64,000 nt of DNA from an uncultured archaeon (GTDB lineage Archaea > Thermoproteota > EX4484-205 > JAAOZP01). Made by a program: the position numbers and the translations under genes. Where the stretch lies: assembly GCA_938045545.1 (NCBI GenBank), contig CALIBN010000029.1, positions 8,077-72,076 of the forward strand, given 5' to 3'. How positions within the stretch are numbered: position 1 is the first letter of the stretch; each line of letters starts with the position of its first letter. The notes below the pieces were generated by a model that was not told the DNA's origin, did no database searches, and saw only the letters and a list, made by a program, of their open reading frames with translations. Shown here one piece after another: positions 1 through 64,000 of the stretch.

Positions 1-110
1 TGCAGTCAGCAAATTTCCGGCAGACTTATATAGAGGATTCTGGAAACGGCCGTTAAAACTTTTAAATAACCTTCTTGCACGATGGTTAAAGCCTAAAGCA
101 GTGTCGGGAG

Positions 111-1226
111 ATGGATGTGAAAGTATCAGTAATAATCCCATCGTTCAAAGGCTCCCCCCGGCTAGTTGAGCTCGTCACCAGGCTTGTCGAAGACAATTAC
201 CGTAATAAGGAGGTGCTGGTCGTTGTCGACGACCCTCACCCGGAGGTTGCTGAGAAACTCAGGCAAAAACCCGTGAAAACCATCTTCCGCCAAAGTAGAG
301 GGGGGAGGGTGAGCGCGCTTATAGAGGCTTTTAAAAAGTCATCGGGCGACCTTCTCATTTTTCTGGACGACGACGTGTGTATAACGGGCGAAGGATTCCT
401 GTCTAAAGCTGTGGAGTCGATGAAAGGCTTCGAAATAGGCGAATTCATGAAAACCGTTGGGGGAGAAGGGCTGCTGGCCCAGACGGTGAACTACGAGTTC
501 ATGTCTTTCAACTATGGAAGCATGCTTCTCGCGAGCAGGACTGGGAGGTGCCTCGGGTTGAACGGTGCAGCCTTCGCGATATGGAGGCAGGCTTACGAGA
601 AGATAGGGGGCTTCAGGCCTAAGATACCGGATGACTTCGACCTCGGTATTAGAAGCCACGTCGCCGGGCTGCGCTTCGGCTTCGTGAAGAACCCCAGCGT
701 GGTAAACTACGCCCCCTCAGGATGGAGAGACTGGTTTAAACAGCGTGTAAGATGGGGCATAGGCGCCGCCGTCTGGGTTAAGGAGAACTGGCGCACGCTT
801 TTAAAAATACTCAGGAAGGAACCATCGTTAATACTGGTCCTGCTATTCCTAATACTCCCGTCGCTAGCCTCCTTCACCATAACCTTCCTAATGAACACTC
901 TTCTGGAGGACAGGCTCATATGGGTGGGGCTGCTCACGGTCTCATCACTATACTCGGGCCTACTGCCTTTTGCAACACTATTCTCCTACGGGCTGTTCGT
1001 CAAGATACTGCTCCTCTTCACCAAGACGCTCATAGCGCTCATAGCCGCTTTCGCGTTTTTCTCACTCTCCTACTACAGGATCGCCAGGGAAATGGGGTTC
1101 AGGTTCAACCTGGCTAAATTCGCCTTCCTGTACTTCGTGTACTCGCCGCTCTGGTTTACAATACTTTTATCAGGCTTCATAAGGGTCTTCGTCTTCAACA
1201 AGAATTCTCTTAAGGATAGGCCGTGA
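111..1226 (+). CDS. Glycosyltransferase family 2, membrane-anchored (processive GT2-like)
   Basis: VSVIIPS start, LIFLDDD (DxD) motif, DDFDL and WFKQRVRW (QxxRW) motifs, C-terminal TM helices. Confidence 0.85.
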   Translation: MDVKVSVIIPSFKGSPRLVELVTRLVEDNYRNKEVLVVVDDPHPEVAEKLRQKPVKTIFRQSRGGRVSALIEAFKKSSGDLLIFLDDDVCITGEGFLSKAVESMKGFEIGEFMKTVGGEGLLAQTVNYEFMSFNYGSMLLASRTGRCLGLNGAAFAIWRQAYEKIGGFRPKIPDDFDLGIRSHVAGLRFGFVKNPSVVNYAPSGWRDWFKQRVRWGIGAAVWVKENWRTLLKILRKEPSLILVLLFLILPSLASFTITFLMNTLLEDRLIWVGLLTVSSLYSGLLPFATLFSYGLFVKILLLFTKTLIALIAAFAFFSLSYYRIAREMGFRFNLAKFAFLYFVYSPLWFTILLSGFIRVFVFNKNSLKDRP

Positions 1227-1270
1227 ACCCATCCATAATCCTTTTAATGGTCTTTTAAAAGACAATTCTG

Positions 1271-1903
1271 ATGGAACTGTCTCTAGAGGAAGGTAGGCTG
1301 CTCGTTAGGATTGCGAGGAAAGCCGTGGAGACGTATCTCAGGGATGAAAAAATGTTAAGCCCTCCAGCCGGCCTGAAGAATGTTTTCTACGAGCCCCGCG
1401 GAGTCTTCGTCACCCTCAACAGGCTTACTGGCCGACCAGGGTCTGAACGTAAGGAGCTCAGGGGCTGCATAGGCTTCCCGGAACCTGTTAAGCCCCTTGT
1501 TGAAGCGTTGATAGAAGCGGCTGTGGCTGCGGCTGTCGAGGATCCTCGTTTCCCCCCAGTGGCCCTTGAAGAAATGAGCAGGATCGTGATAGACGTAAGC
1601 GTCTTGACTCCTCCAAGGCTTTTAGACGTTAGAGATAGGAGGATGCTTCTGAAGGAGGTCAGGATAGGCAGGGACGGGCTTATTGTTGAACGCGGCTTCA
1701 ACAGGGGCCTACTGCTCCCCCAGGTTGCTGTCGAGGAGAACTGGGATCCTGAAACCTTTCTATCCTATACATGTGTTAAAGCAGGCCTGCCACCGGGCTG
1801 CTGGCTTGACGAGAAAACAAGGGTCTACAGGTTCGAGGCGATCGTCTTCGAGGAAGAATCTCCAAACGGTGAAGTAAGGAGAATGGTTTTTGGCACGCAC
1901 TAG
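1271..1903 (+). CDS. AMMECR1-domain protein (TIGR00296-like)
   Basis: GVFVTL, LRGCIG, DPRFPP, GLLLPQVA and CVKAGL signature motifs. Confidence 0.92.
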   Translation: MELSLEEGRLLVRIARKAVETYLRDEKMLSPPAGLKNVFYEPRGVFVTLNRLTGRPGSERKELRGCIGFPEPVKPLVEALIEAAVAAAVEDPRFPPVALEEMSRIVIDVSVLTPPRLLDVRDRRMLLKEVRIGRDGLIVERGFNRGLLLPQVAVEENWDPETFLSYTCVKAGLPPGCWLDEKTRVYRFEAIVFEEESPNGEVRRMVFGTH

Positions 1904-1935
1904 AGCGTGTGATTCCCGAATGCTTGAATTATGCT

Positions 1936-2532
1936 TTACTGCCCGCTTTCGCCGGGGGAGCCTACGACCCGCTGCTCCTTCTCAGCCATCCTGAAAAACG
2001 TCCATGAGATGGAGTTCGCCAGCTCCTTCAGCCTTATCTTATCCCTAAAGTTCCTGAGAATAATCGCTTTCAACAAACCGCCTTCCTCCAGTATGTCGTA
2101 TGAGAACATTTGGTCCGGTCTAAGCTCGTTTTTAGCAGCCCGTTCCACATCCCTCTCCCTCATGGGCTCCAGGACCTTCCTAACCAGGAAGGCTTCAAAG
2201 GGGGAGACCGCTGTGCTCAGCCTAAGCTCGGGCAGCGGAATGACTTTGGCGTAAGTCTGGTAGACCTCCATTTCCCCAACCTTAGTATTCTTATACGTGA
2301 GCTCAAGCTTTTGAACCACCGCCTCAGCCTCAGCCTTCTTCATCAACTCAGTCCCGGTTTTAAAGCTCTTGGAAGCCAAAAGATCGTCTACGACCTGCAT
2401 CAGGCTGTCCAGCTTTTCAAGCTCTTCTTCAAGCTCTGCTTTCTTCTCAGTCAAGTATTTCTTCAGGTCCGCCAGCCTCTGAGTCTCCTCCTCCCCGCTT
2501 TCAGACAAGACTGCTCCATTAACCTTGCGCAT
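1936..2532 (-). CDS. Hypothetical protein with N-terminal coiled coil
   Basis: Long ORF with a heptad E/K/L-rich N-terminus. Start is probably ATG 2532 or TTG 2508, because the upstream ATG 2586 lies inside the IS left-end hairpin. Confidence 0.7.
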   Translation of the reverse strand: MRKVNGAVLSESGEEETQRLADLKKYLTEKKAELEEELEKLDSLMQVVDDLLASKSFKTGTELMKKAEAEAVVQKLELTYKNTKVGEMEVYQTYAKVIPLPELRLSTAVSPFEAFLVRKVLEPMRERDVERAAKNELRPDQMFSYDILEEGGLLKAIILRNFRDKIRLKELANSISWTFFRMAEKEQRVVGSPGESGQ

Positions 2533-2552
2533 GGATGTAGATATGTTTTTAC

Positions 2553-2797
2553 CTATTCGGCGAGAAAGCCCGTGTCCTTCAGGCATGAGGATGAATCGCC
2601 CTTTCTCCGCTGAAAGCCTTCCCCCATGTTCATCCGAGTACGATCGGAGTAATAATAACTACCCATTTATCTAATATGGTTGGGAGCTGCGGAGGAGCGC
2701 GAAACGAGGAGTTTTAGAAGAAGCATCGCAACCGGCGGAATGAGCCCTCAGGGCGACGAACAGGGAATCCCGCTGGCTTCAGCCATGGGAGTGTCAA
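2553..2797 (+). mobile_element. Non-autonomous IS200/IS605-family element (PATE/MITE-like), both ends present
   Basis: TTAC at 2549-2552, then AAAG plus hairpin GCCCGTGTCC-TTCA-GGCATGAGG (left end). GAAT plus hairpin CCCGCTGGC-TTCA-GCCATGGG and terminal TCAA at 2794-2797 (right end). Interior resembles 39880-39990 and 63810-63900 (reverse complement). Confidence 0.8.
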
Positions 2798-2894
2798 ACC
2801 ATGGGGTCTGTTTAAACGTTCTCGCTAAAAAGTTAAAACCTCCTTCTAAGCGTTTTAAAAACGTTGAAAGGGTTGGGAATGGGGTGGTGGAGAA

Positions 2895-3260
2895 GTGTCT
2901 GAAAGGAAGCTTCCAATGGGTGAAAGCCTTGTTTACGAGGGGCCTGCAAGGTTCATCGGCGGTTCAACCTTCCTAGAGGCCCCTTTAAAAGGCATGCTCG
3001 TGTTAACGACGCACAGAATACTCTTCGAGGAGTACGTGGGCAGGAGGAACAGGAGAACAGTCATCAGGCTTGAAATACCCCTCAACGTTCTCGAGCAGGT
3101 TAAGCTGACCAGCGGCGGCTTGCTTAGAAAACCAGTCGTCACACTGGTCTACCACTCCGACAAGAACCTGCTTGAACAGCCAAGTTTCAGCGTGAAAGAG
3201 GCCAATTCGTGGCGTGCATCTTTCTCCCGGGTTAACATCGGAGGCTTCAGAATAGTTTAG
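2895..3260 (+). CDS. Small PH/GRAM-like beta-domain protein
   Basis: GMLVLTTHRILF and LEIPLNVLEQV pattern typical of PH-like domains; GTG start after GGTGG. Confidence 0.6.
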   Translation: MSERKLPMGESLVYEGPARFIGGSTFLEAPLKGMLVLTTHRILFEEYVGRRNRRTVIRLEIPLNVLEQVKLTSGGLLRKPVVTLVYHSDKNLLEQPSFSVKEANSWRASFSRVNIGGFRIV

Positions 3261-3450
3261 CGAATTCGTTGGAGCACGAATCTAGACTCGTTGAAGCAGG
3301 CATATTCTTCAGGAGCTTACGTGATTTATAAAGAGCAATAGCATCCTGTTTCGCTCTAGACATCTTACACCTGAAGATTGTGAAATATCCCTGATCATCG
3401 TACGGCTTTTTGAAAAAGCTTAAAACGAATCATATGAGAAAACAGTTTCG

Positions 3451-4695
3451 ATGCAGCTGAACGGGCTTGCCAAGAAGGTTTGCGAAAGAGCAATGGCTGA
3501 AAACGGGAATATAGTATGTTTTTCTTCAGCCCCAGCCCGATGCGATTTTCTTAATACGCATCAGGATTATAAGATGCTTCCGGTTGTTCCAGCGGCCATC
3601 AGGAGAAGAACTTTCGTGGTTTGTTCGAGGCTGAGTGAGCGGGCTATTGTGAGGGTTAAGTCTCTAACCTTTGAAAGGGAAGGTGTTGAGAGCGAGGATG
3701 TTTTCCAATCCGGCGGGGCTGAGCTTTTGAAGGGAAAATGGTTCGGGAATTATTTCCGCTCTATTCACAAGCTTGTTTCACAGAAGTATGGGATGGTTGA
3801 GGCTGGATTAGCAATCTATGTTGACAGTGAGGTGCCTGTTGCCTCAGGTTTAGCGAGCAGCGCTGCGCTTCACGTTTCCCTGGCGGCAATGTACTCGGAG
3901 CTGTTGAGTCTAGGTTTAAGCAGGATGGAGATTGCGGAGCTCGCGTACGAGGCTGAGCACAACGTCATGGGTATTCCCTGCGGGAGGCTTGACCAGTATG
4001 CTGCCTCATACGGGGGCATAGTGAAGCTTGACTTTAAGCCTCGTGTAAGCGTGGAGGAGTTTGAAGGCGAAGGGATCTTCTTCACCGTGGCTGACTCGGG
4101 CGTTAGGCATAGTACTGCTGAAATACATCCCGTCAGGCAGTCTGAGCTTAACGCTGCGTTAAAAATGCTCAGGGAGGCTTCGCACGGCCAGCTTTCGAGA
4201 ATTCTTGAGGGAGACTTTGCCAGTGTCGAGTGGAGAATGATTAGGGAGGAGCATTTGAAAGACCTGCTGAGCGTGATCCCGCCGAGGCTTGCCTCAAGAG
4301 TCTTGTTCACTCTAAGGATGCAGGCCTCCACCGAGGTTGCGCTTCAAATCCTTAAGCACAGGATGGTTAGGAGGCAAGACTTGGAGAAGCTGGGTTTGAA
4401 GCCTATTGAAAACTGGCTTCACGCTTTAGGCGAGCTGGTAAACCTGCAACACACTTTACTCAGGGATCTTTACGAGGTTAGCCATGAGAAGCTTGAAGCC
4501 ATGCGTGACTCTGCTTTAGAAGCAGGTGCCCTCGGCGTTAAAATATCGGGTGCAGGCATGGGGGGCTCGCTGTTGGCCCTCATAAGGAGTATGGATGACG
4601 CTCCCAAGGTTGAGGAGGCTTTCCGGAGAGCTGGGGCACGGAGCGTTTTCACGACGGGCGTGGGCCCAGGGGTTTCAGCGATGCTTCTGCGGTGA
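3451..4695 (+). CDS. GHMP kinase, galactokinase-like
   Basis: PVASGLASSAA ATP loop, CGRLDQ, KISGAGMGGS; variant sugar motif FLNTHQDY; adjacent to a GalE-like gene. Confidence 0.85.
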   Translation: MQLNGLAKKVCERAMAENGNIVCFSSAPARCDFLNTHQDYKMLPVVPAAIRRRTFVVCSRLSERAIVRVKSLTFEREGVESEDVFQSGGAELLKGKWFGNYFRSIHKLVSQKYGMVEAGLAIYVDSEVPVASGLASSAALHVSLAAMYSELLSLGLSRMEIAELAYEAEHNVMGIPCGRLDQYAASYGGIVKLDFKPRVSVEEFEGEGIFFTVADSGVRHSTAEIHPVRQSELNAALKMLREASHGQLSRILEGDFASVEWRMIREEHLKDLLSVIPPRLASRVLFTLRMQASTEVALQILKHRMVRRQDLEKLGLKPIENWLHALGELVNLQHTLLRDLYEVSHEKLEAMRDSALEAGALGVKISGAGMGGSLLALIRSMDDAPKVEEAFRRAGARSVFTTGVGPGVSAMLLR

Positions 4696-4702
4696 AAACC
4701 AT

Positions 4703-5659
4703 ATGTCTACAGCCTTGGTGACTGGTGGCGCAGGATTCATCGGCAGCCACATTGTTGATAGGCTTCTTGAAGAAGGCTGGAGAGTAATTGTTATCGACAA
4801 TTTTTCAACAGGCAGGTTTGAGAACGTTGAACAAGCCTTTAAAACAGGCAGGTTGAGAATCATAATCGGGGACGCTAAGACTATCGACCTTCTAGGCGAG
4901 GAGAGCAGCGTGGAGCATGTTTTCCACTTCGCCGCGAACCCGGATGTGAGGGAAACCTCTCCCTCAATACATTTCCAGGAGAACATCGTGGCGACTTTCA
5001 ACATGCTTGAATACGCTAGGAGGGCGGGCGTGAAGATGTTTGTCTTCGCATCCTCCTCCACCGTGTACGGTGACGCTTCCAAGATCCCTACGCCGGAGGA
5101 CTATGGTCCCCTGAAACCCATCTCCCTTTATGGGGCTGCTAAGCTCGCTGCAGAAGGCCTGGTTTCATCCTACTGCCACACGTTCGGGATGAAAGGCGTA
5201 TCTCTGAGGCTTGCTAACGTTGTCGGCCCAAGGCTTACACACGGGGTGGTGCACGACTTCATCAATAAGCTCCTGAACAACCCTGGGAGGCTTGAAATCC
5301 TTGGAGACGGTTCTCAGAGTAAGTCCTACATTTGGGTGGGCGACTGTGTTGAAGCTGTTCTCCATGTTTTAAAGCATGCTGGGGCTTCTCGTTACGAGGT
5401 TTACAACATTGGCTCGGAAGACTGGGTCACCGTCTCCGAGATTGCCGACATGGTTGTGGAGTCAATGGGGCTCAGAAGCGTTGAGAAGGTTTTCACAGGG
5501 GGTGTTGAAAACGGCAGGGGCTGGATTGGGGATGTTAAACTCATGAGCCTAGATATAAGTAGGATTAAAGCAACCGGCTGGAGGCCGAGGCACACGAGCA
5601 GGGAGGCTGTTAAACTGTGCATCGAGACGAGGCTTAGGGAGCTTGGGCTGAAGCCCTAA
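4703..5659 (+). CDS. galE: NAD-dependent epimerase/dehydratase (UDP-glucose 4-epimerase-like)
   Basis: TGGAGFIGSH, ASSSTVYG, YGAAK (YxxxK); real start ATG 4703. Confidence 0.8.
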   Translation: MSTALVTGGAGFIGSHIVDRLLEEGWRVIVIDNFSTGRFENVEQAFKTGRLRIIIGDAKTIDLLGEESSVEHVFHFAANPDVRETSPSIHFQENIVATFNMLEYARRAGVKMFVFASSSTVYGDASKIPTPEDYGPLKPISLYGAAKLAAEGLVSSYCHTFGMKGVSLRLANVVGPRLTHGVVHDFINKLLNNPGRLEILGDGSQSKSYIWVGDCVEAVLHVLKHAGASRYEVYNIGSEDWVTVSEIADMVVESMGLRSVEKVFTGGVENGRGWIGDVKLMSLDISRIKATGWRPRHTSREAVKLCIETRLRELGLKP

Positions 5660-5909
5660 CCACGAACACGCTGTCCCCCTCCTTAACCCTTTCAACGGTC
5701 TTCAGGCCTATTGAGCTGCCCGGTGGAGCAACCTCAACCCTCTTATGCTCTATCTCCATGGATTCAACCCTCTGCCTAATGTTAGTCGTCCTACCCTGAA
5801 TAATTATCTCATCGCCGGTCTTAAGCTCCCCAACGAGGTCAACTATGGCAACGCTGATCCTCGGGAAGAAGTGCCTCACGTTCCCCACGTAAACCTTCTC
5901 CTCGCTCAA
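5634..5909 (-). CDS. Translation elongation factor-like beta-barrel protein (U32 C-terminal-like)
   Basis: VGNVRHFFPRISVA...QRVESMEIEH...GSSIGLK pattern of small archaeal EF-Tu domain II-like proteins. Confidence 0.7.
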   Translation of the reverse strand: MSEEKVYVGNVRHFFPRISVAIVDLVGELKTGDEIIIQGRTTNIRQRVESMEIEHKRVEVAPPGSSIGLKTVERVKEGDSVFVVRASAQAP

Positions 5910-5988
5910 CCCGTTTCTAACACTCGTCTAAAATATATAGCTTTTACGCGGAACACTAATAAGCCTCCAACGGCTTTCAAACCTGTTC

Positions 5989-6501
5989 ATGGAGGACATG
6001 GGCTTGCAGGAGCTGATTAAACAGGCCTTGATAAAATGGCTGGCTGAGGCTGAAAAGCTCATTGTACTCGGGGTTGGAAACGAGCTTAGGGGTGATGACG
6101 CTGCCGGGCTACTAGTAGCCGGCGCCCTTAAGCTTTTCAACAGCGAAAGGTTTGAGGCGGTTGAATGCGGGGTTTCGGTTGAAGACTGCATCGACTACGC
6201 CTTTGGGAAAAAGCCTTCCCACCTGCTGATTGTCGATGCTTTCCGAGACAGGGAGATTATGGTGCTTCTTGACCCTTCTGAATTGGAGTCGCAGACACCG
6301 GTTTCGACCCACGCGATTCCACTCCCCCTGCTTCTAGAGGCTTTGGGGAAACCCGTGGAAACAAGCGTAAAAATACTTGGAATAGGCATGGAGAACTTTG
6401 AGCTCGGGTCAACGATTTCTGAAAGATGTCTTAAGATTGTTAATGAAGCGGCTGAGGCTATTCGTGAGGCTGCAGCGTTTTCAGGTCTTTTAAGAGAGTA
6501 A
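5989..6501 (+). CDS. Hydrogenase maturation endopeptidase (HycI-like)
   Basis: LGVGNELRGDDAAG, LIVDA and STHAIPL motifs; adjacent to hydrogenase genes. Confidence 0.88.
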   Translation: MEDMGLQELIKQALIKWLAEAEKLIVLGVGNELRGDDAAGLLVAGALKLFNSERFEAVECGVSVEDCIDYAFGKKPSHLLIVDAFRDREIMVLLDPSELESQTPVSTHAIPLPLLLEALGKPVETSVKILGIGMENFELGSTISERCLKIVNEAAEAIREAAAFSGLLRE

Positions 6502-6584
6502 TAAGTTTAAGAAAAAGGGGAAAATCCTACGTTAAGAGAACGGTGCGCTTAATATAGGATGCGTTTGACCTTCAGCAGAAGAAG

Positions 6585-7871
6585 TCAGCTCCTGGCAAGC
6601 TTGACAGTAAACGAGTGGACCGAGCATGATATGCAGGGGTCGTACGCCCTCACAAGCATGCCGAGCAGTCTTCTAAGAGCCTCATCGTCCAAGTGAGCTA
6701 CCGATGGAACCAGTTCGAAAACATCTCTCTCTATTCTCCAAGAATTATGGGCTGTCGGAGTAACAATGTCCGCGTTCAAAACGTTGCCCTCCCTGTCAAT
6801 AGCGTACGAGTGGTACAATAGTCCTCTAGGCGCCTCCGTCAATGCTGCTCCAATACTCTGTCGGAACCTTAGTTTCCTCGGAGGCGGGATTCTTACACCA
6901 TCTTTCAATATATTCCTCATCTCTTCTATTGCCTGCACTATCTCCACAGCCCTGACGATCGTTGATTTAAACGGGTTCTTCACAGGCGGCTTGAGACCGG
7001 ATTTCTCAGCAGCCTCCTTAGCCCTGTTGCAAAGCAGCTCGTAGTTGAGGTTGAACCTTGAAACCGGGCCTACTTCGAAGGAGCCGTTGTTCTTCAGCAT
7101 CGACCTCTTGGTGTTTGAATGAGGAACCTGCTCCTCAGAAACGTATCTCCTGTAATCCCTGCTTTCAAAATATTCTCCTGAACTGGTCTTGGCAAAGCCC
7201 TCCGTTATCGCATATTCATTTCTGCTTGAGAGCGCAACGTTAACATGTTCGGGCTCAAACTCAGGGTAGTTAAAGCCTGAAACCAGCTTAACGGTTTCGA
7301 AAGCGTCTTCGAAAGCGGCTTCAAGGGCCTTAACAACTTCATCCAGTCTGTCAGCAGGCGGGGGCCTTGTGAAGCCTCCGGCCACGAGCGTAACAGGGTG
7401 CACAGCCCTCCCGCCTACGTATTCGGAAACCATGTTCGCAATCCTCTTAAGCCTAAAGCCTCTACGGACAACATCCGCCAGATCCTTTGAGGCCGCTATC
7501 GCGCTCGGGTAGCCAAGGAAATCAGGGGATGCGAGGAAGTATATGTGGAGCGCGTGGCTCTGCATTATTCCGGAGAGTGCAAGCACCTTTCTTAACGCTA
7601 CAGTCCTCTCATCCAGAGAGACTTCGAAAGCGTTTTCCACAGCCTTGGCTGCGGTTATGGCGTGGGCTATCGGGCATATGCCGCATATCCTGGATGATAA
7701 TTCAGGAAGCTCGGAAGCCTTCCTGCCCCTTAAGAATGCTTCGAAGAACCTGGGTGCTTCAAATATCTTCAGCTTCGCATCCGAAACCCTCCCGTTAGAG
7801 ATGGCGACTTCTAGAGAACCCTCGCCTTCAACCCTGCTTATGTAATCGTAGACTATGGTTCTGTCAACCAT
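6585..7871 (-). CDS. hydA: [NiFe]-hydrogenase group 3b (sulfhydrogenase) large alpha subunit
   Basis: SRVEGEG, L1 RICGICPIAH, EAPRG, L2 DPCISCSVH; last gene of a beta-gamma-delta-alpha operon. Confidence 0.92.
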   Translation of the reverse strand: MVDRTIVYDYISRVEGEGSLEVAISNGRVSDAKLKIFEAPRFFEAFLRGRKASELPELSSRICGICPIAHAITAAKAVENAFEVSLDERTVALRKVLALSGIMQSHALHIYFLASPDFLGYPSAIAASKDLADVVRRGFRLKRIANMVSEYVGGRAVHPVTLVAGGFTRPPPADRLDEVVKALEAAFEDAFETVKLVSGFNYPEFEPEHVNVALSSRNEYAITEGFAKTSSGEYFESRDYRRYVSEEQVPHSNTKRSMLKNNGSFEVGPVSRFNLNYELLCNRAKEAAEKSGLKPPVKNPFKSTIVRAVEIVQAIEEMRNILKDGVRIPPPRKLRFRQSIGAALTEAPRGLLYHSYAIDREGNVLNADIVTPTAHNSWRIERDVFELVPSVAHLDDEALRRLLGMLVRAYDPCISCSVHSFTVKLARS

Positions 7872-7877
7872 GCTTAA

Positions 7878-8627
7878 TCACCTCCCCAAAGCCTGGAGGA
7901 AATTATACTTCCTGAGCTTCAGCCGTATGAGTTCAGGGCTTACCCCGGCGTTCTCCCATGCTGAAACAAGCCCGCTAACGTTAGTCCCATTCAAAACACC
8001 CCGGCAGCCCTCGCATGCCACGTTGTTCGACGGGCAGAGTGCGCCGCAACCCCCCACCGTGACGGGACCAAGGCACGGCTCCTTTCTCGTGAGGAAAACA
8101 CACTCATTACCCTTCATCTTGCACTCCATGCATACGGTTAAGCCTGGTATGTATGGCGGGACGCGCAGCACCAGCGACATAAGCGTGTTGACAAGTTCAT
8201 TCCTGTCTATCGGGCATCCGTATAGGTATGCGTCAACCCTGACGTACTCGTTCAAACCGAATGCTTTCCCAGACCTGATGTGTTCAGGCGAAGAATAAAC
8301 CATGCTTTCAACCTCCCCCTCGGGAATAATGTTCTTCATCGCGTTGATCCCGCCGGTTGCCGCACAGGCTCCGGCTGCAACCAGGAACCTCGACATCCTC
8401 CTGATTTTCTTCAACATCGCCGCCTCCTCCTCATTTGTAACGGCGCCCTCAACCAAGGCGGCATCCAGAGGCTCATCCGGAAGATCATCGTCGCTAACCA
8501 TTCTGAAATACTTCAGCTCAACATGCTTAAGAACTTCAAGCAGGCTTTCCTCCAGGTGGACTAGAACCATCTGGCACCCTGAGCAGGACGTGAACTTGAA
8601 GACGCCGACCTTAAGCTTATCCGCCAT
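7878..8627 (-). CDS. hydD: Group 3b hydrogenase small delta subunit
   Basis: SCSGCQ, VEGAV, GACA, GCP, C-terminal CMEC...CLGPVT.GGCGALCP...CEGCRG. Confidence 0.9.
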   Translation of the reverse strand: MADKLKVGVFKFTSCSGCQMVLVHLEESLLEVLKHVELKYFRMVSDDDLPDEPLDAALVEGAVTNEEEAAMLKKIRRMSRFLVAAGACAATGGINAMKNIIPEGEVESMVYSSPEHIRSGKAFGLNEYVRVDAYLYGCPIDRNELVNTLMSLVLRVPPYIPGLTVCMECKMKGNECVFLTRKEPCLGPVTVGGCGALCPSNNVACEGCRGVLNGTNVSGLVSAWENAGVSPELIRLKLRKYNFLQALGR

Positions 8628-8638
8628 CCTCAACCACC

Positions 8639-9478
8639 TCACTCGATCACGTCAGGGAGGAGCCCAATCTCCTCCATGTTGAAGACAGGACCATCCTTGC
8701 AGACATACTTGTACCCTATCTGACAGTGTCCACACTTCCCCACTCCACACTTCATCCTCCTCTCCAGCGAAAGATAGACTTCAGACGGGTAGAAGCCTAT
8801 TCTAAGCAGCATTTGAGAGGCAAACTTCATCATGACCTCTGGGCCACATATGAAGACGGTGGTGTAGCGCATCCTGGGCTTCACATACCTTAATAGTTCA
8901 GTTACAACACCCACGTCATGCTCCCAGCTGACGTCCGGCGGAACATAATCCACAGTCAGGTAGAGGCGTGTGTTAGGGATATTCCGCCACGAGTCAAACT
9001 CGTAAGTATATATCATGTCCCCAGGGGTTCTCGCCCCGTAGAGTATGTCGACTGAACCGTAAAGGTCCCTGTGCCTAGCGACATAGTGTATGACTGGCCT
9101 CAGCGGGGCTAGGCCCATCCCCCCAGCTATGAGAATAAGGTCGTTTCCAGCGGCTTTCTCAAGCGGCCAAGGCTTGCCGTAAGGCCCCCTGACGCCGAGG
9201 ACATCCCCAGGCTTAGTGTTGAAGAGCGCTGTGGTGACTCTTCCAACCCTTCTAACAGTGTTTTCAAACACGTCCTTCTCCTCGGGACTTGAACATATCG
9301 AGAAGGCTGATTCTCCGACTCCAAAGCAGGACACTATGTCGAACTGGCCTGGCCTGAATCTCATCGCCCCACCGTTAACCATTCTCAGCGTGAAAGTTTT
9401 AGTCGTAGAGTTCTCGTTCCTGACGCTGACGACCTTTGCAAAGACAGGTATGTAAGGGTTTTCAAGCATGTTGCTCAA
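8639..9478 (-). CDS. hydG: Group 3b hydrogenase gamma subunit (FAD/NAD(P)-binding, 2Fe-2S)
   Basis: PGQF, RGPYG, AGGMGLAP, CGPEVMM, ERRMKCGVGKCGHC, CKDGPVF. Confidence 0.9.
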   Translation of the reverse strand: MSNMLENPYIPVFAKVVSVRNENSTTKTFTLRMVNGGAMRFRPGQFDIVSCFGVGESAFSICSSPEEKDVFENTVRRVGRVTTALFNTKPGDVLGVRGPYGKPWPLEKAAGNDLILIAGGMGLAPLRPVIHYVARHRDLYGSVDILYGARTPGDMIYTYEFDSWRNIPNTRLYLTVDYVPPDVSWEHDVGVVTELLRYVKPRMRYTTVFICGPEVMMKFASQMLLRIGFYPSEVYLSLERRMKCGVGKCGHCQIGYKYVCKDGPVFNMEEIGLLPDVIE

Positions 9479-10527
9479 GGCGTCTCACCCCTAAGCCTGG
9501 CGACAACCCTGGTTATATCTATGCCTGCGGGACACTGCTCTATGCACCTTCCACACCCCACGCAGCCCAGCGAGCCATACTGGTTCAGCCAATAGTTCAT
9601 CTTATGGTTTACGAACTGCCTGATCCTGGCCGACAAATCCCTCCTGAAGTTTCCTCCCAAAGCCACTTCAGCATACTCCCATAATAAGCATCCGTCCCAG
9701 GTCCTTTTCCTCAACACGCCACCCGTATCCAGCTCAGGCTCGTCCACCACGTTGAAGCAGAAGCAGGTTGGACAGACCATGTTGCATGCGCCGCAGCCGG
9801 TGCATTTTTCTGCGAGCTCGTTCCAAACGGGATTGTATAGTGCTCCGGTCATTAACCTCTGGAGTCCCGCAGTGTTCACATGCCTCCTTATAGAGTTTCT
9901 AGCCTCTCTTATAACATCGTTCTTCTCGAGGATGTCGACGCTCGTAGCCTGAGGCATGTAAAAGTCGCCTACTAGCTCCGCCCCTCTCTTGGAGCCTACT
10001 TCCAGCAGAAACCTGTCTCCCAAGTCCGTCAGGAGAAGGTCGAACCCCTCTTCGAGCGAAGGCCCTGTTCCCAAGGATGTGCAGAAGCAGTATTCGTCGG
10101 AGTTCTTACAGTTTAAAGCTATTACGAGAAGGTTTTTCCTCCTTGCTTCAAAATAAGGGTCCTTAGGGCGATCCATGTATACTCTTTCCAGTAGATTCAT
10201 TGCGTTCACGTCGCAGGGATGTACACCCAGTATCGCCGTCCTACTGTTCGGATCTGGAAGCGTCTCCTCGATCCTCCCGTCTTTAATCCTGAATAGGGTT
10301 TCTCGCGGAGGTATGAGAAGGGTTTTCAGAGGGGGCATCGTGGTTCTAACGTAGTTCAACGATATTTCTTCAACCTGGTTTTCGCCTATTCTCCTGAAGA
10401 CGTGTCGGTATTCTCCCTTAACAGGCGCGAAAAGGGCGTATCCTTTAGAGATTACGTGTCTGGAGAAATGGGGAATCTCTTCCCTCCTGATTACGAAGGA
10501 CATTTTCGCCACAAGCCTGTGCACCAC
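9475..10527 (-). CDS. hydB: Group 3b hydrogenase beta subunit (4Fe-4S)
   Basis: GVHPCD, CFCTS, CTGCGACNMVCPTCFC, CVGCGRCIEQCP. Confidence 0.9.
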   Translation of the reverse strand: MVHRLVAKMSFVIRREEIPHFSRHVISKGYALFAPVKGEYRHVFRRIGENQVEEISLNYVRTTMPPLKTLLIPPRETLFRIKDGRIEETLPDPNSRTAILGVHPCDVNAMNLLERVYMDRPKDPYFEARRKNLLVIALNCKNSDEYCFCTSLGTGPSLEEGFDLLLTDLGDRFLLEVGSKRGAELVGDFYMPQATSVDILEKNDVIREARNSIRRHVNTAGLQRLMTGALYNPVWNELAEKCTGCGACNMVCPTCFCFNVVDEPELDTGGVLRKRTWDGCLLWEYAEVALGGNFRRDLSARIRQFVNHKMNYWLNQYGSLGCVGCGRCIEQCPAGIDITRVVARLRGETP

Positions 10528-10600
10528 CTTTTTTATAAATCTTTTTTACATTACTTTCATGGGAAGCATCAGGTCAGCTTAAAGGACCTGTAGAGCGGAA

Positions 10601-10654
10601 AGGCAAATTCTTAAATATCAACATGTTAGGCAAATTCTTAAATATCGGCATGTT
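10601..10654 (+). repeat. Tandem 27-bp direct repeat (2 copies) containing a BRE/TATA-like motif
   Basis: AGGCAAATTCTTAAATATCAACATGTT followed directly by AGGCAAATTCTTAAATATCGGCATGTT (25/27 identical), between the divergent hydrogenase operons. Confidence 0.9.
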
Positions 10655-10674
10655 AGCCACTCCGCAGCTGCATA

Positions 10675-11193
10675 ATGCCTGATTCAGGGGCTGCACGAAC
10701 AGGTTTGAAAAACGATAGACGCCTTCAGATGCTTGAGGCCACCATCAAGCAGCATCAATACAGTAAGGATGCCCTCTTGGAGATCCTTCACACCGCCCAA
10801 GAGCTCTACGGGTATTTGGATAGAGATCTTCTGCTTCATGTTTCAAGGCAGCTCCGCCTGCCTCCGAGCCAGGTCTACGGGGTTGCAACCTTCTACAATC
10901 TTTTCAAGCTCAAGAAGCCCGGTACACACGTAGTGACGGTTTGCATGGGGACAGCCTGCTACGTTAAAGGCGCTGAAGATATTGTTTCAGCCGTCGAGAG
11001 GGAGTTTAACGTTATACGCGGGGGGACGACGGGCGACGGAAGGCTCTCACTATTCGTGACGAGATGCATAGGCGCATGCGCAATGGCTCCCAACGCTATT
11101 GTTGACGGGGAGACTGTTGGAAAGGCGACTGTGGAAAACGTTTTGAAAAGGGTTAAGGCTGTTCTGGAGGCTGAGATGGTTGAAGCCAGATGA
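10675..11193 (+). CDS. hoxE: Bidirectional hydrogenase subunit HoxE (NuoE-like, 2Fe-2S)
   Basis: LLEILHTAQELYGYL, VYGVATFY, CMGTACYVKG, CIGACAMAP. Confidence 0.85.
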   Translation: MPDSGAARTGLKNDRRLQMLEATIKQHQYSKDALLEILHTAQELYGYLDRDLLLHVSRQLRLPPSQVYGVATFYNLFKLKKPGTHVVTVCMGTACYVKGAEDIVSAVEREFNVIRGGTTGDGRLSLFVTRCIGACAMAPNAIVDGETVGKATVENVLKRVKAVLEAEMVEAR

Positions 11194-12832
11194 GCTCCGG
11201 GGTCTCGCGCAAAAAGAGCAGGAGGCGCGTAAATCCTACAGGTTTAGGATTAACGTTTGCTGCTCAAGCGGCTGCATGCCTTTCGGCGCGCTCAGGGTTT
11301 TAACCGCCTTCAGGGATGCTGTAAGGGAATTCAAGGTTGAGGAGGAGTGTTACGTTGCGAGAACGGGCTGCATAGGGACATGCTCGCTCGCCCCCGCGGT
11401 CCTCGTCGAGCCGGGTGACTATCTCTATCAGAATGTTACTCCTGAAAGGGCCAGGGAGATAGTTAAGGAGCATATTGTCAACGGCAGGCCTGTTAAAAGC
11501 ATGCTTTACGGGAACGAGGCGTTCTTCAAGAAGCAGCTGAGAGTAGTCTTAAGAAACACGGGTAAAATAGATCCTTTAAGAATAGAGGATTATATTGCTG
11601 TCGGGGGCTATTACGCTCTTCTCAAGGCTTTAACCAGGATGACTCCTCAGGGTGTGATTGAGGAGGTTGCCTTAAGCGGGTTGAAGGGGCGCGGGGGCGC
11701 GGGCTTCCTGACAGGCTTGAAGTGGAGGTATGTTGCAAGAGCACCTGGGTCGCCGAAATACGTTATAGCTAACCTTGACGAGGGTGACCCAGGTGTTTTC
11801 GCGAACCGCACGCTGGCCGAGGCTGATCCGCACGCGATTCTGGAGGGAATGGCTATAGCTGCATACGCCGTAGGCTCTCAGAAGGGTTACATATATGTTC
11901 GCAGTGAATACCCGTTGGCTGTCCAGACTCTTAAGAAGGCTATTGAGGCGGCGAAGAGCATGGGTTTTCTGGGCGAGAATATTTTCGAGACTTCTTTCAG
12001 CTTCGACGTTGAGCTGAGGCTTGGCGCAGGAGCATTCGTGGCCGGCGAAGAGACCGCTATACTCGCCTCCATAGAGGGTCGCAGAGCCATGCCTAGGCCT
12101 AGGCCTCCCTACCCTGCGCAGTCAGGCCTCTGGGGGAAGCCTACTCTGGTAAATAATGTGGAAACCTTGGCGAACGTTCCAGTAATACTGCTAAAGGGTA
12201 GCGAATGGTTCTCAAGCATAGGCTCGAAGAACTGTACGGGGACGAAATGCTTCTCGCTAACCGGCAAGGTGAACAACCCGGGCTTGATTGAAGTCCCGAT
12301 GGGCATAACCCTGAGGGAGGTTGTGTTTGAAATAGGTGGAGGCGTGCCGCCGGGGAGGCGTTTCAAGGCTGTTCAAGTAGGCGGGCCCTCAGGAGGATTC
12401 CTTCCTGAGCAGCTTCTCGACCTCCCGATAGACTATGAGTCTCTTACTAAAGCGGGGGCAATAATGGGCTCCGGGGGGATTGTTGTGCTAGACGACACAT
12501 CATGCATGGTTGACACGGCGAAGTTCTTCACAGAGTTCTGCGTAGACGAGTCCTGCGGCAAGTGTACTCCTTGCAGAGCCGGTCTCCACAAGCTTTTCAA
12601 GATTCTCGACGGCTTCACGCGGGGGGAAGGGAGTGTTGAAGACTTGTCTAAGGTTGAGGACCTGTGTGAGTTCATCAAGGAGGCTAGTCTCTGCGGCCTA
12701 GGCCAGACGGCTCCAAACCCTACCCTGACGACGCTCAGATACTTTAGGGACGAGTATGTCGCACACGTCATGGATAAGAGGTGTCCCGCGGGCAAATGCT
12801 TCAGGAGCGGTGGAGGTGGCGGAGTTGAGTAA
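11180..12832 (+). CDS. hoxF: Bidirectional hydrogenase diaphorase subunit HoxF (NuoF-like)
   Basis: N-terminal thioredoxin-like 2Fe-2S domain, GRGGAGF, DEGDPG, GEETA, ESCGKCTPCR, SLCGLG. Confidence 0.88.
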   Translation: MKPDELRGLAQKEQEARKSYRFRINVCCSSGCMPFGALRVLTAFRDAVREFKVEEECYVARTGCIGTCSLAPAVLVEPGDYLYQNVTPERAREIVKEHIVNGRPVKSMLYGNEAFFKKQLRVVLRNTGKIDPLRIEDYIAVGGYYALLKALTRMTPQGVIEEVALSGLKGRGGAGFLTGLKWRYVARAPGSPKYVIANLDEGDPGVFANRTLAEADPHAILEGMAIAAYAVGSQKGYIYVRSEYPLAVQTLKKAIEAAKSMGFLGENIFETSFSFDVELRLGAGAFVAGEETAILASIEGRRAMPRPRPPYPAQSGLWGKPTLVNNVETLANVPVILLKGSEWFSSIGSKNCTGTKCFSLTGKVNNPGLIEVPMGITLREVVFEIGGGVPPGRRFKAVQVGGPSGGFLPEQLLDLPIDYESLTKAGAIMGSGGIVVLDDTSCMVDTAKFFTEFCVDESCGKCTPCRAGLHKLFKILDGFTRGEGSVEDLSKVEDLCEFIKEASLCGLGQTAPNPTLTTLRYFRDEYVAHVMDKRCPAGKCFRSGGGGGVE

Positions 12833-13529
12833 GCCCATAGAGCTCACTATAGACGGGAGGAAGGTGGTTGCAGAAGAAGGGGAAACTATTCTTAAGGCTG
12901 CGAAGAAGAACGGGATATACGTTCCAACGTTATGTTACCTTGAAGGAGTTTCTTCATTCGGCGGATGCAGGCTCTGCATGGTTGAGATTAAAGGTTCTCC
13001 AAGGCTTTTCGCCTCATGCATCACACCTGTGGCTGAAGGAATGGAAGTGCTTACGGATTCGGAGAGGCTCAGGCGCTACCGGAAATGGGCGGTGGAGCTT
13101 CTTTTAGCTGAGAGGCCACACGTCTGCTCGGTCTGCGTTGCCAACGGAAGCTGCGAGCTTCAGCAGCTCGCCACGGAGCTCGGGGTTGATCACCTCAGGG
13201 TGGATAGGGAGTGGACTGACTATGAGGTTGACCTTACTCACGAGAGGTTTGCGTATGACCCTAACAGGTGTATCCTCTGCACGCGTTGCATAAGGGTCTG
13301 TGACGAGGTTGAGGGCGTGCACACTTTAGACCTTATGCTCAGAGGTAAGAACTCTAAAGTTGTTTTCGACCTGGATGAAAACTGGGGTTTCTCGCAATCC
13401 TGCACTTCCTGTGGAAAGTGCTCTGCAGCATGCCCTGTCGGAGCGCTATATGTTAAGGGTAAGCCTCTTTCAGAGGTTAAGAAGAAGGATCTCGTCTCAT
13501 TCATAATGGAGAGGAGGAGTGGTAAATAG
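12825..13529 (+). CDS. hoxU: Bidirectional hydrogenase subunit HoxU
   Basis: PTLC...GGCRLC...SC, HVCSVCVANGSCELQ, CILCTRCIRVC, CTSCGKCSAACP; TTG start after GGAGGTGG. Confidence 0.88.
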   Translation: MSKPIELTIDGRKVVAEEGETILKAAKKNGIYVPTLCYLEGVSSFGGCRLCMVEIKGSPRLFASCITPVAEGMEVLTDSERLRRYRKWAVELLLAERPHVCSVCVANGSCELQQLATELGVDHLRVDREWTDYEVDLTHERFAYDPNRCILCTRCIRVCDEVEGVHTLDLMLRGKNSKVVFDLDENWGFSQSCTSCGKCSAACPVGALYVKGKPLSEVKKKDLVSFIMERRSGK

Positions 13530-14063
13530 TTGGCTAAGGTGAGGCTGGCAACAGTCTGGCTGAGCGGCTGCTCAGGGTGCCACATGTCCTTCCTGGATCA
13601 GGATGAGAAGGTTCTTGAGCTGGCTGAGAAGATTGAGCTTGTCTACAGTCCAATCGCTGACGTTAAGGATTTCCCTGAGAACGTCGACGTTACGCTTGTA
13701 GAAGGCGCTGTTGGAAACGAGGAGCAACTCGAGCTTTTAAAACGAATTAGGAGGAATACTAGGATTCTCGTAGCGCTTGGTGACTGTGCTGTAAACGGAA
13801 ACGTGACAGCCCTGAGGAACAGCCTGAGGAACAGTGATGAAGAGGTTTTGAAAAGAGCCTATGTCGAAAACGCGAGCATTAATCAGGCTGCTCCGAAACA
13901 GGTGCCCAGGCTCCTGAAGAGGGTTCTGGCTTTAAACGAGGTTGTTAATGTTGACGCCTATGTTCCAGGCTGCCCACCATCTGCGGAGTTGATAAACCAG
14001 GTTTTGAACGATCTTCTGGAGGGCAGGACTCCGGTTTTAGAAGGCAGGTTTAAGTACGGTTAG
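13530..14063 (+). CDS. hoxY: Bidirectional hydrogenase small subunit HoxY
   Basis: WLSGCSGCHMSFLD, VEGAV, GDCA, PGCPP; short subunit lacking the distal clusters. Confidence 0.88.
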   Translation: MAKVRLATVWLSGCSGCHMSFLDQDEKVLELAEKIELVYSPIADVKDFPENVDVTLVEGAVGNEEQLELLKRIRRNTRILVALGDCAVNGNVTALRNSLRNSDEEVLKRAYVENASINQAAPKQVPRLLKRVLALNEVVNVDAYVPGCPPSAELINQVLNDLLEGRTPVLEGRFKYG

Positions 14064-14072
14064 GAGGATTGG

Positions 14073-15509
14073 TTGAAAATGGTTGAGGAGATTGTTGTCA
14101 ACCCGGTCACCAGAATAGAGGGTCACGCGAAGATAACGATACATCTTAACGAAGATGGATCAGTCAGAGAGGCTAGGTTCCACGTCACGGATTTCAGAGG
14201 TTTTGAAAAATTCTGCGAAGGAAGACCATTCTACGAGATGCCGAGCATAACTTCAAGGATATGCGGCATATGCCCAGTAAGCCACCTGCTGGCTTCCGCG
14301 AAAGCATGCGACGATCTCGTCGCTGTTGAAACACCTAGAACAGCAGTGTTGCTGCGCAGACTGATGCACATGGGTCAAATAATACAGTCCCACGCTTTAA
14401 GCTTCTTCTACCTTTCCTCTCCAGACTTCCTGCTCGGTATGGATTCAGACCCGTCTAGAAGAAACATTCTCGGCCTCGCTGAAAAGCATCCTGAGATCGC
14501 TAAGCAGGGAGTCTGGCTTAGAAAATTTGGACAGAGCATTATTGAAAGCCTTGCAGGAAAAAGGATTCACTCGAGCGACTGGATTGTACCGGGCGGCGTG
14601 AAAACACCGCTCTCCAAGGAAAAGGCTGAGGCGATTCTCTCCGCGATTCCTAAGGCTGTCGAGACCGCTTTAAACGCAGTCACGCTATTCAGTAAAACTC
14701 TTGAAAGCCTCGGGGATAATGTTGGAGACTTTGGAGACTTCCCGTCTTACTATATGGGTCTCGTCACAAGGGACGGTGGGCTCGAACACTACGATGGCAG
14801 GATAAGGATAATGAGCTCAGATGGAAAGATAGTGGCGGACCAACTGGATCCTTCTAAATACTTCGAATACATCGGGGAGGCTGTTGAAGACTGGTCTTAC
14901 ATGAAGTTCCCATACTACAAGCCTGCGGGCTACCCTGGAGGTGCCTACCGGGTGGGCCCACTCGCCAGGCTTAACGTTTCTTCGCGCTGCGGCACAAGGA
15001 TTGCAGACGGCCTCCTAAAGGAGTTTAAGAAGCTTGGCGGCAACGGCGTTGTTCAAAACACCTTCATGTATCACTATGCCCGCCTGATCGAAATAGTCTA
15101 CTGCGTCGAGAAGGCTGAGGAGATCCTCCGAGACCCTGAGATTTTTGACATGAACATTCAGGCTAAAGCCTCCCTTAACAGGAGGGAAGGCACAGGGGTG
15201 ATTGAGGCCCCTAGGGGAACCTTGATCCACCACTATAGGGTTGACGAGCAGGGTAGGATAAGCTGGGTTAACCTGATAATCGCCACCGTTAACAATAATC
15301 TTGCTTTCAACAGGGCTGTTGCCCAGGTTGCTAAAAAATACGTTAATGGGCGGACCCTCAGCGAAGGGATGCTGAACAGGGTTGAGGCTGTTGTGCGCGC
15401 CCTAGATCCTTGCCTAAGCTGTGCGACCCACGCCATAGGCGAAATGCCTCTGAAGATATTGCTTTACGACTCTGAAAACAACCTCGTGGATGAGGTTGGA
15501 AGAGGCTGA
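14073..15509 (+). CDS. hoxH: Bidirectional [NiFe]-hydrogenase large subunit HoxH (group 3d-like)
   Basis: PVTRIEGH, L1 ITSRICGICPVSHLLASAKA, EAPRGTLIHHY, L2 DPCLSCATH plus C-terminal extension. Confidence 0.88.
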   Translation: MKMVEEIVVNPVTRIEGHAKITIHLNEDGSVREARFHVTDFRGFEKFCEGRPFYEMPSITSRICGICPVSHLLASAKACDDLVAVETPRTAVLLRRLMHMGQIIQSHALSFFYLSSPDFLLGMDSDPSRRNILGLAEKHPEIAKQGVWLRKFGQSIIESLAGKRIHSSDWIVPGGVKTPLSKEKAEAILSAIPKAVETALNAVTLFSKTLESLGDNVGDFGDFPSYYMGLVTRDGGLEHYDGRIRIMSSDGKIVADQLDPSKYFEYIGEAVEDWSYMKFPYYKPAGYPGGAYRVGPLARLNVSSRCGTRIADGLLKEFKKLGGNGVVQNTFMYHYARLIEIVYCVEKAEEILRDPEIFDMNIQAKASLNRREGTGVIEAPRGTLIHHYRVDEQGRISWVNLIIATVNNNLAFNRAVAQVAKKYVNGRTLSEGMLNRVEAVVRALDPCLSCATHAIGEMPLKILLYDSENNLVDEVGRG

Positions 15510-15617
15510 TAATGGCTTTTAAATATTTAATTTAAGCCTTTTTTAAACCCTTTTTAAGGCAATTTAAGGCATTTTTCTGTTCATTAAGTACTGTCCTAAA
15601 GATTTATATATTAATCT

Positions 15618-15944
15618 TTGGGATTTGTTAACGATATAGAATTGTCAATCAAAAAGGAGGATGAGGAAGCGTTCAAGCATGCGGCCAAAGTTTTCAAGGC
15701 ACTGGCCGACCCAACCCGGCTTAGAATACTCTCGATAATAGAGGGCGAGAGCATGATGATAACGGGCATCGTGGAGAAGTTCAACCTCTCCCAGCCCACA
15801 GTATCATACCACATCAGGATTCTCGAGAACGCTGGCTTGGTTAAAACCGTTAAGAAGGGCAGGGAAGTATACTGCTCCCTCGTTAAGAAGGGCGTGTTAA
15901 AGAGGGCGCTAGACTTCTCAAAGTGGGTTAAAGGCGCGGAGTAA
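15618..15944 (+). CDS. ArsR/SmtB family transcriptional regulator
   Basis: FKALADPTRLRIL, LSQPTVSYHIRILENAGLV, GREVY. Confidence 0.9.
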   Translation: MGFVNDIELSIKKEDEEAFKHAAKVFKALADPTRLRILSIIEGESMMITGIVEKFNLSQPTVSYHIRILENAGLVKTVKKGREVYCSLVKKGVLKRALDFSKWVKGAE

Positions 15945-16037
15945 AAAATACGGACGACCATTAGAAGCCGGCCGCGTTATTCCGATCCATATCTCTCAAA
16001 AATTTTATTTCCAAGCCGTAAGCAATTAGAGTGAGGA

Positions 16038-16907
16038 TTGAAGATAGAACCGATCTGCTCCGACTCGATGGGGGTTAGAAGCATGGCTACGCTCGTTGAG
16101 ACTAGAGACCTGAGGCTTATGATAGACCCTGCCGCTGCGGTCGCGCCTCGAAGATACGGGCTCCCGCCGCATCCGAGGGAGCTCAGCCTCCTCGAGGAAT
16201 TCTGGAGGAGAATAGCCTCTGCGGCAGAGGAATGCGAAGTAATTGTGGTGACGCACTACCATTATGATCATCACAGTTCAACAAGGTTTCTCGAGGAGAT
16301 CTACAGGGGAAGAATAGTCATAGTCAAGGATCCGGAGAACATGATAAACTTCAGCCAGAGGGGAAGGGCAAGAATGTTTCTCGAGAGGATCAAGCCGATT
16401 GCTGCCCAGGTTATGGTTGCAGACGGCAAGAAGCATGTTTTCAGTGAGACTAGGCTTGAGTTCTCCGACCCTGTTCCACACGGCCCAGATAGCCAGCTGG
16501 GCTACGTCGTCCAACTTAGCGTTAAGGATTCCACGGAAAGTTTTCTCTTCACGAGCGATGTGCAGGGCTTTCCGTTGGACTACCAGGTTAAGTTTGTAAT
16601 CGGGAAGAAGCCGAGCACAATTTTCATAGACGGCCCATCTACGTATATGCTTGGTCTAAACCTCACAGTGGAGGAGCTTGAAGCCAGCCTTAGAAACATC
16701 AGGGGGATAATGAGCCAGGTGCGTCCCTCAGTGATGATTCTCGACCACCACCTGCTGAGAGACTTGGAGTGGAGGAAGCATTTCGTAAGCTTGTTTGAGG
16801 AGGCTGAAAAAATGGGCGTAGCCTTAGAATCCGCCGCGGAATACGTGCACATGGAGGCCAATCAGCTTGAGGCCTTAAGGGGCTCGCTTTATGCCGCTAA
16901 GGTTTGA
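16038..16907 (+). CDS. Metallo-beta-lactamase-fold hydrolase (UPF0282-like)
   Basis: SDSMGVRSMAT, THYHYDH, PVPHG, SDVQG, LDHHLLRD. Confidence 0.85.
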   Translation: MKIEPICSDSMGVRSMATLVETRDLRLMIDPAAAVAPRRYGLPPHPRELSLLEEFWRRIASAAEECEVIVVTHYHYDHHSSTRFLEEIYRGRIVIVKDPENMINFSQRGRARMFLERIKPIAAQVMVADGKKHVFSETRLEFSDPVPHGPDSQLGYVVQLSVKDSTESFLFTSDVQGFPLDYQVKFVIGKKPSTIFIDGPSTYMLGLNLTVEELEASLRNIRGIMSQVRPSVMILDHHLLRDLEWRKHFVSLFEEAEKMGVALESAAEYVHMEANQLEALRGSLYAAKV

Positions 16908-16988
16908 AGAAAAGCAGTTTTACTACTTTACATTTTTTGATAACTATGCAGGAAGAAACCTTTATAAAATACCTGCTATGCCCTATTT

Positions 16989-19451
16989 ATGATGAGAAAA
17001 ATGATGCGGCAAGATTTAAAGAGCAAGATAACACCATGCGCAGCGTCGATCCTAATTCTCCTGATGTTGACACAAGCTGTAGGACTAATAGTCACAACTC
17101 TTTCAGCGCCAGAGGAGTATCCAATTTACAAATACGGGTGGTTTGACGAAGTAGTCTTCTTTCCGGTGGCGGATGCGGCTAAGGCTGTTGAAATGATGGA
17201 GAAGGGAGACATGGACATCTACTTCAAAGATATAGGTGACCCGACGCTCTTCAGGAGGGTACGGGATTCACCAGCATTGTCCTACGAGTTCTCATACGGC
17301 TTGTATTACGAGCTTACCTTCAACCCTGTTGGGCCAGAGACCCTAGACGGCAAGTTCAACCCGTTCTACAATCCTAAGATAAGGGAAGCCATGAACATGC
17401 TTGTAGACAGGCAGTATATAGTGGACGAGATCTCAGGGGGTCTTGCAATACCTAAGTATGTGCCGGTCTGCAATGGTTTCCCAGACTACAAGAGGCATGA
17501 GACCGTGATAAAAAGTATTGAGGCCAAATACGCGTACAATTTCGAAAAGGCGAAGGAAATAATATTCGGAGAGTTGTCTAAGGAGCCAAAGGTAGAGTAT
17601 AGCGGTGGAAAGTGGCTCTACAAGGGCGAACCGATCGTCTTGAAATTCATCATAAGGACAGAGGATAGGAGGAGGCAAATAGGAGACTATGTTTCAGGAC
17701 AATTGGAGAAGCTCGGCTTCACGGTGGATAGGCAGTATAAGACTTCGAGAGAGGCCTCTCCAATATGGATGAGGGGTAATCCTGCTGAGGGAAGATGGCA
17801 TGTGTACACTGGCGGCTGGGTGACGACAGTGGTTTCGAGGGACGATTCCGACAACTTCCAGTTCTTCTACACCAGTAAGTCTGGCATGGCATCCATCAGC
17901 CCCCTGTGGGCTTCATACAAGCCCTCCCCTGAGTTCAGCGATCTTGCAGATAAGCTTGCTGAAAAGAAGTTCACCACCATGGAGGAGAGAACAGCCTGGA
18001 TGAGTCGAGCGTTCGAACTGGCGCTTCAAGACTCTGTTAGAGTCTGGCTCGTAGACCAGACTGCAGCCTGGGTTAAGAGGAAGGAGATAACCGCCATAGC
18101 TGACTACTCTGGAGGTTACTGGGTCGGAATATGGGGATTCACATTGAACCGTGGAGGCACTCTAGGCGGATCGGTGAAAATAGGCAGCTCAGACGTGTTG
18201 ACTGGAGACGCATGGAACCCGATTTCCGGGTCCAACTGGATATACGACGGCATGGTGAGCTCAGCAACAGGCATGCCTGCTTTCTTAAGCGATCCTAAAA
18301 GCGGGCTCCCAATACCGACAGGCTTCGTTAAAAGCGTTAAGATAGAGGCGGAGAAAGGCCTCTTAACCTTCCAGAACCCTGAGAGCACTGGCTGGCTAAC
18401 CCTAACCTTCGTTGACAGTGTTGCAATACCTTCAGACGCGTGGTACGGCTGGGATGTTGAGAAAAAGAAGATCGTGACTGCTGGAGAGGCAGGCGTAACC
18501 AGCGCGAAGGTAAAGGTGGTTGCAGAGTACGAGGACATCATAGGCAAGTTCGAATACCACGACGGGACGGTTATGAGTCTAGCCGACTGGGTGTGGAGCT
18601 GGCCCCTCAACTTTGAGAGAGCCAGTAACATAAGTGCTCTCTACGACGAGGCCTATGTTGGCTCATTCCAATCCTGGAGGGAAGTTTTCAAGGCGTGGAG
18701 GATTCTGAGCGAGCACCCGTTGAGAATAGAGTGGTACACCGACTACACTAACATGGATGCTGAGCTAATAGCTAGTGCTTACGTGGGTTTAGCTGGGCCA
18801 TGGCACACCACCGCAATAGGCATTAGGGCGGAGGAGAAAGGCCTCCTAGCCTTCGGCCAAGATAAGGCTTTGAAGAATAAAGTTGAGTGGATGAACTACA
18901 TAGCTGGCCCAAGCCTTGGAATACTCTCTCAGATGCTGGACGAAGCAATAACGGAAGGCTACATACCTTTCAGGGAGCTTAACAGCCAGTATATCAGTGT
19001 GGATGAGGCTAGAGCAAGGTATAACGCCCTTAAAAAATGGTATTCTACGTACAAGCACTTCTGGGTTGGAGCCGGCCCCTACTACTTGGAGACAGCTGAC
19101 ATAACTGCTCACACAGCGGTTCTGAAACCGTTCCGAAAGCTTCTGCAGCGTGAGCTCACGATCTCTGTGGAGGGAAGTGGGACAACTGATCCTGAACCTG
19201 GTTCACACGGGTACCTTGGGCGTGAAACAGTGACAATAAGGGCTAAACCGGGCTTCCTAAGCGTCCTTGAAAAATGGGTTGTCGACGGAGTGGAGAAGGG
19301 AGCATCCGAGACGCTCACGCTTGTTACTGATAAGCCTCACAACGTTAAAGCCGTGTTCAGAGTATGGTATGAGGCGGTAATCGGAATAGTCGCGGTGATC
19401 GTGGTCATCGTCATAGTCGCGATACTATTTTTAAGGAAGAAAAGGAAATAG
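16989..19451 (+). CDS. Oligopeptide/oligosaccharide ABC transporter substrate-binding protein (family 5), C-terminal beta-repeat and TM anchor
   Basis: Signal peptide, NPKIREAMNMLVDRQYIV motif, C-terminal InlB-B-repeat-like domain, TM helix plus RKKRK. Confidence 0.88.
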   Translation: MMRKMMRQDLKSKITPCAASILILLMLTQAVGLIVTTLSAPEEYPIYKYGWFDEVVFFPVADAAKAVEMMEKGDMDIYFKDIGDPTLFRRVRDSPALSYEFSYGLYYELTFNPVGPETLDGKFNPFYNPKIREAMNMLVDRQYIVDEISGGLAIPKYVPVCNGFPDYKRHETVIKSIEAKYAYNFEKAKEIIFGELSKEPKVEYSGGKWLYKGEPIVLKFIIRTEDRRRQIGDYVSGQLEKLGFTVDRQYKTSREASPIWMRGNPAEGRWHVYTGGWVTTVVSRDDSDNFQFFYTSKSGMASISPLWASYKPSPEFSDLADKLAEKKFTTMEERTAWMSRAFELALQDSVRVWLVDQTAAWVKRKEITAIADYSGGYWVGIWGFTLNRGGTLGGSVKIGSSDVLTGDAWNPISGSNWIYDGMVSSATGMPAFLSDPKSGLPIPTGFVKSVKIEAEKGLLTFQNPESTGWLTLTFVDSVAIPSDAWYGWDVEKKKIVTAGEAGVTSAKVKVVAEYEDIIGKFEYHDGTVMSLADWVWSWPLNFERASNISALYDEAYVGSFQSWREVFKAWRILSEHPLRIEWYTDYTNMDAELIASAYVGLAGPWHTTAIGIRAEEKGLLAFGQDKALKNKVEWMNYIAGPSLGILSQMLDEAITEGYIPFRELNSQYISVDEARARYNALKKWYSTYKHFWVGAGPYYLETADITAHTAVLKPFRKLLQRELTISVEGSGTTDPEPGSHGYLGRETVTIRAKPGFLSVLEKWVVDGVEKGASETLTLVTDKPHNVKAVFRVWYEAVIGIVAVIVVIVIVAILFLRKKRK

Positions 19452-19523
19452 CTGTGCATCAGAAAAGTTTTTATCCTCTTCTTTTTTCTCCTTTGGAAAA
19501 ATGAGCAGGGTGACCCATGGTCG

Positions 19524-20588
19524 ATGATTCCCAAGGGTTTCTTAAAATTCGTGGCTAAAAGGACAGTCTTGCTGCTTATAAGCCTCGTAATCGCTGTATA
19601 CATATCTATATTGCTTGCTAACTTCGGTGGTCTTATAGATGAGATGGTTAAAGCCGACCTTCTGATGAGCATTACGATGAACGTTAGGAATAACCCTGCT
19701 TACCAAGGGCTCACAGCCTCCGAGAGGCAGAGGATAATAGACAGCATGTACCAGGCCGCGTTGGAGGCGAGGGGGCTTAACACCCCGTTCTTAGTAAGGA
19801 GTCTCTACCACTTGAAGAACGCCTTAACCATGGATCTGGGGACAGCCCTCTACTTAACGAGCGACAGCGGGTCGAAACAGGTGAGGCTGATAATCTTGGA
19901 GAGGCTGCCTCAAACAGTAATGCTTTTCACGACGGTGACAGTGATCAACTTCTTCCTTAATCTTCTCGGGGGCCTTTTCATAGCCAGGAAATACGGCTCT
20001 AAAATCGATAGGGCAATAGCAGCCTTGGCTCCGACGTCAGTAATACCCGGCTGGGTTTACGGGATATTTCTAATTCTGATCTTCTACACGTGGCTGCACG
20101 TTCTCCCTCCTGGCGGTTTGGTGGATTATCCCCCGCCTAAGGATCCTGCTCTATACTTCCTGTCTGTTTTAAAACACATGATATTGCCGATGCTCTCTTG
20201 GATAATAGCTGGATTATTCTTAGGGCTCTATTCGAACAGGACCTTCTTCCTGATATTCTCAACGGAGGATTACGTGGAGGTGGCTAGAGCAAAAGGTCTT
20301 CCGCCCAGACAGGTGGATATGGGCTACGTGATGAGGCCGACACTGCCTTCGATAATAACCGGGCTCTCCCTAGCCATCATCGGCTCATGGGGAGGTGCCA
20401 TAATAACTGAGACGGTGTTCGACTGGCCTGGATTAGGCAGGCTCTTGGCGGCAGCGCTCTCCTATCCAGATCCTCCCGTGATAGTGGGGGAGGTAGCAAT
20501 ATACGCTTGGCTGTTAACCATAACGGTCTTAACGCTGGATGTTATTTATGCTTTTCTAGATCCAAGGGTTAAAGTATGGGGTGGTTAA
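19524..20588 (+). CDS. ABC transporter permease (OppB/DppB-like)
   Basis: EDYVEVARAKGL (EAA loop), IITETVFDWPGLG, LDPRVK. Confidence 0.9.
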   Translation: MIPKGFLKFVAKRTVLLLISLVIAVYISILLANFGGLIDEMVKADLLMSITMNVRNNPAYQGLTASERQRIIDSMYQAALEARGLNTPFLVRSLYHLKNALTMDLGTALYLTSDSGSKQVRLIILERLPQTVMLFTTVTVINFFLNLLGGLFIARKYGSKIDRAIAALAPTSVIPGWVYGIFLILIFYTWLHVLPPGGLVDYPPPKDPALYFLSVLKHMILPMLSWIIAGLFLGLYSNRTFFLIFSTEDYVEVARAKGLPPRQVDMGYVMRPTLPSIITGLSLAIIGSWGGAIITETVFDWPGLGRLLAAALSYPDPPVIVGEVAIYAWLLTITVLTLDVIYAFLDPRVKVWGG

Positions 20589-21973
20589 AAACGGGTTCGC
20601 CGAAGCCTAGTGCTGGTTTAAAGGGGGTTTTACGCGAAGTTTTAAGCTACAAGTCTGCCGTCGCGGGTATTGTGATACTCCTCTTCCTAATAGGTCTGTC
20701 TGTCTACACTGTGGTAACAATACCCTTGCCGGAGGCGATTCAAGCCTGGAGGTCGAGCGAGGCTTGGAGCCGGAATCCTAGAAACGCTCAGCCAGAGTGG
20801 ATTGAGCTATTCTACGGGAGGAAGCTGCCCCGCACAATAACAGTTTCACTCGGAGAAAAAGCTTCTGAGGTTTTGCGTGAAGACGGAACGCTTTCTGTCT
20901 CATGGGTCATCCATTTCAACTATGAATACGATGATTTTCCATCGGAGATCATAGTTTTCTTCAACTCGAGCTTTGTTGAGAAGCCTGTGGTTGATATCTA
21001 CTGGATAAGACCGGATGGTGACGAGATTCTTCTTAAGAAACACACTTTGAGAAGACCCGATGACAGACTGTATTTGAGCAATGACCTTGGCCTAGAGCTG
21101 AGGCTGGAAAGGCTTTTCGAAAGCAAGATCGGAAAGAAACCAAACTTCACAGTGACGGTTGAGAAAGGCCTGTTCTCAGAGTATTCGCAGGATCCCCGGG
21201 TCTTAAAAGGTTTGTATGGAATGCGATTCGAAACAGCTCTGAACAAGAGCGATGTTTTGAATGCTGAAGTAGTGATATATGGTACTGTTCATGGGTTAGC
21301 TGGAACGGATCATTTAAGGAGACCCTTAATAATAGGTTTGCTCTGGGGGACTCCGATAGCAATGTCCTTCGGGCTTACAACAGCCTTGCTTACGACAGCA
21401 CTCGGCCTCATAATCGGAACGATCAGCGGCTGGTACGGCGGTAAGATTGACACTATTATACAGCGGATAGTGGAGATAAACGCTGTCCTCCCATTCCTGC
21501 CGATTCTAATATTGCTTACAACATTCTACAGAATCGATCTATTCGTTATCCTGCTCAGCGTTGTCGTTCTAAGCATATTCTCACTCGGCATAAAAGGCAC
21601 CCGTATCTTGGTCATGCAGATTAAGAGCTATCCGTACATAGAGGCGGCGCAGGCTTACGGAGCCAGTAATATGAGACTTATACTATTCTACGTGATACCG
21701 AAGATCATGCCCCCGGTGGTTCCTGGGATGATTTCCTCGGTGCCGGGCTTCGTATTTCTTGAGGCCGGACTCTCATACCTTGGGCTTGGCGACCCATTCC
21801 TACCGACATGGGGCAAGATCATAAGTGATGCTCAGACTAACGGCGCCTTCTACAAAGGCATGTACTACTGGGTTTTAGAGCCTGCTTTCATGCTGATACT
21901 TACAGCCATCGCGTTCGCGCTGATAGGGATGGCTCTAGAGAGAATAGTCAACCCTAAGCTGAAGGAGCTGTAG
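20576..21973 (+). CDS. ABC transporter permease (OppC/DppC-like)
   Basis: GTDHLRR, YIEAAQAYGAS, FLEAGLSYLGLG, VNPKL. Confidence 0.9.
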   Translation: MGWLKTGSPKPSAGLKGVLREVLSYKSAVAGIVILLFLIGLSVYTVVTIPLPEAIQAWRSSEAWSRNPRNAQPEWIELFYGRKLPRTITVSLGEKASEVLREDGTLSVSWVIHFNYEYDDFPSEIIVFFNSSFVEKPVVDIYWIRPDGDEILLKKHTLRRPDDRLYLSNDLGLELRLERLFESKIGKKPNFTVTVEKGLFSEYSQDPRVLKGLYGMRFETALNKSDVLNAEVVIYGTVHGLAGTDHLRRPLIIGLLWGTPIAMSFGLTTALLTTALGLIIGTISGWYGGKIDTIIQRIVEINAVLPFLPILILLTTFYRIDLFVILLSVVVLSIFSLGIKGTRILVMQIKSYPYIEAAQAYGASNMRLILFYVIPKIMPPVVPGMISSVPGFVFLEAGLSYLGLGDPFLPTWGKIISDAQTNGAFYKGMYYWVLEPAFMLILTAIAFALIGMALERIVNPKLKEL

Positions 21974-21977
21974 AAGA

Positions 21978-22952
21978 ATGAGCAGTAGCAAATCTGTTTT
22001 ATCAGTCCGCGACCTTAAGCTTTACTATAGGACTAGAAAAGGAGTTGTGAAGGCTCTGGAGGAGATAAGTTTCGACTTGGAGAAGGAGGATACGCTTGCG
22101 GTCGTCGGCGAGTCAGGATGTGGGAAGAGTACTTTGGCACGTGCCCTAGTTCGGGTTCTCCCTAGGAACATTCATACTTATGAGGGAAAAGTGATTCTTG
22201 AAGGCAGGAATGTTATGGAGTTAAACGAGGAAGATTTCAGGAGAGAAATAAGGTGGAGGAAAATATCTATTGTCTTTCAAGGGGCCATGAACTCCTTTAA
22301 CCCAGTGTACAAGGTTGGTTACCAGGTGGCTGAGCCGCTAATCATTCACGATCATTTGGAGAAGAAGGAGGCGTTGAAAAGGGCGAGGCAGTTGATAGAG
22401 CTTATGGGGATGCCTGGAGTCTTCGCCGATAGGTATCCGTTCGAGCTGAGCGGCGGAATGAAGCAGAGAGCAGCAATAGCTATGGCTTTGATAACAAATC
22501 CTGAAATAGTGATTCTAGACGAGCCTACTTCAGCACTAGATGTCTTGACCCAGGCTAACATAATCAATCTCCTGAAGAAGATTAAAAACGAGTTCAAGCT
22601 TACCTACATCTTCATAACTCATGACTTAGGTTTGGCCAGCGAACTCGCAAATAGGGTTGCAGTCATATACGCCGGTAAGATGGTTGAGCTCTCCAGTGCA
22701 GACATATTCTACACGCAGCCGAAGCATCCTTATTCAAAGGGTCTGCTGGCAAGTGTTCCTACGCTCAGTACCGATAGGAGGCCAGAGTTCATAACCGGGG
22801 TGCCACCTAGCCTGATCGACCCTCCGTCAGGCTGCAGGTTTCACCCTAGGTGTAGATTCGCATGGGAAAAATGCAGCTCTGAAGAACCAGCTATGTTCCA
22901 GGTGGGAAAGGATCATTTAGTTAGGTGCTGGCTGTACGGTGATGGAAAATGA
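21978..22952 (+). CDS. ABC transporter ATP-binding protein (OppD-like)
   Basis: GESGCGKS, LSGGMKQR, LDEPT, HPY motif, GCRFHPRC. Confidence 0.93.
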   Translation: MSSSKSVLSVRDLKLYYRTRKGVVKALEEISFDLEKEDTLAVVGESGCGKSTLARALVRVLPRNIHTYEGKVILEGRNVMELNEEDFRREIRWRKISIVFQGAMNSFNPVYKVGYQVAEPLIIHDHLEKKEALKRARQLIELMGMPGVFADRYPFELSGGMKQRAAIAMALITNPEIVILDEPTSALDVLTQANIINLLKKIKNEFKLTYIFITHDLGLASELANRVAVIYAGKMVELSSADIFYTQPKHPYSKGLLASVPTLSTDRRPEFITGVPPSLIDPPSGCRFHPRCRFAWEKCSSEEPAMFQVGKDHLVRCWLYGDGK

Positions 22953-23950
22953 ATTCTGAAGGGCGACTTCTTGAATTGGAGGATTTGCGGAAATGGTTTG
23001 AAATCAGACGAGGCTTTTTAAGTTCTAAGGTGAGTTATGTGAAGGCGGTAGACGGCGTGACTTTCACGTTGGACGAGGGTATGGCTGTGTCGCTTGTGGG
23101 TGAGAGTGGAAGCGGGAAGACGACTCTGGGTAAGACTATCATAAGGCTTTACGAGCCTAACGGCGGGAGAATCATATTCCAAGATAGGGATGTCACCCAT
23201 TTAAAGGCTAACGACTTAAAGTGGTACAGGAGGATGACGGGTCTTGTGCAACAGGATCCTTTCGGCGCCTTCGCGTCTCATTTCACAATATTCAGGTCCC
23301 TAGAGGAGCCTCTCCTCATCCATAACACGGTTAAGTCGAAAGAAGAGAGGGCTGAAAAAGTATTCAAGGCGCTTGAAGAAGTTAGGCTTACGCCCGTGGA
23401 GGATTTCGCATACAAATATCCCCATATGCTCAGCGGCGGTCAGCTTCAGAGGGTTGCTATCGCTAGAGCTATAATTCTCGAACCGCGCCTGCTAGTTGCC
23501 GACGAGCCTGTGTCGATGCTGGATGCTTCTGTCCGTATAGAGATCCTGACCCTCTTAAGAAGGCTTCAGGAAAGACTCAGACTTGGCGTGATATACATAA
23601 CGCATGACCTTGCGACAACAAGGTTCTTCTCAGAGTGGGCGTTGATAATGTATGCCGGACACGTTATGGAGAAGGCTTTCACTCAGGAAATCCTGAGGAA
23701 TCCTTTACATCCTTATACGAGGGCTCTGCTCACAGCTACTCCTGAGCCAAACCCGGAGAATAGAAATAGGTTTAAACAGGTTCCGCCTGGGGAGCCTCCT
23801 GCGCTAATTGATCCTCCTAAGAGCTGCAGGTTCTCTCCACGCTGTCCACGCGCTTTCGACAAGTGTTTTAAGGAGGAGCCGCCAGAGTTCGAAGCAGCCT
23901 CAGGGCACTGGGTTAAATGCTGGCTTTACGAAAGGTCTGAAGGGAAATGA
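22949..23950 (+). CDS. ABC transporter ATP-binding protein (OppF-like)
   Basis: GESGSGKT, LSGGQLQR, ADEPV, HPYT, CRFSPRC. Confidence 0.93.
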   Translation: MNSEGRLLELEDLRKWFEIRRGFLSSKVSYVKAVDGVTFTLDEGMAVSLVGESGSGKTTLGKTIIRLYEPNGGRIIFQDRDVTHLKANDLKWYRRMTGLVQQDPFGAFASHFTIFRSLEEPLLIHNTVKSKEERAEKVFKALEEVRLTPVEDFAYKYPHMLSGGQLQRVAIARAIILEPRLLVADEPVSMLDASVRIEILTLLRRLQERLRLGVIYITHDLATTRFFSEWALIMYAGHVMEKAFTQEILRNPLHPYTRALLTATPEPNPENRNRFKQVPPGEPPALIDPPKSCRFSPRCPRAFDKCFKEEPPEFEAASGHWVKCWLYERSEGK

Positions 23951-24189
23951 GTCCTAAGAAAGCGATGCTCATTGGGGTTCTGCTCTATCTGCTATCTTTT
24001 TTTACCGGTCTATATAACATGTGGTACATTAGGCAAGGCTATAATCCAACCTTGTTAACCAGTCTCGTCGTAATTCAAGTCGCCTTTTCTTTTTCCAGCA
24101 TCGCGTTGGTTGGATATGGTACTCTAGCCTACCTGATAGCGATCGTAAGGGAGGCTGTGAGGAAACAAGGAGAATCTGGCGGAGAATAG
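23947..24189 (+). CDS. Small two-TM membrane protein
   Basis: ATGA overlap with the oppF-like gene; two hydrophobic segments. Confidence 0.65.
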   Translation: MSPKKAMLIGVLLYLLSFFTGLYNMWYIRQGYNPTLLTSLVVIQVAFSFSSIALVGYGTLAYLIAIVREAVRKQGESGGE

Positions 24190-24227
24190 TTTTTCTTACT
24201 AGGTGAACCTCTAATAAACGGTTATTT

Positions 24228-25871
24228 TTAAACCGAAAGCTTCCGTCTGACTTTAACAGTTTTAAGAACAAGGTAGGAAAAGATGGCAAGCGCTAAAACA
24301 GCGCTAATTGTAATAAGCGGTGACAATTGTTCCCGGGTTTTCTCGCCTATCCCCAGGACATAGATTCCGGTCTCAGTCAATAGGAAGGATGCTGAACCCT
24401 TTGAAGAAGACTCCTCTGCTAAGAAGCCCCTTACGGTCTTCCACTCCACGCCTGTCCAGCAATAGAGGACAGGCTCCTCCTTCTGAATATCCCGAATGTC
24501 TTTCAAACTATATGTGACGTTAACCCTTGTCCAGCCGTCAGATGAGAGTAGAGTGATGTTGAAGAAACCGCTTAGGAGTCTTCCTGTTCCAAATTCAACC
24601 GGCCTAGATCCCTTTACGGAAACATCACCCCCATAAGTAAAGGAGATTTCGCTACTATTGCCATAGCTATTTATCTCCAAGTTTTTGACTATAATGTCTC
24701 CAGAGCCTTCAGAATAGAAATCGGCAATCGTGTTGTTAACGCACCGGTTATTTATAATCAGTATCTTGGATGAGCGGAATAAGTAAAGGCCATATGAATT
24801 CTGCCCAACTAGATTGTTTTCAACCTTGGCTGATAGACTGTTTTCAACGGAGATCCCAACGCGGCAGAAGGAGATGGAATTCATTGATAAAACATTGTTG
24901 ATTGTCTCGTAAGTAATGATACCGTGTCCCTTAGCGTATTCCAGCGTGTTGCCGGAAACAGTCACGTTAATACTGGAGTCAATAGCAATATTATTAGTTG
25001 AGAGGCGCACAGTGTTATCAAGTATGGCCACGTTCTGAGAGCCCTGAACCTTTATGCCTATAAGCCCTTCAACCACATCGTTCCCAGCTACAAGGCTTCT
25101 ACGTGCGTCATCCAAATAAACTCCGTAAAAGTTGTAGAGGATTTCGTTCTGGAATAATAAGGTCATTCTAGACCTGACGATGGACACGCCTATCGTATTT
25201 CCCTGAAAAACGTTTTTCGATACATTGTTTTCGTCAGATATGTGAGAGTAGAAACCATAGGTGCAATTTATCACCCTGTTTTCGATAATCGTGTTGTTAA
25301 AACACAGTGAAAGGCTGACTCCATATTTACTTAATTCGATATTGTTTCGGGAAAGAGTGTTTCCAAAACTCTCATGCAGATATATTCCGAAACTACATTC
25401 TTTAACATCATTCCCCATGAGTAAACCATTCCTCGAGCCATTAACCATAAACCCGAAATCGCCGCCTATAACTTTGTTTCCAATAATCTTATACCCCGAA
25501 GACCCTCTTATGCGTATTCCGCGTATTCCCCCAGGGTTTAGGACAGTGAAACCAATCAGCGAAACATTATCTTTCGAGATTTCTATAACATCGTTTCCAG
25601 GATTAACTGGGGTTAATTCAACTGTTCCATTGGCAATGAGTTTCACGGATTTGTTTATTTTGAGATTCTCCATATATTTGCCGGGTGGAACATATATCGT
25701 GTCTCCAACGTCAGCCGAGTTGATCGCCACCTGTATTGAAAAGCCTTTTTCAGCAGCGTTTTTGAAACTATACAGATTAGCTCCATCCGCTGACGGAAGG
25801 AGGTGGTTACCCGCGTTTTGTGAAGTAAACAATGCGAGCATTAGGAATGCCGTGTAAACGGGTCTTTCCAA
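24228..25871 (-). CDS. Cell-surface parallel beta-helix (NosD/CASH-domain) protein
   Basis: Signal peptide, SIQVAINSADVGDTIYVPPGKY, repeated GIxLxxSxNNxIxxN, C-terminal TM anchor. Confidence 0.85.
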   Translation of the reverse strand: MERPVYTAFLMLALFTSQNAGNHLLPSADGANLYSFKNAAEKGFSIQVAINSADVGDTIYVPPGKYMENLKINKSVKLIANGTVELTPVNPGNDVIEISKDNVSLIGFTVLNPGGIRGIRIRGSSGYKIIGNKVIGGDFGFMVNGSRNGLLMGNDVKECSFGIYLHESFGNTLSRNNIELSKYGVSLSLCFNNTIIENRVINCTYGFYSHISDENNVSKNVFQGNTIGVSIVRSRMTLLFQNEILYNFYGVYLDDARRSLVAGNDVVEGLIGIKVQGSQNVAILDNTVRLSTNNIAIDSSINVTVSGNTLEYAKGHGIITYETINNVLSMNSISFCRVGISVENSLSAKVENNLVGQNSYGLYLFRSSKILIINNRCVNNTIADFYSEGSGDIIVKNLEINSYGNSSEISFTYGGDVSVKGSRPVEFGTGRLLSGFFNITLLSSDGWTRVNVTYSLKDIRDIQKEEPVLYCWTGVEWKTVRGFLAEESSSKGSASFLLTETGIYVLGIGEKTREQLSPLITISAVLALAIFSYLVLKTVKVRRKLSV

Positions 25872-26217
25872 GACTGTTTGCAGAAATTTAGCAAGCCTTA
25901 TAAACGTAGTGGTTAACTGCCGGATATTTTCATGAGATGAATCTTCCTAGTCAATGAGGGAAGAAGAGGACTATTAGTTAAAACCAAGACCCTAGTGCGC
26001 TAACCGTGGAAAATAGATTTTAAAGGCTACGTGGAGCTTATCCTCGCTTTAATTCAAACAGATTCCTTCCACTGATAGTTTTAATAGATATGCTCGTAGT
26101 GATAGTGTTGCTCTTGTGTCAAGTCTTGCTGGAGCGATCATTCTTTTCTGCCACCATCAGTTTTAAAGCCTCAGGGATCTATCGGGGTTATGGCGAAGAA
26201 TAACTTTATATTCAACC

Positions 26218-26877
26218 TTGTTCCAACTACTTAAATCCAGTTTGATAGAGGTTAAGGGTGTTAAGATATATTGGCTGGGGCACGCTGGCTTCAGGATAGC
26301 TGGAGAAGGGAAAACAATCTACATAGACCCGTTCAAGATTAAGGGCGGCCCAGCAGCGGACATGATTCTTATAACACATAGTCATTTTGACCATTTGAGC
26401 GTTGAAGACGTAAGGAAAATCTCCTCTTCCAAGACTCTTTTAATAGGCCCAAAAGAGTGTGAAGCAAGGTTCAGACAGTTGGGCTTAGAGCATAAATTGG
26501 TTAAGCCGGGCGTAACCATGGATGTCTCAGGAGTAAGGGTGGAGGCTGTTCCAGCATATAATGTTGGAAAATCTTTCCACCCTAAGGTGGACGGCAAGGT
26601 TGGGTACGTGGTTACAGTGGGCGGAGTGAAAATATATCACGCAGGGGACACTGACAGGATACCTGAGATGGCCGGCATAAAGCCGGATGTCTCGATTCTC
26701 CCGGTTGGAGGAACATACACCATGAGCGCTGAGGAGGCTGCTCAAGCGGCTAAAGACATAGGCGTGGGAATATTCGTACCTATGCACTACGGCTCCATCG
26801 TCGGGGGCAAGAGTGATGCTGAAAGGTTCCGCAGCCTCATTGGGGAAAATGCCGTTATAATGGAGCCTGAGGAATAG
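26218..26877 (+). CDS. MBL-fold metallo-hydrolase (UlaG-like)
   Basis: WLGHAGF, IDPF, THSHFDH, YHAGDT, PMHY. Confidence 0.88.
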   Translation: MFQLLKSSLIEVKGVKIYWLGHAGFRIAGEGKTIYIDPFKIKGGPAADMILITHSHFDHLSVEDVRKISSSKTLLIGPKECEARFRQLGLEHKLVKPGVTMDVSGVRVEAVPAYNVGKSFHPKVDGKVGYVVTVGGVKIYHAGDTDRIPEMAGIKPDVSILPVGGTYTMSAEEAAQAAKDIGVGIFVPMHYGSIVGGKSDAERFRSLIGENAVIMEPEE

Positions 26878-26901
26878 CTGAAAACCCATTTTTTCTAAAA
26901 C

Positions 26902-27168
26902 CTAAGAGTTATCTATCTGTTTAGCACGTTTAAAAATGATCAGCGTAATCATTATCATCACTGCAGCAATAATGACACTGATGAGTATGAGTATTGGTGA
27001 GTATTCTCCGAAGCCGAATGCCAGTGGGAAAGGGCCTATGAGGATGAAGATTGCGAAGGCTCCTCCGCCCTTGGCTTCAGCCGAGGACAGCGAGGCTAGG
27101 ATAAGCGTTACAAATCCGATCATTATCAGGAGGAAGCCCGTTAAAAGGAGCTTTCCGAAAGTATTCAA
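26902..27168 (-). CDS. DUF131 family membrane protein
   Basis: GGAFAIFILIGPFPLAFG motif, hydrophobic. Confidence 0.75.
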   Translation of the reverse strand: MNTFGKLLLTGFLLIMIGFVTLILASLSSAEAKGGGAFAIFILIGPFPLAFGFGEYSPILILISVIIAAVMIMITLIIFKRAKQIDNS

Positions 27169-27174
27169 GGCTCC

Positions 27175-27438
27175 TCAGCCGTAAGTAAAGAAGACAGTTA
27201 AAAAGATCAAAATCAAGGTGAGTATGATCGCGAGTACGAGCAGCATCCTGGCTGTCTTAGGGTCTGAAGCAAGGACTATTGGGATTGGGCCTATCATCAC
27301 CACAGCCCCACCGTGCTTCTCAACCTCTGCATCTTTCTGCTTGAGAGCGCGTAGAAGCTCCATGAAAACAGCTATAAAAACGAGTAGAAAGCCCGCCAAA
27401 ACTAGGAGCATAGCGACCAGGGTCAACGGTGGACTCAT
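27175..27438 (-). CDS. DUF131 family membrane protein (TIGR00304-like)
   Basis: GGAVVMIGPIPIVLASD motif. Confidence 0.8.
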   Translation of the reverse strand: MSPPLTLVAMLLVLAGFLLVFIAVFMELLRALKQKDAEVEKHGGAVVMIGPIPIVLASDPKTARMLLVLAIILTLILIFLTVFFTYG

Positions 27439-27444
27439 ATGGGT

Positions 27445-28032
27445 CTACTCTATCGGTATCTCCTCGCCCTTCTTCTCCTTCCTGATCCTGTTCAGAGTTA
27501 CTTCGAGAATACCGTTCTTGTAGCTGGCCTTAGCCGTTTTCGGATCAACCTCCTCAGGCAGCTCAACATCCTTACTGTACTTTCTCTTCTCAGACTCAGC
27601 CCGTATTGAAAGAGTTTTTCCGACAACGTTCAGCTTAATGTCCTGCTTATCCACGCCAGGCACCTCCGCTATGACTTTAATCTTGTCCTCCTCGGTGATA
27701 ACGTCCACCAGTGGCTCAGCCGCCTCCTTGACTTCAAGAGGCTTCACGGGCGATACTTTACGCTTAACGTTTCCAAACTCCCTTACGATAGGCTTACCGT
27801 CAGGGCCTATTCTGACGGAGTAACCGTATATGAAGGGTCCGTACTCCCTCTTCACGCTACCATCCGGAAGCTTTTCCTCCCTAACGAGGTCCTTAGGAAA
27901 CTTCTCCTCAAAGCCTTTGAAGAGGTCGAAGAAATCCTCCTCGAAGGGCGATGCACTGAAGGCTCTCCGCATCATTCTCCTCAAATCCTTCTCAAGCTTT
28001 TCAAACCAGTCCTCAAACCAGTCTTCGGACAT
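27445..28032 (-). CDS. hsp20: Small heat shock protein, archaeal Hsp20
   Basis: GPFIYGYSVRIGPDGKP.VREFGN, EPLVDV, AEVPGVDK, ASYKNGILEV; GGAGGTG SD before ATG 28032. Confidence 0.92.
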   Translation of the reverse strand: MSEDWFEDWFEKLEKDLRRMMRRAFSASPFEEDFFDLFKGFEEKFPKDLVREEKLPDGSVKREYGPFIYGYSVRIGPDGKPIVREFGNVKRKVSPVKPLEVKEAAEPLVDVITEEDKIKVIAEVPGVDKQDIKLNVVGKTLSIRAESEKRKYSKDVELPEEVDPKTAKASYKNGILEVTLNRIRKEKKGEEIPIE

Positions 28033-28184
28033 TCTTAACACCTCCGTTTTAAAGCATGCTTACAGGAAGATATTAATTTTTCCCTGACGATTTCAAGCCA
28101 ATATTTCTGGAGACAATGGGCTTAGAAAGGTTGTAGACATAAGGGGCCAAAGCTTTTATTTAACCTTTGTCAAACTCTTCCAAC

Positions 28185-29273
28185 ATGTCTGGAGAATGGA
28201 TGGTTAAAGTGCTAGAGGACCTAACAAACTCATTCGGGCCCGCTGGATATGAGAAAGAAGTTCTGTCGAAGGCGAAGAGCTACATGCAGGCCTATGCTGA
28301 CGAGATTATGTCTGACAAACTTGGCTCTCTGGCTTTCGTCAAGAAAGGTGGCTCAGAGAGGCCTCGCGTCCTTCTCGCCGGCCATGTTGACGAGGTTGGC
28401 TTCGTCGTCTCAGGCATAAACGACCAGGGCTTCCTGTCTTTCGCATCCCTCGGAGGATGGTTCGACCAGGTTCTGCTGTCAACCAGAGTCATAGTTAGGA
28501 CTCAGAAGGGTGATTTAAACGGGGTTATAGCCGCGAAGCCCCCACACCTAATACCTCCGGAGGAGGCCAACAAGGTGATTACGAAGGACAACATGTTCAT
28601 AGATATAGGTGCTTCCTCAGCCGACGAGGCTAGAAACATGGGTGTTAGAATAGGAGACCCGGTTGTACCCTGCTCGAGCTTCACCATTATGAAGAATGGC
28701 GAGGTTGCGATGGGCAAGGCTTTCGACGACAGGGTTGGAGCAGCGATAGCCATGGAGGTTGTGAGAAGGCTTAGAACCGAGGGGATTCAACACCCGAACA
28801 CCGTATTTGGTGCAGCCACGGTAATGGAGGAGGTTGGCCTGAGAGGGGCTACGACGATCGCAAGCCTAGTGGATCCAGACGTGGCAATCGTGCTCGAAGT
28901 AGATATTGCCGGCGACGTCCCAGGGATACCTGCTGGACAGGCCCAGACGAAAATCGGAAGGGGGCCGTCTATAGTAGCGATGGATGCATCCATGATTCCA
29001 AATCAACCGTTGAAAAACCTGGCGATAAGAGTTGCCGAGGAAAACAATATTCCGTATCAGCTCTCGCTGGTGGCTAGAGGCGGTACGGATGCTGGGAGGA
29101 TTCACATTCATAAAGTCGGCTGCCCCAGCCTAGTTATAGGTGTTCCGACGAGACACATTCATTCAGCAGCATCAATAATGAGTCTCAGTGACGTGAGGAA
29201 TGCTGTCAGGCTTGTCCTGGAGATGGTTAAGAGGCTCGATGCGGAAACGGTAAGGAAACTTACAGAATGGTGA
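28185..29273 (+). CDS. M42 family (TET-like) aminopeptidase
   Basis: AGHVDEVG, KAFDDRVG, EEVGLRGA, GGTDAG, RHIHS. Confidence 0.92.
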   Translation: MSGEWMVKVLEDLTNSFGPAGYEKEVLSKAKSYMQAYADEIMSDKLGSLAFVKKGGSERPRVLLAGHVDEVGFVVSGINDQGFLSFASLGGWFDQVLLSTRVIVRTQKGDLNGVIAAKPPHLIPPEEANKVITKDNMFIDIGASSADEARNMGVRIGDPVVPCSSFTIMKNGEVAMGKAFDDRVGAAIAMEVVRRLRTEGIQHPNTVFGAATVMEEVGLRGATTIASLVDPDVAIVLEVDIAGDVPGIPAGQAQTKIGRGPSIVAMDASMIPNQPLKNLAIRVAEENNIPYQLSLVARGGTDAGRIHIHKVGCPSLVIGVPTRHIHSAASIMSLSDVRNAVRLVLEMVKRLDAETVRKLTEW

Positions 29274-29351
29274 CGCACCGACCTGTTTAAATGGTTTGAA
29301 GTCCCTTCGGGCCTCAATTCGTCGCCTCATGACCTCATCACGTTAGTTTCT

Positions 29352-30538
29352 ATGTTCGCCAAATATAAAAAGTCCGAAGAGCAGTTATACAAAAAATCCA
29401 GCTCAAGCGTGCATTATGAATCATAGAAAGTTTAGGATTGCTTTAATGCTGCTCATTCTACTCGTGCGTTAAGTAATCATGAAATACTACATCTCGAGCA
29501 CGGAGTGTTGCAGAAGCTCATAGAAGAAGGCATAGAAAGAGCGGGATGTAAGGCTAAGTTAAAAGATGAGGTAGGTTTATCTCAATCTGCCCTATACTGC
29601 ATACTGATGAAGAAAGGGATACCATAACTGTTGGTCACATTAAAGACTTGCTGGATTTTCTGGAGGTGCCCTATGAGAGTATAGATCTAAACATCGTCGG
29701 AATTGGCGGTCCTTCCAATTCAATAAAATACCCGCATCTTCCGTTTACTTTGATACGTATGAGGGTGTCACGTTAATCGCAGCCGCCTTAAAAGGTGGCT
29801 GTATTTCAAAAACGGGTCGCTACTTAAGGTATGCAAATAAAGATAGAGGGAGCCTAGAAAGGGTAAAAAAAGCTGTTAAGAGGGTATTCGGTCACGTAGA
29901 ACCGTACGAAACAACGGGAGGGTCCCTAATAACGATAACGTATCACTCCACCCTAATGGAAAAGGCTTTAGAAGAAGCTGGCGTTACGCCCGGTAAGAAA
30001 GCCGAACAGGAATATCATGTGCCTGAATTTATCAGAGAAGGCGATGAGGTAGTGCAGAAAGCATACCTATATCAGACCCTGATGGATGAGGGAACGTGGG
30101 AAGTATCAAAATATGGCGAGGTATATAGCATAAAGTATCTCCAAGCAGTATCCATTGATAAAGAACTTACCGAAGATGACAGAGTTCCTTTAGAAGTTAG
30201 AGGGGGAAGAACGCGAGTTACCTCACCCTAGAAAGGAAGAGACGTACCACATCCACTGCATTGTTATTAATGATGAACTGGAGATGAAAATAGAGAAAGA
30301 AGCTCCCAATTTATGGAGGGTAATAAGGCAATCTAAACCGCCCAATATGGAAGAGGAGAAAGAAATGTTTGAAAAGTTATTCGAAATAGATGTTAGACTT
30401 AGGCCTTTTATGCTCTACTACACAGAAGGACGTGGCTATCGAGTATCTTGAATATTAAGAATCAGTAGTAAAGAACAATGCCGTAGGGTTGTAGAGGGAC
30501 TCGGTCTTCCTTTGCATAAACATGAAGATGGAGAATAG
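29352..30538 (+). pseudogene. Decayed HTH plus double LAGLIDADG (DOD) endonuclease-like gene
   Basis: Manual translation across stops and frameshifts: HTH-like KLKDEVGLSQSALY; LIAAALKGGCIS...YANKD...RVFG; GKK...VPEFI...YLYQTLMDEG; ILRISSKEQCRRVVEGLG. Region is more AT-rich than its flanks. Confidence 0.65.
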
Positions 30539-30593
30539 CTATCCTTATTGAGATGAAGATTTTTAAAGTAGTCTTTCGACATGTCAGTGAAGT

Positions 30594-31229
30594 TTGACGG
30601 TAAAGGCGGTAATACTGGACTATGATGGAACTCTCGCGGACACAGTGGACCTTCTCTCCGAAGCGTGGTCCAGGGCGGCTAGCCTCATAGGGATAAGGGT
30701 CGACCCCAAGGATGTTGAGAGGTACGTTGGGCTCGCAGGGCCGGAGATATCTCTTAAAATAGCCGGAGGGGACGAGGCTAGGGCTGCAGAGCTGATGAGG
30801 CTTAAAGACGAGATATACGACTCTGAATACGCGGGGAGAATGAGGCTCTTCGAGGACGTTGGGCCTTCTTTAAGCATGCTTAGGGATAGGGGGCTTAAGA
30901 TAGCGGTTGCAAGCTCCCAGACTTCAAGGAGGCTTAAGAAATATCTTTCCCTCCTGGGGATTTTGAAGATGTTCGACGTGCTCGTAGGCTCAGACACTGT
31001 GGCGAGGAGGAAACCGGCTCCGGACGTTTTCCTGAAGGCCGCTGAACTCTTGGGAGTTAAGCCCATCGAATGCTTCGCGGTTGGGGACACTTGTTTTGAT
31101 TGCGAGTCAGCTAAGAACGCCGGGATGCGCTTCATACTCGTTTCAAGGAGGGGCACTGAGTGCGAGAAAGCGGAGTTCACGGTGAAAAGCCTTAGCGAGG
31201 CCGTTTCGGTAATATTAAGCACCTCATAG
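30594..31229 (+). CDS. HAD-superfamily phosphatase (beta-PGM/Gph-like)
   Basis: LDYDGTLAD, ASS, KPAPD, VGDT..D. Confidence 0.9.
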   Translation: MTVKAVILDYDGTLADTVDLLSEAWSRAASLIGIRVDPKDVERYVGLAGPEISLKIAGGDEARAAELMRLKDEIYDSEYAGRMRLFEDVGPSLSMLRDRGLKIAVASSQTSRRLKKYLSLLGILKMFDVLVGSDTVARRKPAPDVFLKAAELLGVKPIECFAVGDTCFDCESAKNAGMRFILVSRRGTECEKAEFTVKSLSEAVSVILSTS

Positions 31230-31246
31230 CCCTGTCTTAGACGGGC

Positions 31247-31642
31247 TCACCATGATTCAACTATTAGGCCTGGAACCCTTTCAAAGTGATCCTTGTCGGC
31301 GGTCAATATGGGTTCGTTATGAGTTAAGGCTAGGCTCGCTATGATGGCATCAAGGTCGCCGATCGGCGTTCCCGCGCGTTCAAGATCATTTACAAGCTTC
31401 CCATATCTTTCACAGGAGCCAATTGAGAAATCCAACATTTCTAGTAGCGCAAGCATGTCCCTGACTTTTCTAACCTCTGCATCTCTCTTCCTAGACCTGT
31501 AAGCCCCTTTAAACAATTCACACGCTGTTATGGGAGTAGTGGACAGCCTTGTCCCGCTATCTACATATTCCTCAAGCTTCCTCTCCGCCCTTGGATCGCG
31601 TCTTAAAAGGGCGATTATGAAACTCGTGTCCAAGCAAACCAT
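31247..31642 (-). CDS. vapC: VapC toxin (PIN domain)
   Basis: LDTSFII, TACEL, DLDAIIA, LTADKDHF. Confidence 0.9.
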   Translation of the reverse strand: MVCLDTSFIIALLRRDPRAERKLEEYVDSGTRLSTTPITACELFKGAYRSRKRDAEVRKVRDMLALLEMLDFSIGSCERYGKLVNDLERAGTPIGDLDAIIASLALTHNEPILTADKDHFERVPGLIVESW

Positions 31643-31651
31643 TGGATACAC

Positions 31652-31882
31652 CTACAATCCGGGTGTTCTTAATCTGACTCTCCTCCTCTCCTTGACCACA
31701 TCCTCCATTATCTCGGCGAACTCCTCGTCAGGCTCAAGCGACCTAATGTAATCTAAGAGGGTGCTCTTCGTCCTCCTCTTAGCTAGCCTTAGTATCACGT
31801 CAGTGAACGATTCTTTGCCACGTTTAAGACTGGCCAATGCTCTGTATGCCTCCTCTGAGATCGTGATAGTCTTATGTCCCAC
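31652..31882 (-). CDS. vapB: VapB-type antitoxin (DUF217/UPF0330-like)
   Basis: KTITISEEAY..L...K...ESFTDVILRL, directly upstream of the PIN gene. Confidence 0.85.
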   Translation of the reverse strand: MGHKTITISEEAYRALASLKRGKESFTDVILRLAKRRTKSTLLDYIRSLEPDEEFAEIMEDVVKERRRVRLRTPGL

Positions 31883-31890
31883 ACAAATGC

Positions 31891-31906
31891 ATACACATAC
31901 GTGTAT
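31891..31906. promoter_or_regulatory. Palindromic putative antitoxin operator
   Basis: ATACAC-ATAC-GTGTAT inverted repeat between the TATA box (TTTAAATA on minus strand) and the vapB start. Confidence 0.5.
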
Positions 31907-32036
31907 TTAAATTTTATTCCTTAGACAACTACTCATAAACCACTACCACTTAGCGCGCGCTAACATGTCTCGCTTTCCCTCACTGTAGTTCCACTTTCAC
32001 GTAAGTTTTAAAAGGTTTTATGTTAAAGTTCCATAG

Positions 32037-32975
32037 ATGCTTCCGGCGAACGTCAAGACTTTACTCGAAAAGCAGCAGTACCGGATCATCGGCAGGCACT
32101 CCGCAGTCAAGATATGTTATTGGACAAAGGAAAGGCTAACGCACGGGAGGGCTTGCTATAAGGAGCTATGGTACGGCAACGTACAAAGTCATAGATGTAT
32201 GCAGATGACCCCTCTGCTTGGTTGTAACTATCGTTGTACCTACTGTTGGCGGCTCCATTCCGGGGACAGGCCCGGTTATGTTTGGCAGGAGTATCCTGCT
32301 AGTGTTTCTGAGCTGGATGAGCCGGCTTATATAGTTGAAGAAGCCGTTAGGATGAGGAGGCTCCTACTCATAGGTTATAAGGCAAACCCAATGGTCGACC
32401 CCAAGCTCTTCGAGGAAGCCCTTAAACCATCCATGGTGACTTTCAGCCTGACGGGTGAGCCGACACTATACCCTAGGCTGGGCGAGCTGATAGGCGAGGC
32501 CCGCAAAAGGGGCATGGTGACCTATCTTGTGACTAACGGCAGCATGCCGGAGGTCTTGGAAAGCTTAAACCCGCTTCCGGACCAGCTTTACGTCAGCATC
32601 CAGGCTTCTAACGAGGCGGTTTTCAAAAGGGTTGCGAGACCATTGGTTAAAGATGCTTGGCGAAGGTTGTTAAGGTCGTTGGAGTTGCTACCCAGCTTTA
32701 AGGGTGTTAAACGCTTGCTTCGGATAACAATGGTTAAGGGTGTTAACGATAGTGATGCAGATGGTTACGCTAGGCTGATAAGCGTCGCTAACCCTGATTA
32801 TGTTGAAGTCAAGGCTTACGAGTGGGTTGGGGAAAGCCAGTCGAGGCTTCCTAAGGATGCAATGCCATGGATGAGCGACGTGGCTTCTTTTTCCGAGAAA
32901 ATAGCCAAGTCGTCAGGATACTTGAAAAGGGGGGAGTTCGAGCCGAGTGGAGTAGTGCTGCTCTCCAAAACGTGA
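32037..32975 (+). CDS. taw1: 4-demethylwyosine synthase (radical SAM TYW1)
   Basis: HSAVKICYW, CYKELWYG..SHRCMQMTP, CNYRCTYCWR, SLTGEPT, YVEVKAY. Confidence 0.92.
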   Translation: MLPANVKTLLEKQQYRIIGRHSAVKICYWTKERLTHGRACYKELWYGNVQSHRCMQMTPLLGCNYRCTYCWRLHSGDRPGYVWQEYPASVSELDEPAYIVEEAVRMRRLLLIGYKANPMVDPKLFEEALKPSMVTFSLTGEPTLYPRLGELIGEARKRGMVTYLVTNGSMPEVLESLNPLPDQLYVSIQASNEAVFKRVARPLVKDAWRRLLRSLELLPSFKGVKRLLRITMVKGVNDSDADGYARLISVANPDYVEVKAYEWVGESQSRLPKDAMPWMSDVASFSEKIAKSSGYLKRGEFEPSGVVLLSKT

Positions 32976-32976
32976 T

Positions 32977-33038
32977 TTATCACTCTCCACAACTGAAATC
33001 GGAGGCTTCCGGTTCGTCGCCCCTGGGTTTACATGAGG
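32977..33038 (-). mobile_element. Solo degenerate right end/omega-RNA remnant of the IS200/IS605 element
   Basis: Minus strand reads GGGCGACGAACCGGAAGCCTCCGATTTCAGTTGTGGAGAGT. It shares GGGCGACGAACCGG exactly with the copy at 38760, with variants at 2750 and 63670. Confidence 0.6.
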
Positions 33039-33044
33039 CTATGT

Positions 33045-33377
33045 TTAGCGGCTGCATTCCCAGCAGAACTCTCTGTCCACATTGGTCCAGAAACTCTTGC
33101 CGCATTTCTTACATACGACCTTCCTCAAACCTTTTGACCAAGATCTCTCAGTTTTTCTGAAACCCTGGTGTCGCGGAAACTCTATTGCCTTCTTAGGGCA
33201 AAGCAGCATGCATGCTACACAGCCCTCGACACAGTTCTGCGGATTTGCCACCATCGCCTTATTGTCCACTAGTGTGAAAACATTGTGGGGGCAGAACTCT
33301 ATGCATTTCGGCCTATCTAGCTCCCGACAACCGTCGCAACGATCTGGGTAAACAGTGGGGTACCAGGTTATGGTCAT
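33045..33377 (-). CDS. Ferredoxin-like 2[4Fe-4S] protein with C-terminal zinc ribbon
   Basis: CDGC......CIEFCP, CVEGCVACMLLCP, CKKC...CWEC; likely start ATG 33377. Confidence 0.8.
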   Translation of the reverse strand: MTITWYPTVYPDRCDGCRELDRPKCIEFCPHNVFTLVDNKAMVANPQNCVEGCVACMLLCPKKAIEFPRHQGFRKTERSWSKGLRKVVCKKCGKSFWTNVDREFCWECSR

Positions 33378-33415
33378 CGGTAATTGGTCGACGCTTTCGC
33401 TTAAAAATTTTATAC

Positions 33416-36400
33416 CTATTTCTCCTTCCTGCTGTACGTCCACCGCTCTGAAACAGTGATCTTCAAAAGTTCGTCACGCAGCTCGTAAAGCATTGACTTC
33501 ATCAACGCTTTATGCTCCACATAGGCATACGAGCTCCTCTCAATATTCTTAACAATCAACTCGACATTGTAGAAATCTCTGTCAGGAACATATTTAATCT
33601 CTACATCGTAATCCGCTATCCTTTCAGAAAGGCCAGAAACCGCCTTATAGCTTAAGTTCAATTTCACCCCATCCTCCCCTTTTCCATGCGAGTGGATTAT
33701 AATGCCGTAGAGAGAGTAGGAATGGGATTGCGCCATATCTATGATGAGCGAGGAGAACTGCTCCAAATGCTCCTTCTTCAGCCGAATAGGGGTTGACGCT
33801 CTTTTAGAACCATCCTTCTCTGTTTTAATGTCAATTCCTCCTCTGACCAGCATTATTTTACTCGGGACTATTTTAAGAATGGCTTCTTTCGCGGGGAATG
33901 CTGAGCCGATGCCCGTAACCAGAATGGCGATTATGAAAACCAGGAGCAGTGGTGTTAGGCTGTAGAGCTCCGTAAATATTTCCGGGCTGCTAGCGCCTAT
34001 CGAATACGCCCAAGCATAGCCTAGAACATACCCTAAGCAGCCTCCCATCACCCCTATTATCAAGCCTTCGGTCAAAAATAAGTGGGTTATGAAGCTTGGA
34101 GATGCTCCCAAGCTGGACATTATTACTGACTCCTTTCTCCGCTCATATATCGAGTTTAGCATCGCGTTTAGAATGATGAGAGAACCTATCAGTATCATCA
34201 TGAGAACAGACTCCCAGCTGCCTAAAGCCATTAGGAGCGGTGCTCCAAGCTGAATGGTCTCAAGCTGTAAGCCTTTATTTATGGTTGCTGAATAAGAGGA
34301 GACAACGTCGATAGAGATGCCTGATCCTCCGGTTGTTATGGCGCGGCTGAGCCAGTTTTTATGGGATGAGACTAGGGTCTTTAAATAGTTCTCTATTGCA
34401 ACCAAGTTGGCAACAGGATAAGTCGCGATCACGGCTACGACTCGTTTAAAAGCAGGAAGGTTTCTCACAGCCTCAATATCTACCAATCCGACCACTGGGC
34501 TTGATATAATAAGCATCCTATTCCCCTCCGTCAAAAGGTTATCTTTTGTTAATCTGGATGGAGTTTGTACAGCATCCCAGTTAAGTGCTCCTATGAAGAT
34601 CGGTCTGCTCCAAAGATAACTCTCCAACTCTTCTCCGCTTGGCATTTGTAGAGTAGATTTGTCGAATACTCCTGTGACATTCAAGTTTAAACCCATCACA
34701 TTTAACTGGCTTGGAAAATACTGTTTTTGGAAAGACTCCTTGTCAATTAGAATACCGTTTTTAAAATCTCCTGAAAAGTTTAATCCCAGATGATTTTTCA
34801 TAAAGGTGAGGTTTGCAAATATTATTAAGCCTCCTAGCTCTTGGCTATCCGACTCCACCGGGATGGTGATGTTTAATCCTCCCGGCCCGGTTAGGTTTAA
34901 CTGGCTCGAGGAAGATCCTGTTTGCAAAAACTCTAGTTCGCAGAAAGCTATGCAGATTGGCGTGTATTCCGCCATCCCAAGTTTCTCTGCGTAGAAAGCA
35001 GCCTCTTCAAGGCTCATTAAAAACAGACCGTTGTACTTTTCTTCAAAAGTGCCTGCAGGAGTTGATATCACTACTCTTGCCAGCCAGGATTTTGAGAAAA
35101 AGATTGCTCCCTCTTCATCCCGGGTTTCTTGAATCGAGATGGCGAGTGGCACGACGGTTTTCAGAGTTATGGCTGGGACAGTTGCCATCGCTATTGTAGT
35201 AACGGTAAGTATTACTAGTGCGCCTCTAAGCCTTCTACTTTTAAGCATTCTAACCGCGGTTGATGCGGCTAGGCTGTAAATCGTGGCTGTTCCAGAGTAC
35301 TTGAACATCAGCCGTGCTGTCAAAAGTAAAAGGATAATGCTTACGAGGGCTGAGGCGACTGGAAGCAGTAGGAATGGTATTCCGTGTGTGAAGTTCGATA
35401 TGGACCAGAGATTTATCAATGGTTTCGGTTTCGTTGAGAAGAGTATTAGTCTTAAACCCGGATGGAATTCGAAAGCCAACAGCGAGAAGAGCGTGAAGAG
35501 AATGATAGTCAGTTTCCCGCTTCCGTTAAATATTAGGTGTGAAACAACTGCTCCCGCTATCAGAATAATTGTCAGCACGATAGGGACAATTAGCATTCCT
35601 GATGATAAGACTAGCATGCCGATACTGCTGCCAGCTTCACAGACAAGATTAATAGCTGCTTCAAGCGGGAAAATATTTTTGTTCTCCAGTTCCTCAATAT
35701 CGGTTGGCTGAATATCGTTTAAATATGACCTTGCCTGTTGAAGCTTTGCAGATATGTCTGGAGCATAAATCCTTGTTTCACTCAGAAACTCGCTGGCAGC
35801 TTTAATCAGGCTGTCGGTCGAGTTGAAAAGTGCTATGTAGATTTCTGGGCCGATTCTAAGGTTTTCCTCACGTAGGTTCAGGTCCATTTCAAACGGAAAG
35901 GTTAGCCGTGTCGGAGTGGATTCAAGTGTGTGAAGTTCAACCAAGTATCTGCCTGAAAGCTTTAAGCTATCCATGTTACTACGTGCTATTAGAAAGAGGC
36001 TTCCATTCCCAAAATAACTTATGTGAGTACCTGCATACTCGTCGAATACGATTCTAGCATTAAGCCTTTGAAAAGGCGACACATCAACAATATAAAGGTT
36101 CGCTAGGCCGGCCCTTAAAACTAGGTTGATGCTGATTATCCTACCCGTATTATTCACCCTGTACCATAATGTGGAATCGACATCGGGTTCCAGTCTATAC
36201 GTGCTACTCAAGCCAAGCTGATCAATATAGTAAATATAGTTCTTGCCATCAAACTTTACGTTCCAATTCCGAACCGTCCCATAGTAATCCGTCAAAACCG
36301 CTAACCTGTTTAACTGGAGACAAGAATCAGTATACAGCCGGATGGCATTAATCAGATAACGCTGATACTGCTGTATGCGTGAATCCAAACTTATTTCCTG

Positions 36401-36631
36401 TTGTTGAGTTACGCTGCCTGATTGATTCGTGCTCCATGAAAAACGAAATAACCCTATCCACATTGTGAAATTAACAGGTTTTTGCGGGGCTTGGTCGAAA
36501 AACACCTCGGTGTTTAGAACAACCGTGTAATTCACGTAGCTTACTTGAGCTGAAAGAGGCCTTTCAGAAATAAATATAATGACAGCGAGTAAGAGACTTA
36601 GAAGAGTTGTTAGCAGTTGCCGTTTAACCAT
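33416..36631 (-). CDS. Large FtsX/MacB-type permease-domain membrane protein
   Basis: Signal peptide, large extracellular domain, TM block, LNSIYERRKESVIMSSLGASP FtsX motif; C-terminal half paralogous to 49958-54535. Confidence 0.8.
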   Translation of the reverse strand: MVKRQLLTTLLSLLLAVIIFISERPLSAQVSYVNYTVVLNTEVFFDQAPQKPVNFTMWIGLFRFSWSTNQSGSVTQQQEISLDSRIQQYQRYLINAIRLYTDSCLQLNRLAVLTDYYGTVRNWNVKFDGKNYIYYIDQLGLSSTYRLEPDVDSTLWYRVNNTGRIISINLVLRAGLANLYIVDVSPFQRLNARIVFDEYAGTHISYFGNGSLFLIARSNMDSLKLSGRYLVELHTLESTPTRLTFPFEMDLNLREENLRIGPEIYIALFNSTDSLIKAASEFLSETRIYAPDISAKLQQARSYLNDIQPTDIEELENKNIFPLEAAINLVCEAGSSIGMLVLSSGMLIVPIVLTIILIAGAVVSHLIFNGSGKLTIILFTLFSLLAFEFHPGLRLILFSTKPKPLINLWSISNFTHGIPFLLLPVASALVSIILLLLTARLMFKYSGTATIYSLAASTAVRMLKSRRLRGALVILTVTTIAMATVPAITLKTVVPLAISIQETRDEEGAIFFSKSWLARVVISTPAGTFEEKYNGLFLMSLEEAAFYAEKLGMAEYTPICIAFCELEFLQTGSSSSQLNLTGPGGLNITIPVESDSQELGGLIIFANLTFMKNHLGLNFSGDFKNGILIDKESFQKQYFPSQLNVMGLNLNVTGVFDKSTLQMPSGEELESYLWSRPIFIGALNWDAVQTPSRLTKDNLLTEGNRMLIISSPVVGLVDIEAVRNLPAFKRVVAVIATYPVANLVAIENYLKTLVSSHKNWLSRAITTGGSGISIDVVSSYSATINKGLQLETIQLGAPLLMALGSWESVLMMILIGSLIILNAMLNSIYERRKESVIMSSLGASPSFITHLFLTEGLIIGVMGGCLGYVLGYAWAYSIGASSPEIFTELYSLTPLLLVFIIAILVTGIGSAFPAKEAILKIVPSKIMLVRGGIDIKTEKDGSKRASTPIRLKKEHLEQFSSLIIDMAQSHSYSLYGIIIHSHGKGEDGVKLNLSYKAVSGLSERIADYDVEIKYVPDRDFYNVELIVKNIERSSYAYVEHKALMKSMLYELRDELLKITVSERWTYSRKEK

Positions 36632-36789
36632 CTGGAAATTGCTATTAACGCGCGTCTCTTATAAGTTTTAAGAAGTCTTTGAAAATAGACTCAGCTTCAA
36701 AGCGTGCATCACAAGCATCCTTGGTCTCAATAAAGATTTTTAAAAAATTGGAAATTGTTTAAAAACAATAAGTTTTGAGGGAACAGGGC

Positions 36790-36906
36790 CTACTTGAAGC
36801 AGAGCCTTACGTGACGGTACTCCCTAGCGGGAAGGTCTGCGCGAAGATCCTTCGCAACCTCCTCCCAGTCAATCTTCTTCTCACCGTTCCTTTTCCTCCA
36901 AGCCAT
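36790..36906 (-). CDS. Small 38-aa hypothetical protein (absent from the ORF track)
   Basis: MAWRKRNGEKKIDWEEVAKDLRADLPAREYRHVRLCFK*; GGAGGTGA SD 7 nt upstream and TTTAAATA TATA near 36945. Confidence 0.55.
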   Translation of the reverse strand: MAWRKRNGEKKIDWEEVAKDLRADLPAREYRHVRLCFK

Positions 36907-37169
36907 CTTTCTTTCACCTCCAATCATGCCAAGGAAGGGTGAATATTTAAAGCCGGCTCGCATATCAAGCTTACAACCCGTATACCAGCATAGTAATCAC
37001 ATTACGTGACTTCATTTCAGATTCTATGTGTCAGAAGTATGTTTTTCAAGCCGTTATTACTTATTGGCTGAATAAAGCTGGAAAGATGAATGGCTAGAGG
37101 CCAAGGAATAGCCAGGTTGAGTACTCTGAAGTTATGCTTATATTATACTTAAACATCATTAAACGTTAA

Positions 37170-37886
37170 GTGATGGTTAAGCTGCTCGAATCCGTTTCGA
37201 AGATGATTGACCACTCGCTTCTCCACCCTACTCTCACAGATGAGGATCTTAAGGCAGGATGCTTGGTGGCTAAAGAATATAATGTTGCAGCAGTATGCAT
37301 TAAGCCCTACGCGGTTAGGCTTGCGAAAGAAATGCTTTCAGGGTCAACCGTGGCTGTTTGCACCGTTGTCGGTTTTCCGCATGGCGGTAGCACTACTGAA
37401 ATAAAGGTGAAAGAAACTGAGAAGGCTTGCGAAGACGGTGCTACTGAAATAGATTTCGTCGTAAACATAGGGAAGGTTTTAAGCGGAGACTGGGATTATG
37501 TTTCGAGGGAGATTAAAGCGGTTAACGATACTGCTGTTGAAAGAGGCGCTATTGTAAAAGTGATTTTTGAAAATGATTATCTCACGGATGATTACAAGAT
37601 ACAGTTGTGCCATGTTTGCAATAAGCATCGCGTAGCATTCGTTAAAACATCAACGGGATATGGTTTTGTTAGGCAACCCGACGGGACATACATGTATAGG
37701 GGTGCTGTCGACAGCGATATTATCCTGATGCGTAGAGAATGCATCCCGGAGATACAGATAAAGGCTGCTGGCCGCATCCGTACGCTTGACGACCTGCTAA
37801 GGCTTAAAGCGCTGGGCGCGACGAGAATAGGGACTTCCTCTACGGTAAAGATATTGGAAGAGGCGAGGAAAAGAGGTTACTGTTGA
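37170..37886 (+). CDS. deoC: Deoxyribose-phosphate aldolase
   Basis: IDHSLL, VVGFPHG, GATEIDFVVN, KVIFE, FVKTSTG, IKAAG. Confidence 0.9.
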   Translation: MMVKLLESVSKMIDHSLLHPTLTDEDLKAGCLVAKEYNVAAVCIKPYAVRLAKEMLSGSTVAVCTVVGFPHGGSTTEIKVKETEKACEDGATEIDFVVNIGKVLSGDWDYVSREIKAVNDTAVERGAIVKVIFENDYLTDDYKIQLCHVCNKHRVAFVKTSTGYGFVRQPDGTYMYRGAVDSDIILMRRECIPEIQIKAAGRIRTLDDLLRLKALGATRIGTSSTVKILEEARKRGYC

Positions 37887-37981
37887 AAAGCGTTGTGAAA
37901 ACGCTGAGGGCTTTCGGGCTTCCTTTTCATCCCGGCATGCTAGGCATAATTTTTTTAAAACAGGAACTGTCGAAATCCTTC

Positions 37982-38824
37982 GTGAAAATCAACTACCATA
38001 TTCACACCACGTTTAGCGACGGCTCCTCCCGGATGTCGGATTACTGCGAGGCCGCGGCTCGCAAAGGCTTTGAGGAAATAGCTTTCACCGATCATTTAAC
38101 TGTCTTCCCAGACGGTTCTTCATCGTCCAGCTCTTTAGACCGGCTTAGGCTTGAAAACTATGTTAAGGAGGCAAGAATGGTTTCCGAAAAGTATGGAGAC
38201 AGGTTGACGGTGAGGCTGGGGCTGGAAGTTGATTATATCCCTGGAAACGAGAAGTTTTTAGAGGATATGTTGGGCAGTTACGACTTCGACTTTCTAATGG
38301 GCAGCGTGCACTTCGTTGGAGGAATCTGCATTGATTCCCCCCGTCATAGGATGCTGATGGAAAAGGAAATAGGTAAGAATGGTTTCAACAAGTTTTACTC
38401 CGCCTATATGCGTCTAGTCGGTAAAGCCGTAGAAACAGGTCTTTTCAACGTCGTCGGTCACATCGACATAGTTAGGATATGGGGGTTCACTCCTAGCAAT
38501 GGTTTTCTCGACGAGCAGAACGTGTTAAGACTTGTTAAACAGCATGGAATGTGTATTGAGGTTTCTTCAAGAGGGTTGAGGCAGCCCGTTAACTCAATAT
38601 ATCCTTCGCAGAGAATCATGAGGAAGGCCAGTGAACTAGAAATACCTTTGACAGTGGGTACTGATGCACATTCTGTTGAAGAAATAGACTATGCTTATGA
38701 TTCTCTAATAAATTATGTAAAGGCATTTGGCTATGATAGTGTAGCTGCCATAAGCAAGCTTGACATCCCCCACGCTAGGGGTTCCCGGTTCGTCGCCCTT
38801 GTGAGCTCATCCTACCGGGTTTAG
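37982..38824 (+). CDS. PHP-family histidinol-phosphatase (HisJ/HisK-like); C-terminus altered by the IS insertion
   Basis: NYHIHT, FTDH, GLEVDY, GSVH, GHID, GTDAH; the last ~21 aa are read from the IS right end starting at 38760. Confidence 0.85.
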   Translation: MKINYHIHTTFSDGSSRMSDYCEAAARKGFEEIAFTDHLTVFPDGSSSSSSLDRLRLENYVKEARMVSEKYGDRLTVRLGLEVDYIPGNEKFLEDMLGSYDFDFLMGSVHFVGGICIDSPRHRMLMEKEIGKNGFNKFYSAYMRLVGKAVETGLFNVVGHIDIVRIWGFTPSNGFLDEQNVLRLVKQHGMCIEVSSRGLRQPVNSIYPSQRIMRKASELEIPLTVGTDAHSVEEIDYAYDSLINYVKAFGYDSVAAISKLDIPHARGSRFVALVSSSYRV

Positions 38825-40030
38825 GGCTGTGTCAAGCCAGTCCCTGCCATACGCGTGTAGCGAATGGCCCGCTTCATTATGTTCATCGCTCTGTTATAGT
38901 CTGCGTTGCATGAGTAGTTGGCTTGGGCATTCGAAGAGGCTCCCTTTACGAATCCCCCTGCTTCCACATCTATGGCACAGCTTTGAAGTGTTCCTCTCAT
39001 TCACTTTTATTACTTTGATTCCAAGCCGCCTCGCCTTGTACTCTATGAGCTTGCTGAGCTTGTAGTATGGAAATCCGTTTAGCTTCCTGTTGAATCTATT
39101 GTCCTTATCGCTCTCCCTGATCCCCTTCAAGTCTCCAAGCGCGATCATCGCATCGGTCTCCAATGCTTCGTTCACTTTCTCCCTGCTTATCTTATGCAAG
39201 ATGTTGTTTATATCCTCGCTCCCTATCTCCGATCTTCTTTATTACCTCCATACGCTTTCTTCATTGCAAGACTCCTCCTCAAGTAGAAGAAGTGTCCCTT
39301 GACCCTCCTCAGCTCTCTGCCGTAGAACTTCGGGATCGGGTTGCTGGAGTTGACCGTTGTAGCGATCCACCTTATTCTCATGTCGATAGCTAAGATGTTC
39401 CTCGAAGTCCTCTCCCTGTCTCCTTTCTCAACGCGATGTGAATGAGCCACTCGTTATCCTTACGGATCACCTTGGCCTGCTTAGTCTACACAGGGCATCT
39501 TGAGCAGATAGGGGCTTTGCCCTGTGTAGACCCTGTAAGTATCGTTCCTCAAGAGCAGCGGGTATTCCCTCTTCTTTAGCCTCCTTGGAGGCTTTCGGCA
39601 GTTTGTTTGGTAGCGGAGTATAGCTGAACGTTTTTCTCGCCCCGCAGGTATCGTTGGAAATCCTTGTATTCACGCTCGAGAAGCTCTCTTTCTTTTTCGC
39701 TCAGCTTCAGGGCCTTCGCCTTTATCGTCTTCCTAGCTATAATATTATTCCGGAGAAGACATCCTGACATCACCTCCCAGAAGCTTGGAGCGATAGCCCT
39801 GGCTAGCGCTAGCTAGAATCCTCAGAATCCACTCATGGCCCATGCCCGATTAAAGGCGGGCTTCAGCCACTACAAAGCAGATTAAGACGCTTGCTCTAAA
39901 ACTCCCTGTTTCACGCTCCTCCGTAGCTCCCAATTATGTTAACAAATGGGCAGCATATAGACATTCCGGTGGCACTCGGATGACACATGGATGGAATACG
40001 GATGGTACACAGTCGCCTTTATATGGGGAA
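38760..40030 (-). mobile_element. Degenerate IS200/IS605 (IS1341-like) element carrying a tnpB pseudogene
   Basis: Right-end hairpin plus TCAA (TTGA at 38760 on plus strand), tnpB fragments, left region shared with the other copies. Left boundary uncertain; a weak left-end-like remnant lies at ~40185-40230. Confidence 0.85.
38823..39773 (-). pseudogene. tnpB: TnpB RNA-guided endonuclease pseudogene (frameshifted)
   Basis: Fragments RKTIKAKAL..EREY.DFQRYL..LYSATKQ; ILAID (RuvC I); IALGDLKGIR; FPYYKL..IEYKA; NTSKLCHRCG..FECP; NADYN, spread over several frames. Confidence 0.88.
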
Positions 40031-40238
40031 AAAGGATCTTAAGAGCTTCCGCTTAGCGCGCACTCTACACAGTTTAGGAGGGAGGAAGAGGATGAATCCG
40101 GCTGAGGCTAAAGAATAGGGGTTAACCCTCCCATTCCTATCGTTCATGATTCCGCCTTCTTCAATCTTAAAAATGTCATCTCTAGATTATCATACGTCAT
40201 TGGAAGCCCGGCTTTGTCTCTCATGACAAAAAACGTGT

Positions 40239-40454
40239 CTAAGCAGGCTTAACCCTTAGGATATCCCTAAGCCTCTTAACATTCTCCTCGTGTCTAGACT
40301 TCCTCCTGAGGTCTACTGCTAATCCAAGCCTTCTAGCTTGATCAACAGTTAAGCCGGCCTCTTTTAATTCCCCTAGGGAAAACCCTCGTGCCTGCCTCCA
40401 GTATAGGACAATTCCCTTTCTCCTCTTAGCCAAAGGAATTGTTTTGCCATTCAT
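40239..40454 (-). CDS. rpl13e: 50S ribosomal protein L13e
   Basis: RGFSLGELKEAGL...ARRLGLAVDLRRKS.HEENV. Confidence 0.9.
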   Translation of the reverse strand: MNGKTIPLAKRRKGIVLYWRQARGFSLGELKEAGLTVDQARRLGLAVDLRRKSRHEENVKRLRDILRVKPA

Positions 40455-40628
40455 CTCTCATCCCCGATGGTTTCACACTCCTTTAAAGGTTTAACTGCTC
40501 AGTTTCAGTTGGCAGTGGTCCAGACCATGCTCCCCGCTATACAGTCACATAGTTGGGTCTCTCCATAGTTAAAGAATGAGGATTGACTAAGCTGCGCGCG
40601 CTATTAATGGATAAGCCGAGGCAAATAG

Positions 40629-41657
40629 CTACTCCAGATTAAAATACAGTTCTCTAGGCTGAAGCTCCTTATACTCGCCCGTCTGCTGGGCTATGTGTCT
40701 CCTTATGTCTATGCAGAGGTGGCATTTGGAAATATATCCTTCTTCTTTCTCCTTGTAGTCGAATTCTCTAGAGGCAAACTCGTAAAGATTCCCAATGCTT
40801 TCAACAAGCATGCGTAGCACGGGCTTATCCTGCAAGTCTATCCCTTGGGTTAAAGCGTTTAGGTCTCTAGCGTCTCCTAGAGATATTCCGCCACAGTACC
40901 CAGGCACATAGTTGAAATAGTTGTCCACATGGATGTGCCAGCTCCTAGTTAGCTCTGATATGCATTGTTCGCCGAAGAAAGCTTTAGCAGGGTATTTTAC
41001 GAATAAGTGGTTAAGCCTGTAGCAGGCCCTCCCCATCGGAAGGAGCTCAGAGTGGTGCAGTGCCCACTTGTCTTTCTCCAAATACTGGTCGAGCGTAAGA
41101 GTATCCCTTATGCGGAGGCTCTTGAACCGGCGGTAGTACGTCTCTTGGTATATCGTCATGTTCGCTCCAAATATCTTCCCACCTATCTTAACTGCCCTTT
41201 CAACCCGTTCGAAGGGAACCTGTTCAAGTATGAAAGGATTGACGCTGACAAGTATCCCTTTTAACCCGGCCTGTTTCAGCGCCATAAGCTTCTCCTCAAC
41301 CTGTTCATCGTTAATACACCAGAAGCAATTGGTTTCGACGAATGTTGAGGGAATCCTAAGCTCTTCCGCAGTTTCAACAGCGTTCCGAAGAAGCTTAAAA
41401 TTCAGGAAAGGTTCTCCCCCTGTAAAATGAAGCCCGTGGTTCAGACTTATGTTTTCAGGACCGTAGGGGCTGGGCTTAATGCTTGAAGCCAACTGTCCTA
41501 TGATTAGCTTGATGCTTCCTTCCGTGGGCCAGTCAGCCCTCCATTTCGGGGAGCAAGCATACATGCAGTGTTTACAAGTGCTGCTACACTTATAGGAGAG
41601 AATTATGCCTGCGGAAACAGGTTTAGGTAATTGAAGCCTATCCATCGGGTTTTTCAC
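40629..41657 (-). CDS. Radical SAM protein of unknown function
   Basis: CSSTCKHC (CxxxCxxC), FTGGEP, ETNCFW, C-terminal CHLC. Confidence 0.85.
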   Translation of the reverse strand: MKNPMDRLQLPKPVSAGIILSYKCSSTCKHCMYACSPKWRADWPTEGSIKLIIGQLASSIKPSPYGPENISLNHGLHFTGGEPFLNFKLLRNAVETAEELRIPSTFVETNCFWCINDEQVEEKLMALKQAGLKGILVSVNPFILEQVPFERVERAVKIGGKIFGANMTIYQETYYRRFKSLRIRDTLTLDQYLEKDKWALHHSELLPMGRACYRLNHLFVKYPAKAFFGEQCISELTRSWHIHVDNYFNYVPGYCGGISLGDARDLNALTQGIDLQDKPVLRMLVESIGNLYEFASREFDYKEKEEGYISKCHLCIDIRRHIAQQTGEYKELQPRELYFNLE

Positions 41658-41765
41658 ACTGATTAGTTTAAAGTGTTTGGATAAGCTTTTCCATTGTCGG
41701 GGGACCCATGGCGGTAGGATAGGCTTATTAAAGGTTTAGAGAAACGTAATTCTAGGCGGGTTGAG

Positions 41766-42476
41766 ATGGTGAAACCGGGGCGTCTGATCTCCGATAAGGA
41801 TAGGGAGCTTTTAAAACGTCTGGCGGAGGTGCGGACTGCAGACGTCATAGATGCGTTAGACAGATATAATGTTTACGATTCTACAATAATGTCGGAGGAG
41901 ATAAGGCCTCTTTTCAGCGATATAAAGATGGTTGGCGTTGCGCTAACAATACGTTTGGTCAAGGCGAGGGAGCCGATACCGAACATGTCGCCCGAGGAGT
42001 ATGATAACTACGCCTCCGAATGGTACAGGAGTAAAAACAATGCTGAGCTCTTCCTACGGTTAGCGGAGCCAGGGCATGTTCTAGTTGCCGACGCCGGCGG
42101 CTACATTAGGGTTGGCTTCTGGGGCTCGTACATTGCTTTAATCGCCAGGGACAGGGGTATAGTTGGGCTAGTGATAGATGGCGGCTGCAGGGATGTGGCT
42201 GAAATAAGGAGGGAAAGGTTCCCAGTTTTCTGCAGGGGAGTGGGGCGCACCGAAACCGTGGGGAGGCTTATTCTTAGGCCTGAGGACGTTAACATACCTG
42301 TAACCGTCGGCGACGTGCCTGTGGAACCAGGGGACTTTGTGATGGGTGACGATGACGGGGTGGTCGTCATACCGAGGGAGCTGGCTGACGCTGTTTCAGA
42401 GAGGGCGCTCCGACAGTTCCAAGAGGATCGTGCTAACCAGAAGCCTTATTTGGAGAGGTTTGGCATACGGCTTTAG
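41766..42476 (+). CDS. RraA/HMG aldolase family protein
   Basis: TADVIDALD, G.ALT, WGS, IDGGCRD, V.PGD.VMGDDDGVVVIP. Confidence 0.88.
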   Translation: MVKPGRLISDKDRELLKRLAEVRTADVIDALDRYNVYDSTIMSEEIRPLFSDIKMVGVALTIRLVKAREPIPNMSPEEYDNYASEWYRSKNNAELFLRLAEPGHVLVADAGGYIRVGFWGSYIALIARDRGIVGLVIDGGCRDVAEIRRERFPVFCRGVGRTETVGRLILRPEDVNIPVTVGDVPVEPGDFVMGDDDGVVVIPRELADAVSERALRQFQEDRANQKPYLERFGIRL

Positions 42477-42488
42477 GAGGGTTGAAAA

Positions 42489-42917
42489 ATGGATTCTTGG
42501 GAGGCGGGATTAGGAAGAATTATTGTTCTGAGGGGTGACCGTGGCGAGGATCTTTTAGAAACCATTGAAACCGCCGCCCGGGCCAACCGTGTTGCAAACA
42601 GCGTCATAATCTCGGCAATAGGTACTCTTGAAAACTGTCGGATGCATAGGGTTACTTCAAGAGGGCTTCCGCCGGAGGAGGAGTACGTTGACATAGATGG
42701 TCCTTTAGAAATAAACTCGGTCAGCGGCATTATTGCGAACGGGAGGCTTCATGCGCATATTTCTGTTTCCAATGGTAAGGGTACTTACGGGGGGCACTTA
42801 GAGCCGGGAAGCCGAATACTTTATCTTGCAGAGATAGTGGTGGCAGAGATCACTGGGGTCTCGTTCAACCGGGTTAGAGACGTGACGACAGGTCTGAGTC
42901 TTCTAAGGGCTGTTTGA
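42489..42917 (+). CDS. PPC-domain (DUF296) protein
   Basis: GEDLLETI, SAIGTL, LEINSVSG, HAHIS, GGHL. Confidence 0.88.
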   Translation: MDSWEAGLGRIIVLRGDRGEDLLETIETAARANRVANSVIISAIGTLENCRMHRVTSRGLPPEEEYVDIDGPLEINSVSGIIANGRLHAHISVSNGKGTYGGHLEPGSRILYLAEIVVAEITGVSFNRVRDVTTGLSLLRAV

Positions 42918-42977
42918 GTTAAAGGTTTACTTCTGTTTGTCTGTAAAATTCTTAAAGGACTTTGGCTGATCAGTCTC

Positions 42978-43301
42978 ATGGGCGAGTATATTCAGGTCTT
43001 AACAACGACCGGGAAAAGGGAGGATGCTGTGAGGATTGCGAAAATACTCTTGGAAAGGAAGCTGGCAGGGTGTGTTCAAATAATCGGTCCAGTTTCAAGC
43101 TCATACTGGTGGAAGGGGAAAGTTGAAGAAGCAGAGGAATGGCTGTGTATAATCAAGAGTAAGATGGATTTGTACAATGAACTTGAGGAAACTATTAAAG
43201 AGAATCACCCGTATGAGATTCCGGAGATCATCGCAATTCCAATAGTTTCTGGAAATAGGAGCTACTTAGAGTGGATGAACACGGAGCTTAGAAGGCAATA
43301 G
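42978..43301 (+). CDS. cutA: Divalent-cation tolerance protein CutA
   Basis: LAGCVQI, S.YWWKG, HPYEIPEII. Confidence 0.93.
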   Translation: MGEYIQVLTTTGKREDAVRIAKILLERKLAGCVQIIGPVSSSYWWKGKVEEAEEWLCIIKSKMDLYNELEETIKENHPYEIPEIIAIPIVSGNRSYLEWMNTELRRQ

Positions 43302-43385
43302 TTTGTTCGCTTTTAGCGCGCGTGCTCGTTCAGAATAGTCATCTAGCCAACCTAAGCTATTGCCATTTATCCAGCAACGCATAGA

Positions 43386-44261
43386 TTAATGGCTTAATTC
43401 TTCATCGAGCTTTTCAATCATCTTCAGTATTTCAGTGTCAAGAGGCTTATGCTTTTTCCTTCGATATCTCCCAGCTACGTAAGGACCTGTTGAAGCAAAG
43501 GCCTTCTCGGCAAAATCGTCCCCCTCGCCCTCTGAGAAACGCCTCCACGAGTCCGGAAAATGAACGTAGGATTTCGGGTCTGTCCAGCTTATTTCGAATT
43601 CATCCAGTTTTTCAGGCGGGAAACATACGGCTACACGGTCTAGAGTTCTATGTAAGGATAAGGGGGAAGTGAAAACCCTCTGAATATCTATTCTGCTTTC
43701 AACGATAAGCCCATTCAGAGTCTCAAGCCTGTTGGTGATGAAGCTAGTTGCTGAGTACGCTATGTCGATCGGCTCTATTGTTCTTCTAATTTCGGTGCTG
43801 AAGCAGAAGGGATTGATTTGGACGTGAGCACCCCTGCCACTCCATTTGACAAATACAGATTTAGCAACTCCAAACTTGTCTAGCAGGCTTACTATTTCCT
43901 GAGCCTTCCTGATTACTTTCTTCCAGTCTCCATCTCTAGAGTCTATATCCCACACGGGAGAAGAGTAGAGGATGTTACTTCTGTCTAAAAGATCCTCTCT
44001 GACCCTAAGCCTAGAGTAAGTGTGAACCGTAGCGTAAAATGCTCTCGGCCTATACTTCTTATAACGATTGATCAATTCGATAACTTCCGATTCCGAACTT
44101 ATAGTTAGCGGTTTATTTTTATCATACCTGATCATTAAACGTGTACCATTCTCTCCGATTTCCTCGCAGTGAATGGCAACCCACTTGTTCTTACAATAAT
44201 CAGCTATTTCCCTCTTGACCTCCGGCTTTCCATAATGCTCTAATGGAAGCCAAGGATTCAT
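43386..44261 (-). CDS. Archaeo-eukaryotic primase (AEP) superfamily protein, not canonical PriS
   Basis: WDID (motif I), KWSGRGAH (motif II), ID..RVFTSPLSLH (motif III); overlaps the stop of the KaiC-like gene. Confidence 0.65.
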   Translation of the reverse strand: MNPWLPLEHYGKPEVKREIADYCKNKWVAIHCEEIGENGTRLMIRYDKNKPLTISSESEVIELINRYKKYRPRAFYATVHTYSRLRVREDLLDRSNILYSSPVWDIDSRDGDWKKVIRKAQEIVSLLDKFGVAKSVFVKWSGRGAHVQINPFCFSTEIRRTIEPIDIAYSATSFITNRLETLNGLIVESRIDIQRVFTSPLSLHRTLDRVAVCFPPEKLDEFEISWTDPKSYVHFPDSWRRFSEGEGDDFAEKAFASTGPYVAGRYRRKKHKPLDTEILKMIEKLDEELSH

Positions 44262-45052
44262 AATTCCCTCTCCATCTCCTTTTTAGCGTCGATTATTTTC
44301 TTCATTACTTCAAACGGTAGCTTATAGTCCTCAACTCTCCTCTCAACCCTGCCCAGAACCACCAGGCCTAAGCCGGGCTTAACGTCAATCTCATGAAGAT
44401 ACCTGCTGTGATCAGTCTGCCTCATCTTCTCGATTACGATGAACCTTTTCAACTCTCCACCTCTTAAAAGCCTCCTAAACCTTATTATTCCGTCAGCTAT
44501 GTGTTCAACACCGAAGCCAAAGCTTTCAGCAGTGGTTATAGCATACTGGCTTACGGCAAGTATCGTGAAGTTCCATTTAGAGAGAACCTTCTTAACATAA
44601 TAGCTGTACCTTCTAGCCATTGCAGGCTTGTCCAGCCAGAATGCTGAGAGACTGTCAATGACGATCCTAGCCCGACCGTATCCAAGCTCCTTCTTAGCCT
44701 CTATTATCTTGGATACGAGCGCCTCCATGTCTAGGCTCTGCAGGCTCCACTTGTCCGTCCTGCCCATTAAAGCGTCGATTATTATCAGTCTACCCTCTTC
44801 AATCCTCTTCTGGAAATCCATTTTAAACTGTGAGGCCTGTCTAACTATAGACTCCCTGCTCTCCTCAGTCGTGACGTAAATACACTTATCTCCCTCTTCA
44901 ACACCCTTGTTGATGAAATGTATCGAGAGTATTGTTTTTCCACATCCCGGTTCCCCGGTGACGGCGACGAAGAAGCCCTCCGGTATCCCGCCTTGAAGCA
45001 GAGAGTCCAGCCCCCCAACCCCGGTGCTGAGCCTCTTCACCTCCAGCGTCAT
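44258..45052 (-). CDS. Single-domain KaiC/RecA-superfamily ATPase
   Basis: RLSTGV.GLD.LL.GGIP, GEPGCGKT, TEES, IVIDSLS, EHIADGII, IEKMR. Confidence 0.9.
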   Translation of the reverse strand: MTLEVKRLSTGVGGLDSLLQGGIPEGFFVAVTGEPGCGKTILSIHFINKGVEEGDKCIYVTTEESRESIVRQASQFKMDFQKRIEEGRLIIIDALMGRTDKWSLQSLDMEALVSKIIEAKKELGYGRARIVIDSLSAFWLDKPAMARRYSYYVKKVLSKWNFTILAVSQYAITTAESFGFGVEHIADGIIRFRRLLRGGELKRFIVIEKMRQTDHSRYLHEIDVKPGLGLVVLGRVERRVEDYKLPFEVMKKIIDAKKEMEREL

Positions 45053-45123
45053 TATGTATTGTCTTGCGGAGGAGGCATATGAACTTATCACCCTGCTGTC
45101 GACTACTTGCTTTTAAATTATGG

Positions 45124-47841
45124 TTAACCGGTTTCAGATCGAGCTATCTCGTACCAGATGGTCTGGAAATCAGGCCCGATCGAAAAAACTTTATACTGCC
45201 CCTCGTGAGAAACCTGGACCTGCTTAACCCTGTTACCTATACTGTCTAAAACCCATACTTCCATCTTCCTGTCTGTTCTAATCCTTAGCGTTGCCCTAAC
45301 CCCCTCCACCAGTGTTGGAGCTGAACCCCAGTTTACGCCACAAGTTACGGGCTCCATGAGTGGTTTCAAGTCAGCCAAATCGTTCAGTCTCCACGTTAAC
45401 AATGCTACGTTTCCCTCATACGTGCGGAGCCTCATCCCAGTATTCGTAACGTAGCCGGCAGCTATGAGCAGAAGCCTGTTCCAAGACTCAAAGCTTTCTC
45501 CCTCCAGCACTGTGACAGTTATAATGCTCCAGCCTTCTAGAAGCGTTTCCCCCGAGTCTATGACTAGCGCCCCGAAGTCGAGGCTTCTACCACCGGAGAA
45601 CCCTATGGCCGCAATGCTTCTCGAAGTGTTAACCGTTATGATTCCCCTCCCAGCATAAGAAGTGTCCCAAGCGACTTCCCCCGTGTCGGAGCGGTGAACA
45701 GGCCCAGAAACATTCAAATCGACCCCGGGTAATTTTTCACCGTCGAGCTTGATGGCTGTTCTATGTGTTAGAGAGGCCAACGGGTTTAAGCCCATGTGGC
45801 CAGCATCCGGCAGCGCCCAAGCGTAGACTCTACCGCTCGCTATCAGGTTTACCTCATCCTGCCTGTCCAATCTCATGCAAACAAGCCGGTCGGCCGGCTT
45901 AACGTCTCCTCTCAAGAATATCATGTGCGCAGCTATCAGGGTCGCCATTTTAACAGGGTGCTGGTCAATGTCGAAAAACCCCCTTATCCTCCTGGAGTCC
46001 CAGTTGCCCCGGCTCCCATAGTCGAACAGAAATATTCCATCCCAGTCTTGCAGTGCAGCGTACGCGGCTAGCGTTACGACTGTTTCAGAATCATACATGT
46101 TCGGAGCAGGATGATTGTATTCGGTAACGAAGTGAGGCTTGTTCCCAACCCTTTTAACAGCTAAGCCTACTATGGTGCTTCTCTCCGGATTGTTAACCAT
46201 CGGCTCGTTAACCACGTACCAATTGCTAGGGTCCCAAGGGGTCCTTGGGAAAGAGGGGTGGTTCCAGTAGGCATGCGTGTCTACGACGTCGAGCTTAGAC
46301 ATTATGTTCGGCGTGCTGCACCCGACTATGGTGCCTATCACGAGGGCTCTCACGCCTAGCTCATCTCTAATGAATCTCCTCATCTCCGTGAAAAACCCTT
46401 CCTCCATGCTGTACAGGAATTCGACCCAGTCTCTTCTGGCTACGCTCGTCCTCAAGCCGTATTCGGCGAGCGCCAGTATCCTAACGGTTGCTTTTTCAAC
46501 GCTCTCATCCCCCATCGCGCCGTATCCGCTGAAAAGCCTCATGGAGAAGCAGGAGAACATGTAGGCTGCTATGTTCCTCCCAAGCCCCGAGACATCTAGC
46601 CTAGCATTGTCCTCTGATTCCGACGCAACCAGGGCAACCTCGTACTCCCTCCACTCTGTAGTCAGCGGTACTCCAACCCTTTGCGAAACCAGTCTCCAGG
46701 GCTCGTGCGCCTGAACAAGGCCTATGCTTACACTGGCCGTTTTATCAGCCCTAGCCTTAAACCTTACAAGATAGTTTTCACCCTCCCTTATTCTTAAACC
46801 CGGCTGGTTGAACTGCACATGCCAGCTTTCAGACCCGAGCCTCGTAACCCTGATTTCCAGGTTCCTTCCCCCACCCTCTTCAACCACTCTCGCCGATGCT
46901 TGCGCACCGTTGTGAACCTCAACCACCCAGCCCTCCAAACCTTGTTCGAAGCAACCGTTCCTAAGAACTTCAGCCTGAGCCCAGGGGCTTGTCTCGCCGC
47001 CCCATGCTTTTCTAAACTCCTCGTCAGACACATACTTAGAACCCAAATAGGCGTTCCATTTCTCCCGAAGCCTGTTTCTAAAGACTTGTGGAAGCCTGTC
47101 AACCACGCCGCCGAGCCAAGAATGAATAAGCCCCTGCTCGTTCACTATTTCAACGAAGGCGACCGCAGGGTCCTCAGCGTAAGTCATTCCAGTATAGGGG
47201 TTCAAATGGGTTAAGAGCTGCCTAGCATACTCTTTCTCAAGCTCTTTAACCTCATCTGTGAAAAACCCGAGTACCTGCTGGTCCTTCCAGTCCACCGTCT
47301 CAACTTCTCTAGGTAGACCATCCGCGTAAGTAAACCTTCTTGATACGAGCAGGTTTAGGTCAACGTATATACCGTTCTCCTTAAGCTTTGAAATAAAGTA
47401 GTCGAGCCTGTCGAGCGCATCCTTGTTAAGGCGGCGCGTACCCCCCGTGGTCTTGTCGAAAATGTTGAAAGCCTCCCAGCTCGCATCCATGTGGTGGAAA
47501 CGCGCCACGTTGACCCCGAATTTAGCTAGCCTGCTAGCTATCTTCTCAGCCTCATCCTTCTCTGGGAAGCATGCTCCTCCGCAAATGTTGACCCCTAGAA
47601 ACTTTACTCTTTCCCCGTTAACATAAAGATGACCGTCCTCTCCAACATACACGTGTCCAAGACTGCCCGCCGGCTTGTGGAGCCTACTGCTCATGCTTAT
47701 CGCAGTCTGCTCACTGTCGTCCCAGGGGAGATAGAAGGGGAACACTCGTTTCTCAAGCGTTACGGGTTTAAACAGGTTTTGGAGTAAGGCTAGGGACATT
47801 ATCGAGCCTACTGCCATCAGGATTAAAACTGCTTTCTTCAT
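45124..47841 (-). CDS. Secreted/anchored clan GH-A glycoside hydrolase (GH148-like) with inserted CBM4/9
   Basis: N-terminal TM; ARFHHMD, NPYTG..YAEDPAVAFVEIVNE (acid/base); CBM4-like NGCFE..WHVQFNQ..Y.VRFKARA; HAYW.HP; VTEYNHP (nucleophile). Confidence 0.75.
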   Translation of the reverse strand: MKKAVLILMAVGSIMSLALLQNLFKPVTLEKRVFPFYLPWDDSEQTAISMSSRLHKPAGSLGHVYVGEDGHLYVNGERVKFLGVNICGGACFPEKDEAEKIASRLAKFGVNVARFHHMDASWEAFNIFDKTTGGTRRLNKDALDRLDYFISKLKENGIYVDLNLLVSRRFTYADGLPREVETVDWKDQQVLGFFTDEVKELEKEYARQLLTHLNPYTGMTYAEDPAVAFVEIVNEQGLIHSWLGGVVDRLPQVFRNRLREKWNAYLGSKYVSDEEFRKAWGGETSPWAQAEVLRNGCFEQGLEGWVVEVHNGAQASARVVEEGGGRNLEIRVTRLGSESWHVQFNQPGLRIREGENYLVRFKARADKTASVSIGLVQAHEPWRLVSQRVGVPLTTEWREYEVALVASESEDNARLDVSGLGRNIAAYMFSCFSMRLFSGYGAMGDESVEKATVRILALAEYGLRTSVARRDWVEFLYSMEEGFFTEMRRFIRDELGVRALVIGTIVGCSTPNIMSKLDVVDTHAYWNHPSFPRTPWDPSNWYVVNEPMVNNPERSTIVGLAVKRVGNKPHFVTEYNHPAPNMYDSETVVTLAAYAALQDWDGIFLFDYGSRGNWDSRRIRGFFDIDQHPVKMATLIAAHMIFLRGDVKPADRLVCMRLDRQDEVNLIASGRVYAWALPDAGHMGLNPLASLTHRTAIKLDGEKLPGVDLNVSGPVHRSDTGEVAWDTSYAGRGIITVNTSRSIAAIGFSGGRSLDFGALVIDSGETLLEGWSIITVTVLEGESFESWNRLLLIAAGYVTNTGMRLRTYEGNVALLTWRLNDLADLKPLMEPVTCGVNWGSAPTLVEGVRATLRIRTDRKMEVWVLDSIGNRVKQVQVSHEGQYKVFSIGPDFQTIWYEIARSETG

Positions 47842-47965
47842 CCTTTTAGACGGACTTATAAAGGATAATAAATCTTCTTAAGGCTGGAGCATGCCAAATG
47901 TCTAGGTCAAAGGGTTTCAAAAATAGGTGTGGGGAAAGATTTAGCCGACTTTTAAGATTCTGTTT

Positions 47966-49879
47966 TCACCAGGGCCATATCCATGAGGCTCTTGAAACCA
48001 GGGTGATGGTGGTTCCTACCGCTACGACAATGCCTATGCCTGCTGCAAACCCTGCTAGGACTATGCCTCTAATGGAGAACCATTTTTCAGGTCCAAGTAT
48101 ACGCGTCATCAAGTACTTGCTTACCAAGGACATTATGAACACCATCATGGTGTACGGTTGAATGCTGTACATTCCACCAACTAGTCCAACAGGGTTAAAT
48201 GGTATCCCCAGCTTGTTCAAAGGCAGTGAGACGAGGCTGATCCCCACGGCTATGCCAACGCCGAGAAGTATCTGATCCGCTTTTATAAGTATCTGGCGAG
48301 TTGCGAACAATGAGTCGCTTATAGCATAGTTTGGCCATATTCCGTACACGTATGGGAATAAGTAGGAGGGTATTGGGGCTATTCTCCAGAAGAAATCAGT
48401 AAATATCAGGCCGAATGTTGTTACTAGTATGAAGGATATTATGACTGCCTTAAAATAGTCCATGGGTCTTGTCCCCGTCGCATAAGCCACCTTAGTGGAG
48501 TTTGCGAAGTATGGTGTGGAGAAGCCCGCTATGGCGGGTGTGAAAATCCATCCAGCATAGCCGTTGTAGGGGCTGAAGTATATGGCTGCCTTCCACATGT
48601 TGTATATGAAGTCCGGTGAAAATGTTAATCCGAGTTCACCGTAAATCCTGGCGCCGACGGATGCTAAAACGAAGCTGAACCCTACTGAGACCAGTATTGG
48701 GAGCCAGAAGGGAACATCTGGAAGGAGAATCTCGTAGAGAAACGCGCTAAGAATCGTGGAACTGAAGAACGTGACAAGCAGTATCTTGGGCGAAGGATAT
48801 CCAGGCCCACCCTTCACCCTGCTTAGTTTCGGAAGTGTTTTAAACGCTGCCACGATTTTCCTGCTGGTCGATGCTAAAAGGAAGACGGCTAGGCCGAAGG
48901 ATAAACCCATGAAAAAGGAAAGCCAGAGTCTTAAGCCTGCTCTCTGAAGTATCAGGAATATTCCCATTCCTGGGGAATATTCTTCAACCCACTGGGGGGA
49001 GAAGCTCTTGAAAGTTGTGAGGGTAAGAGTGTTTCCAAAGATCCATGTGATTACTGATCCAACTAGCATAGCGAAGGTTAATGAGGGAGGTAGGATCATA
49101 CCGTAGAGGAAGCTCAACGGGTCTGTAGCTATGCCTATGACTGCCCCAGGTAGGAAGAACTGCGTGTAGGGCGTTAAGTCAACCCAAGGATACGGTATTA
49201 AACGTGCCTGGGGGCCGATAAGCATGGGTGTCAGGTAAAGGATTAAACCGTATATGGCTCCCATTGTCAAAGACAAGATGAAGTAAAGCAGGTCCTGAGG
49301 CCTCCTGTCATGCAGAGTGTTCACCATGGCTGTGTCGATCTGTGCAAATGGGAACGGCAGAGGCTCCTCCACCACGTAAAGATAGGAGAAAAGTATGCCT
49401 ATGGATAGTTCTGCTGCCAGGCCTAGGATTGAGAAAGCAAGGTTTACGCCTAGGGCGAAAAACCAGTCTGGATGCAGCAGGGTTCTCAACTGGTGGACGG
49501 GTGACGTGGCTGGTGGGGACATCCATGTGGGAACGTATTCCCTAAGCGGAATGTTGAAGAGCGTGAACTCTAGGCTTAAAGGGTTCGTAACATAATAGGA
49601 CCTGAATACGAGCCAGTAGTACATCGGCATGGCTCCACCTATTCCCCCTACAATAGAATAAATGATGAAAAGCTCCTGTCTCGAAAGCCTCCTGCCGTAA
49701 ATCTGTGTTAAGGCCGTGAAAAGTATTGCTGTCACGTAAGTGGCGGCAGTACTTACACCAGACCCTACTGCAAACCATAGATATATTGAGGATGGCAGGA
49801 AGATTAATGCGGCCATTATCATTGCTAAGATGCTTCTCCAAGTCAATCCCGGTGAAAATTCCTGCGAGGATTGCGTCAG
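47966..49879 (-). CDS. OPT/YSL-superfamily-like multi-pass membrane transporter
   Basis: Many TM segments; GLTWRS, LSRQELFIIY, EEPLPFP, APIPS..FPY motifs. Start is possibly CTG 49879 (SD 7 nt upstream) rather than TTG 49846. Confidence 0.7.
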   Translation of the reverse strand: MTQSSQEFSPGLTWRSILAMIMAALIFLPSSIYLWFAVGSGVSTAATYVTAILFTALTQIYGRRLSRQELFIIYSIVGGIGGAMPMYYWLVFRSYYVTNPLSLEFTLFNIPLREYVPTWMSPPATSPVHQLRTLLHPDWFFALGVNLAFSILGLAAELSIGILFSYLYVVEEPLPFPFAQIDTAMVNTLHDRRPQDLLYFILSLTMGAIYGLILYLTPMLIGPQARLIPYPWVDLTPYTQFFLPGAVIGIATDPLSFLYGMILPPSLTFAMLVGSVITWIFGNTLTLTTFKSFSPQWVEEYSPGMGIFLILQRAGLRLWLSFFMGLSFGLAVFLLASTSRKIVAAFKTLPKLSRVKGGPGYPSPKILLVTFFSSTILSAFLYEILLPDVPFWLPILVSVGFSFVLASVGARIYGELGLTFSPDFIYNMWKAAIYFSPYNGYAGWIFTPAIAGFSTPYFANSTKVAYATGTRPMDYFKAVIISFILVTTFGLIFTDFFWRIAPIPSYLFPYVYGIWPNYAISDSLFATRQILIKADQILLGVGIAVGISLVSLPLNKLGIPFNPVGLVGGMYSIQPYTMMVFIMSLVSKYLMTRILGPEKWFSIRGIVLAGFAAGIGIVVAVGTTITLVSRASWIWPW

Positions 49880-49957
49880 GGGCCCTTCACCTCGTTTTTA
49901 CCTGGGGGTTCTTATATAAAAATTTTTAAATCCCAGCTAAAAAACTTATAAGCCGAC

Positions 49958-52900
49958 ATGCTCCCCATTCTCCTAAAAGGCATGACTGTCAGAATTAGAA
50001 TCATGTTAATATCGCTTCTCCTCCTATCTGTTTTCCTCACGCCAGTCGCACAGGTTCTCGCAACCCCTGGGCAGCTTTATGCGTCATTTTCAAAACCTGA
50101 TCTTAAACCTGGTTTAAGCACTTCTGTTTCAGCCCAAGCGGAAAAACTTTTCCCGTTAGACACGGCTTGGATGAACCGGTTTATAACAGAAGTGTCTTCC
50201 TACGGTTCTAGGATGACCGGTTACCCGGGCTACTACAAGACGCTCGAGCATCTTTACAACTATCTGAACGAGGTGGGAATAGCAAGCCAGAAACACAAGT
50301 ATAAGGTGCTGGTGCCCTACGACGAGGAGACTTATGTCGAGGCCCTAGAGCCGTTTAAAGCCAGGTTTAAAGCTTACGCGCTCTATCCTAACGGTATCAA
50401 CCCTTGTCCAACTTCCTCCAACGGGATTGTTGGAAGCCTGATTTATGCTGGGGGAGGCGACTTGCAGGAGTTAGATGGGAAGAACGTCGAGGGAAGCATA
50501 GTGGCCATGGAGTTTAATTCTCGGGATAACTGGCTTAAGGCGGTTAACCTCGGAGCCGAGGCAATAATATTCATAGAGCCGGAGCAAACGACCTATCAGG
50601 AGTGCTACGCCAAGTTCTTAGACACTCCCATGGGTCTTACAAGGGTTTACGTTAAGAAGCAGGATTGGAATGTTTTGAAAGCCGCCACCCGTGTAAAAAT
50701 CGTTTCAAGAATAGCGTGGAGGGAGGTTGAGGCTGAGAACATAGTTGGATTTATAAATGGGACAGCCATACCTAACGAGGTCGTCGTACTTTCCGCGCAT
50801 TTCGACTCATGGTCTGTTGTCCCAGGCTTGTCGTCAAGTAAGACTGAGCTGTTACCCTTGGCTCTTCTGCTTCAGTATGCCCTTCACCTCAAGGCCAACC
50901 CGCCTAGATATTCAGTATGGATAGTGCTTTACTCGGGACACTGGCAGGCACTTAGCGGCTCGAGAGAGTTTGTCGAGGACTACTTTTTCAGGGAGGATGT
51001 GAGCAGTGGCAAGATAACGATCCTCGGAAACATAAACTTCGACCTTATGGCGAGTGACTCCGACGGTCTGCAGCTTCTCCACGCCAGCCAGTACTCAACC
51101 TACGGCGCTACCCCTATACATGGCGGTGGCTTCCCGCTTAGGCTCTCCTGGTTTAGCACAACGATAGGGAGCATGATTGACACGCCTGAAGTCAGGCTTT
51201 TCGCAAGGAGGATACCGAACATTAACGTTTCAGCCCCCTCCAGCGCATTCATCTCCTCGCTCGTAAGCATTTTCTTCCAGTATAATACTTTTTCAGGCAC
51301 CGAGCCCATCCCGTTTATGCTGGACTCCGAGCCTGCTTCGATCGCAGGCATACCGGCGTTCTCCATAACGACCAGGCGTTCAAACAGGATCTACGTGGGC
51401 TCCCCCATAGATGATTCGAGCTATGCTAATGTAGACGTTATAGACCCATACCTCCAACTTGCCCTCTACATTGTTGACGGCCTTCTCCGAATGGAGTGGA
51501 ATATCGATAGGGCTTCGATCAAGCCGACAAGGTTTCTCCTTTCAAATACGAGAGGATACCCGGGCTACGCTGCTCTTCAAGGCAGGGTTGTTGTCTACAA
51601 CTATAGTAAAGGATGGTACGACGGGGTTCCTGATGCTCTTGTTGAAGTAAGGCTGGTTACTTCAACCTATAAGCTTAACAGGATAGTGATGAAAAGCGGC
51701 GAGGATGGGTCTTTCACAGTCCACGGCGTTCCTATTGCCGGTGCCGCCGGGGGAGGAGGCACCGTAGTAATATTCTCAAGATGGATCGCCAGGGGGTGGG
51801 TGCTTAACGATGAGGGCATCATCACGATGGCTACTGACCTGGGGCAGTTCGGAATGATGAACTTCCCGCTTGAAATAACCGTCTTACACGCTTATGAGAA
51901 TGTTACCGTGGTGATTGCTAAAGCCGTGTCTGTGGAAGTGCTTGATTTCGAGATCCCAACCATCATAATGACGCCGAGCATAATAGATCCTAGGGCTGGC
52001 GCGTTCGAAATGTGGAGGAGCCCGCCTCAACCTGTTGCCGTGTTCTCATTCGAGATGCTTACTAAGAGTCCGCCGATAAGCTACGGCTACTATTCTAACG
52101 GCTGGGAGCCTGTTTCAATAGTATGGGTTCAGCCGGGGATAAGGTTCGTCGTCGTAAGCCCAACTGGGATACTTTTAACTAATTCTTCTCTTGAAAACAC
52201 GGAGGGAAGCGGGTTCTACGTGGAATATGGGAAGAGGGAGAGAGTGTGTTTCTCAACTTTCAGGACTGCTAAAGACCTCTACTATGTTTCATACGGCCGT
52301 TATCTTGAGCTGGTTAACAGAAACATGGGTAGCCCGAGCGCCGATGAAACCCTGAATAAGGCTCGGAGATACATAGAGGAGGTTGAGAAACTTTTAAACG
52401 AGAGGAAGTATAGCGGCATGTATGCTTACGCTCTTCTAGCCAGAGCCTACGCAATTAGGGCTTACTCCGTGGAAGTCATGCCCCTGATAAACGATTCTGC
52501 GAAGTCTCTTCTCTACATGTTTATCATAGTCATATTCGGATCTTTCTTCTTGGAGAAACTCATCATCCAGGCTCGCGGCTCAAGGCGTATTGTTGCTCTC
52601 GCCGTTCTTGCAGCAATATTCCTAGCATTGTTCAGCATTCTGCATCCAGCATTCGGATTGATGAGCAACATATCTCTAGGCATGATGGGCTCTCTAATCC
52701 TGATCGTTATCATAATAGTGTTCATAATAATACTTTCTATAAGCGAGGAGGTTAGGAAAGGCATTGAGAAGAGGGTTCTAGGTGTCCACAGGGCTGAAGT
52801 AAGCAGGCTTGACACGGCGATGATATCTTTCTCGCTGGGGAGCGAACACATGCGTCGCAGGCCTTTCCGCGCCATACTTGTTTTCCTAACACTGATCACA

Positions 52901-54535
52901 ATGGTTGTAGCCATGACATCCTTCACCTCTCTCATGCCCGGGAGGATAACGGTTCCGGTCACAAGGTATGGTTACGAGTGTAATTCCTACAGGGATGAGA
53001 TCCTGGTAAAACAGGGGAGAGGCGTCCCCCCGAACATTCTTTCAGACAAGGTTCTAGATATTGCGAAAATATTCGCCGGAGACAAATACTATGTTTTCCC
53101 GAGAGTATGGATTTACGGTCCGGTGGATAGGGCCGCGTGGACCACCTCCTTCCGAGTGTGGAGCGCAACAAACACTTCCAGAGTGCCTGCAATAATGGGA
53201 ATGACGGTGGAGGAGTTCAACCGGATTGTGAGGGGCACATGCATCGTGAGGGGTGGGCTGCTTTCCGACGATGCTGACCAGGCAGTAATATCGAGGTCGC
53301 TGGCAACTAACTTGAGCGTAACGATAGGGGACACTATTTACGTTTCAGGCATCAGGTTCACGGTGACCGGAATAATTGATTCAAACGAGGTTGATTTCCT
53401 ACAGGAGGCTGACGGATACAATATTTTCCCGGCGAACCCGAGTTTCTTCCCATCTATAAGCAGGGACATGGCTGTCTCTGCTCAAGCCGGCTCGTCTCCC
53501 CCAAACCTCGGCGTTTCAACAACAATAATAATACCCTACAGGAGGGCGCTGATGATAGGGGGATACATTGCTTCAATAGCCATAGTGCCTAAGGGAAACA
53601 TGTCTTTCAACGAGATATTCAGCCTAGCTAAGGAGCTGGCCTACTCCCTAGACCTTTCAATATATGTTTCCCACCAGGGAAAGCCTTATCTGCTTTCAAC
53701 CTTCACCACTGTGCTTCTGGGAGGGTGGGAAATAATATGGATGATCATCATCCTGGGGGCGTTGAACATATTTACCACGGTGCTGGGAAGCCTCAGGGAG
53801 CGCGTTAGAGAAGTGCACGTGTTCAGCATCGTCGGCTTATCTCCAATGGGTGTAACCGTGTTCTTCATGACCGAGGTCATTGTCTACGCTATAATAAGCG
53901 CCTTAGTAGGCTATATCGCAGGATATTTCATGACGAGGATCTTCATGCTTACCGGAATACTGCCTTCTGAACACGTTTTCAACTTCGCTTCAGCATTCGC
54001 GATCCTGGGGACCCTGGTGACGATGGCTTCAGCCTTAGCGGCGGCTGCATACCCGTCTTACATGGCTTCGAAAGTGGCTACGCCCTCGCTCGAGAGGAGG
54101 TGGAAGTTTAAGACTAAGCCTAAGGGAGACGAGTGGGATATTCCTCTGCTCGTAAGCGTTTCAACAGTCGATGAGGGGAGGGGGCTCTTAGCGTATTTAC
54201 ACGAGTATTTCGCGGGCGCAGGGGCTGTTAAAGAGGGTGTTCACATGGTTAAGGAGCTGCAACCTCCAAACTACGAGAGTCTATCGTTGAGCCTAACAGT
54301 CAGCCTCTCGCCGTTTGAAGTAGGTGTTTCCCAGAGGGTTGATATTGCCGCAAGGCTGAACGAGGAGGTGAAAAGATACGATGTTATACTCCACTTGGAG
54401 AGGCTTACGGGCCCGCAGAGCACATGGGTGACTTCAAACTACAGGTTTGTAAACGAGTTGAGGAAACAACTGATAATGTGGGGATCATTCTCAGCCACTG
54501 AGAAAGCAAGCTACATATCTATGGCAAAAGCTTAG
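49958..54535 (+). CDS. 1525-aa fusion: PA/M28-peptidase-like ectodomain, MacB-type extracytoplasmic domain and FtsX permease
   Basis: Signal peptide; SRMTGYPG, LIYAGGG, ENIVGFI, LSAHFDS, YSGHWQALSGSRE, NFDL; TM block; LGSLRERVREVHVFSIVGLSP FtsX motif. Confidence 0.8.
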   Translation: MLPILLKGMTVRIRIMLISLLLLSVFLTPVAQVLATPGQLYASFSKPDLKPGLSTSVSAQAEKLFPLDTAWMNRFITEVSSYGSRMTGYPGYYKTLEHLYNYLNEVGIASQKHKYKVLVPYDEETYVEALEPFKARFKAYALYPNGINPCPTSSNGIVGSLIYAGGGDLQELDGKNVEGSIVAMEFNSRDNWLKAVNLGAEAIIFIEPEQTTYQECYAKFLDTPMGLTRVYVKKQDWNVLKAATRVKIVSRIAWREVEAENIVGFINGTAIPNEVVVLSAHFDSWSVVPGLSSSKTELLPLALLLQYALHLKANPPRYSVWIVLYSGHWQALSGSREFVEDYFFREDVSSGKITILGNINFDLMASDSDGLQLLHASQYSTYGATPIHGGGFPLRLSWFSTTIGSMIDTPEVRLFARRIPNINVSAPSSAFISSLVSIFFQYNTFSGTEPIPFMLDSEPASIAGIPAFSITTRRSNRIYVGSPIDDSSYANVDVIDPYLQLALYIVDGLLRMEWNIDRASIKPTRFLLSNTRGYPGYAALQGRVVVYNYSKGWYDGVPDALVEVRLVTSTYKLNRIVMKSGEDGSFTVHGVPIAGAAGGGGTVVIFSRWIARGWVLNDEGIITMATDLGQFGMMNFPLEITVLHAYENVTVVIAKAVSVEVLDFEIPTIIMTPSIIDPRAGAFEMWRSPPQPVAVFSFEMLTKSPPISYGYYSNGWEPVSIVWVQPGIRFVVVSPTGILLTNSSLENTEGSGFYVEYGKRERVCFSTFRTAKDLYYVSYGRYLELVNRNMGSPSADETLNKARRYIEEVEKLLNERKYSGMYAYALLARAYAIRAYSVEVMPLINDSAKSLLYMFIIVIFGSFFLEKLIIQARGSRRIVALAVLAAIFLALFSILHPAFGLMSNISLGMMGSLILIVIIIVFIIILSISEEVRKGIEKRVLGVHRAEVSRLDTAMISFSLGSEHMRRRPFRAILVFLTLITMVVAMTSFTSLMPGRITVPVTRYGYECNSYRDEILVKQGRGVPPNILSDKVLDIAKIFAGDKYYVFPRVWIYGPVDRAAWTTSFRVWSATNTSRVPAIMGMTVEEFNRIVRGTCIVRGGLLSDDADQAVISRSLATNLSVTIGDTIYVSGIRFTVTGIIDSNEVDFLQEADGYNIFPANPSFFPSISRDMAVSAQAGSSPPNLGVSTTIIIPYRRALMIGGYIASIAIVPKGNMSFNEIFSLAKELAYSLDLSIYVSHQGKPYLLSTFTTVLLGGWEIIWMIIILGALNIFTTVLGSLRERVREVHVFSIVGLSPMGVTVFFMTEVIVYAIISALVGYIAGYFMTRIFMLTGILPSEHVFNFASAFAILGTLVTMASALAAAAYPSYMASKVATPSLERRWKFKTKPKGDEWDIPLLVSVSTVDEGRGLLAYLHEYFAGAGAVKEGVHMVKELQPPNYESLSLSLTVSLSPFEVGVSQRVDIAARLNEEVKRYDVILHLERLTGPQSTWVTSNYRFVNELRKQLIMWGSFSATEKASYISMAKA

Positions 54536-55208
54536 TGTAAGTATACTCCTCTATTTTCTTAAGCAGGTTGACAACTGTGAGGAACGCTCTCCGGATAACG
54601 CCTCCAGACTGAACACCATACAGCATGTGCATCCTTACGATCCACGATATGGATTGAGGCGCCTCCATATGTTTTTTAACCATGCTGCCAATTATCGGTC
54701 CTCTGTCTGAAGTCATCAGATATGTTTCAAAAAGTTCAACCGGTATAAGGGATGGGAAGATTTCTATCAAGTCTCCTCCCCCCTGTTTAACCAATTCCTC
54801 AACCTCCCTGCTCCTAACGACCTGCATTAGGCCTTCTTCCTCGAGCATGGTTACCCCGGATAGTGATGAGAGTCCACTCCACCTGCTGGCCTTCAGGCTT
54901 CTTCTTAAAACCCCTTTCAACTCCAGTTCCACGGATTCTGAAAGCATTCTTTTCAAAAGCTGACTTTTATCCCGGTTTTTAAGCCTGTCTTCAGGGATTT
55001 CAAGTACGCCGACCATTTCGAACTTCCTGTCTAAGCTGAACTGCATCCTCCTTACTAGGATAATAAGCCTTATTTGCGGGTTTTCAAGCGGCTTGGCAAC
55101 TAGGTTTCCCCTTCCAGTCTCCTCGAAGGAGATTTCGAACTGTTCAAGCGCCTTCTTCACGCTCTGAACCCAGGACATTACCTCTACCAGTTTATTTGAT
55201 GCACTCAT
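54519..55208 (-). CDS. Hypothetical protein
   Basis: 229-aa soluble ORF with ATG start, convergent with the FtsX fusion; no motif recognised. Confidence 0.65.
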   Translation of the reverse strand: MSASNKLVEVMSWVQSVKKALEQFEISFEETGRGNLVAKPLENPQIRLIILVRRMQFSLDRKFEMVGVLEIPEDRLKNRDKSQLLKRMLSESVELELKGVLRRSLKASRWSGLSSLSGVTMLEEEGLMQVVRSREVEELVKQGGGDLIEIFPSLIPVELFETYLMTSDRGPIIGSMVKKHMEAPQSISWIVRMHMLYGVQSGGVIRRAFLTVVNLLKKIEEYTYTKLLP

Positions 55209-55362
55209 AAATCTAACTTAAAGAGAAAATGTTTCGCGTAAACAGGTGGGTTTATGAACCCATTTTAATTGGTTTAACGCGTGTGGAAACTCTAAAGGAC
55301 ACATTTACATCCGTAAAGTTTAAATTTTGCAAATGTATAGCATAAACGAAGGTGAAAACGTT

Positions 55363-57462
55363 ATGGCTACGGAAGTAGAGCTTAAAACAGGTTTAACAGC
55401 AAGATCACTCGCCGTCTCCATCCCCCTCGCAATATTCTTCGCCTACATGTCGGTTGTCGTAGGCCTATATACCGACAAGACATCCACATTCGGTACTTTC
55501 ATCCTACCTATGGTGTATTTCGTCGTAGTTTTCGAACTCCTTGGAAGAGCCAACCCTAAGCTGAGGCTGACACCTCAGGAATTAGTCTTTCTGTTCTCAG
55601 TCATCTCTTTCCTAGGGATGCACTCATACCTGACGATGCATGCTGCAGCCCACAACAATCCTTTAAGCATGCCCGTGTACGGTGCTCTCAGCGACTACGA
55701 GGCTTTCTCGATAGACGCTTTAAGGGATTACTGGAGCAGGGCTGTTCCCTCTGTTGTAATTGCTCCTGAGCCGATACGCTTCGAGATAGCTACGATAATG
55801 ATGAACGGTAAAGCACCAGGCCAAGCTGTTCCATGGGGCTACATAACTAACGCCCTAATATACTGGGGCCTCGTCTACATGTTCTACGCCTTCATAAGCG
55901 TGTTCGTAACATTCGTCTTCGGCAGAGTCTGGGTTGAGGAGGAGAGGCTAATCTTCCCCCTTGCGGTCCCGTCACTCTACCTCTTCAGGGAAGCGGGGGA
56001 TGTCGATCCCGCTACTAATAAGTCTAGGCTTTTCAACTTCAAGGTTCCGACGACAAAGGTTTTCTGGGGCATGTTCATAATAGGCATGATAAGCGGAATA
56101 CAGCCTTTAATAGTCGAGCTCTGGCCGGAGTTCCCAGCGGCAGCATGGTGGGGCGAGCAGAATGTGAACCTTCCTTTCCTCGCTGCGCTCTGGCCAGGTA
56201 TATATGCGTCAGCAATATTCTTCATACCTCAGATAGCCGTAGGGCTGGTCATGCCTAACGATGCTCTGATAACCCTGATACTAGGCTGGATCATCTTCGG
56301 CGTGCTCTACCAGGGCATAGGCGTGAGCATGGGCATAGTAGCGTACCAGGCTGGCATGGAGTACGTGTGGCCCTGGGAAGCATACCCTGGCCAGTGGATG
56401 CCTTTCCCATACAGGATGGTTGCTTCAACCGGCGTGGCCCTTGGAATAGCGATATGGTGCCTCTACACCCAGAGGAAGAGGTTTGCAAGCGTATTCTCAT
56501 CCCTCTGGAAGGGAGGGGAGGAGAGAGGCCTATCAATGAGAACAATCCCACTACTCCTACTAATAGGCGCATTCGGATGGTACGCCTTAATGCTGATCGA
56601 AGGAGCAGACCCATTGATCGCATTACTCGTACCACTCTGGGCCTTGGTCTTCCACGTAACTTACGCGAGAGTATACGCTGAGGTCTTCTGGCACGTCGGA
56701 ACAGGCTGGGGTGCTGGTCCTGCAGCCTGGGACCCGACCTACGTAGTAGGGTCAGCCCTAAGAGGATGGCCCGCACCCATGAGCGTAACCTGGGACACGC
56801 CAATGACTGATCCAGCCTGGTTCACAATAGCTAGGCACATGGCGAACGCTGGCCATTGGAACGTGTCCTTCGGCCCACTGTCAGCAGGGTTCCAGGTGAC
56901 GCTGTACAAGCTTGCCTACGAGCTTAGAATGAGGATGAGGGACTTCCTGATCGCTTTAATCATCGGCATGGTTGTGCTGCTATTCGTGTTCGTTCCGCTG
57001 AACACCTACTTCATATTCAACACGCAGGGCGGTGTCAACCAGCTGGGAGACCGCGTGTTCACTTGGTGGCCTTGGATTGCAGCAGGATACTATCACAGGG
57101 GTAGGTGGGCTGGGCCCGCGGAGCTAACAATAGAATATGCCCTTGGAATATGCTACGGCCTCGGAATACTTCTTGCACTAGTACTCTACATCTTGAAGCT
57201 TAAAGTACCTTTCTTCTGGTTCATAAGCGTTCCAGCCCTATACGTATCCATGACCATACCGACATACATGTGGCTGACCTCGCTGATCGCGTTAATAATA
57301 AAATTCGTCGTGATCAGGACCATAGGGATTAAGAAGTATGAGGAGTATGCTATGCCAATAGTTGCAGGATGGATCCTCGGCTTCGGCGCCATGTGGCTGC
57401 CTGCTGCACTGCTAAACCTTGGAGTAGTATTCCCGAAGATGCAAACCCTGTTCCAACCATAA
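55363..57462 (+). CDS. OPT-related multi-pass membrane protein (DUF6785-like)
   Basis: GLTARS, LTPQELVFLF, WVEEERLIFPLA; many TM segments; AAGGTGA SD before ATG 55363. Confidence 0.72.
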   Translation: MATEVELKTGLTARSLAVSIPLAIFFAYMSVVVGLYTDKTSTFGTFILPMVYFVVVFELLGRANPKLRLTPQELVFLFSVISFLGMHSYLTMHAAAHNNPLSMPVYGALSDYEAFSIDALRDYWSRAVPSVVIAPEPIRFEIATIMMNGKAPGQAVPWGYITNALIYWGLVYMFYAFISVFVTFVFGRVWVEEERLIFPLAVPSLYLFREAGDVDPATNKSRLFNFKVPTTKVFWGMFIIGMISGIQPLIVELWPEFPAAAWWGEQNVNLPFLAALWPGIYASAIFFIPQIAVGLVMPNDALITLILGWIIFGVLYQGIGVSMGIVAYQAGMEYVWPWEAYPGQWMPFPYRMVASTGVALGIAIWCLYTQRKRFASVFSSLWKGGEERGLSMRTIPLLLLIGAFGWYALMLIEGADPLIALLVPLWALVFHVTYARVYAEVFWHVGTGWGAGPAAWDPTYVVGSALRGWPAPMSVTWDTPMTDPAWFTIARHMANAGHWNVSFGPLSAGFQVTLYKLAYELRMRMRDFLIALIIGMVVLLFVFVPLNTYFIFNTQGGVNQLGDRVFTWWPWIAAGYYHRGRWAGPAELTIEYALGICYGLGILLALVLYILKLKVPFFWFISVPALYVSMTIPTYMWLTSLIALIIKFVVIRTIGIKKYEEYAMPIVAGWILGFGAMWLPAALLNLGVVFPKMQTLFQP

Positions 57463-57463
57463 A

Positions 57464-57474
57464 CCTTTTTTTTG
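57464..57474 (+). terminator. Archaeal oligo-T terminator
   Basis: CCTTTTTTTTG immediately after the 57462 stop. Confidence 0.45.
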
Positions 57475-57543
57475 ATAATCATTTCCTCGTCTTGTTTAGT
57501 TTCAAGCTTGACGAAAGTTTTTAAAAAAGTGGCATAAGACCAT

Positions 57544-58986
57544 TTGATGATGTTAAGTTTCAAGATAATGTGCTCGCTTCTCGTAATCACGCTGGTAATC
57601 CTAGCTTTCTTATCCTACAACTTATTCGCTTTAATGCGGTCAACTAGGGAGCTTTACAGTCAGCTCGCTGAATACGGTGAAAGCTTCAGAAACCTGGCAA
57701 GCCTTATATCAAGCCTATCGTATGATGCTTACGGTGGAACCTTGAGTGTTAAAGGCGCGGCTACAGGCTTCTTCCACGTTGAGAAGATTAACGGCACCTG
57801 GTGGATTATAGATCCTGAGGGGAACGGCTTCATATCTAAGGGTGTGAACCATGTTAGCTTCGACGCGGATTATTCTCCGTCTCTAGGATACAGCCCGTAC
57901 AACAAGGCTGTTCTGAAAAAGTATGGTGGCGTCGAGGCTTGGGCTAAAGCCACCGTGGAAAGGCTGCGCAGCTACGGTTTCAACACGATCGGCGCATGGT
58001 CCAGCAGGGAGCTCTACGGGCTTAAAATCCCTTACACTGTAATACTCGACATTGCCGCGTCAGCCGGCTCAGAATGGTTGAGCGGCAGCGTCATAGACTA
58101 TTTTTCAGAGAGTTTTGAGAAAGTTGCCGAAGAGGTTGCTGAGAAGATGTGCGCCCCTAGGAGGGACGACCCGTATCTCCTGGGTTATTTCACGGACAAC
58201 GAGCTGAGGTGGGGGCCGGACTGGAGGTCTTCCAAGCATCTTTTCGACGACTATCTTGCTCTTGAGAAGGATGCTCCGGGTAAAAGGATGCTCGTCCAGT
58301 ATTTAATGGAGAAGTATGGGAGCATAAGCGAGCTTAACGCTAAATGGGGGACGGGCTTCCGCTCCTTCGAGGATATTCTGAGCATCTACGTGCCTCCTGC
58401 CGGGGCCTCCTTGGATTCTGACAGGCTGGGCTTCCTGCAGCTTGTCTCGAAAAGGTATTTCAAGGTTTGCCACGACGCTATAAGAAGGCATGATCCCAAC
58501 CATCTTATCCTGGGGTGTAGGTTTGCCTTCAGGCCGCCTGACGAGGTTTTGAAAGGGTGTGTTGGACACGTTGATGTTGTTTCAGTCAACAACTATGGGT
58601 GGGAGCCCCCGCTGGAGGACTTGAGGGCTATTAACCGTCTCACAGGTCTTCCAGTAATGATTACCGAGTTCTCTTTTAAAGCGAGGGACTCAGGCTTGCC
58701 TAACACTAGGGGTGCTGGAACACCTTTGGCAACTCAGGCGGATAGGGCTGAGCGTTTCGAAAACTATGTCGGCAAAATCTTATCCGAGCCCTACGTGGTT
58801 GGCTACCACTGGTTCCAGTATTCGGATCAGCCTGCGCAGGGAAGGTTCGACGGGGAGAACAGTAACTTCGGTCTCGTCAACATCGAGGATGAGCCCTGGG
58901 TGATTCTAGTCACCAGGGTTACGACGGTTAATCTTAAAGCTGAGCTTATTCACGCGGAGTCGACGGTTGAAAAAGGCTCACAGTAG
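57544..58986 (+). CDS. Membrane-anchored GH50-like (beta-agarase-like) glycoside hydrolase
   Basis: ATGFFHVEKINGTWWIIDPEG, GFNTIGAWS, DPYLLGYFTDNEL, PVMITEFSF, GYHWFQYSDQP..GRFDGENSNFGLV. Confidence 0.8.
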   Translation: MMMLSFKIMCSLLVITLVILAFLSYNLFALMRSTRELYSQLAEYGESFRNLASLISSLSYDAYGGTLSVKGAATGFFHVEKINGTWWIIDPEGNGFISKGVNHVSFDADYSPSLGYSPYNKAVLKKYGGVEAWAKATVERLRSYGFNTIGAWSSRELYGLKIPYTVILDIAASAGSEWLSGSVIDYFSESFEKVAEEVAEKMCAPRRDDPYLLGYFTDNELRWGPDWRSSKHLFDDYLALEKDAPGKRMLVQYLMEKYGSISELNAKWGTGFRSFEDILSIYVPPAGASLDSDRLGFLQLVSKRYFKVCHDAIRRHDPNHLILGCRFAFRPPDEVLKGCVGHVDVVSVNNYGWEPPLEDLRAINRLTGLPVMITEFSFKARDSGLPNTRGAGTPLATQADRAERFENYVGKILSEPYVVGYHWFQYSDQPAQGRFDGENSNFGLVNIEDEPWVILVTRVTTVNLKAELIHAESTVEKGSQ

Positions 58987-59037
58987 CATTGTGCCGCGTA
59001 TTCTAATGTTCAAAGAATCGGATTCTTTTTCGAAAAA

Positions 59038-60789
59038 TTACTGAAAAAGCCTGAAGAACTCCTCTATCCCTTCCCTTATAAATTCTTCCTCCAATGTTCC
59101 GAGCGGTGTTTCCGTTTCAATTATTCTCCTCGGTATCCTCAAATCCCTATGGCTGAAGCCCTCCCTCGCTTTAAACGAGTTTTTACTCTTAAGAGTTTCA
59201 ACCCCCATTCTTCCTAAGTCTTCAAGAGTAATACCAGGGCTGAACCCCACGGTCTTCAGGCATTCGAGCACGATGTCAGGCTTATAGACTCCTCTCGCGA
59301 AGAAGCATACGACTAGGCTGGATAAGACTTGACGCCAAGACTCCTCTTTAAACAGTGCCTCGGCAATCTGCCTCGGCGTCATCCTTATTCCTGTCTTAGC
59401 ATTATCCTCATCCATGCTGTAGCCCGCACTATCCAGATGACTGTGCCTGGCACCGGTTAAAAAGGTGAGGTGCGCAGCGGGCCCAGTATGGTAGCCCGGC
59501 ATCTCGTTGCCCCCGAAGGAGAGTGCGAAATCCATTCCCCCGTATTTCAACGCCGCCTTCTCAACACCCTTCGCCAGGGTTGAGTAGAACTCGTTCGGCT
59601 GGGCCACGATCCTCCTCGCGGCCTCCCGGTAGGCTTCCCCGTCGCCCCATTTAAGCTCCAACCCCATCGTCTCCCTGCTTGTGACAAGGCCTTTCCCATA
59701 GGCTTCAGTAGCCCATGCTAAAGCGACGCCCGTGCTTATCGCGTCAAGCCCCTGCGTCTCAACCTCGTCGATAAGCTTTAACAGCCCACCGGTCTCTGTT
59801 AATCCCAGCATAGAACCTAATGAGTATATTGGCTCGTAATCGTAGGGAACCATGGTTGTCTTGTAGAAATAAGGCTCATCCTCGTAGGGCTCCCTGAGCG
59901 TCGCCAAATGTATACAGGCCACTGGGCAATGAGAGCAGGAGACCCTTCTGCCCAAGTATTTCTCAGCGAGATTCTCGCCTGAGATGTTTTCAGCATTCTT
60001 CAGGCTTGTCTGCCTGAGGTTTAACGAGGGCAATGCTTTAAGCTCGTTCAAGGGAATAACGTTGGAGGATGTTCCAATATCGTGGTACTTCTTCATCACC
60101 TGTGATTTAACGGTTAGCTGAAAAATCTTGTCGTAGAGGATCCTGTATGCCTGCGGGTTTTCAACCTTCACCGAGTGTTTTCCCGATATCATTATCGCCT
60201 TAAGCTTCTTGCTGCCAAAGACTGCTCCGAGGCCAAGCCTGCCGAAGTGGCGGTAGGTTTCAACGGTCACGCTCGCGTATGAAACCATTTTCTCGCCCGC
60301 CCTGCCTATTCTCATGATCGTCCTCAACCCTGCTTCAGACTCCAGTTCCCTAACTATCCTCCCCACAGTGTAGCTGCTTCCAATTCCCCATATCCCGGAG
60401 GCGTCTCTGAAATACACTTCATCCCCGTAGATAGCGAGGTAAACAGGTGTTTCACTAGCGCCCTTAACCACTATCGCCCCATATCCTGCCATTCTGATCG
60501 CGGTGGCGCTTCTTCCACCAGCATGGCTCTCGCCAAGGTTGCCGGTTAAAGGAGACTTGAACATGGCGACTGTTTTAGAAGCCATTGGGAAGAGGCCTGT
60601 CAGGGGGCCGACTGCGAGTATGACCGGGTTCTCCGGGCCAAGCGGGTCTGCTTTCTCCGGGCACTCCTCCAGCAGAAGCCTTACGGCGACGCCTGTCCCA
60701 CCTATGTGTTTCTCAAACAGGTCTGGCCTACTCCTAACGTGGAACCTTCTCTTTGAAAGATCTATGTAAAGAATTTTATCCGGCATCAT
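59038..60789 (-). CDS. Tungsten-dependent aldehyde:ferredoxin oxidoreductase family, large subunit (GOR-like)
   Basis: KSPLTG.LGESHAGG, IGRAGE, FGRLGLGAVFGSKKLKA, CSHCPVAC, YDYE, GLDAIS, SLVVCFF. Confidence 0.88.
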   Translation of the reverse strand: MMPDKILYIDLSKRRFHVRSRPDLFEKHIGGTGVAVRLLLEECPEKADPLGPENPVILAVGPLTGLFPMASKTVAMFKSPLTGNLGESHAGGRSATAIRMAGYGAIVVKGASETPVYLAIYGDEVYFRDASGIWGIGSSYTVGRIVRELESEAGLRTIMRIGRAGEKMVSYASVTVETYRHFGRLGLGAVFGSKKLKAIMISGKHSVKVENPQAYRILYDKIFQLTVKSQVMKKYHDIGTSSNVIPLNELKALPSLNLRQTSLKNAENISGENLAEKYLGRRVSCSHCPVACIHLATLREPYEDEPYFYKTTMVPYDYEPIYSLGSMLGLTETGGLLKLIDEVETQGLDAISTGVALAWATEAYGKGLVTSRETMGLELKWGDGEAYREAARRIVAQPNEFYSTLAKGVEKAALKYGGMDFALSFGGNEMPGYHTGPAAHLTFLTGARHSHLDSAGYSMDEDNAKTGIRMTPRQIAEALFKEESWRQVLSSLVVCFFARGVYKPDIVLECLKTVGFSPGITLEDLGRMGVETLKSKNSFKAREGFSHRDLRIPRRIIETETPLGTLEEEFIREGIEEFFRLFQ

Positions 60790-60790
60790 T

Positions 60791-61195
60791 CTACTCCGCC
60801 TCCGTCAACCCTATTACCCCGTAGGGACAGTAATCGGCGCAGTAGCCGCAGTGGACGCATATGTTAGGCTTGTTCGCCTCATCGTCCCAGAAGACTGCTT
60901 TAAGCGGACATGCATCTGCACACCTTCCACACCCTATGCATTTCGAAGGGTTAAGCGTGACCCCGCCGCCCTTCCTCAAGGATAGCGCGTCCGTCACGCA
61001 AACCTTCATGCACGGCGGGTCTGGGCAGGCTCTGCACACGATGACTGTGAAGCCTCTTTCCACTCCTCCCATCGACTTTACTCTTATCGCTGACTTGGCG
61101 AACCCTCCCTCGCCGAACCTTCTTGAGCATGCGAACATGCAGAGCTGGCATCCGACGCATTTATCAATATCCAGGACTGTAAGCTTTCTAGCCAC
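60791..61195 (-). CDS. Polyferredoxin (4x4Fe-4S) small subunit of the AOR-family enzyme
   Basis: CVGCQLCMFAC, CRACPDPPC..VC, CIGCGRCADACP, CVHCGYCADYCP; GTG start after GGAGG. Confidence 0.88.
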   Translation of the reverse strand: MARKLTVLDIDKCVGCQLCMFACSRRFGEGGFAKSAIRVKSMGGVERGFTVIVCRACPDPPCMKVCVTDALSLRKGGGVTLNPSKCIGCGRCADACPLKAVFWDDEANKPNICVHCGYCADYCPYGVIGLTEAE

Positions 61196-61341
61196 CGTTC
61201 CTCCCTTTAATAATTGCTTTTCAGCCTTAAATAATTTTAACTTTAACATTCTGAGGCAGACAAGCCTGTTGACCAGAGCGATGGTAAATTGTTTGAAAAC
61301 ATAAATATTGAGGGATGGTTGGCTTAAACGGTGAATGAGGA

Positions 61342-63648
61342 ATGGAGGATAAGCCTGTTTACCTTGACCCTTCAGCCCCTGTTGAACTCAGGGTTAGGGA
61401 TCTTTTGAAAAGGATGACGCTGGAGGAGAAGCTTGCTCAACTCCAATCAGTCTGGCCAAGGATTTTCGGAATGACGGCTATTCCGCGGGAAAAGCTGGAG
61501 GGTCTTCTTAAAACGGGCATAGGGGAGTTGACCCGTTTATCCGGAGCCCTGGGTGTTAACCCGGGGGATGGTGCCAGGATGGCTAACGAGATTCAGAGGT
61601 TTCTCGTCGAGAAGACTCGGCTCCACATACCTGCTATTGTTCACGAGGAGTGTTTAACAGGCTTCTTAGCGATGGGAGCTACAGTGTTTCCTCAGGCCGT
61701 AGGCTTAGCAAGCACATGGGATCCTGAGCTTGTTGAGAAAGTTGCTTCAGTAATAAGGAGGCAGGTTAGGGCGTCGGGGGCCCATCAGGGTCTCGCGCCT
61801 GTTCTGGATGTTTTAAGAGACCCGAGGTGGGGTAGGACTGAGGAGACTTACGGAGAGGATCCCTACTTGGTTGCAAGCATGGGGGTTGCTTACGTTAAGG
61901 GTCTTCAAGGAGAGGATTTGAGAAACGGCGTGATAGCGACCGTTAAGCATTTCGCGGCGCACGGTTTTCCGGAAGGCGGGAGGAACTGCGCCCCGGTTCA
62001 CGCAACCCCCAGGGAGCTAAGAGAGGTTTTCCTGTTTCCCTTCGAGGCCGCTGTTAAGGTTGCAGGCGTCTTCTCAGTGATGAATGCTTACCATGAGATA
62101 GACGGTGTTCCCTGCGCCTCCTCGAGAACACTCCTCACAGGCATCCTTAGGGGCGAATGGGGGTTCCAAGGGTTTGTAGTCTCAGACTATTTCGCCATCA
62201 GGATGCTTGAAAACTTTCACAATACGGCTATAGACGCTAAGGATGCTGCCGTCCAGGCGATTCAAGCCGGGATAGACGTTGAGCTTCCCCATGTAGACTG
62301 CTACGGGGAGCCTCTGCTTCAGGCTGTTAGAGAGGGCAGGGTTTCCGAGGGTGTTGTCGACCTGGCTGTCTCAAGGGTTTTAAGAGCAAAGTTTCTACTG
62401 GGCCTTTTCGAAAACCCCTATGTCAACCCTGAGGAGGCTAAAAGCCAGTTTGACAGGGATGAGGATAGGGCTCTTGCCCTAAGGGCTGCCAGCGAGTCGA
62501 TAGTTCTCCTGAAGAACAACGGGATTCTCCCAATCCGGGGGACAGTTAAGTCGATAGCGGTAATAGGGCCGAATGCCGATAGCAAGAGGAATCTGCACGG
62601 GGACTATAGTTTCACGGCTCACATGGATATGGCTAACCCGCCGCCCGGCTTCGAGGAGGTTTTCAAGGAGGGTGCCGTGAGGACGGTCAGCATTCTCGAG
62701 GGCATCAGGAACAGGGCTGCTGGAAACATATTGATTAATTACGCTAAGGGGTGCGACATCACTGGGGAGTCTAGAGAAGGATTCGGTGAAGCTGTTAAAG
62801 CAGCCCTAGAATCAGACGTCGTGATAGCTGTGATGGGTGAAAAATCCGGAATGTTTGAAAGAGGCGTGTCCGGCGAGGGGTGTGACAGGTTTTCTCTTGG
62901 GCTGCCCGGGGTTCAGGAGGACTTGATGGGGGAACTCTGCAACACGGGTAAGCCGGTTATACTCGTGCTTGTCAACGGCAGGCCTATTTCCCTCGGCTGG
63001 ATGGTTGAAAAGTGTTCAGCAATACTTGAAGCATGGTATCCTGGTGAAGAAGGGGGGAACGCTGTCGCAGACGTGCTCTTCGGATACTATAATCCCGGGG
63101 GGAGGCTTCCAGTGTCTTTTCCGAAGAACGCAGGCCAGATTCCGCTGAACTATAGCAGGAAGCCTTCGTCGTTCAGGAATTACGTTGGAATGGATGCTAA
63201 GCCGGAATTCGCCTTCGGCCATGGTTTAAGCTACACGGTCTTCGAATACAGTTCACTCGAGATTGAGCCGCAAGAGACAAGTTCAACGGGAAGTGTTAAG
63301 ATACGTTTCAGGCTGAGAAATGCCGGAGACCGGAAGGGTGACGAGGTTGTTCAGCTCTACGTGAGGGACCGGGTTTCAAGCGTCACGAGGCCTGTGATGG
63401 AACTTAAGGGTTTCAAAAGGTTGAGTCTCGAGCCTGGGGAGACTAAGACTGTCGAGTTCACGCTTTACATTGAGCAGCTTGCCTTCTACGATGAGCGCAT
63501 GAGGCTGATTGTTGAGCCTGGCGTCTTCGAAATCTTCATCGGCAGTTCCTCCGAGGATATTAAGCTTAGAGGCAGTTTCAAGGTTACTGGTGAAGCTAGA
63601 ACCATAAGCTTTAGAACAGTATTCTTCAGCAGCGTCCAAGTGAATTGA
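61342..63648 (+). CDS. GH3 beta-glucosidase/beta-xylosidase with FnIII domain (cytoplasmic)
   Basis: MTLEEK, FPQA.GLASTWD, DPRWGR.EETYGED, KHF, VVSDY nucleophile, FGHGLSYT, EVVQLY, ELKGF. Confidence 0.93.
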   Translation: MEDKPVYLDPSAPVELRVRDLLKRMTLEEKLAQLQSVWPRIFGMTAIPREKLEGLLKTGIGELTRLSGALGVNPGDGARMANEIQRFLVEKTRLHIPAIVHEECLTGFLAMGATVFPQAVGLASTWDPELVEKVASVIRRQVRASGAHQGLAPVLDVLRDPRWGRTEETYGEDPYLVASMGVAYVKGLQGEDLRNGVIATVKHFAAHGFPEGGRNCAPVHATPRELREVFLFPFEAAVKVAGVFSVMNAYHEIDGVPCASSRTLLTGILRGEWGFQGFVVSDYFAIRMLENFHNTAIDAKDAAVQAIQAGIDVELPHVDCYGEPLLQAVREGRVSEGVVDLAVSRVLRAKFLLGLFENPYVNPEEAKSQFDRDEDRALALRAASESIVLLKNNGILPIRGTVKSIAVIGPNADSKRNLHGDYSFTAHMDMANPPPGFEEVFKEGAVRTVSILEGIRNRAAGNILINYAKGCDITGESREGFGEAVKAALESDVVIAVMGEKSGMFERGVSGEGCDRFSLGLPGVQEDLMGELCNTGKPVILVLVNGRPISLGWMVEKCSAILEAWYPGEEGGNAVADVLFGYYNPGGRLPVSFPKNAGQIPLNYSRKPSSFRNYVGMDAKPEFAFGHGLSYTVFEYSSLEIEPQETSSTGSVKIRFRLRNAGDRKGDEVVQLYVRDRVSSVTRPVMELKGFKRLSLEPGETKTVEFTLYIEQLAFYDERMRLIVEPGVFEIFIGSSSEDIKLRGSFKVTGEARTISFRTVFFSSVQVN

Positions 63649-63950
63649 CACCCCCCATGCTCGAGGTTTCCGGTTCGTCCCCTCGGGGCTCATCCCGCCG
63701 GGTTATGGGCTGTGTCAAACCAGCCCCCGGCATACGCGTATGGCGAATGGCCCGCCTCATGATGTTCGTTGCTCGTTGAGTCGGCGTTATAAAAGCAGGC
63801 TGAGACGCTTCCTCCGAAACTCCTCGTTTCGCGCTTACCCGCAGCTCCCAATTATGTTAAACAGACGGGCAGTATAAGACATTCCGACGATACTCGGATG
63901 GCACACTGATGGAATACGGATGCCACTCGGCCGCCTTTTTATATGTAGAA
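63645..63950 (-). mobile_element. Internally deleted IS200/IS605 element (left region, tnpB 3' end/omega-RNA, right end)
   Basis: 63645-63790 resembles 38760-38905 and 63795-63945 resembles 39875-40025; terminal TCAA. The left boundary is not visible and may lie outside the window. Confidence 0.85.
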
Positions 63951-64000
63951 AGAGCGTTGCAACGAAGTAGAACATTTCTACCCCCCAAACGTTAAAAATA

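Follow-up and report, generated by a model that had tools for sequence, protein, structure and literature searches.

A conserved membrane module of a giant FtsX protein and two OPT-like proteins in Thermoproteota

Three membrane genes in the window, the whole 64-kb stretch of archaeal DNA that was analysed, form a conserved module: a giant PA/M28-like FtsX protein, an OPT-like protein and a DUF6785/DUF6784 protein. The locus is one of three paralogous module copies in the source genome. Widespread in Thermoproteota, the module is present on bacterial-type contigs as well. The initial annotation had known of no characterised transporter with this architecture. Literature searches agreed: no paper on an FtsX–OPT-like system was found, and by this search the three-gene membrane module is previously undescribed.

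The locus and its copies

Six open reading frames occupy 45124-58986 at the positions given by the initial annotation, including its two divergent pairs (the 626-aa/1525-aa genes and the 229-aa/711-aa genes). A GH3 gene, expected about 2.4 kb further on, was measured at 2.36 kb beyond 58986. It lies outside the conserved module and is listed for context only.

45124-47841, minus strand: GH148-like glycosidase (905 aa)
47966-49846, minus strand: OPT-like multi-pass protein (626 aa)
49958-54535, plus strand: giant PA/M28-like and FtsX protein (1525 aa)
54519-55208, minus strand: soluble protein (229 aa)
55327-57462, plus strand: DUF6785 multi-pass protein (711 aa)
57544-58986, plus strand: GH50-like glycosidase (480 aa)
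61342-63648, plus strand: GH3 (768 aa), context

The GH148-like and GH50-like genes stand directly 3' of the genes for the 626-aa and 711-aa OPT-like proteins, respectively, with the GH3 gene nearby. The 229-aa gene is convergent with the giant gene, whose last 17 nt it overlaps. Nearly all domain assignments of the initial annotation were borne out by Pfam and PDB matches. It was also right that the locus lacks an ABC ATPase and a solute-binding protein; a Pfam search found neither within 45124-58986. An Opp/Dpp-type ABC importer is encoded at 16989-23950 of the window. The closest named relative of the source genome is a Candidatus Brockarchaeota MAG.

Contig C7 of the source genome carries two further collinear triads, detected by tblastn (giants 28% identical, E 1.8e-159 and 4e-140) and in agreement with Pfam. 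In total, 78 loci were examined: the window region, these two paralogous loci, 15 from genome contigs and 60 hand-picked from the match table. These loci encode 76 giants with 1300 aa or more. Both partners were located within three genes of the giant in 59 cases, only the OPT-like gene in eight, only the DUF6785 gene in two and neither in seven. Gene order and orientation of the module vary among the loci. Of 67 metagenome loci whose giant has 1300 aa or more, 46 had an OPT-like gene within three genes. Matches to the giant at E <=1e-20 came from 90 genomes among the 401 sampled in the phylum, representing 41 of 161 genera. Bacterial-type giants have 1650-1719 aa and the same architecture; their neighbours include bacteria-specific ones, namely Lgt, signal peptidase II, flagellin and DUF1559. 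The gene arrangement is far beyond chance because the triad recurs twice in the genome and in most related loci, which upholds the co-occurrence of the three membrane genes proposed at the outset. That the genes are chance neighbours without a functional unit is barely credible. It is contradicted by three collinear copies in one genome, by the predominance of complete triads across many genera in varied order, and by giant–OPT-like adjacency on bacterial-type contigs.

Proteins of the module

The giant matches Peptidase_M28 (31.8 bits), MacB_PCD (33.4 bits) and FtsX (39.6 bits), all over the Pfam cut-offs. It starts with an N-terminal anchor, followed by a PA/M28-like ectodomain, three transmembrane (TM) helices, an FtsX module and a C-terminal domain. 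The extracellular part (about residues 36-865) comprises the PA/M28-like pseudo-peptidase, beta-sandwich domains and a helical stalk. Its model (pLDDT 88.7) matches PA-bearing M28 aminopeptidases, GCPII and the transferrin receptor. The catalytic Glu-Glu of M28 is replaced by W329-Q330, and the bridging Asp is missing. Without the catalytic pair, the domain is a pseudo-peptidase, as had been proposed from the sequence. Because of this fold and the missing catalytic residues, the ectodomain is receptor-like. The FtsX module is MacB-type, with TM1, a Porter/Sabre ectodomain and TM2-4; the model of the C-module (pLDDT 88.7) has the fold of MacB, LolC/E and HrtB. The coupling-loop motif is invariant across the three paralogous giants of the source genome. 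The C-terminal domain of 150 aa is cytoplasmic, conserved and family-specific, with no significant sequence match in Pfam or PDB (best E about 0.01 and 0.66). Its profile matched 1,539, 1,345 and 399 representatives (protein clusters) at E <=1e-3, <=1e-10 and <=1e-30. Among the best 150 profile matches, the domain is always C-terminal and most of the proteins have 1430-1570 aa.

The giant shares with the type VII ABC/MacB-FtsX family (MacAB-TolC, LolCDE, FtsEX, HrtBA, BceAB, YbbAP) the four-TM FtsX module with Porter/Sabre between TM1 and TM2, the coupling loop and a MacB-type ATPase family that tracks the giants. Unlike this family, it has about 950 extra N-terminal residues (the PA/M28-like ectodomain, stalk and three TMs), the family-specific cytoplasmic C-terminal domain, an ATPase that in archaea is mostly encoded elsewhere, perhaps a minimal FtsX partner whose ectodomain is almost absent, and two OPT-like carriers as its constant genomic partners. 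The literature search found no paper linking OPT-like carriers to a member of the MacB-FtsX class. The PA and M28 fold is common to the giant ectodomain, GCPII and the transferrin receptor; as in the latter, the protein is membrane-tethered and its catalytic residues are lost. Nicastrin is another PA-domain M28 protein used as a receptor. In contrast to the transferrin receptor and GCPII, the ectodomain is fused in-chain to an ABC-type permease, and sequence identity is only about 14-15%.

The 626-aa protein itself has no Pfam match above threshold, whereas its family is similar to OPT/YSL carriers (TC 2.A.67, PF03169) over the full length by profile. Pfam OPT was matched by 18 of 48 relatives at E <=0.01 (best E 3.9e-17). 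Paralogues with 30% and 28% identity adjoin the other two giants of the genome, and one of them aligns to Pfam OPT at 2-619 of 623 positions with 25.6 bits (cut-off 25.8). In the atlas, the clusters nearest to it carry automatic names, either 'Peptide transporter family protein' or OPT. The 711-aa protein belongs to DUF6785 (PF20581, 67.5 bits). Its paralogues also adjoin the other two giants, one matching DUF6784 too. It is a distant paralogue of its 626-aa partner by BLASTP (E 3e-4) and by the full-length homology of the 626-aa family and DUF6785 (hhalign probability 100, E 6.3e-42, 589 columns). Both proteins were correctly recognised as OPT-like in the initial annotation. Unlike known OPT/YSL carriers, these two divergent paralogues regularly occur together and accompany an FtsX giant.

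The 229-aa protein had no Pfam, NCBIfam or usable atlas match, and no TM-like segment was found in it. By phmmer, it has homologues next to the module in window-type loci and in loci L010, L059, L061, L081 and L088. Profile comparison connects it, at probability 96.3, with small proteins of L081/L090/L103, which in turn connect to L056/L058 (96.6). This soluble protein is a recurrent accessory in some module subfamilies.

An ATPase for the giant

The initial annotation had described a PUL-like machine at a locus with no ABC ATPase. That the FtsX fusion operates independently of such an ATPase is now very unlikely. The region 45124-58986 has no ABC ATPase and an orthologous one is missing within about 8 kb at most of the 78 archaeal loci, but a separate contig of the source genome carries a stand-alone pair of a mini-FtsX (211 aa) and an ABC ATPase (241 aa; G000:C11:21808-23184). 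Orthologues stand beside the module elsewhere. The mini-FtsX was present in 11 of 80 metagenome loci, and an ATPase matching the C11 ATPase at E 1e-86 to 1e-113 in 13 of the 80. In the complete archaeal genome G198, a mini-FtsX and two ATPases stand in convergent orientation some 3 kb away from the triad. In G046, two close ATPase matches follow about 0.2-1.2 kb beyond the module locus; in G085, giant and ATPase are two genes apart. Among the 401 genomes, 62 had giant and ATPase orthologue, six the giant only, 16 the ATPase family without a full-length giant and 317 neither (both at E <=1e-100, with thresholds set post hoc and related genomes not independent). This strong phyletic association and the conserved coupling-loop motif also argue against an ATPase-independent machine, as does the weak CAZyme enrichment described below. 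The "missing ATPase" is largely explained by the mini-FtsX and ABC ATPase pair near related modules, and the machine probably does have an ATPase.

A complex prediction of the giant C-module with the mini-FtsX gave an ipSAE of 0.41 (median of three runs; best of three controls 0.00), reaching a mark that is attained by 58 of 80 solved complexes but by only 2 of 110 mismatched pairs, with just 7 of the 80 solved complexes and both passing mismatches doing so at ipSAE <=0.60. The runs, made with custom alignments, agreed in at least 76% of contacts, with a partner pLDDT of at least 67. This weak pass may merely reflect the likeness of the two proteins; solved LolC/LolE-type pairs are alike.

Glycosidases, cargo and function

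The 905-aa protein has a CBM_4_9 at 291-417 (Pfam), GH5-like similarity at 141-238, and resembles CBM4 and GH5 mannanase in the PDB. VNEQ is located at 233 and VTEYN at 572. The published GH148 founder EngU also has 905 aa, a CBM4 at 293-430 and the catalytic residues E239 (INNEN) and E581 (VTEYN). The 905-aa protein fits this architecture, its own CBM4 being inserted within the barrel. The 480-aa protein matched the GH50 beta-agarase structures 4bq2 (E 4.9e-53) and 5z6p (E 4.4e-50) in phmmer and, weakly, Pfam GH42. Both proteins have a hydrophobic N-terminus; the GH148-like enzyme is predicted to be N-terminally anchored or secreted, and the GH50-like enzyme N-terminally anchored. The early calls of a GH148-like enzyme with CBM4, a GH50-like enzyme and membrane anchors are supported. 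The GH3 has no N-terminal hydrophobic segment and no signal sequence. It matches GH3 N, GH3 C and Fn3-like in Pfam; its best NCBIfam models, beta-xylosidase/arabinosidase (821.7 bits) and BglX (531.6 bits), are both below cut-offs. A TATA-like box precedes each glycosidase gene. The 81-nt spacer before the GH50-like gene contains a T8 tract directly after the DUF6785 stop as well as the TATA-like box. Given these boxes and the T8 tract, co-transcription with the module is not implied, and the glycosidase genes are apparently transcribed from promoters of their own.

CAZyme enrichment at homologous loci, set beforehand as a refutation test of the glycan reading, was weak. Strict CAZymes at 52 non-redundant loci accounted for 9 of 106 neighbours at distance 1, 12 of 185 at distance <=2 and 17 of 304 within four genes. 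The background, eight random 20-kb stretches of one CAZyme-rich genome (the source genome), had 5 of 134, and the differences were not significant (Fisher p 0.17, 0.32 and 0.48). A strict CAZyme was within four genes in 13 of the 52 loci. The glycosidase adjacency seen here is shared only by loci closely related to that of the window; in other families, the modules most closely related to this copy (L010, L059, L061) lack a neighbouring glycosidase. In other lineages, anchored or secreted GH57, GH66 and GHL10 directly flank some modules, which favours the glycan reading. Housekeeping genes are the neighbours in many bacterial-type loci, which speaks against it. The likeness to Bacteroidota PULs (SusC/SusD) is one of layout only: a multi-copy transporter module with varied GH families at some loci, some of them surface-anchored. 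Unlike in PULs, Pfam matches of the locus include no SusC/SusD, an outer membrane is absent, the association with CAZymes lacks significance and many module loci have unrelated neighbours. Of the PUL-like glycan machine, the module and the pseudo-peptidase have stood; the ATPase-free reading, CAZyme enrichment and glycosidase adjacency in relatives are unsupported or weakened. The glycan reading of the locus is weakly supported, and the Opp/Dpp-type importer could serve the glycosidases instead.

The module may instead take up peptides, which we consider rather unlikely. The OPT-like pair would keep the ancestral OPT substrate class, the pseudo-M28/PA ectodomain would retain a pocket for peptides, like GCPII, but not cleave them, and the glycosidases would be incidental neighbours in this genus. 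The OPT ancestry of both carriers and the auto-naming of the atlas clusters are consistent with this, as is the resemblance of the ectodomain, which is strongest to aminopeptidases and GCPII; however, zinc-site residues that help to hold the M28 substrate are replaced in the giant. The limited glycosidase adjacency also favours peptides. Nine of 50 locus groups have peptidase genes (M19, M20, TldD/PmbA, M28, C39-like) within four genes, but such genes are not enriched (12 of 457 neighbours versus about 6 of 134 in the background, own labelling). At distance 1, loose labelling gave 19 CAZyme-type genes and no peptidase.

It is unlikely, too, that the giant is a mechanotransducer for the envelope or for surface enzymes, performing ATP-driven work outside the cell like FtsEX, LolCDE or MacB and perhaps extracting, releasing or activating proteins anchored at the surface or molecules embedded in the membrane. 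In that case the OPT-like proteins would be exporters, flippases or scaffolds, whereas the characterised OPT members are known as importers. The FtsX module has the MacB/LolC/E/HrtB fold, and to our knowledge all characterised MacB-type systems act outward or extracytoplasmically and none aids import, which counts against capture and import. The module adjoins lgt and lspA in one bacterial lineage, and N-terminally anchored hydrolases flank it here and in some other lineages; yet none of the neighbouring hydrolase or lipoprotein genes is constant, and glycosyltransferase or export-type neighbours are few.

We tentatively propose an ATP-assisted capture device that feeds two OPT-like carriers, with oligosaccharide as a possible cargo of the window copy. 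The giant would be driven by an ABC ATPase, as are other MacB-type permeases. The best candidate is the C11 pair, which would serve all three giants in trans; its mini-FtsX may be a second transmembrane partner of the giant. The 16 genomes that carry this ATPase family but lack a full-length giant weigh against the proposal. ATP-driven motion of the FtsX stalk would shift the receptor-like ectodomain, which would capture an extracellular oligomer and pass it to the OPT-like carriers for import by ion coupling. TRAP and TTT systems are binding-protein-dependent secondary transporters. They resemble the module in concept only, in that a binding module outside the cell feeds a carrier driven by ions; unlike in these systems, the presumed binding part is tethered to an ABC-type engine. 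For the window copy, the cargo would most plausibly be an oligosaccharide. The two anchored enzymes on either side, GH148-like and GH50-like, would cut it, and the cytoplasmic GH3 would complete its breakdown.

A conserved and widespread membrane module

All six open reading frames named in the initial annotation were recovered exactly as described there, and Pfam/NCBIfam searches confirm the GH3 gene further downstream:

45124-47841 (-): 905-aa GH148-like protein
47966-49846 (-): 626-aa OPT-like protein
49958-54535 (+): 1525-aa fusion of an M28-like ectodomain and an FtsX permease (the giant)
54519-55208 (-): 229-aa protein, with no lead in Pfam, NCBIfam or the atlas
55327-57462 (+): 711-aa DUF6785 protein
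57544-58986 (+): 480-aa GH50-like protein
61342-63648: GH3 protein

The giant, the OPT-like protein and the DUF6785 protein form the module. The giant has three Pfam domains over their cut-offs: Peptidase_M28 (residues 261-373), MacB_PCD (1056-1180) and FtsX (1259-1372). The FtsX match (PF02687; 39.6 bits, cut-off 25.5) corresponds to the four-TM domain. The MacB_PCD match (33.4 bits, cut-off 27) corresponds to a Porter/Sabre domain between TM1 and TM2 with a MacB-like fold. The M28 match (PF04389; 31.8 bits, cut-off 21.3) covers just profile positions 1-104 of 193. A model of the ectodomain (residues 36-865, alignment of 54 sequences, pLDDT 88.7, pTM 0.89) matched the fold of PA-bearing M28 aminopeptidases (2ek8, E 6.7e-22; BSAP, TMt 0.61; PaAP), GCPII and the transferrin receptor; the M28-like part is followed by beta-sandwich domains and a three-helix stalk. 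In an alignment with the GCPII-like chain 4twe, W329-Q330 stand where that chain has its catalytic Glu-Glu, and G290 where it has the bridging Asp. The Glu-Glu position reads HWQ or HYG in all three paralogues of the genome, and the consensus among 54 relatives is SGHWQ. Because the Glu-Glu pair and the bridging Asp are replaced, the giant is not classed as an active M28 peptidase. The earlier description as a pseudo-M28 protein is thus supported by the missing Glu-Glu pair in the giant, its paralogues and the consensus of its relatives.

The model of the C-terminal module (residues 940-1525, pLDDT 88.7) ends in an alpha/beta cytoplasmic domain. It resembles MacB, LolC/E, HrtB and YbbP, with Foldseek matches to 5gko (E 1.3e-13), LolCDE (9rld, E 2.5e-12) and the MacB periplasmic domain (3ftj, TMt 0.63). 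Taken together, hydrophobic segments and both models suggest the following topology: an anchor, the ectodomain outside, three TMs, a cytoplasmic linker, FtsX TM1, the Porter/Sabre domain outside, TM2-4 and the C-terminal domain inside. A profile of this last domain (the last 152 residues) had no significant sequence relative in Pfam or the PDB (best E about 0.01 and 0.66). It retrieved 1,539, 1,345 and 399 cluster representatives (50% identity) at E <= 1e-3, 1e-10 and 1e-30, so that a domain without any Pfam model marks 1,345 clusters at the middle threshold. In the best 150 matches the domain is always C-terminal and the proteins are mostly 1430-1570 aa long; shorter ones may be fragments.

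The 626-aa protein matched no Pfam family at E <= 10 and had a weak BLASTP similarity to the 711-aa protein (E 3e-4). The latter is a DUF6785 protein (67.5 bits, cut-off 25); DUF6784 was detected solely in one paralogue and one other relative. An OPT-like paralogue scored 25.6 bits against Pfam OPT, cut-off 25.8, spanning 2-619 of 623 positions, and 18 of 48 OPT-like relatives matched this family at E <= 0.01 (best E 3.9e-17). Compared as profiles, the 48 OPT-like relatives and 47 relatives of the DUF6785 protein show full-length homology (hhalign probability 100, E 6.3e-42, 589 columns). This homology and the Pfam OPT matches of the relatives indicate that the module holds two divergent OPT-superfamily paralogues, and the OPT-like call on both multi-pass proteins is borne out as superfamily kinship. 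The 626-aa protein of the window stays below the gathering score of the OPT family (PF03169) and is, judged by sequence, a distant branch of the superfamily, short of demonstrated OPT membership. PDB sequence searches with both family profiles gave nothing meaningful.

The genome of the window (2.03 Mb, 51 contigs, 92% complete) was searched by tblastn with the six window proteins. The three membrane genes occur there twice more, each time on contig C7 and collinear in the order DUF6785-giant-OPT-like. Directly after the OPT-like genes of these two triads lie two unrelated families of ~350 aa (L004:16077-17126 at the second triad, L005:15670-16728 at the third). Neither has a Pfam match. A PDB profile search gave nothing for one; the L004 family has a weak match to a glycoside hydrolase (E 0.11). 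The GNELRE and ISETG motifs of the L005 family resemble catalytic motifs of clan GH-A. Immediately upstream of the second triad are three radical SAM genes (L004:3307-7323, one MoaA-like), which its close relatives retain. Modules flanked by radical SAM genes also occur in L103, L075, L082 and L166. Just upstream of the third triad, an ABC ATPase gene has an in-frame TGA in the assembly (G000:C7:103635-104009; L005:4669-5292). It reads as a 207-aa fragment and is followed by a 12TM_1 membrane protein; relatives have a 262-aa ORF in place of the fragment.

Co-occurrence was assessed in ~20 kb around 60 full-length giants, in 15 loci of the closest records and in the three loci of the genome, using a crude ORF caller (>= 80 aa) and HMMs from three paralogues per family. 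In this non-random set, in which the 60 giants were hand-picked, from the matches in 401 sampled genomes of the phylum, to favour different genera and most same-genus loci were omitted, both OPT-like and DUF6785 genes lay within three genes of the giant for 59 of 76 giants (>= 1300 aa). The expected co-occurrence of the three membrane genes therefore held. The other 17 giants had OPT-like only (8), DUF6785 only (2) or neither (7), and several misses are contig ends or partners four or more genes off. Gene order and orientation are highly variable among loci, which fits a functional unit and not frozen synteny.

Among named records, a Candidatus Brockarchaeota MAG comes closest (97% identity); the others are MAGs of Thermoproteota and Thermofilaceae. 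A word-indexed protein search found 40 relatives, 36 of archaeal type and 4 of bacterial type (1650-1719 aa, one named Phycisphaeraceae); the bacterial-type giants also carry FtsX and the C-terminal motifs, and their N-terminus is likewise M28-like. Within the phylum, 90 of 401 sampled genomes and 41 of 161 genera match the giant at E <= 1e-20. The bacterial-type giants were also used to scan metagenomes. This gave 416 confirmed relatives, and 80 loci among them were retained. OPT-like genes were at most three genes away in 46/67 and DUF6785 genes in 18/67 of the loci with a giant of >= 1300 aa, counts obtained on many short contigs and with archaeal HMMs. Neighbouring genes for Lgt, signal peptidase II, flagellin and DUF1559 proteins indicate that many of these contigs are bacterial. 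Among the metagenome loci (L117-L190, many of them low-GC bacterial-type contigs), 18 have a ~175-aa TPR protein immediately upstream of the giant, 8 have PqqD-like proteins of ~140 aa nearby, and one lineage has lgt and lspA. L101 likewise has a PqqD-like gene close to the module. The module is thus a conserved, widespread and undescribed unit built from known superfamilies. It is abundant, occurs in many Thermoproteota genera and in bacterial-type contigs and has three copies in the window genome, yet it is nameless.

Candidate ATPase partners

The initial annotation described a locus without an ABC ATPase. This stands for the module locus, where a Pfam search of the ORFs detected none, but a candidate pair of a mini-FtsX and an ATPase is encoded elsewhere in the genome and its orthologues lie beside modules in other genomes. 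There are 39 ABC_tran matches in the genome. Its 10 FtsX genes comprise the three giants, four further large proteins (1007-1670 aa, no adjacent ATPase) and three FtsX-ATPase pairs. The window itself encodes a large FtsX protein of this kind (33416-36631, -; 1071 aa), with no adjacent ABC ATPase. In metagenome loci, an ABC ATPase beside the module adjoins a protein of 200-360 aa whose match to the giant is confined to TM2-4. A stand-alone pair on contig C11 of the window genome (L191:1808-3184) is of just this kind:

C11:21808-22443: mini-FtsX, 211 aa, almost no extracellular loop
C11:22459-23184: ABC ATPase, 241 aa

The C11 mini-FtsX matched 11 metagenome mini-FtsX proteins at E 3.5e-42 to 1.2e-24, and the C11 ATPase matched 13 module-linked ATPases at E 4.6e-113 to 2.1e-86. 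A 62%-identical paralogue of this ATPase is located at G000:C18:13172-13867. The complete genome G198 has a mini-FtsX with two ATPase paralogues ~3 kb from the triad, in convergent arrangement and with the two ATPase types in tandem after the mini-FtsX; these might form a heterodimeric ATPase. Genome G046 has two close ATPase matches just past the fetched module locus, and G085 an ATPase two genes from the giant. Across the 401 genomes, 62 had both a giant and an ATPase orthologue, 6 the giant only, 16 the ATPase only and 317 neither, in a set of related, non-independent genomes and with thresholds (both E <= 1e-100) set after seeing bimodal scores. Several of the 16 ATPase-only genomes hold shorter FtsX relatives (~945 aa).

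A complex prediction of the giant C-module with the mini-FtsX gave an ipSAE of 0.41 against 0.00 for the best of three controls, with at least 76% contact agreement between runs and a partner pLDDT of at least 67 (custom alignments). The mark used was reached by 58/80 solved complexes and 2/110 mismatched pairs; an ipSAE of 0.60 or less while reaching the mark occurred in only 7/80 solved complexes and in both passing mismatches. The prediction weakly suggests that the giant binds the mini-FtsX and may reflect mere likeness of the two proteins, solved LolC/LolE pairs being alike.

Glycosidases and the gene neighbourhood

The flanking enzymes agree with their first description. In the 905-aa protein, CBM_4_9 (291-417) sits between a GH5-like part (141-238) and the remaining barrel according to Pfam and PDB similarity, with the motifs VNEQ at 233 and VTEYN at 572. 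EngU, the founder of GH148, has 905 aa, a CBM4 at 293-430 that splits a clan GH-A barrel, and the catalytic residues E239 (INNEN) and E581 (VTEYN), according to its description (PMC5725463). The GH148 hallmark, a GH-A barrel with a CBM4 insertion after strand 4, the Glu of the NE motif and TEYN, is present in the 905-aa protein, and a GH148-like assignment with CBM4 is well founded on architecture and motifs. Residues 116-465 of the 480-aa protein match the solved GH50 beta-agarase structure 4bq2 (E 4.9e-53), which places it in GH50 by similarity. Both flanking glycosidases have strongly hydrophobic N-termini, in line with the proposed anchoring, and the GH3 protein is without one.

The spacers ahead of both glycosidase genes (47842-47965 and 57463-57543) have TATA-like boxes ~15-25 nt ahead of the start codons, and the spacer of the GH50-like gene opens with a T8 tract. 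Read as archaeal promoter and terminator features, these suggest separate transcripts, and the glycosidase genes may be transcription units of their own. A search for operator-like motifs, as 8-10 nt k-mers common to seven intergenic spacers, returned just A/T-rich 8-mers. Directly upstream of the GH148-like gene, 43386-45091 (-) encodes a KaiC-family ATPase (TIGR03881, 371 bits) along with a 291-aa protein that matches no family. The pair is kept in the close relatives L006, L007 and L009, and the 291-aa protein has a 39%-identical copy on contig C6.

Around the modules, 287 cluster representatives were annotated; they stand for 457 neighbours at most four genes from the core. For background, 134 genes were annotated in 8 stretches of 20 kb, placed at random in the CAZyme-rich window genome.

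Table. Strict CAZymes (GH, PL, CBM or GH-like Pfam families) near the module core, each group of near-identical loci counted once (52 loci)
Distance 1 from core: 9/106
Distance 2: 3/79
Distance 3: 2/64
Distance 4: 3/55
Total within four genes: 17/304
Background: 5/134

At least one strict CAZyme was within four genes in 13/52 loci. The families differ by locus and include GH148-like, GH50-like, GH57, GH66, GH2, GH31, GHL10, NamZ, GH4, GH15 and PL22; in other loci, GH57, GH66 and one GHL10 enzyme are anchored or secreted. In its varied, partly anchored families the neighbourhood resembles a PUL, but the CAZyme excess was not significant against the CAZyme-rich background (Fisher p 0.17 at distance 1, 0.32 at <= 2 and 0.48 overall). 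A loose count of 19/155 at distance 1 was set aside as inflated: it kept redundant loci and used labels that add BNR, DUF6259, DUF5107, sulfatase, beta-helix, Laminin_G_3 and Amidase_2. Genes of sugar metabolism (AP_endonuc_2, GFO_IDH_MocA, MR_MLE and similar) were equally common in the background and beside the module.

The module shares with Sus-like PULs the varying flanking GH families, some of them anchored, without a significant CAZyme excess; unlike these, the SusC/SusD pair is missing among the Pfam families of the ORFs in 40629-63648. The same contig encodes a complete Opp/Dpp-type ABC importer (16989-23950) made up of an 820-aa SBP_bac_5 protein, a pair of BPD_transp_1 permeases and two ATPases that end in oligo_HPY tails; it is followed by a 547-aa NosD/beta-helix protein (24228-25871, -). 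Opp/Dpp-type importers transport oligosaccharides in some hyperthermophilic archaea, and this one could be a classical alternative route for oligomer uptake. The contig also has two [NiFe]-hydrogenase-like gene sets (6585-15509) with NiFeSe_Hases large subunits at 6585-7871 (-) and 14073-15509 (+) and with Oxidored_q6, NuoF-like and Fe-S subunits.

Possible function of the module

We infer a scheme in which the giant, possibly with the mini-FtsX, and the C11 ATPase would act as an ATP-driven MacB-like engine. Through its receptor-like ectodomain this engine would bind an oligomer outside the cell, which the two OPT-like carriers would take up. The anchored GH148-like and GH50-like enzymes, together with the GH3 in the cytoplasm, make an oligosaccharide the most plausible cargo of the window copy. 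Peptide cargo is a serious rival. The OPT family (PF03169) is known for proton-coupled uptake of oligopeptides or metal chelates, and an adjacent glycosidase is absent in the modules closest to the window copy: L010 (Thermofilaceae; giant 53% identical to the window giant) and L059/L061 (OPT-like and DUF6785 genes 63-65% identical), all of which have the 229-aa gene. Peptidases, by the author's labelling, were unenriched near the module (12/457 against about 6/134 in the background). An outward-directed envelope function of the module with its MacB- and LolC/E-like part is likewise a serious rival to uptake.

The uptake scheme could also be drawn further, into a new class of uptake machine, which we consider improbable as a whole. 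A type VII ABC engine of giant, mini-FtsX and ATPase would spend ATP on moving a pseudo-peptidase lid that resembles the transferrin receptor. This lid would capture extracellular oligomers and hand them to a heteromeric pair of OPT-like secondary carriers, with paralogous copies tuned to different polymers. If this were true, the module would be the functional counterpart of the SusC/SusD markers in archaea and planctomycete-like bacteria.

Literature searches found no paper on DUF6785 or DUF6784 and none joining FtsX with OPT and M28; FtsX together with the OPT family led to nothing beyond unrelated comparative genomics. The words 'transporter', 'FtsX', 'GH50' and 'oligopeptide' are absent from the main text of a Brockarchaeota paper (PMC8065059).

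The module-bearing genomes belong to lineages that play a major part in breaking down the detrital polymers of sediments and hot springs. To our knowledge, little is known of oligomer uptake in these lineages. The coupling of a MacB-type engine with OPT-like carriers would be a new transporter design and would also supply a genomic marker of substrate-uptake loci in uncultured archaea. Whatever its function, the fusion of a receptor-like pseudo-peptidase with an FtsX permease is a clear structural and genetic target.
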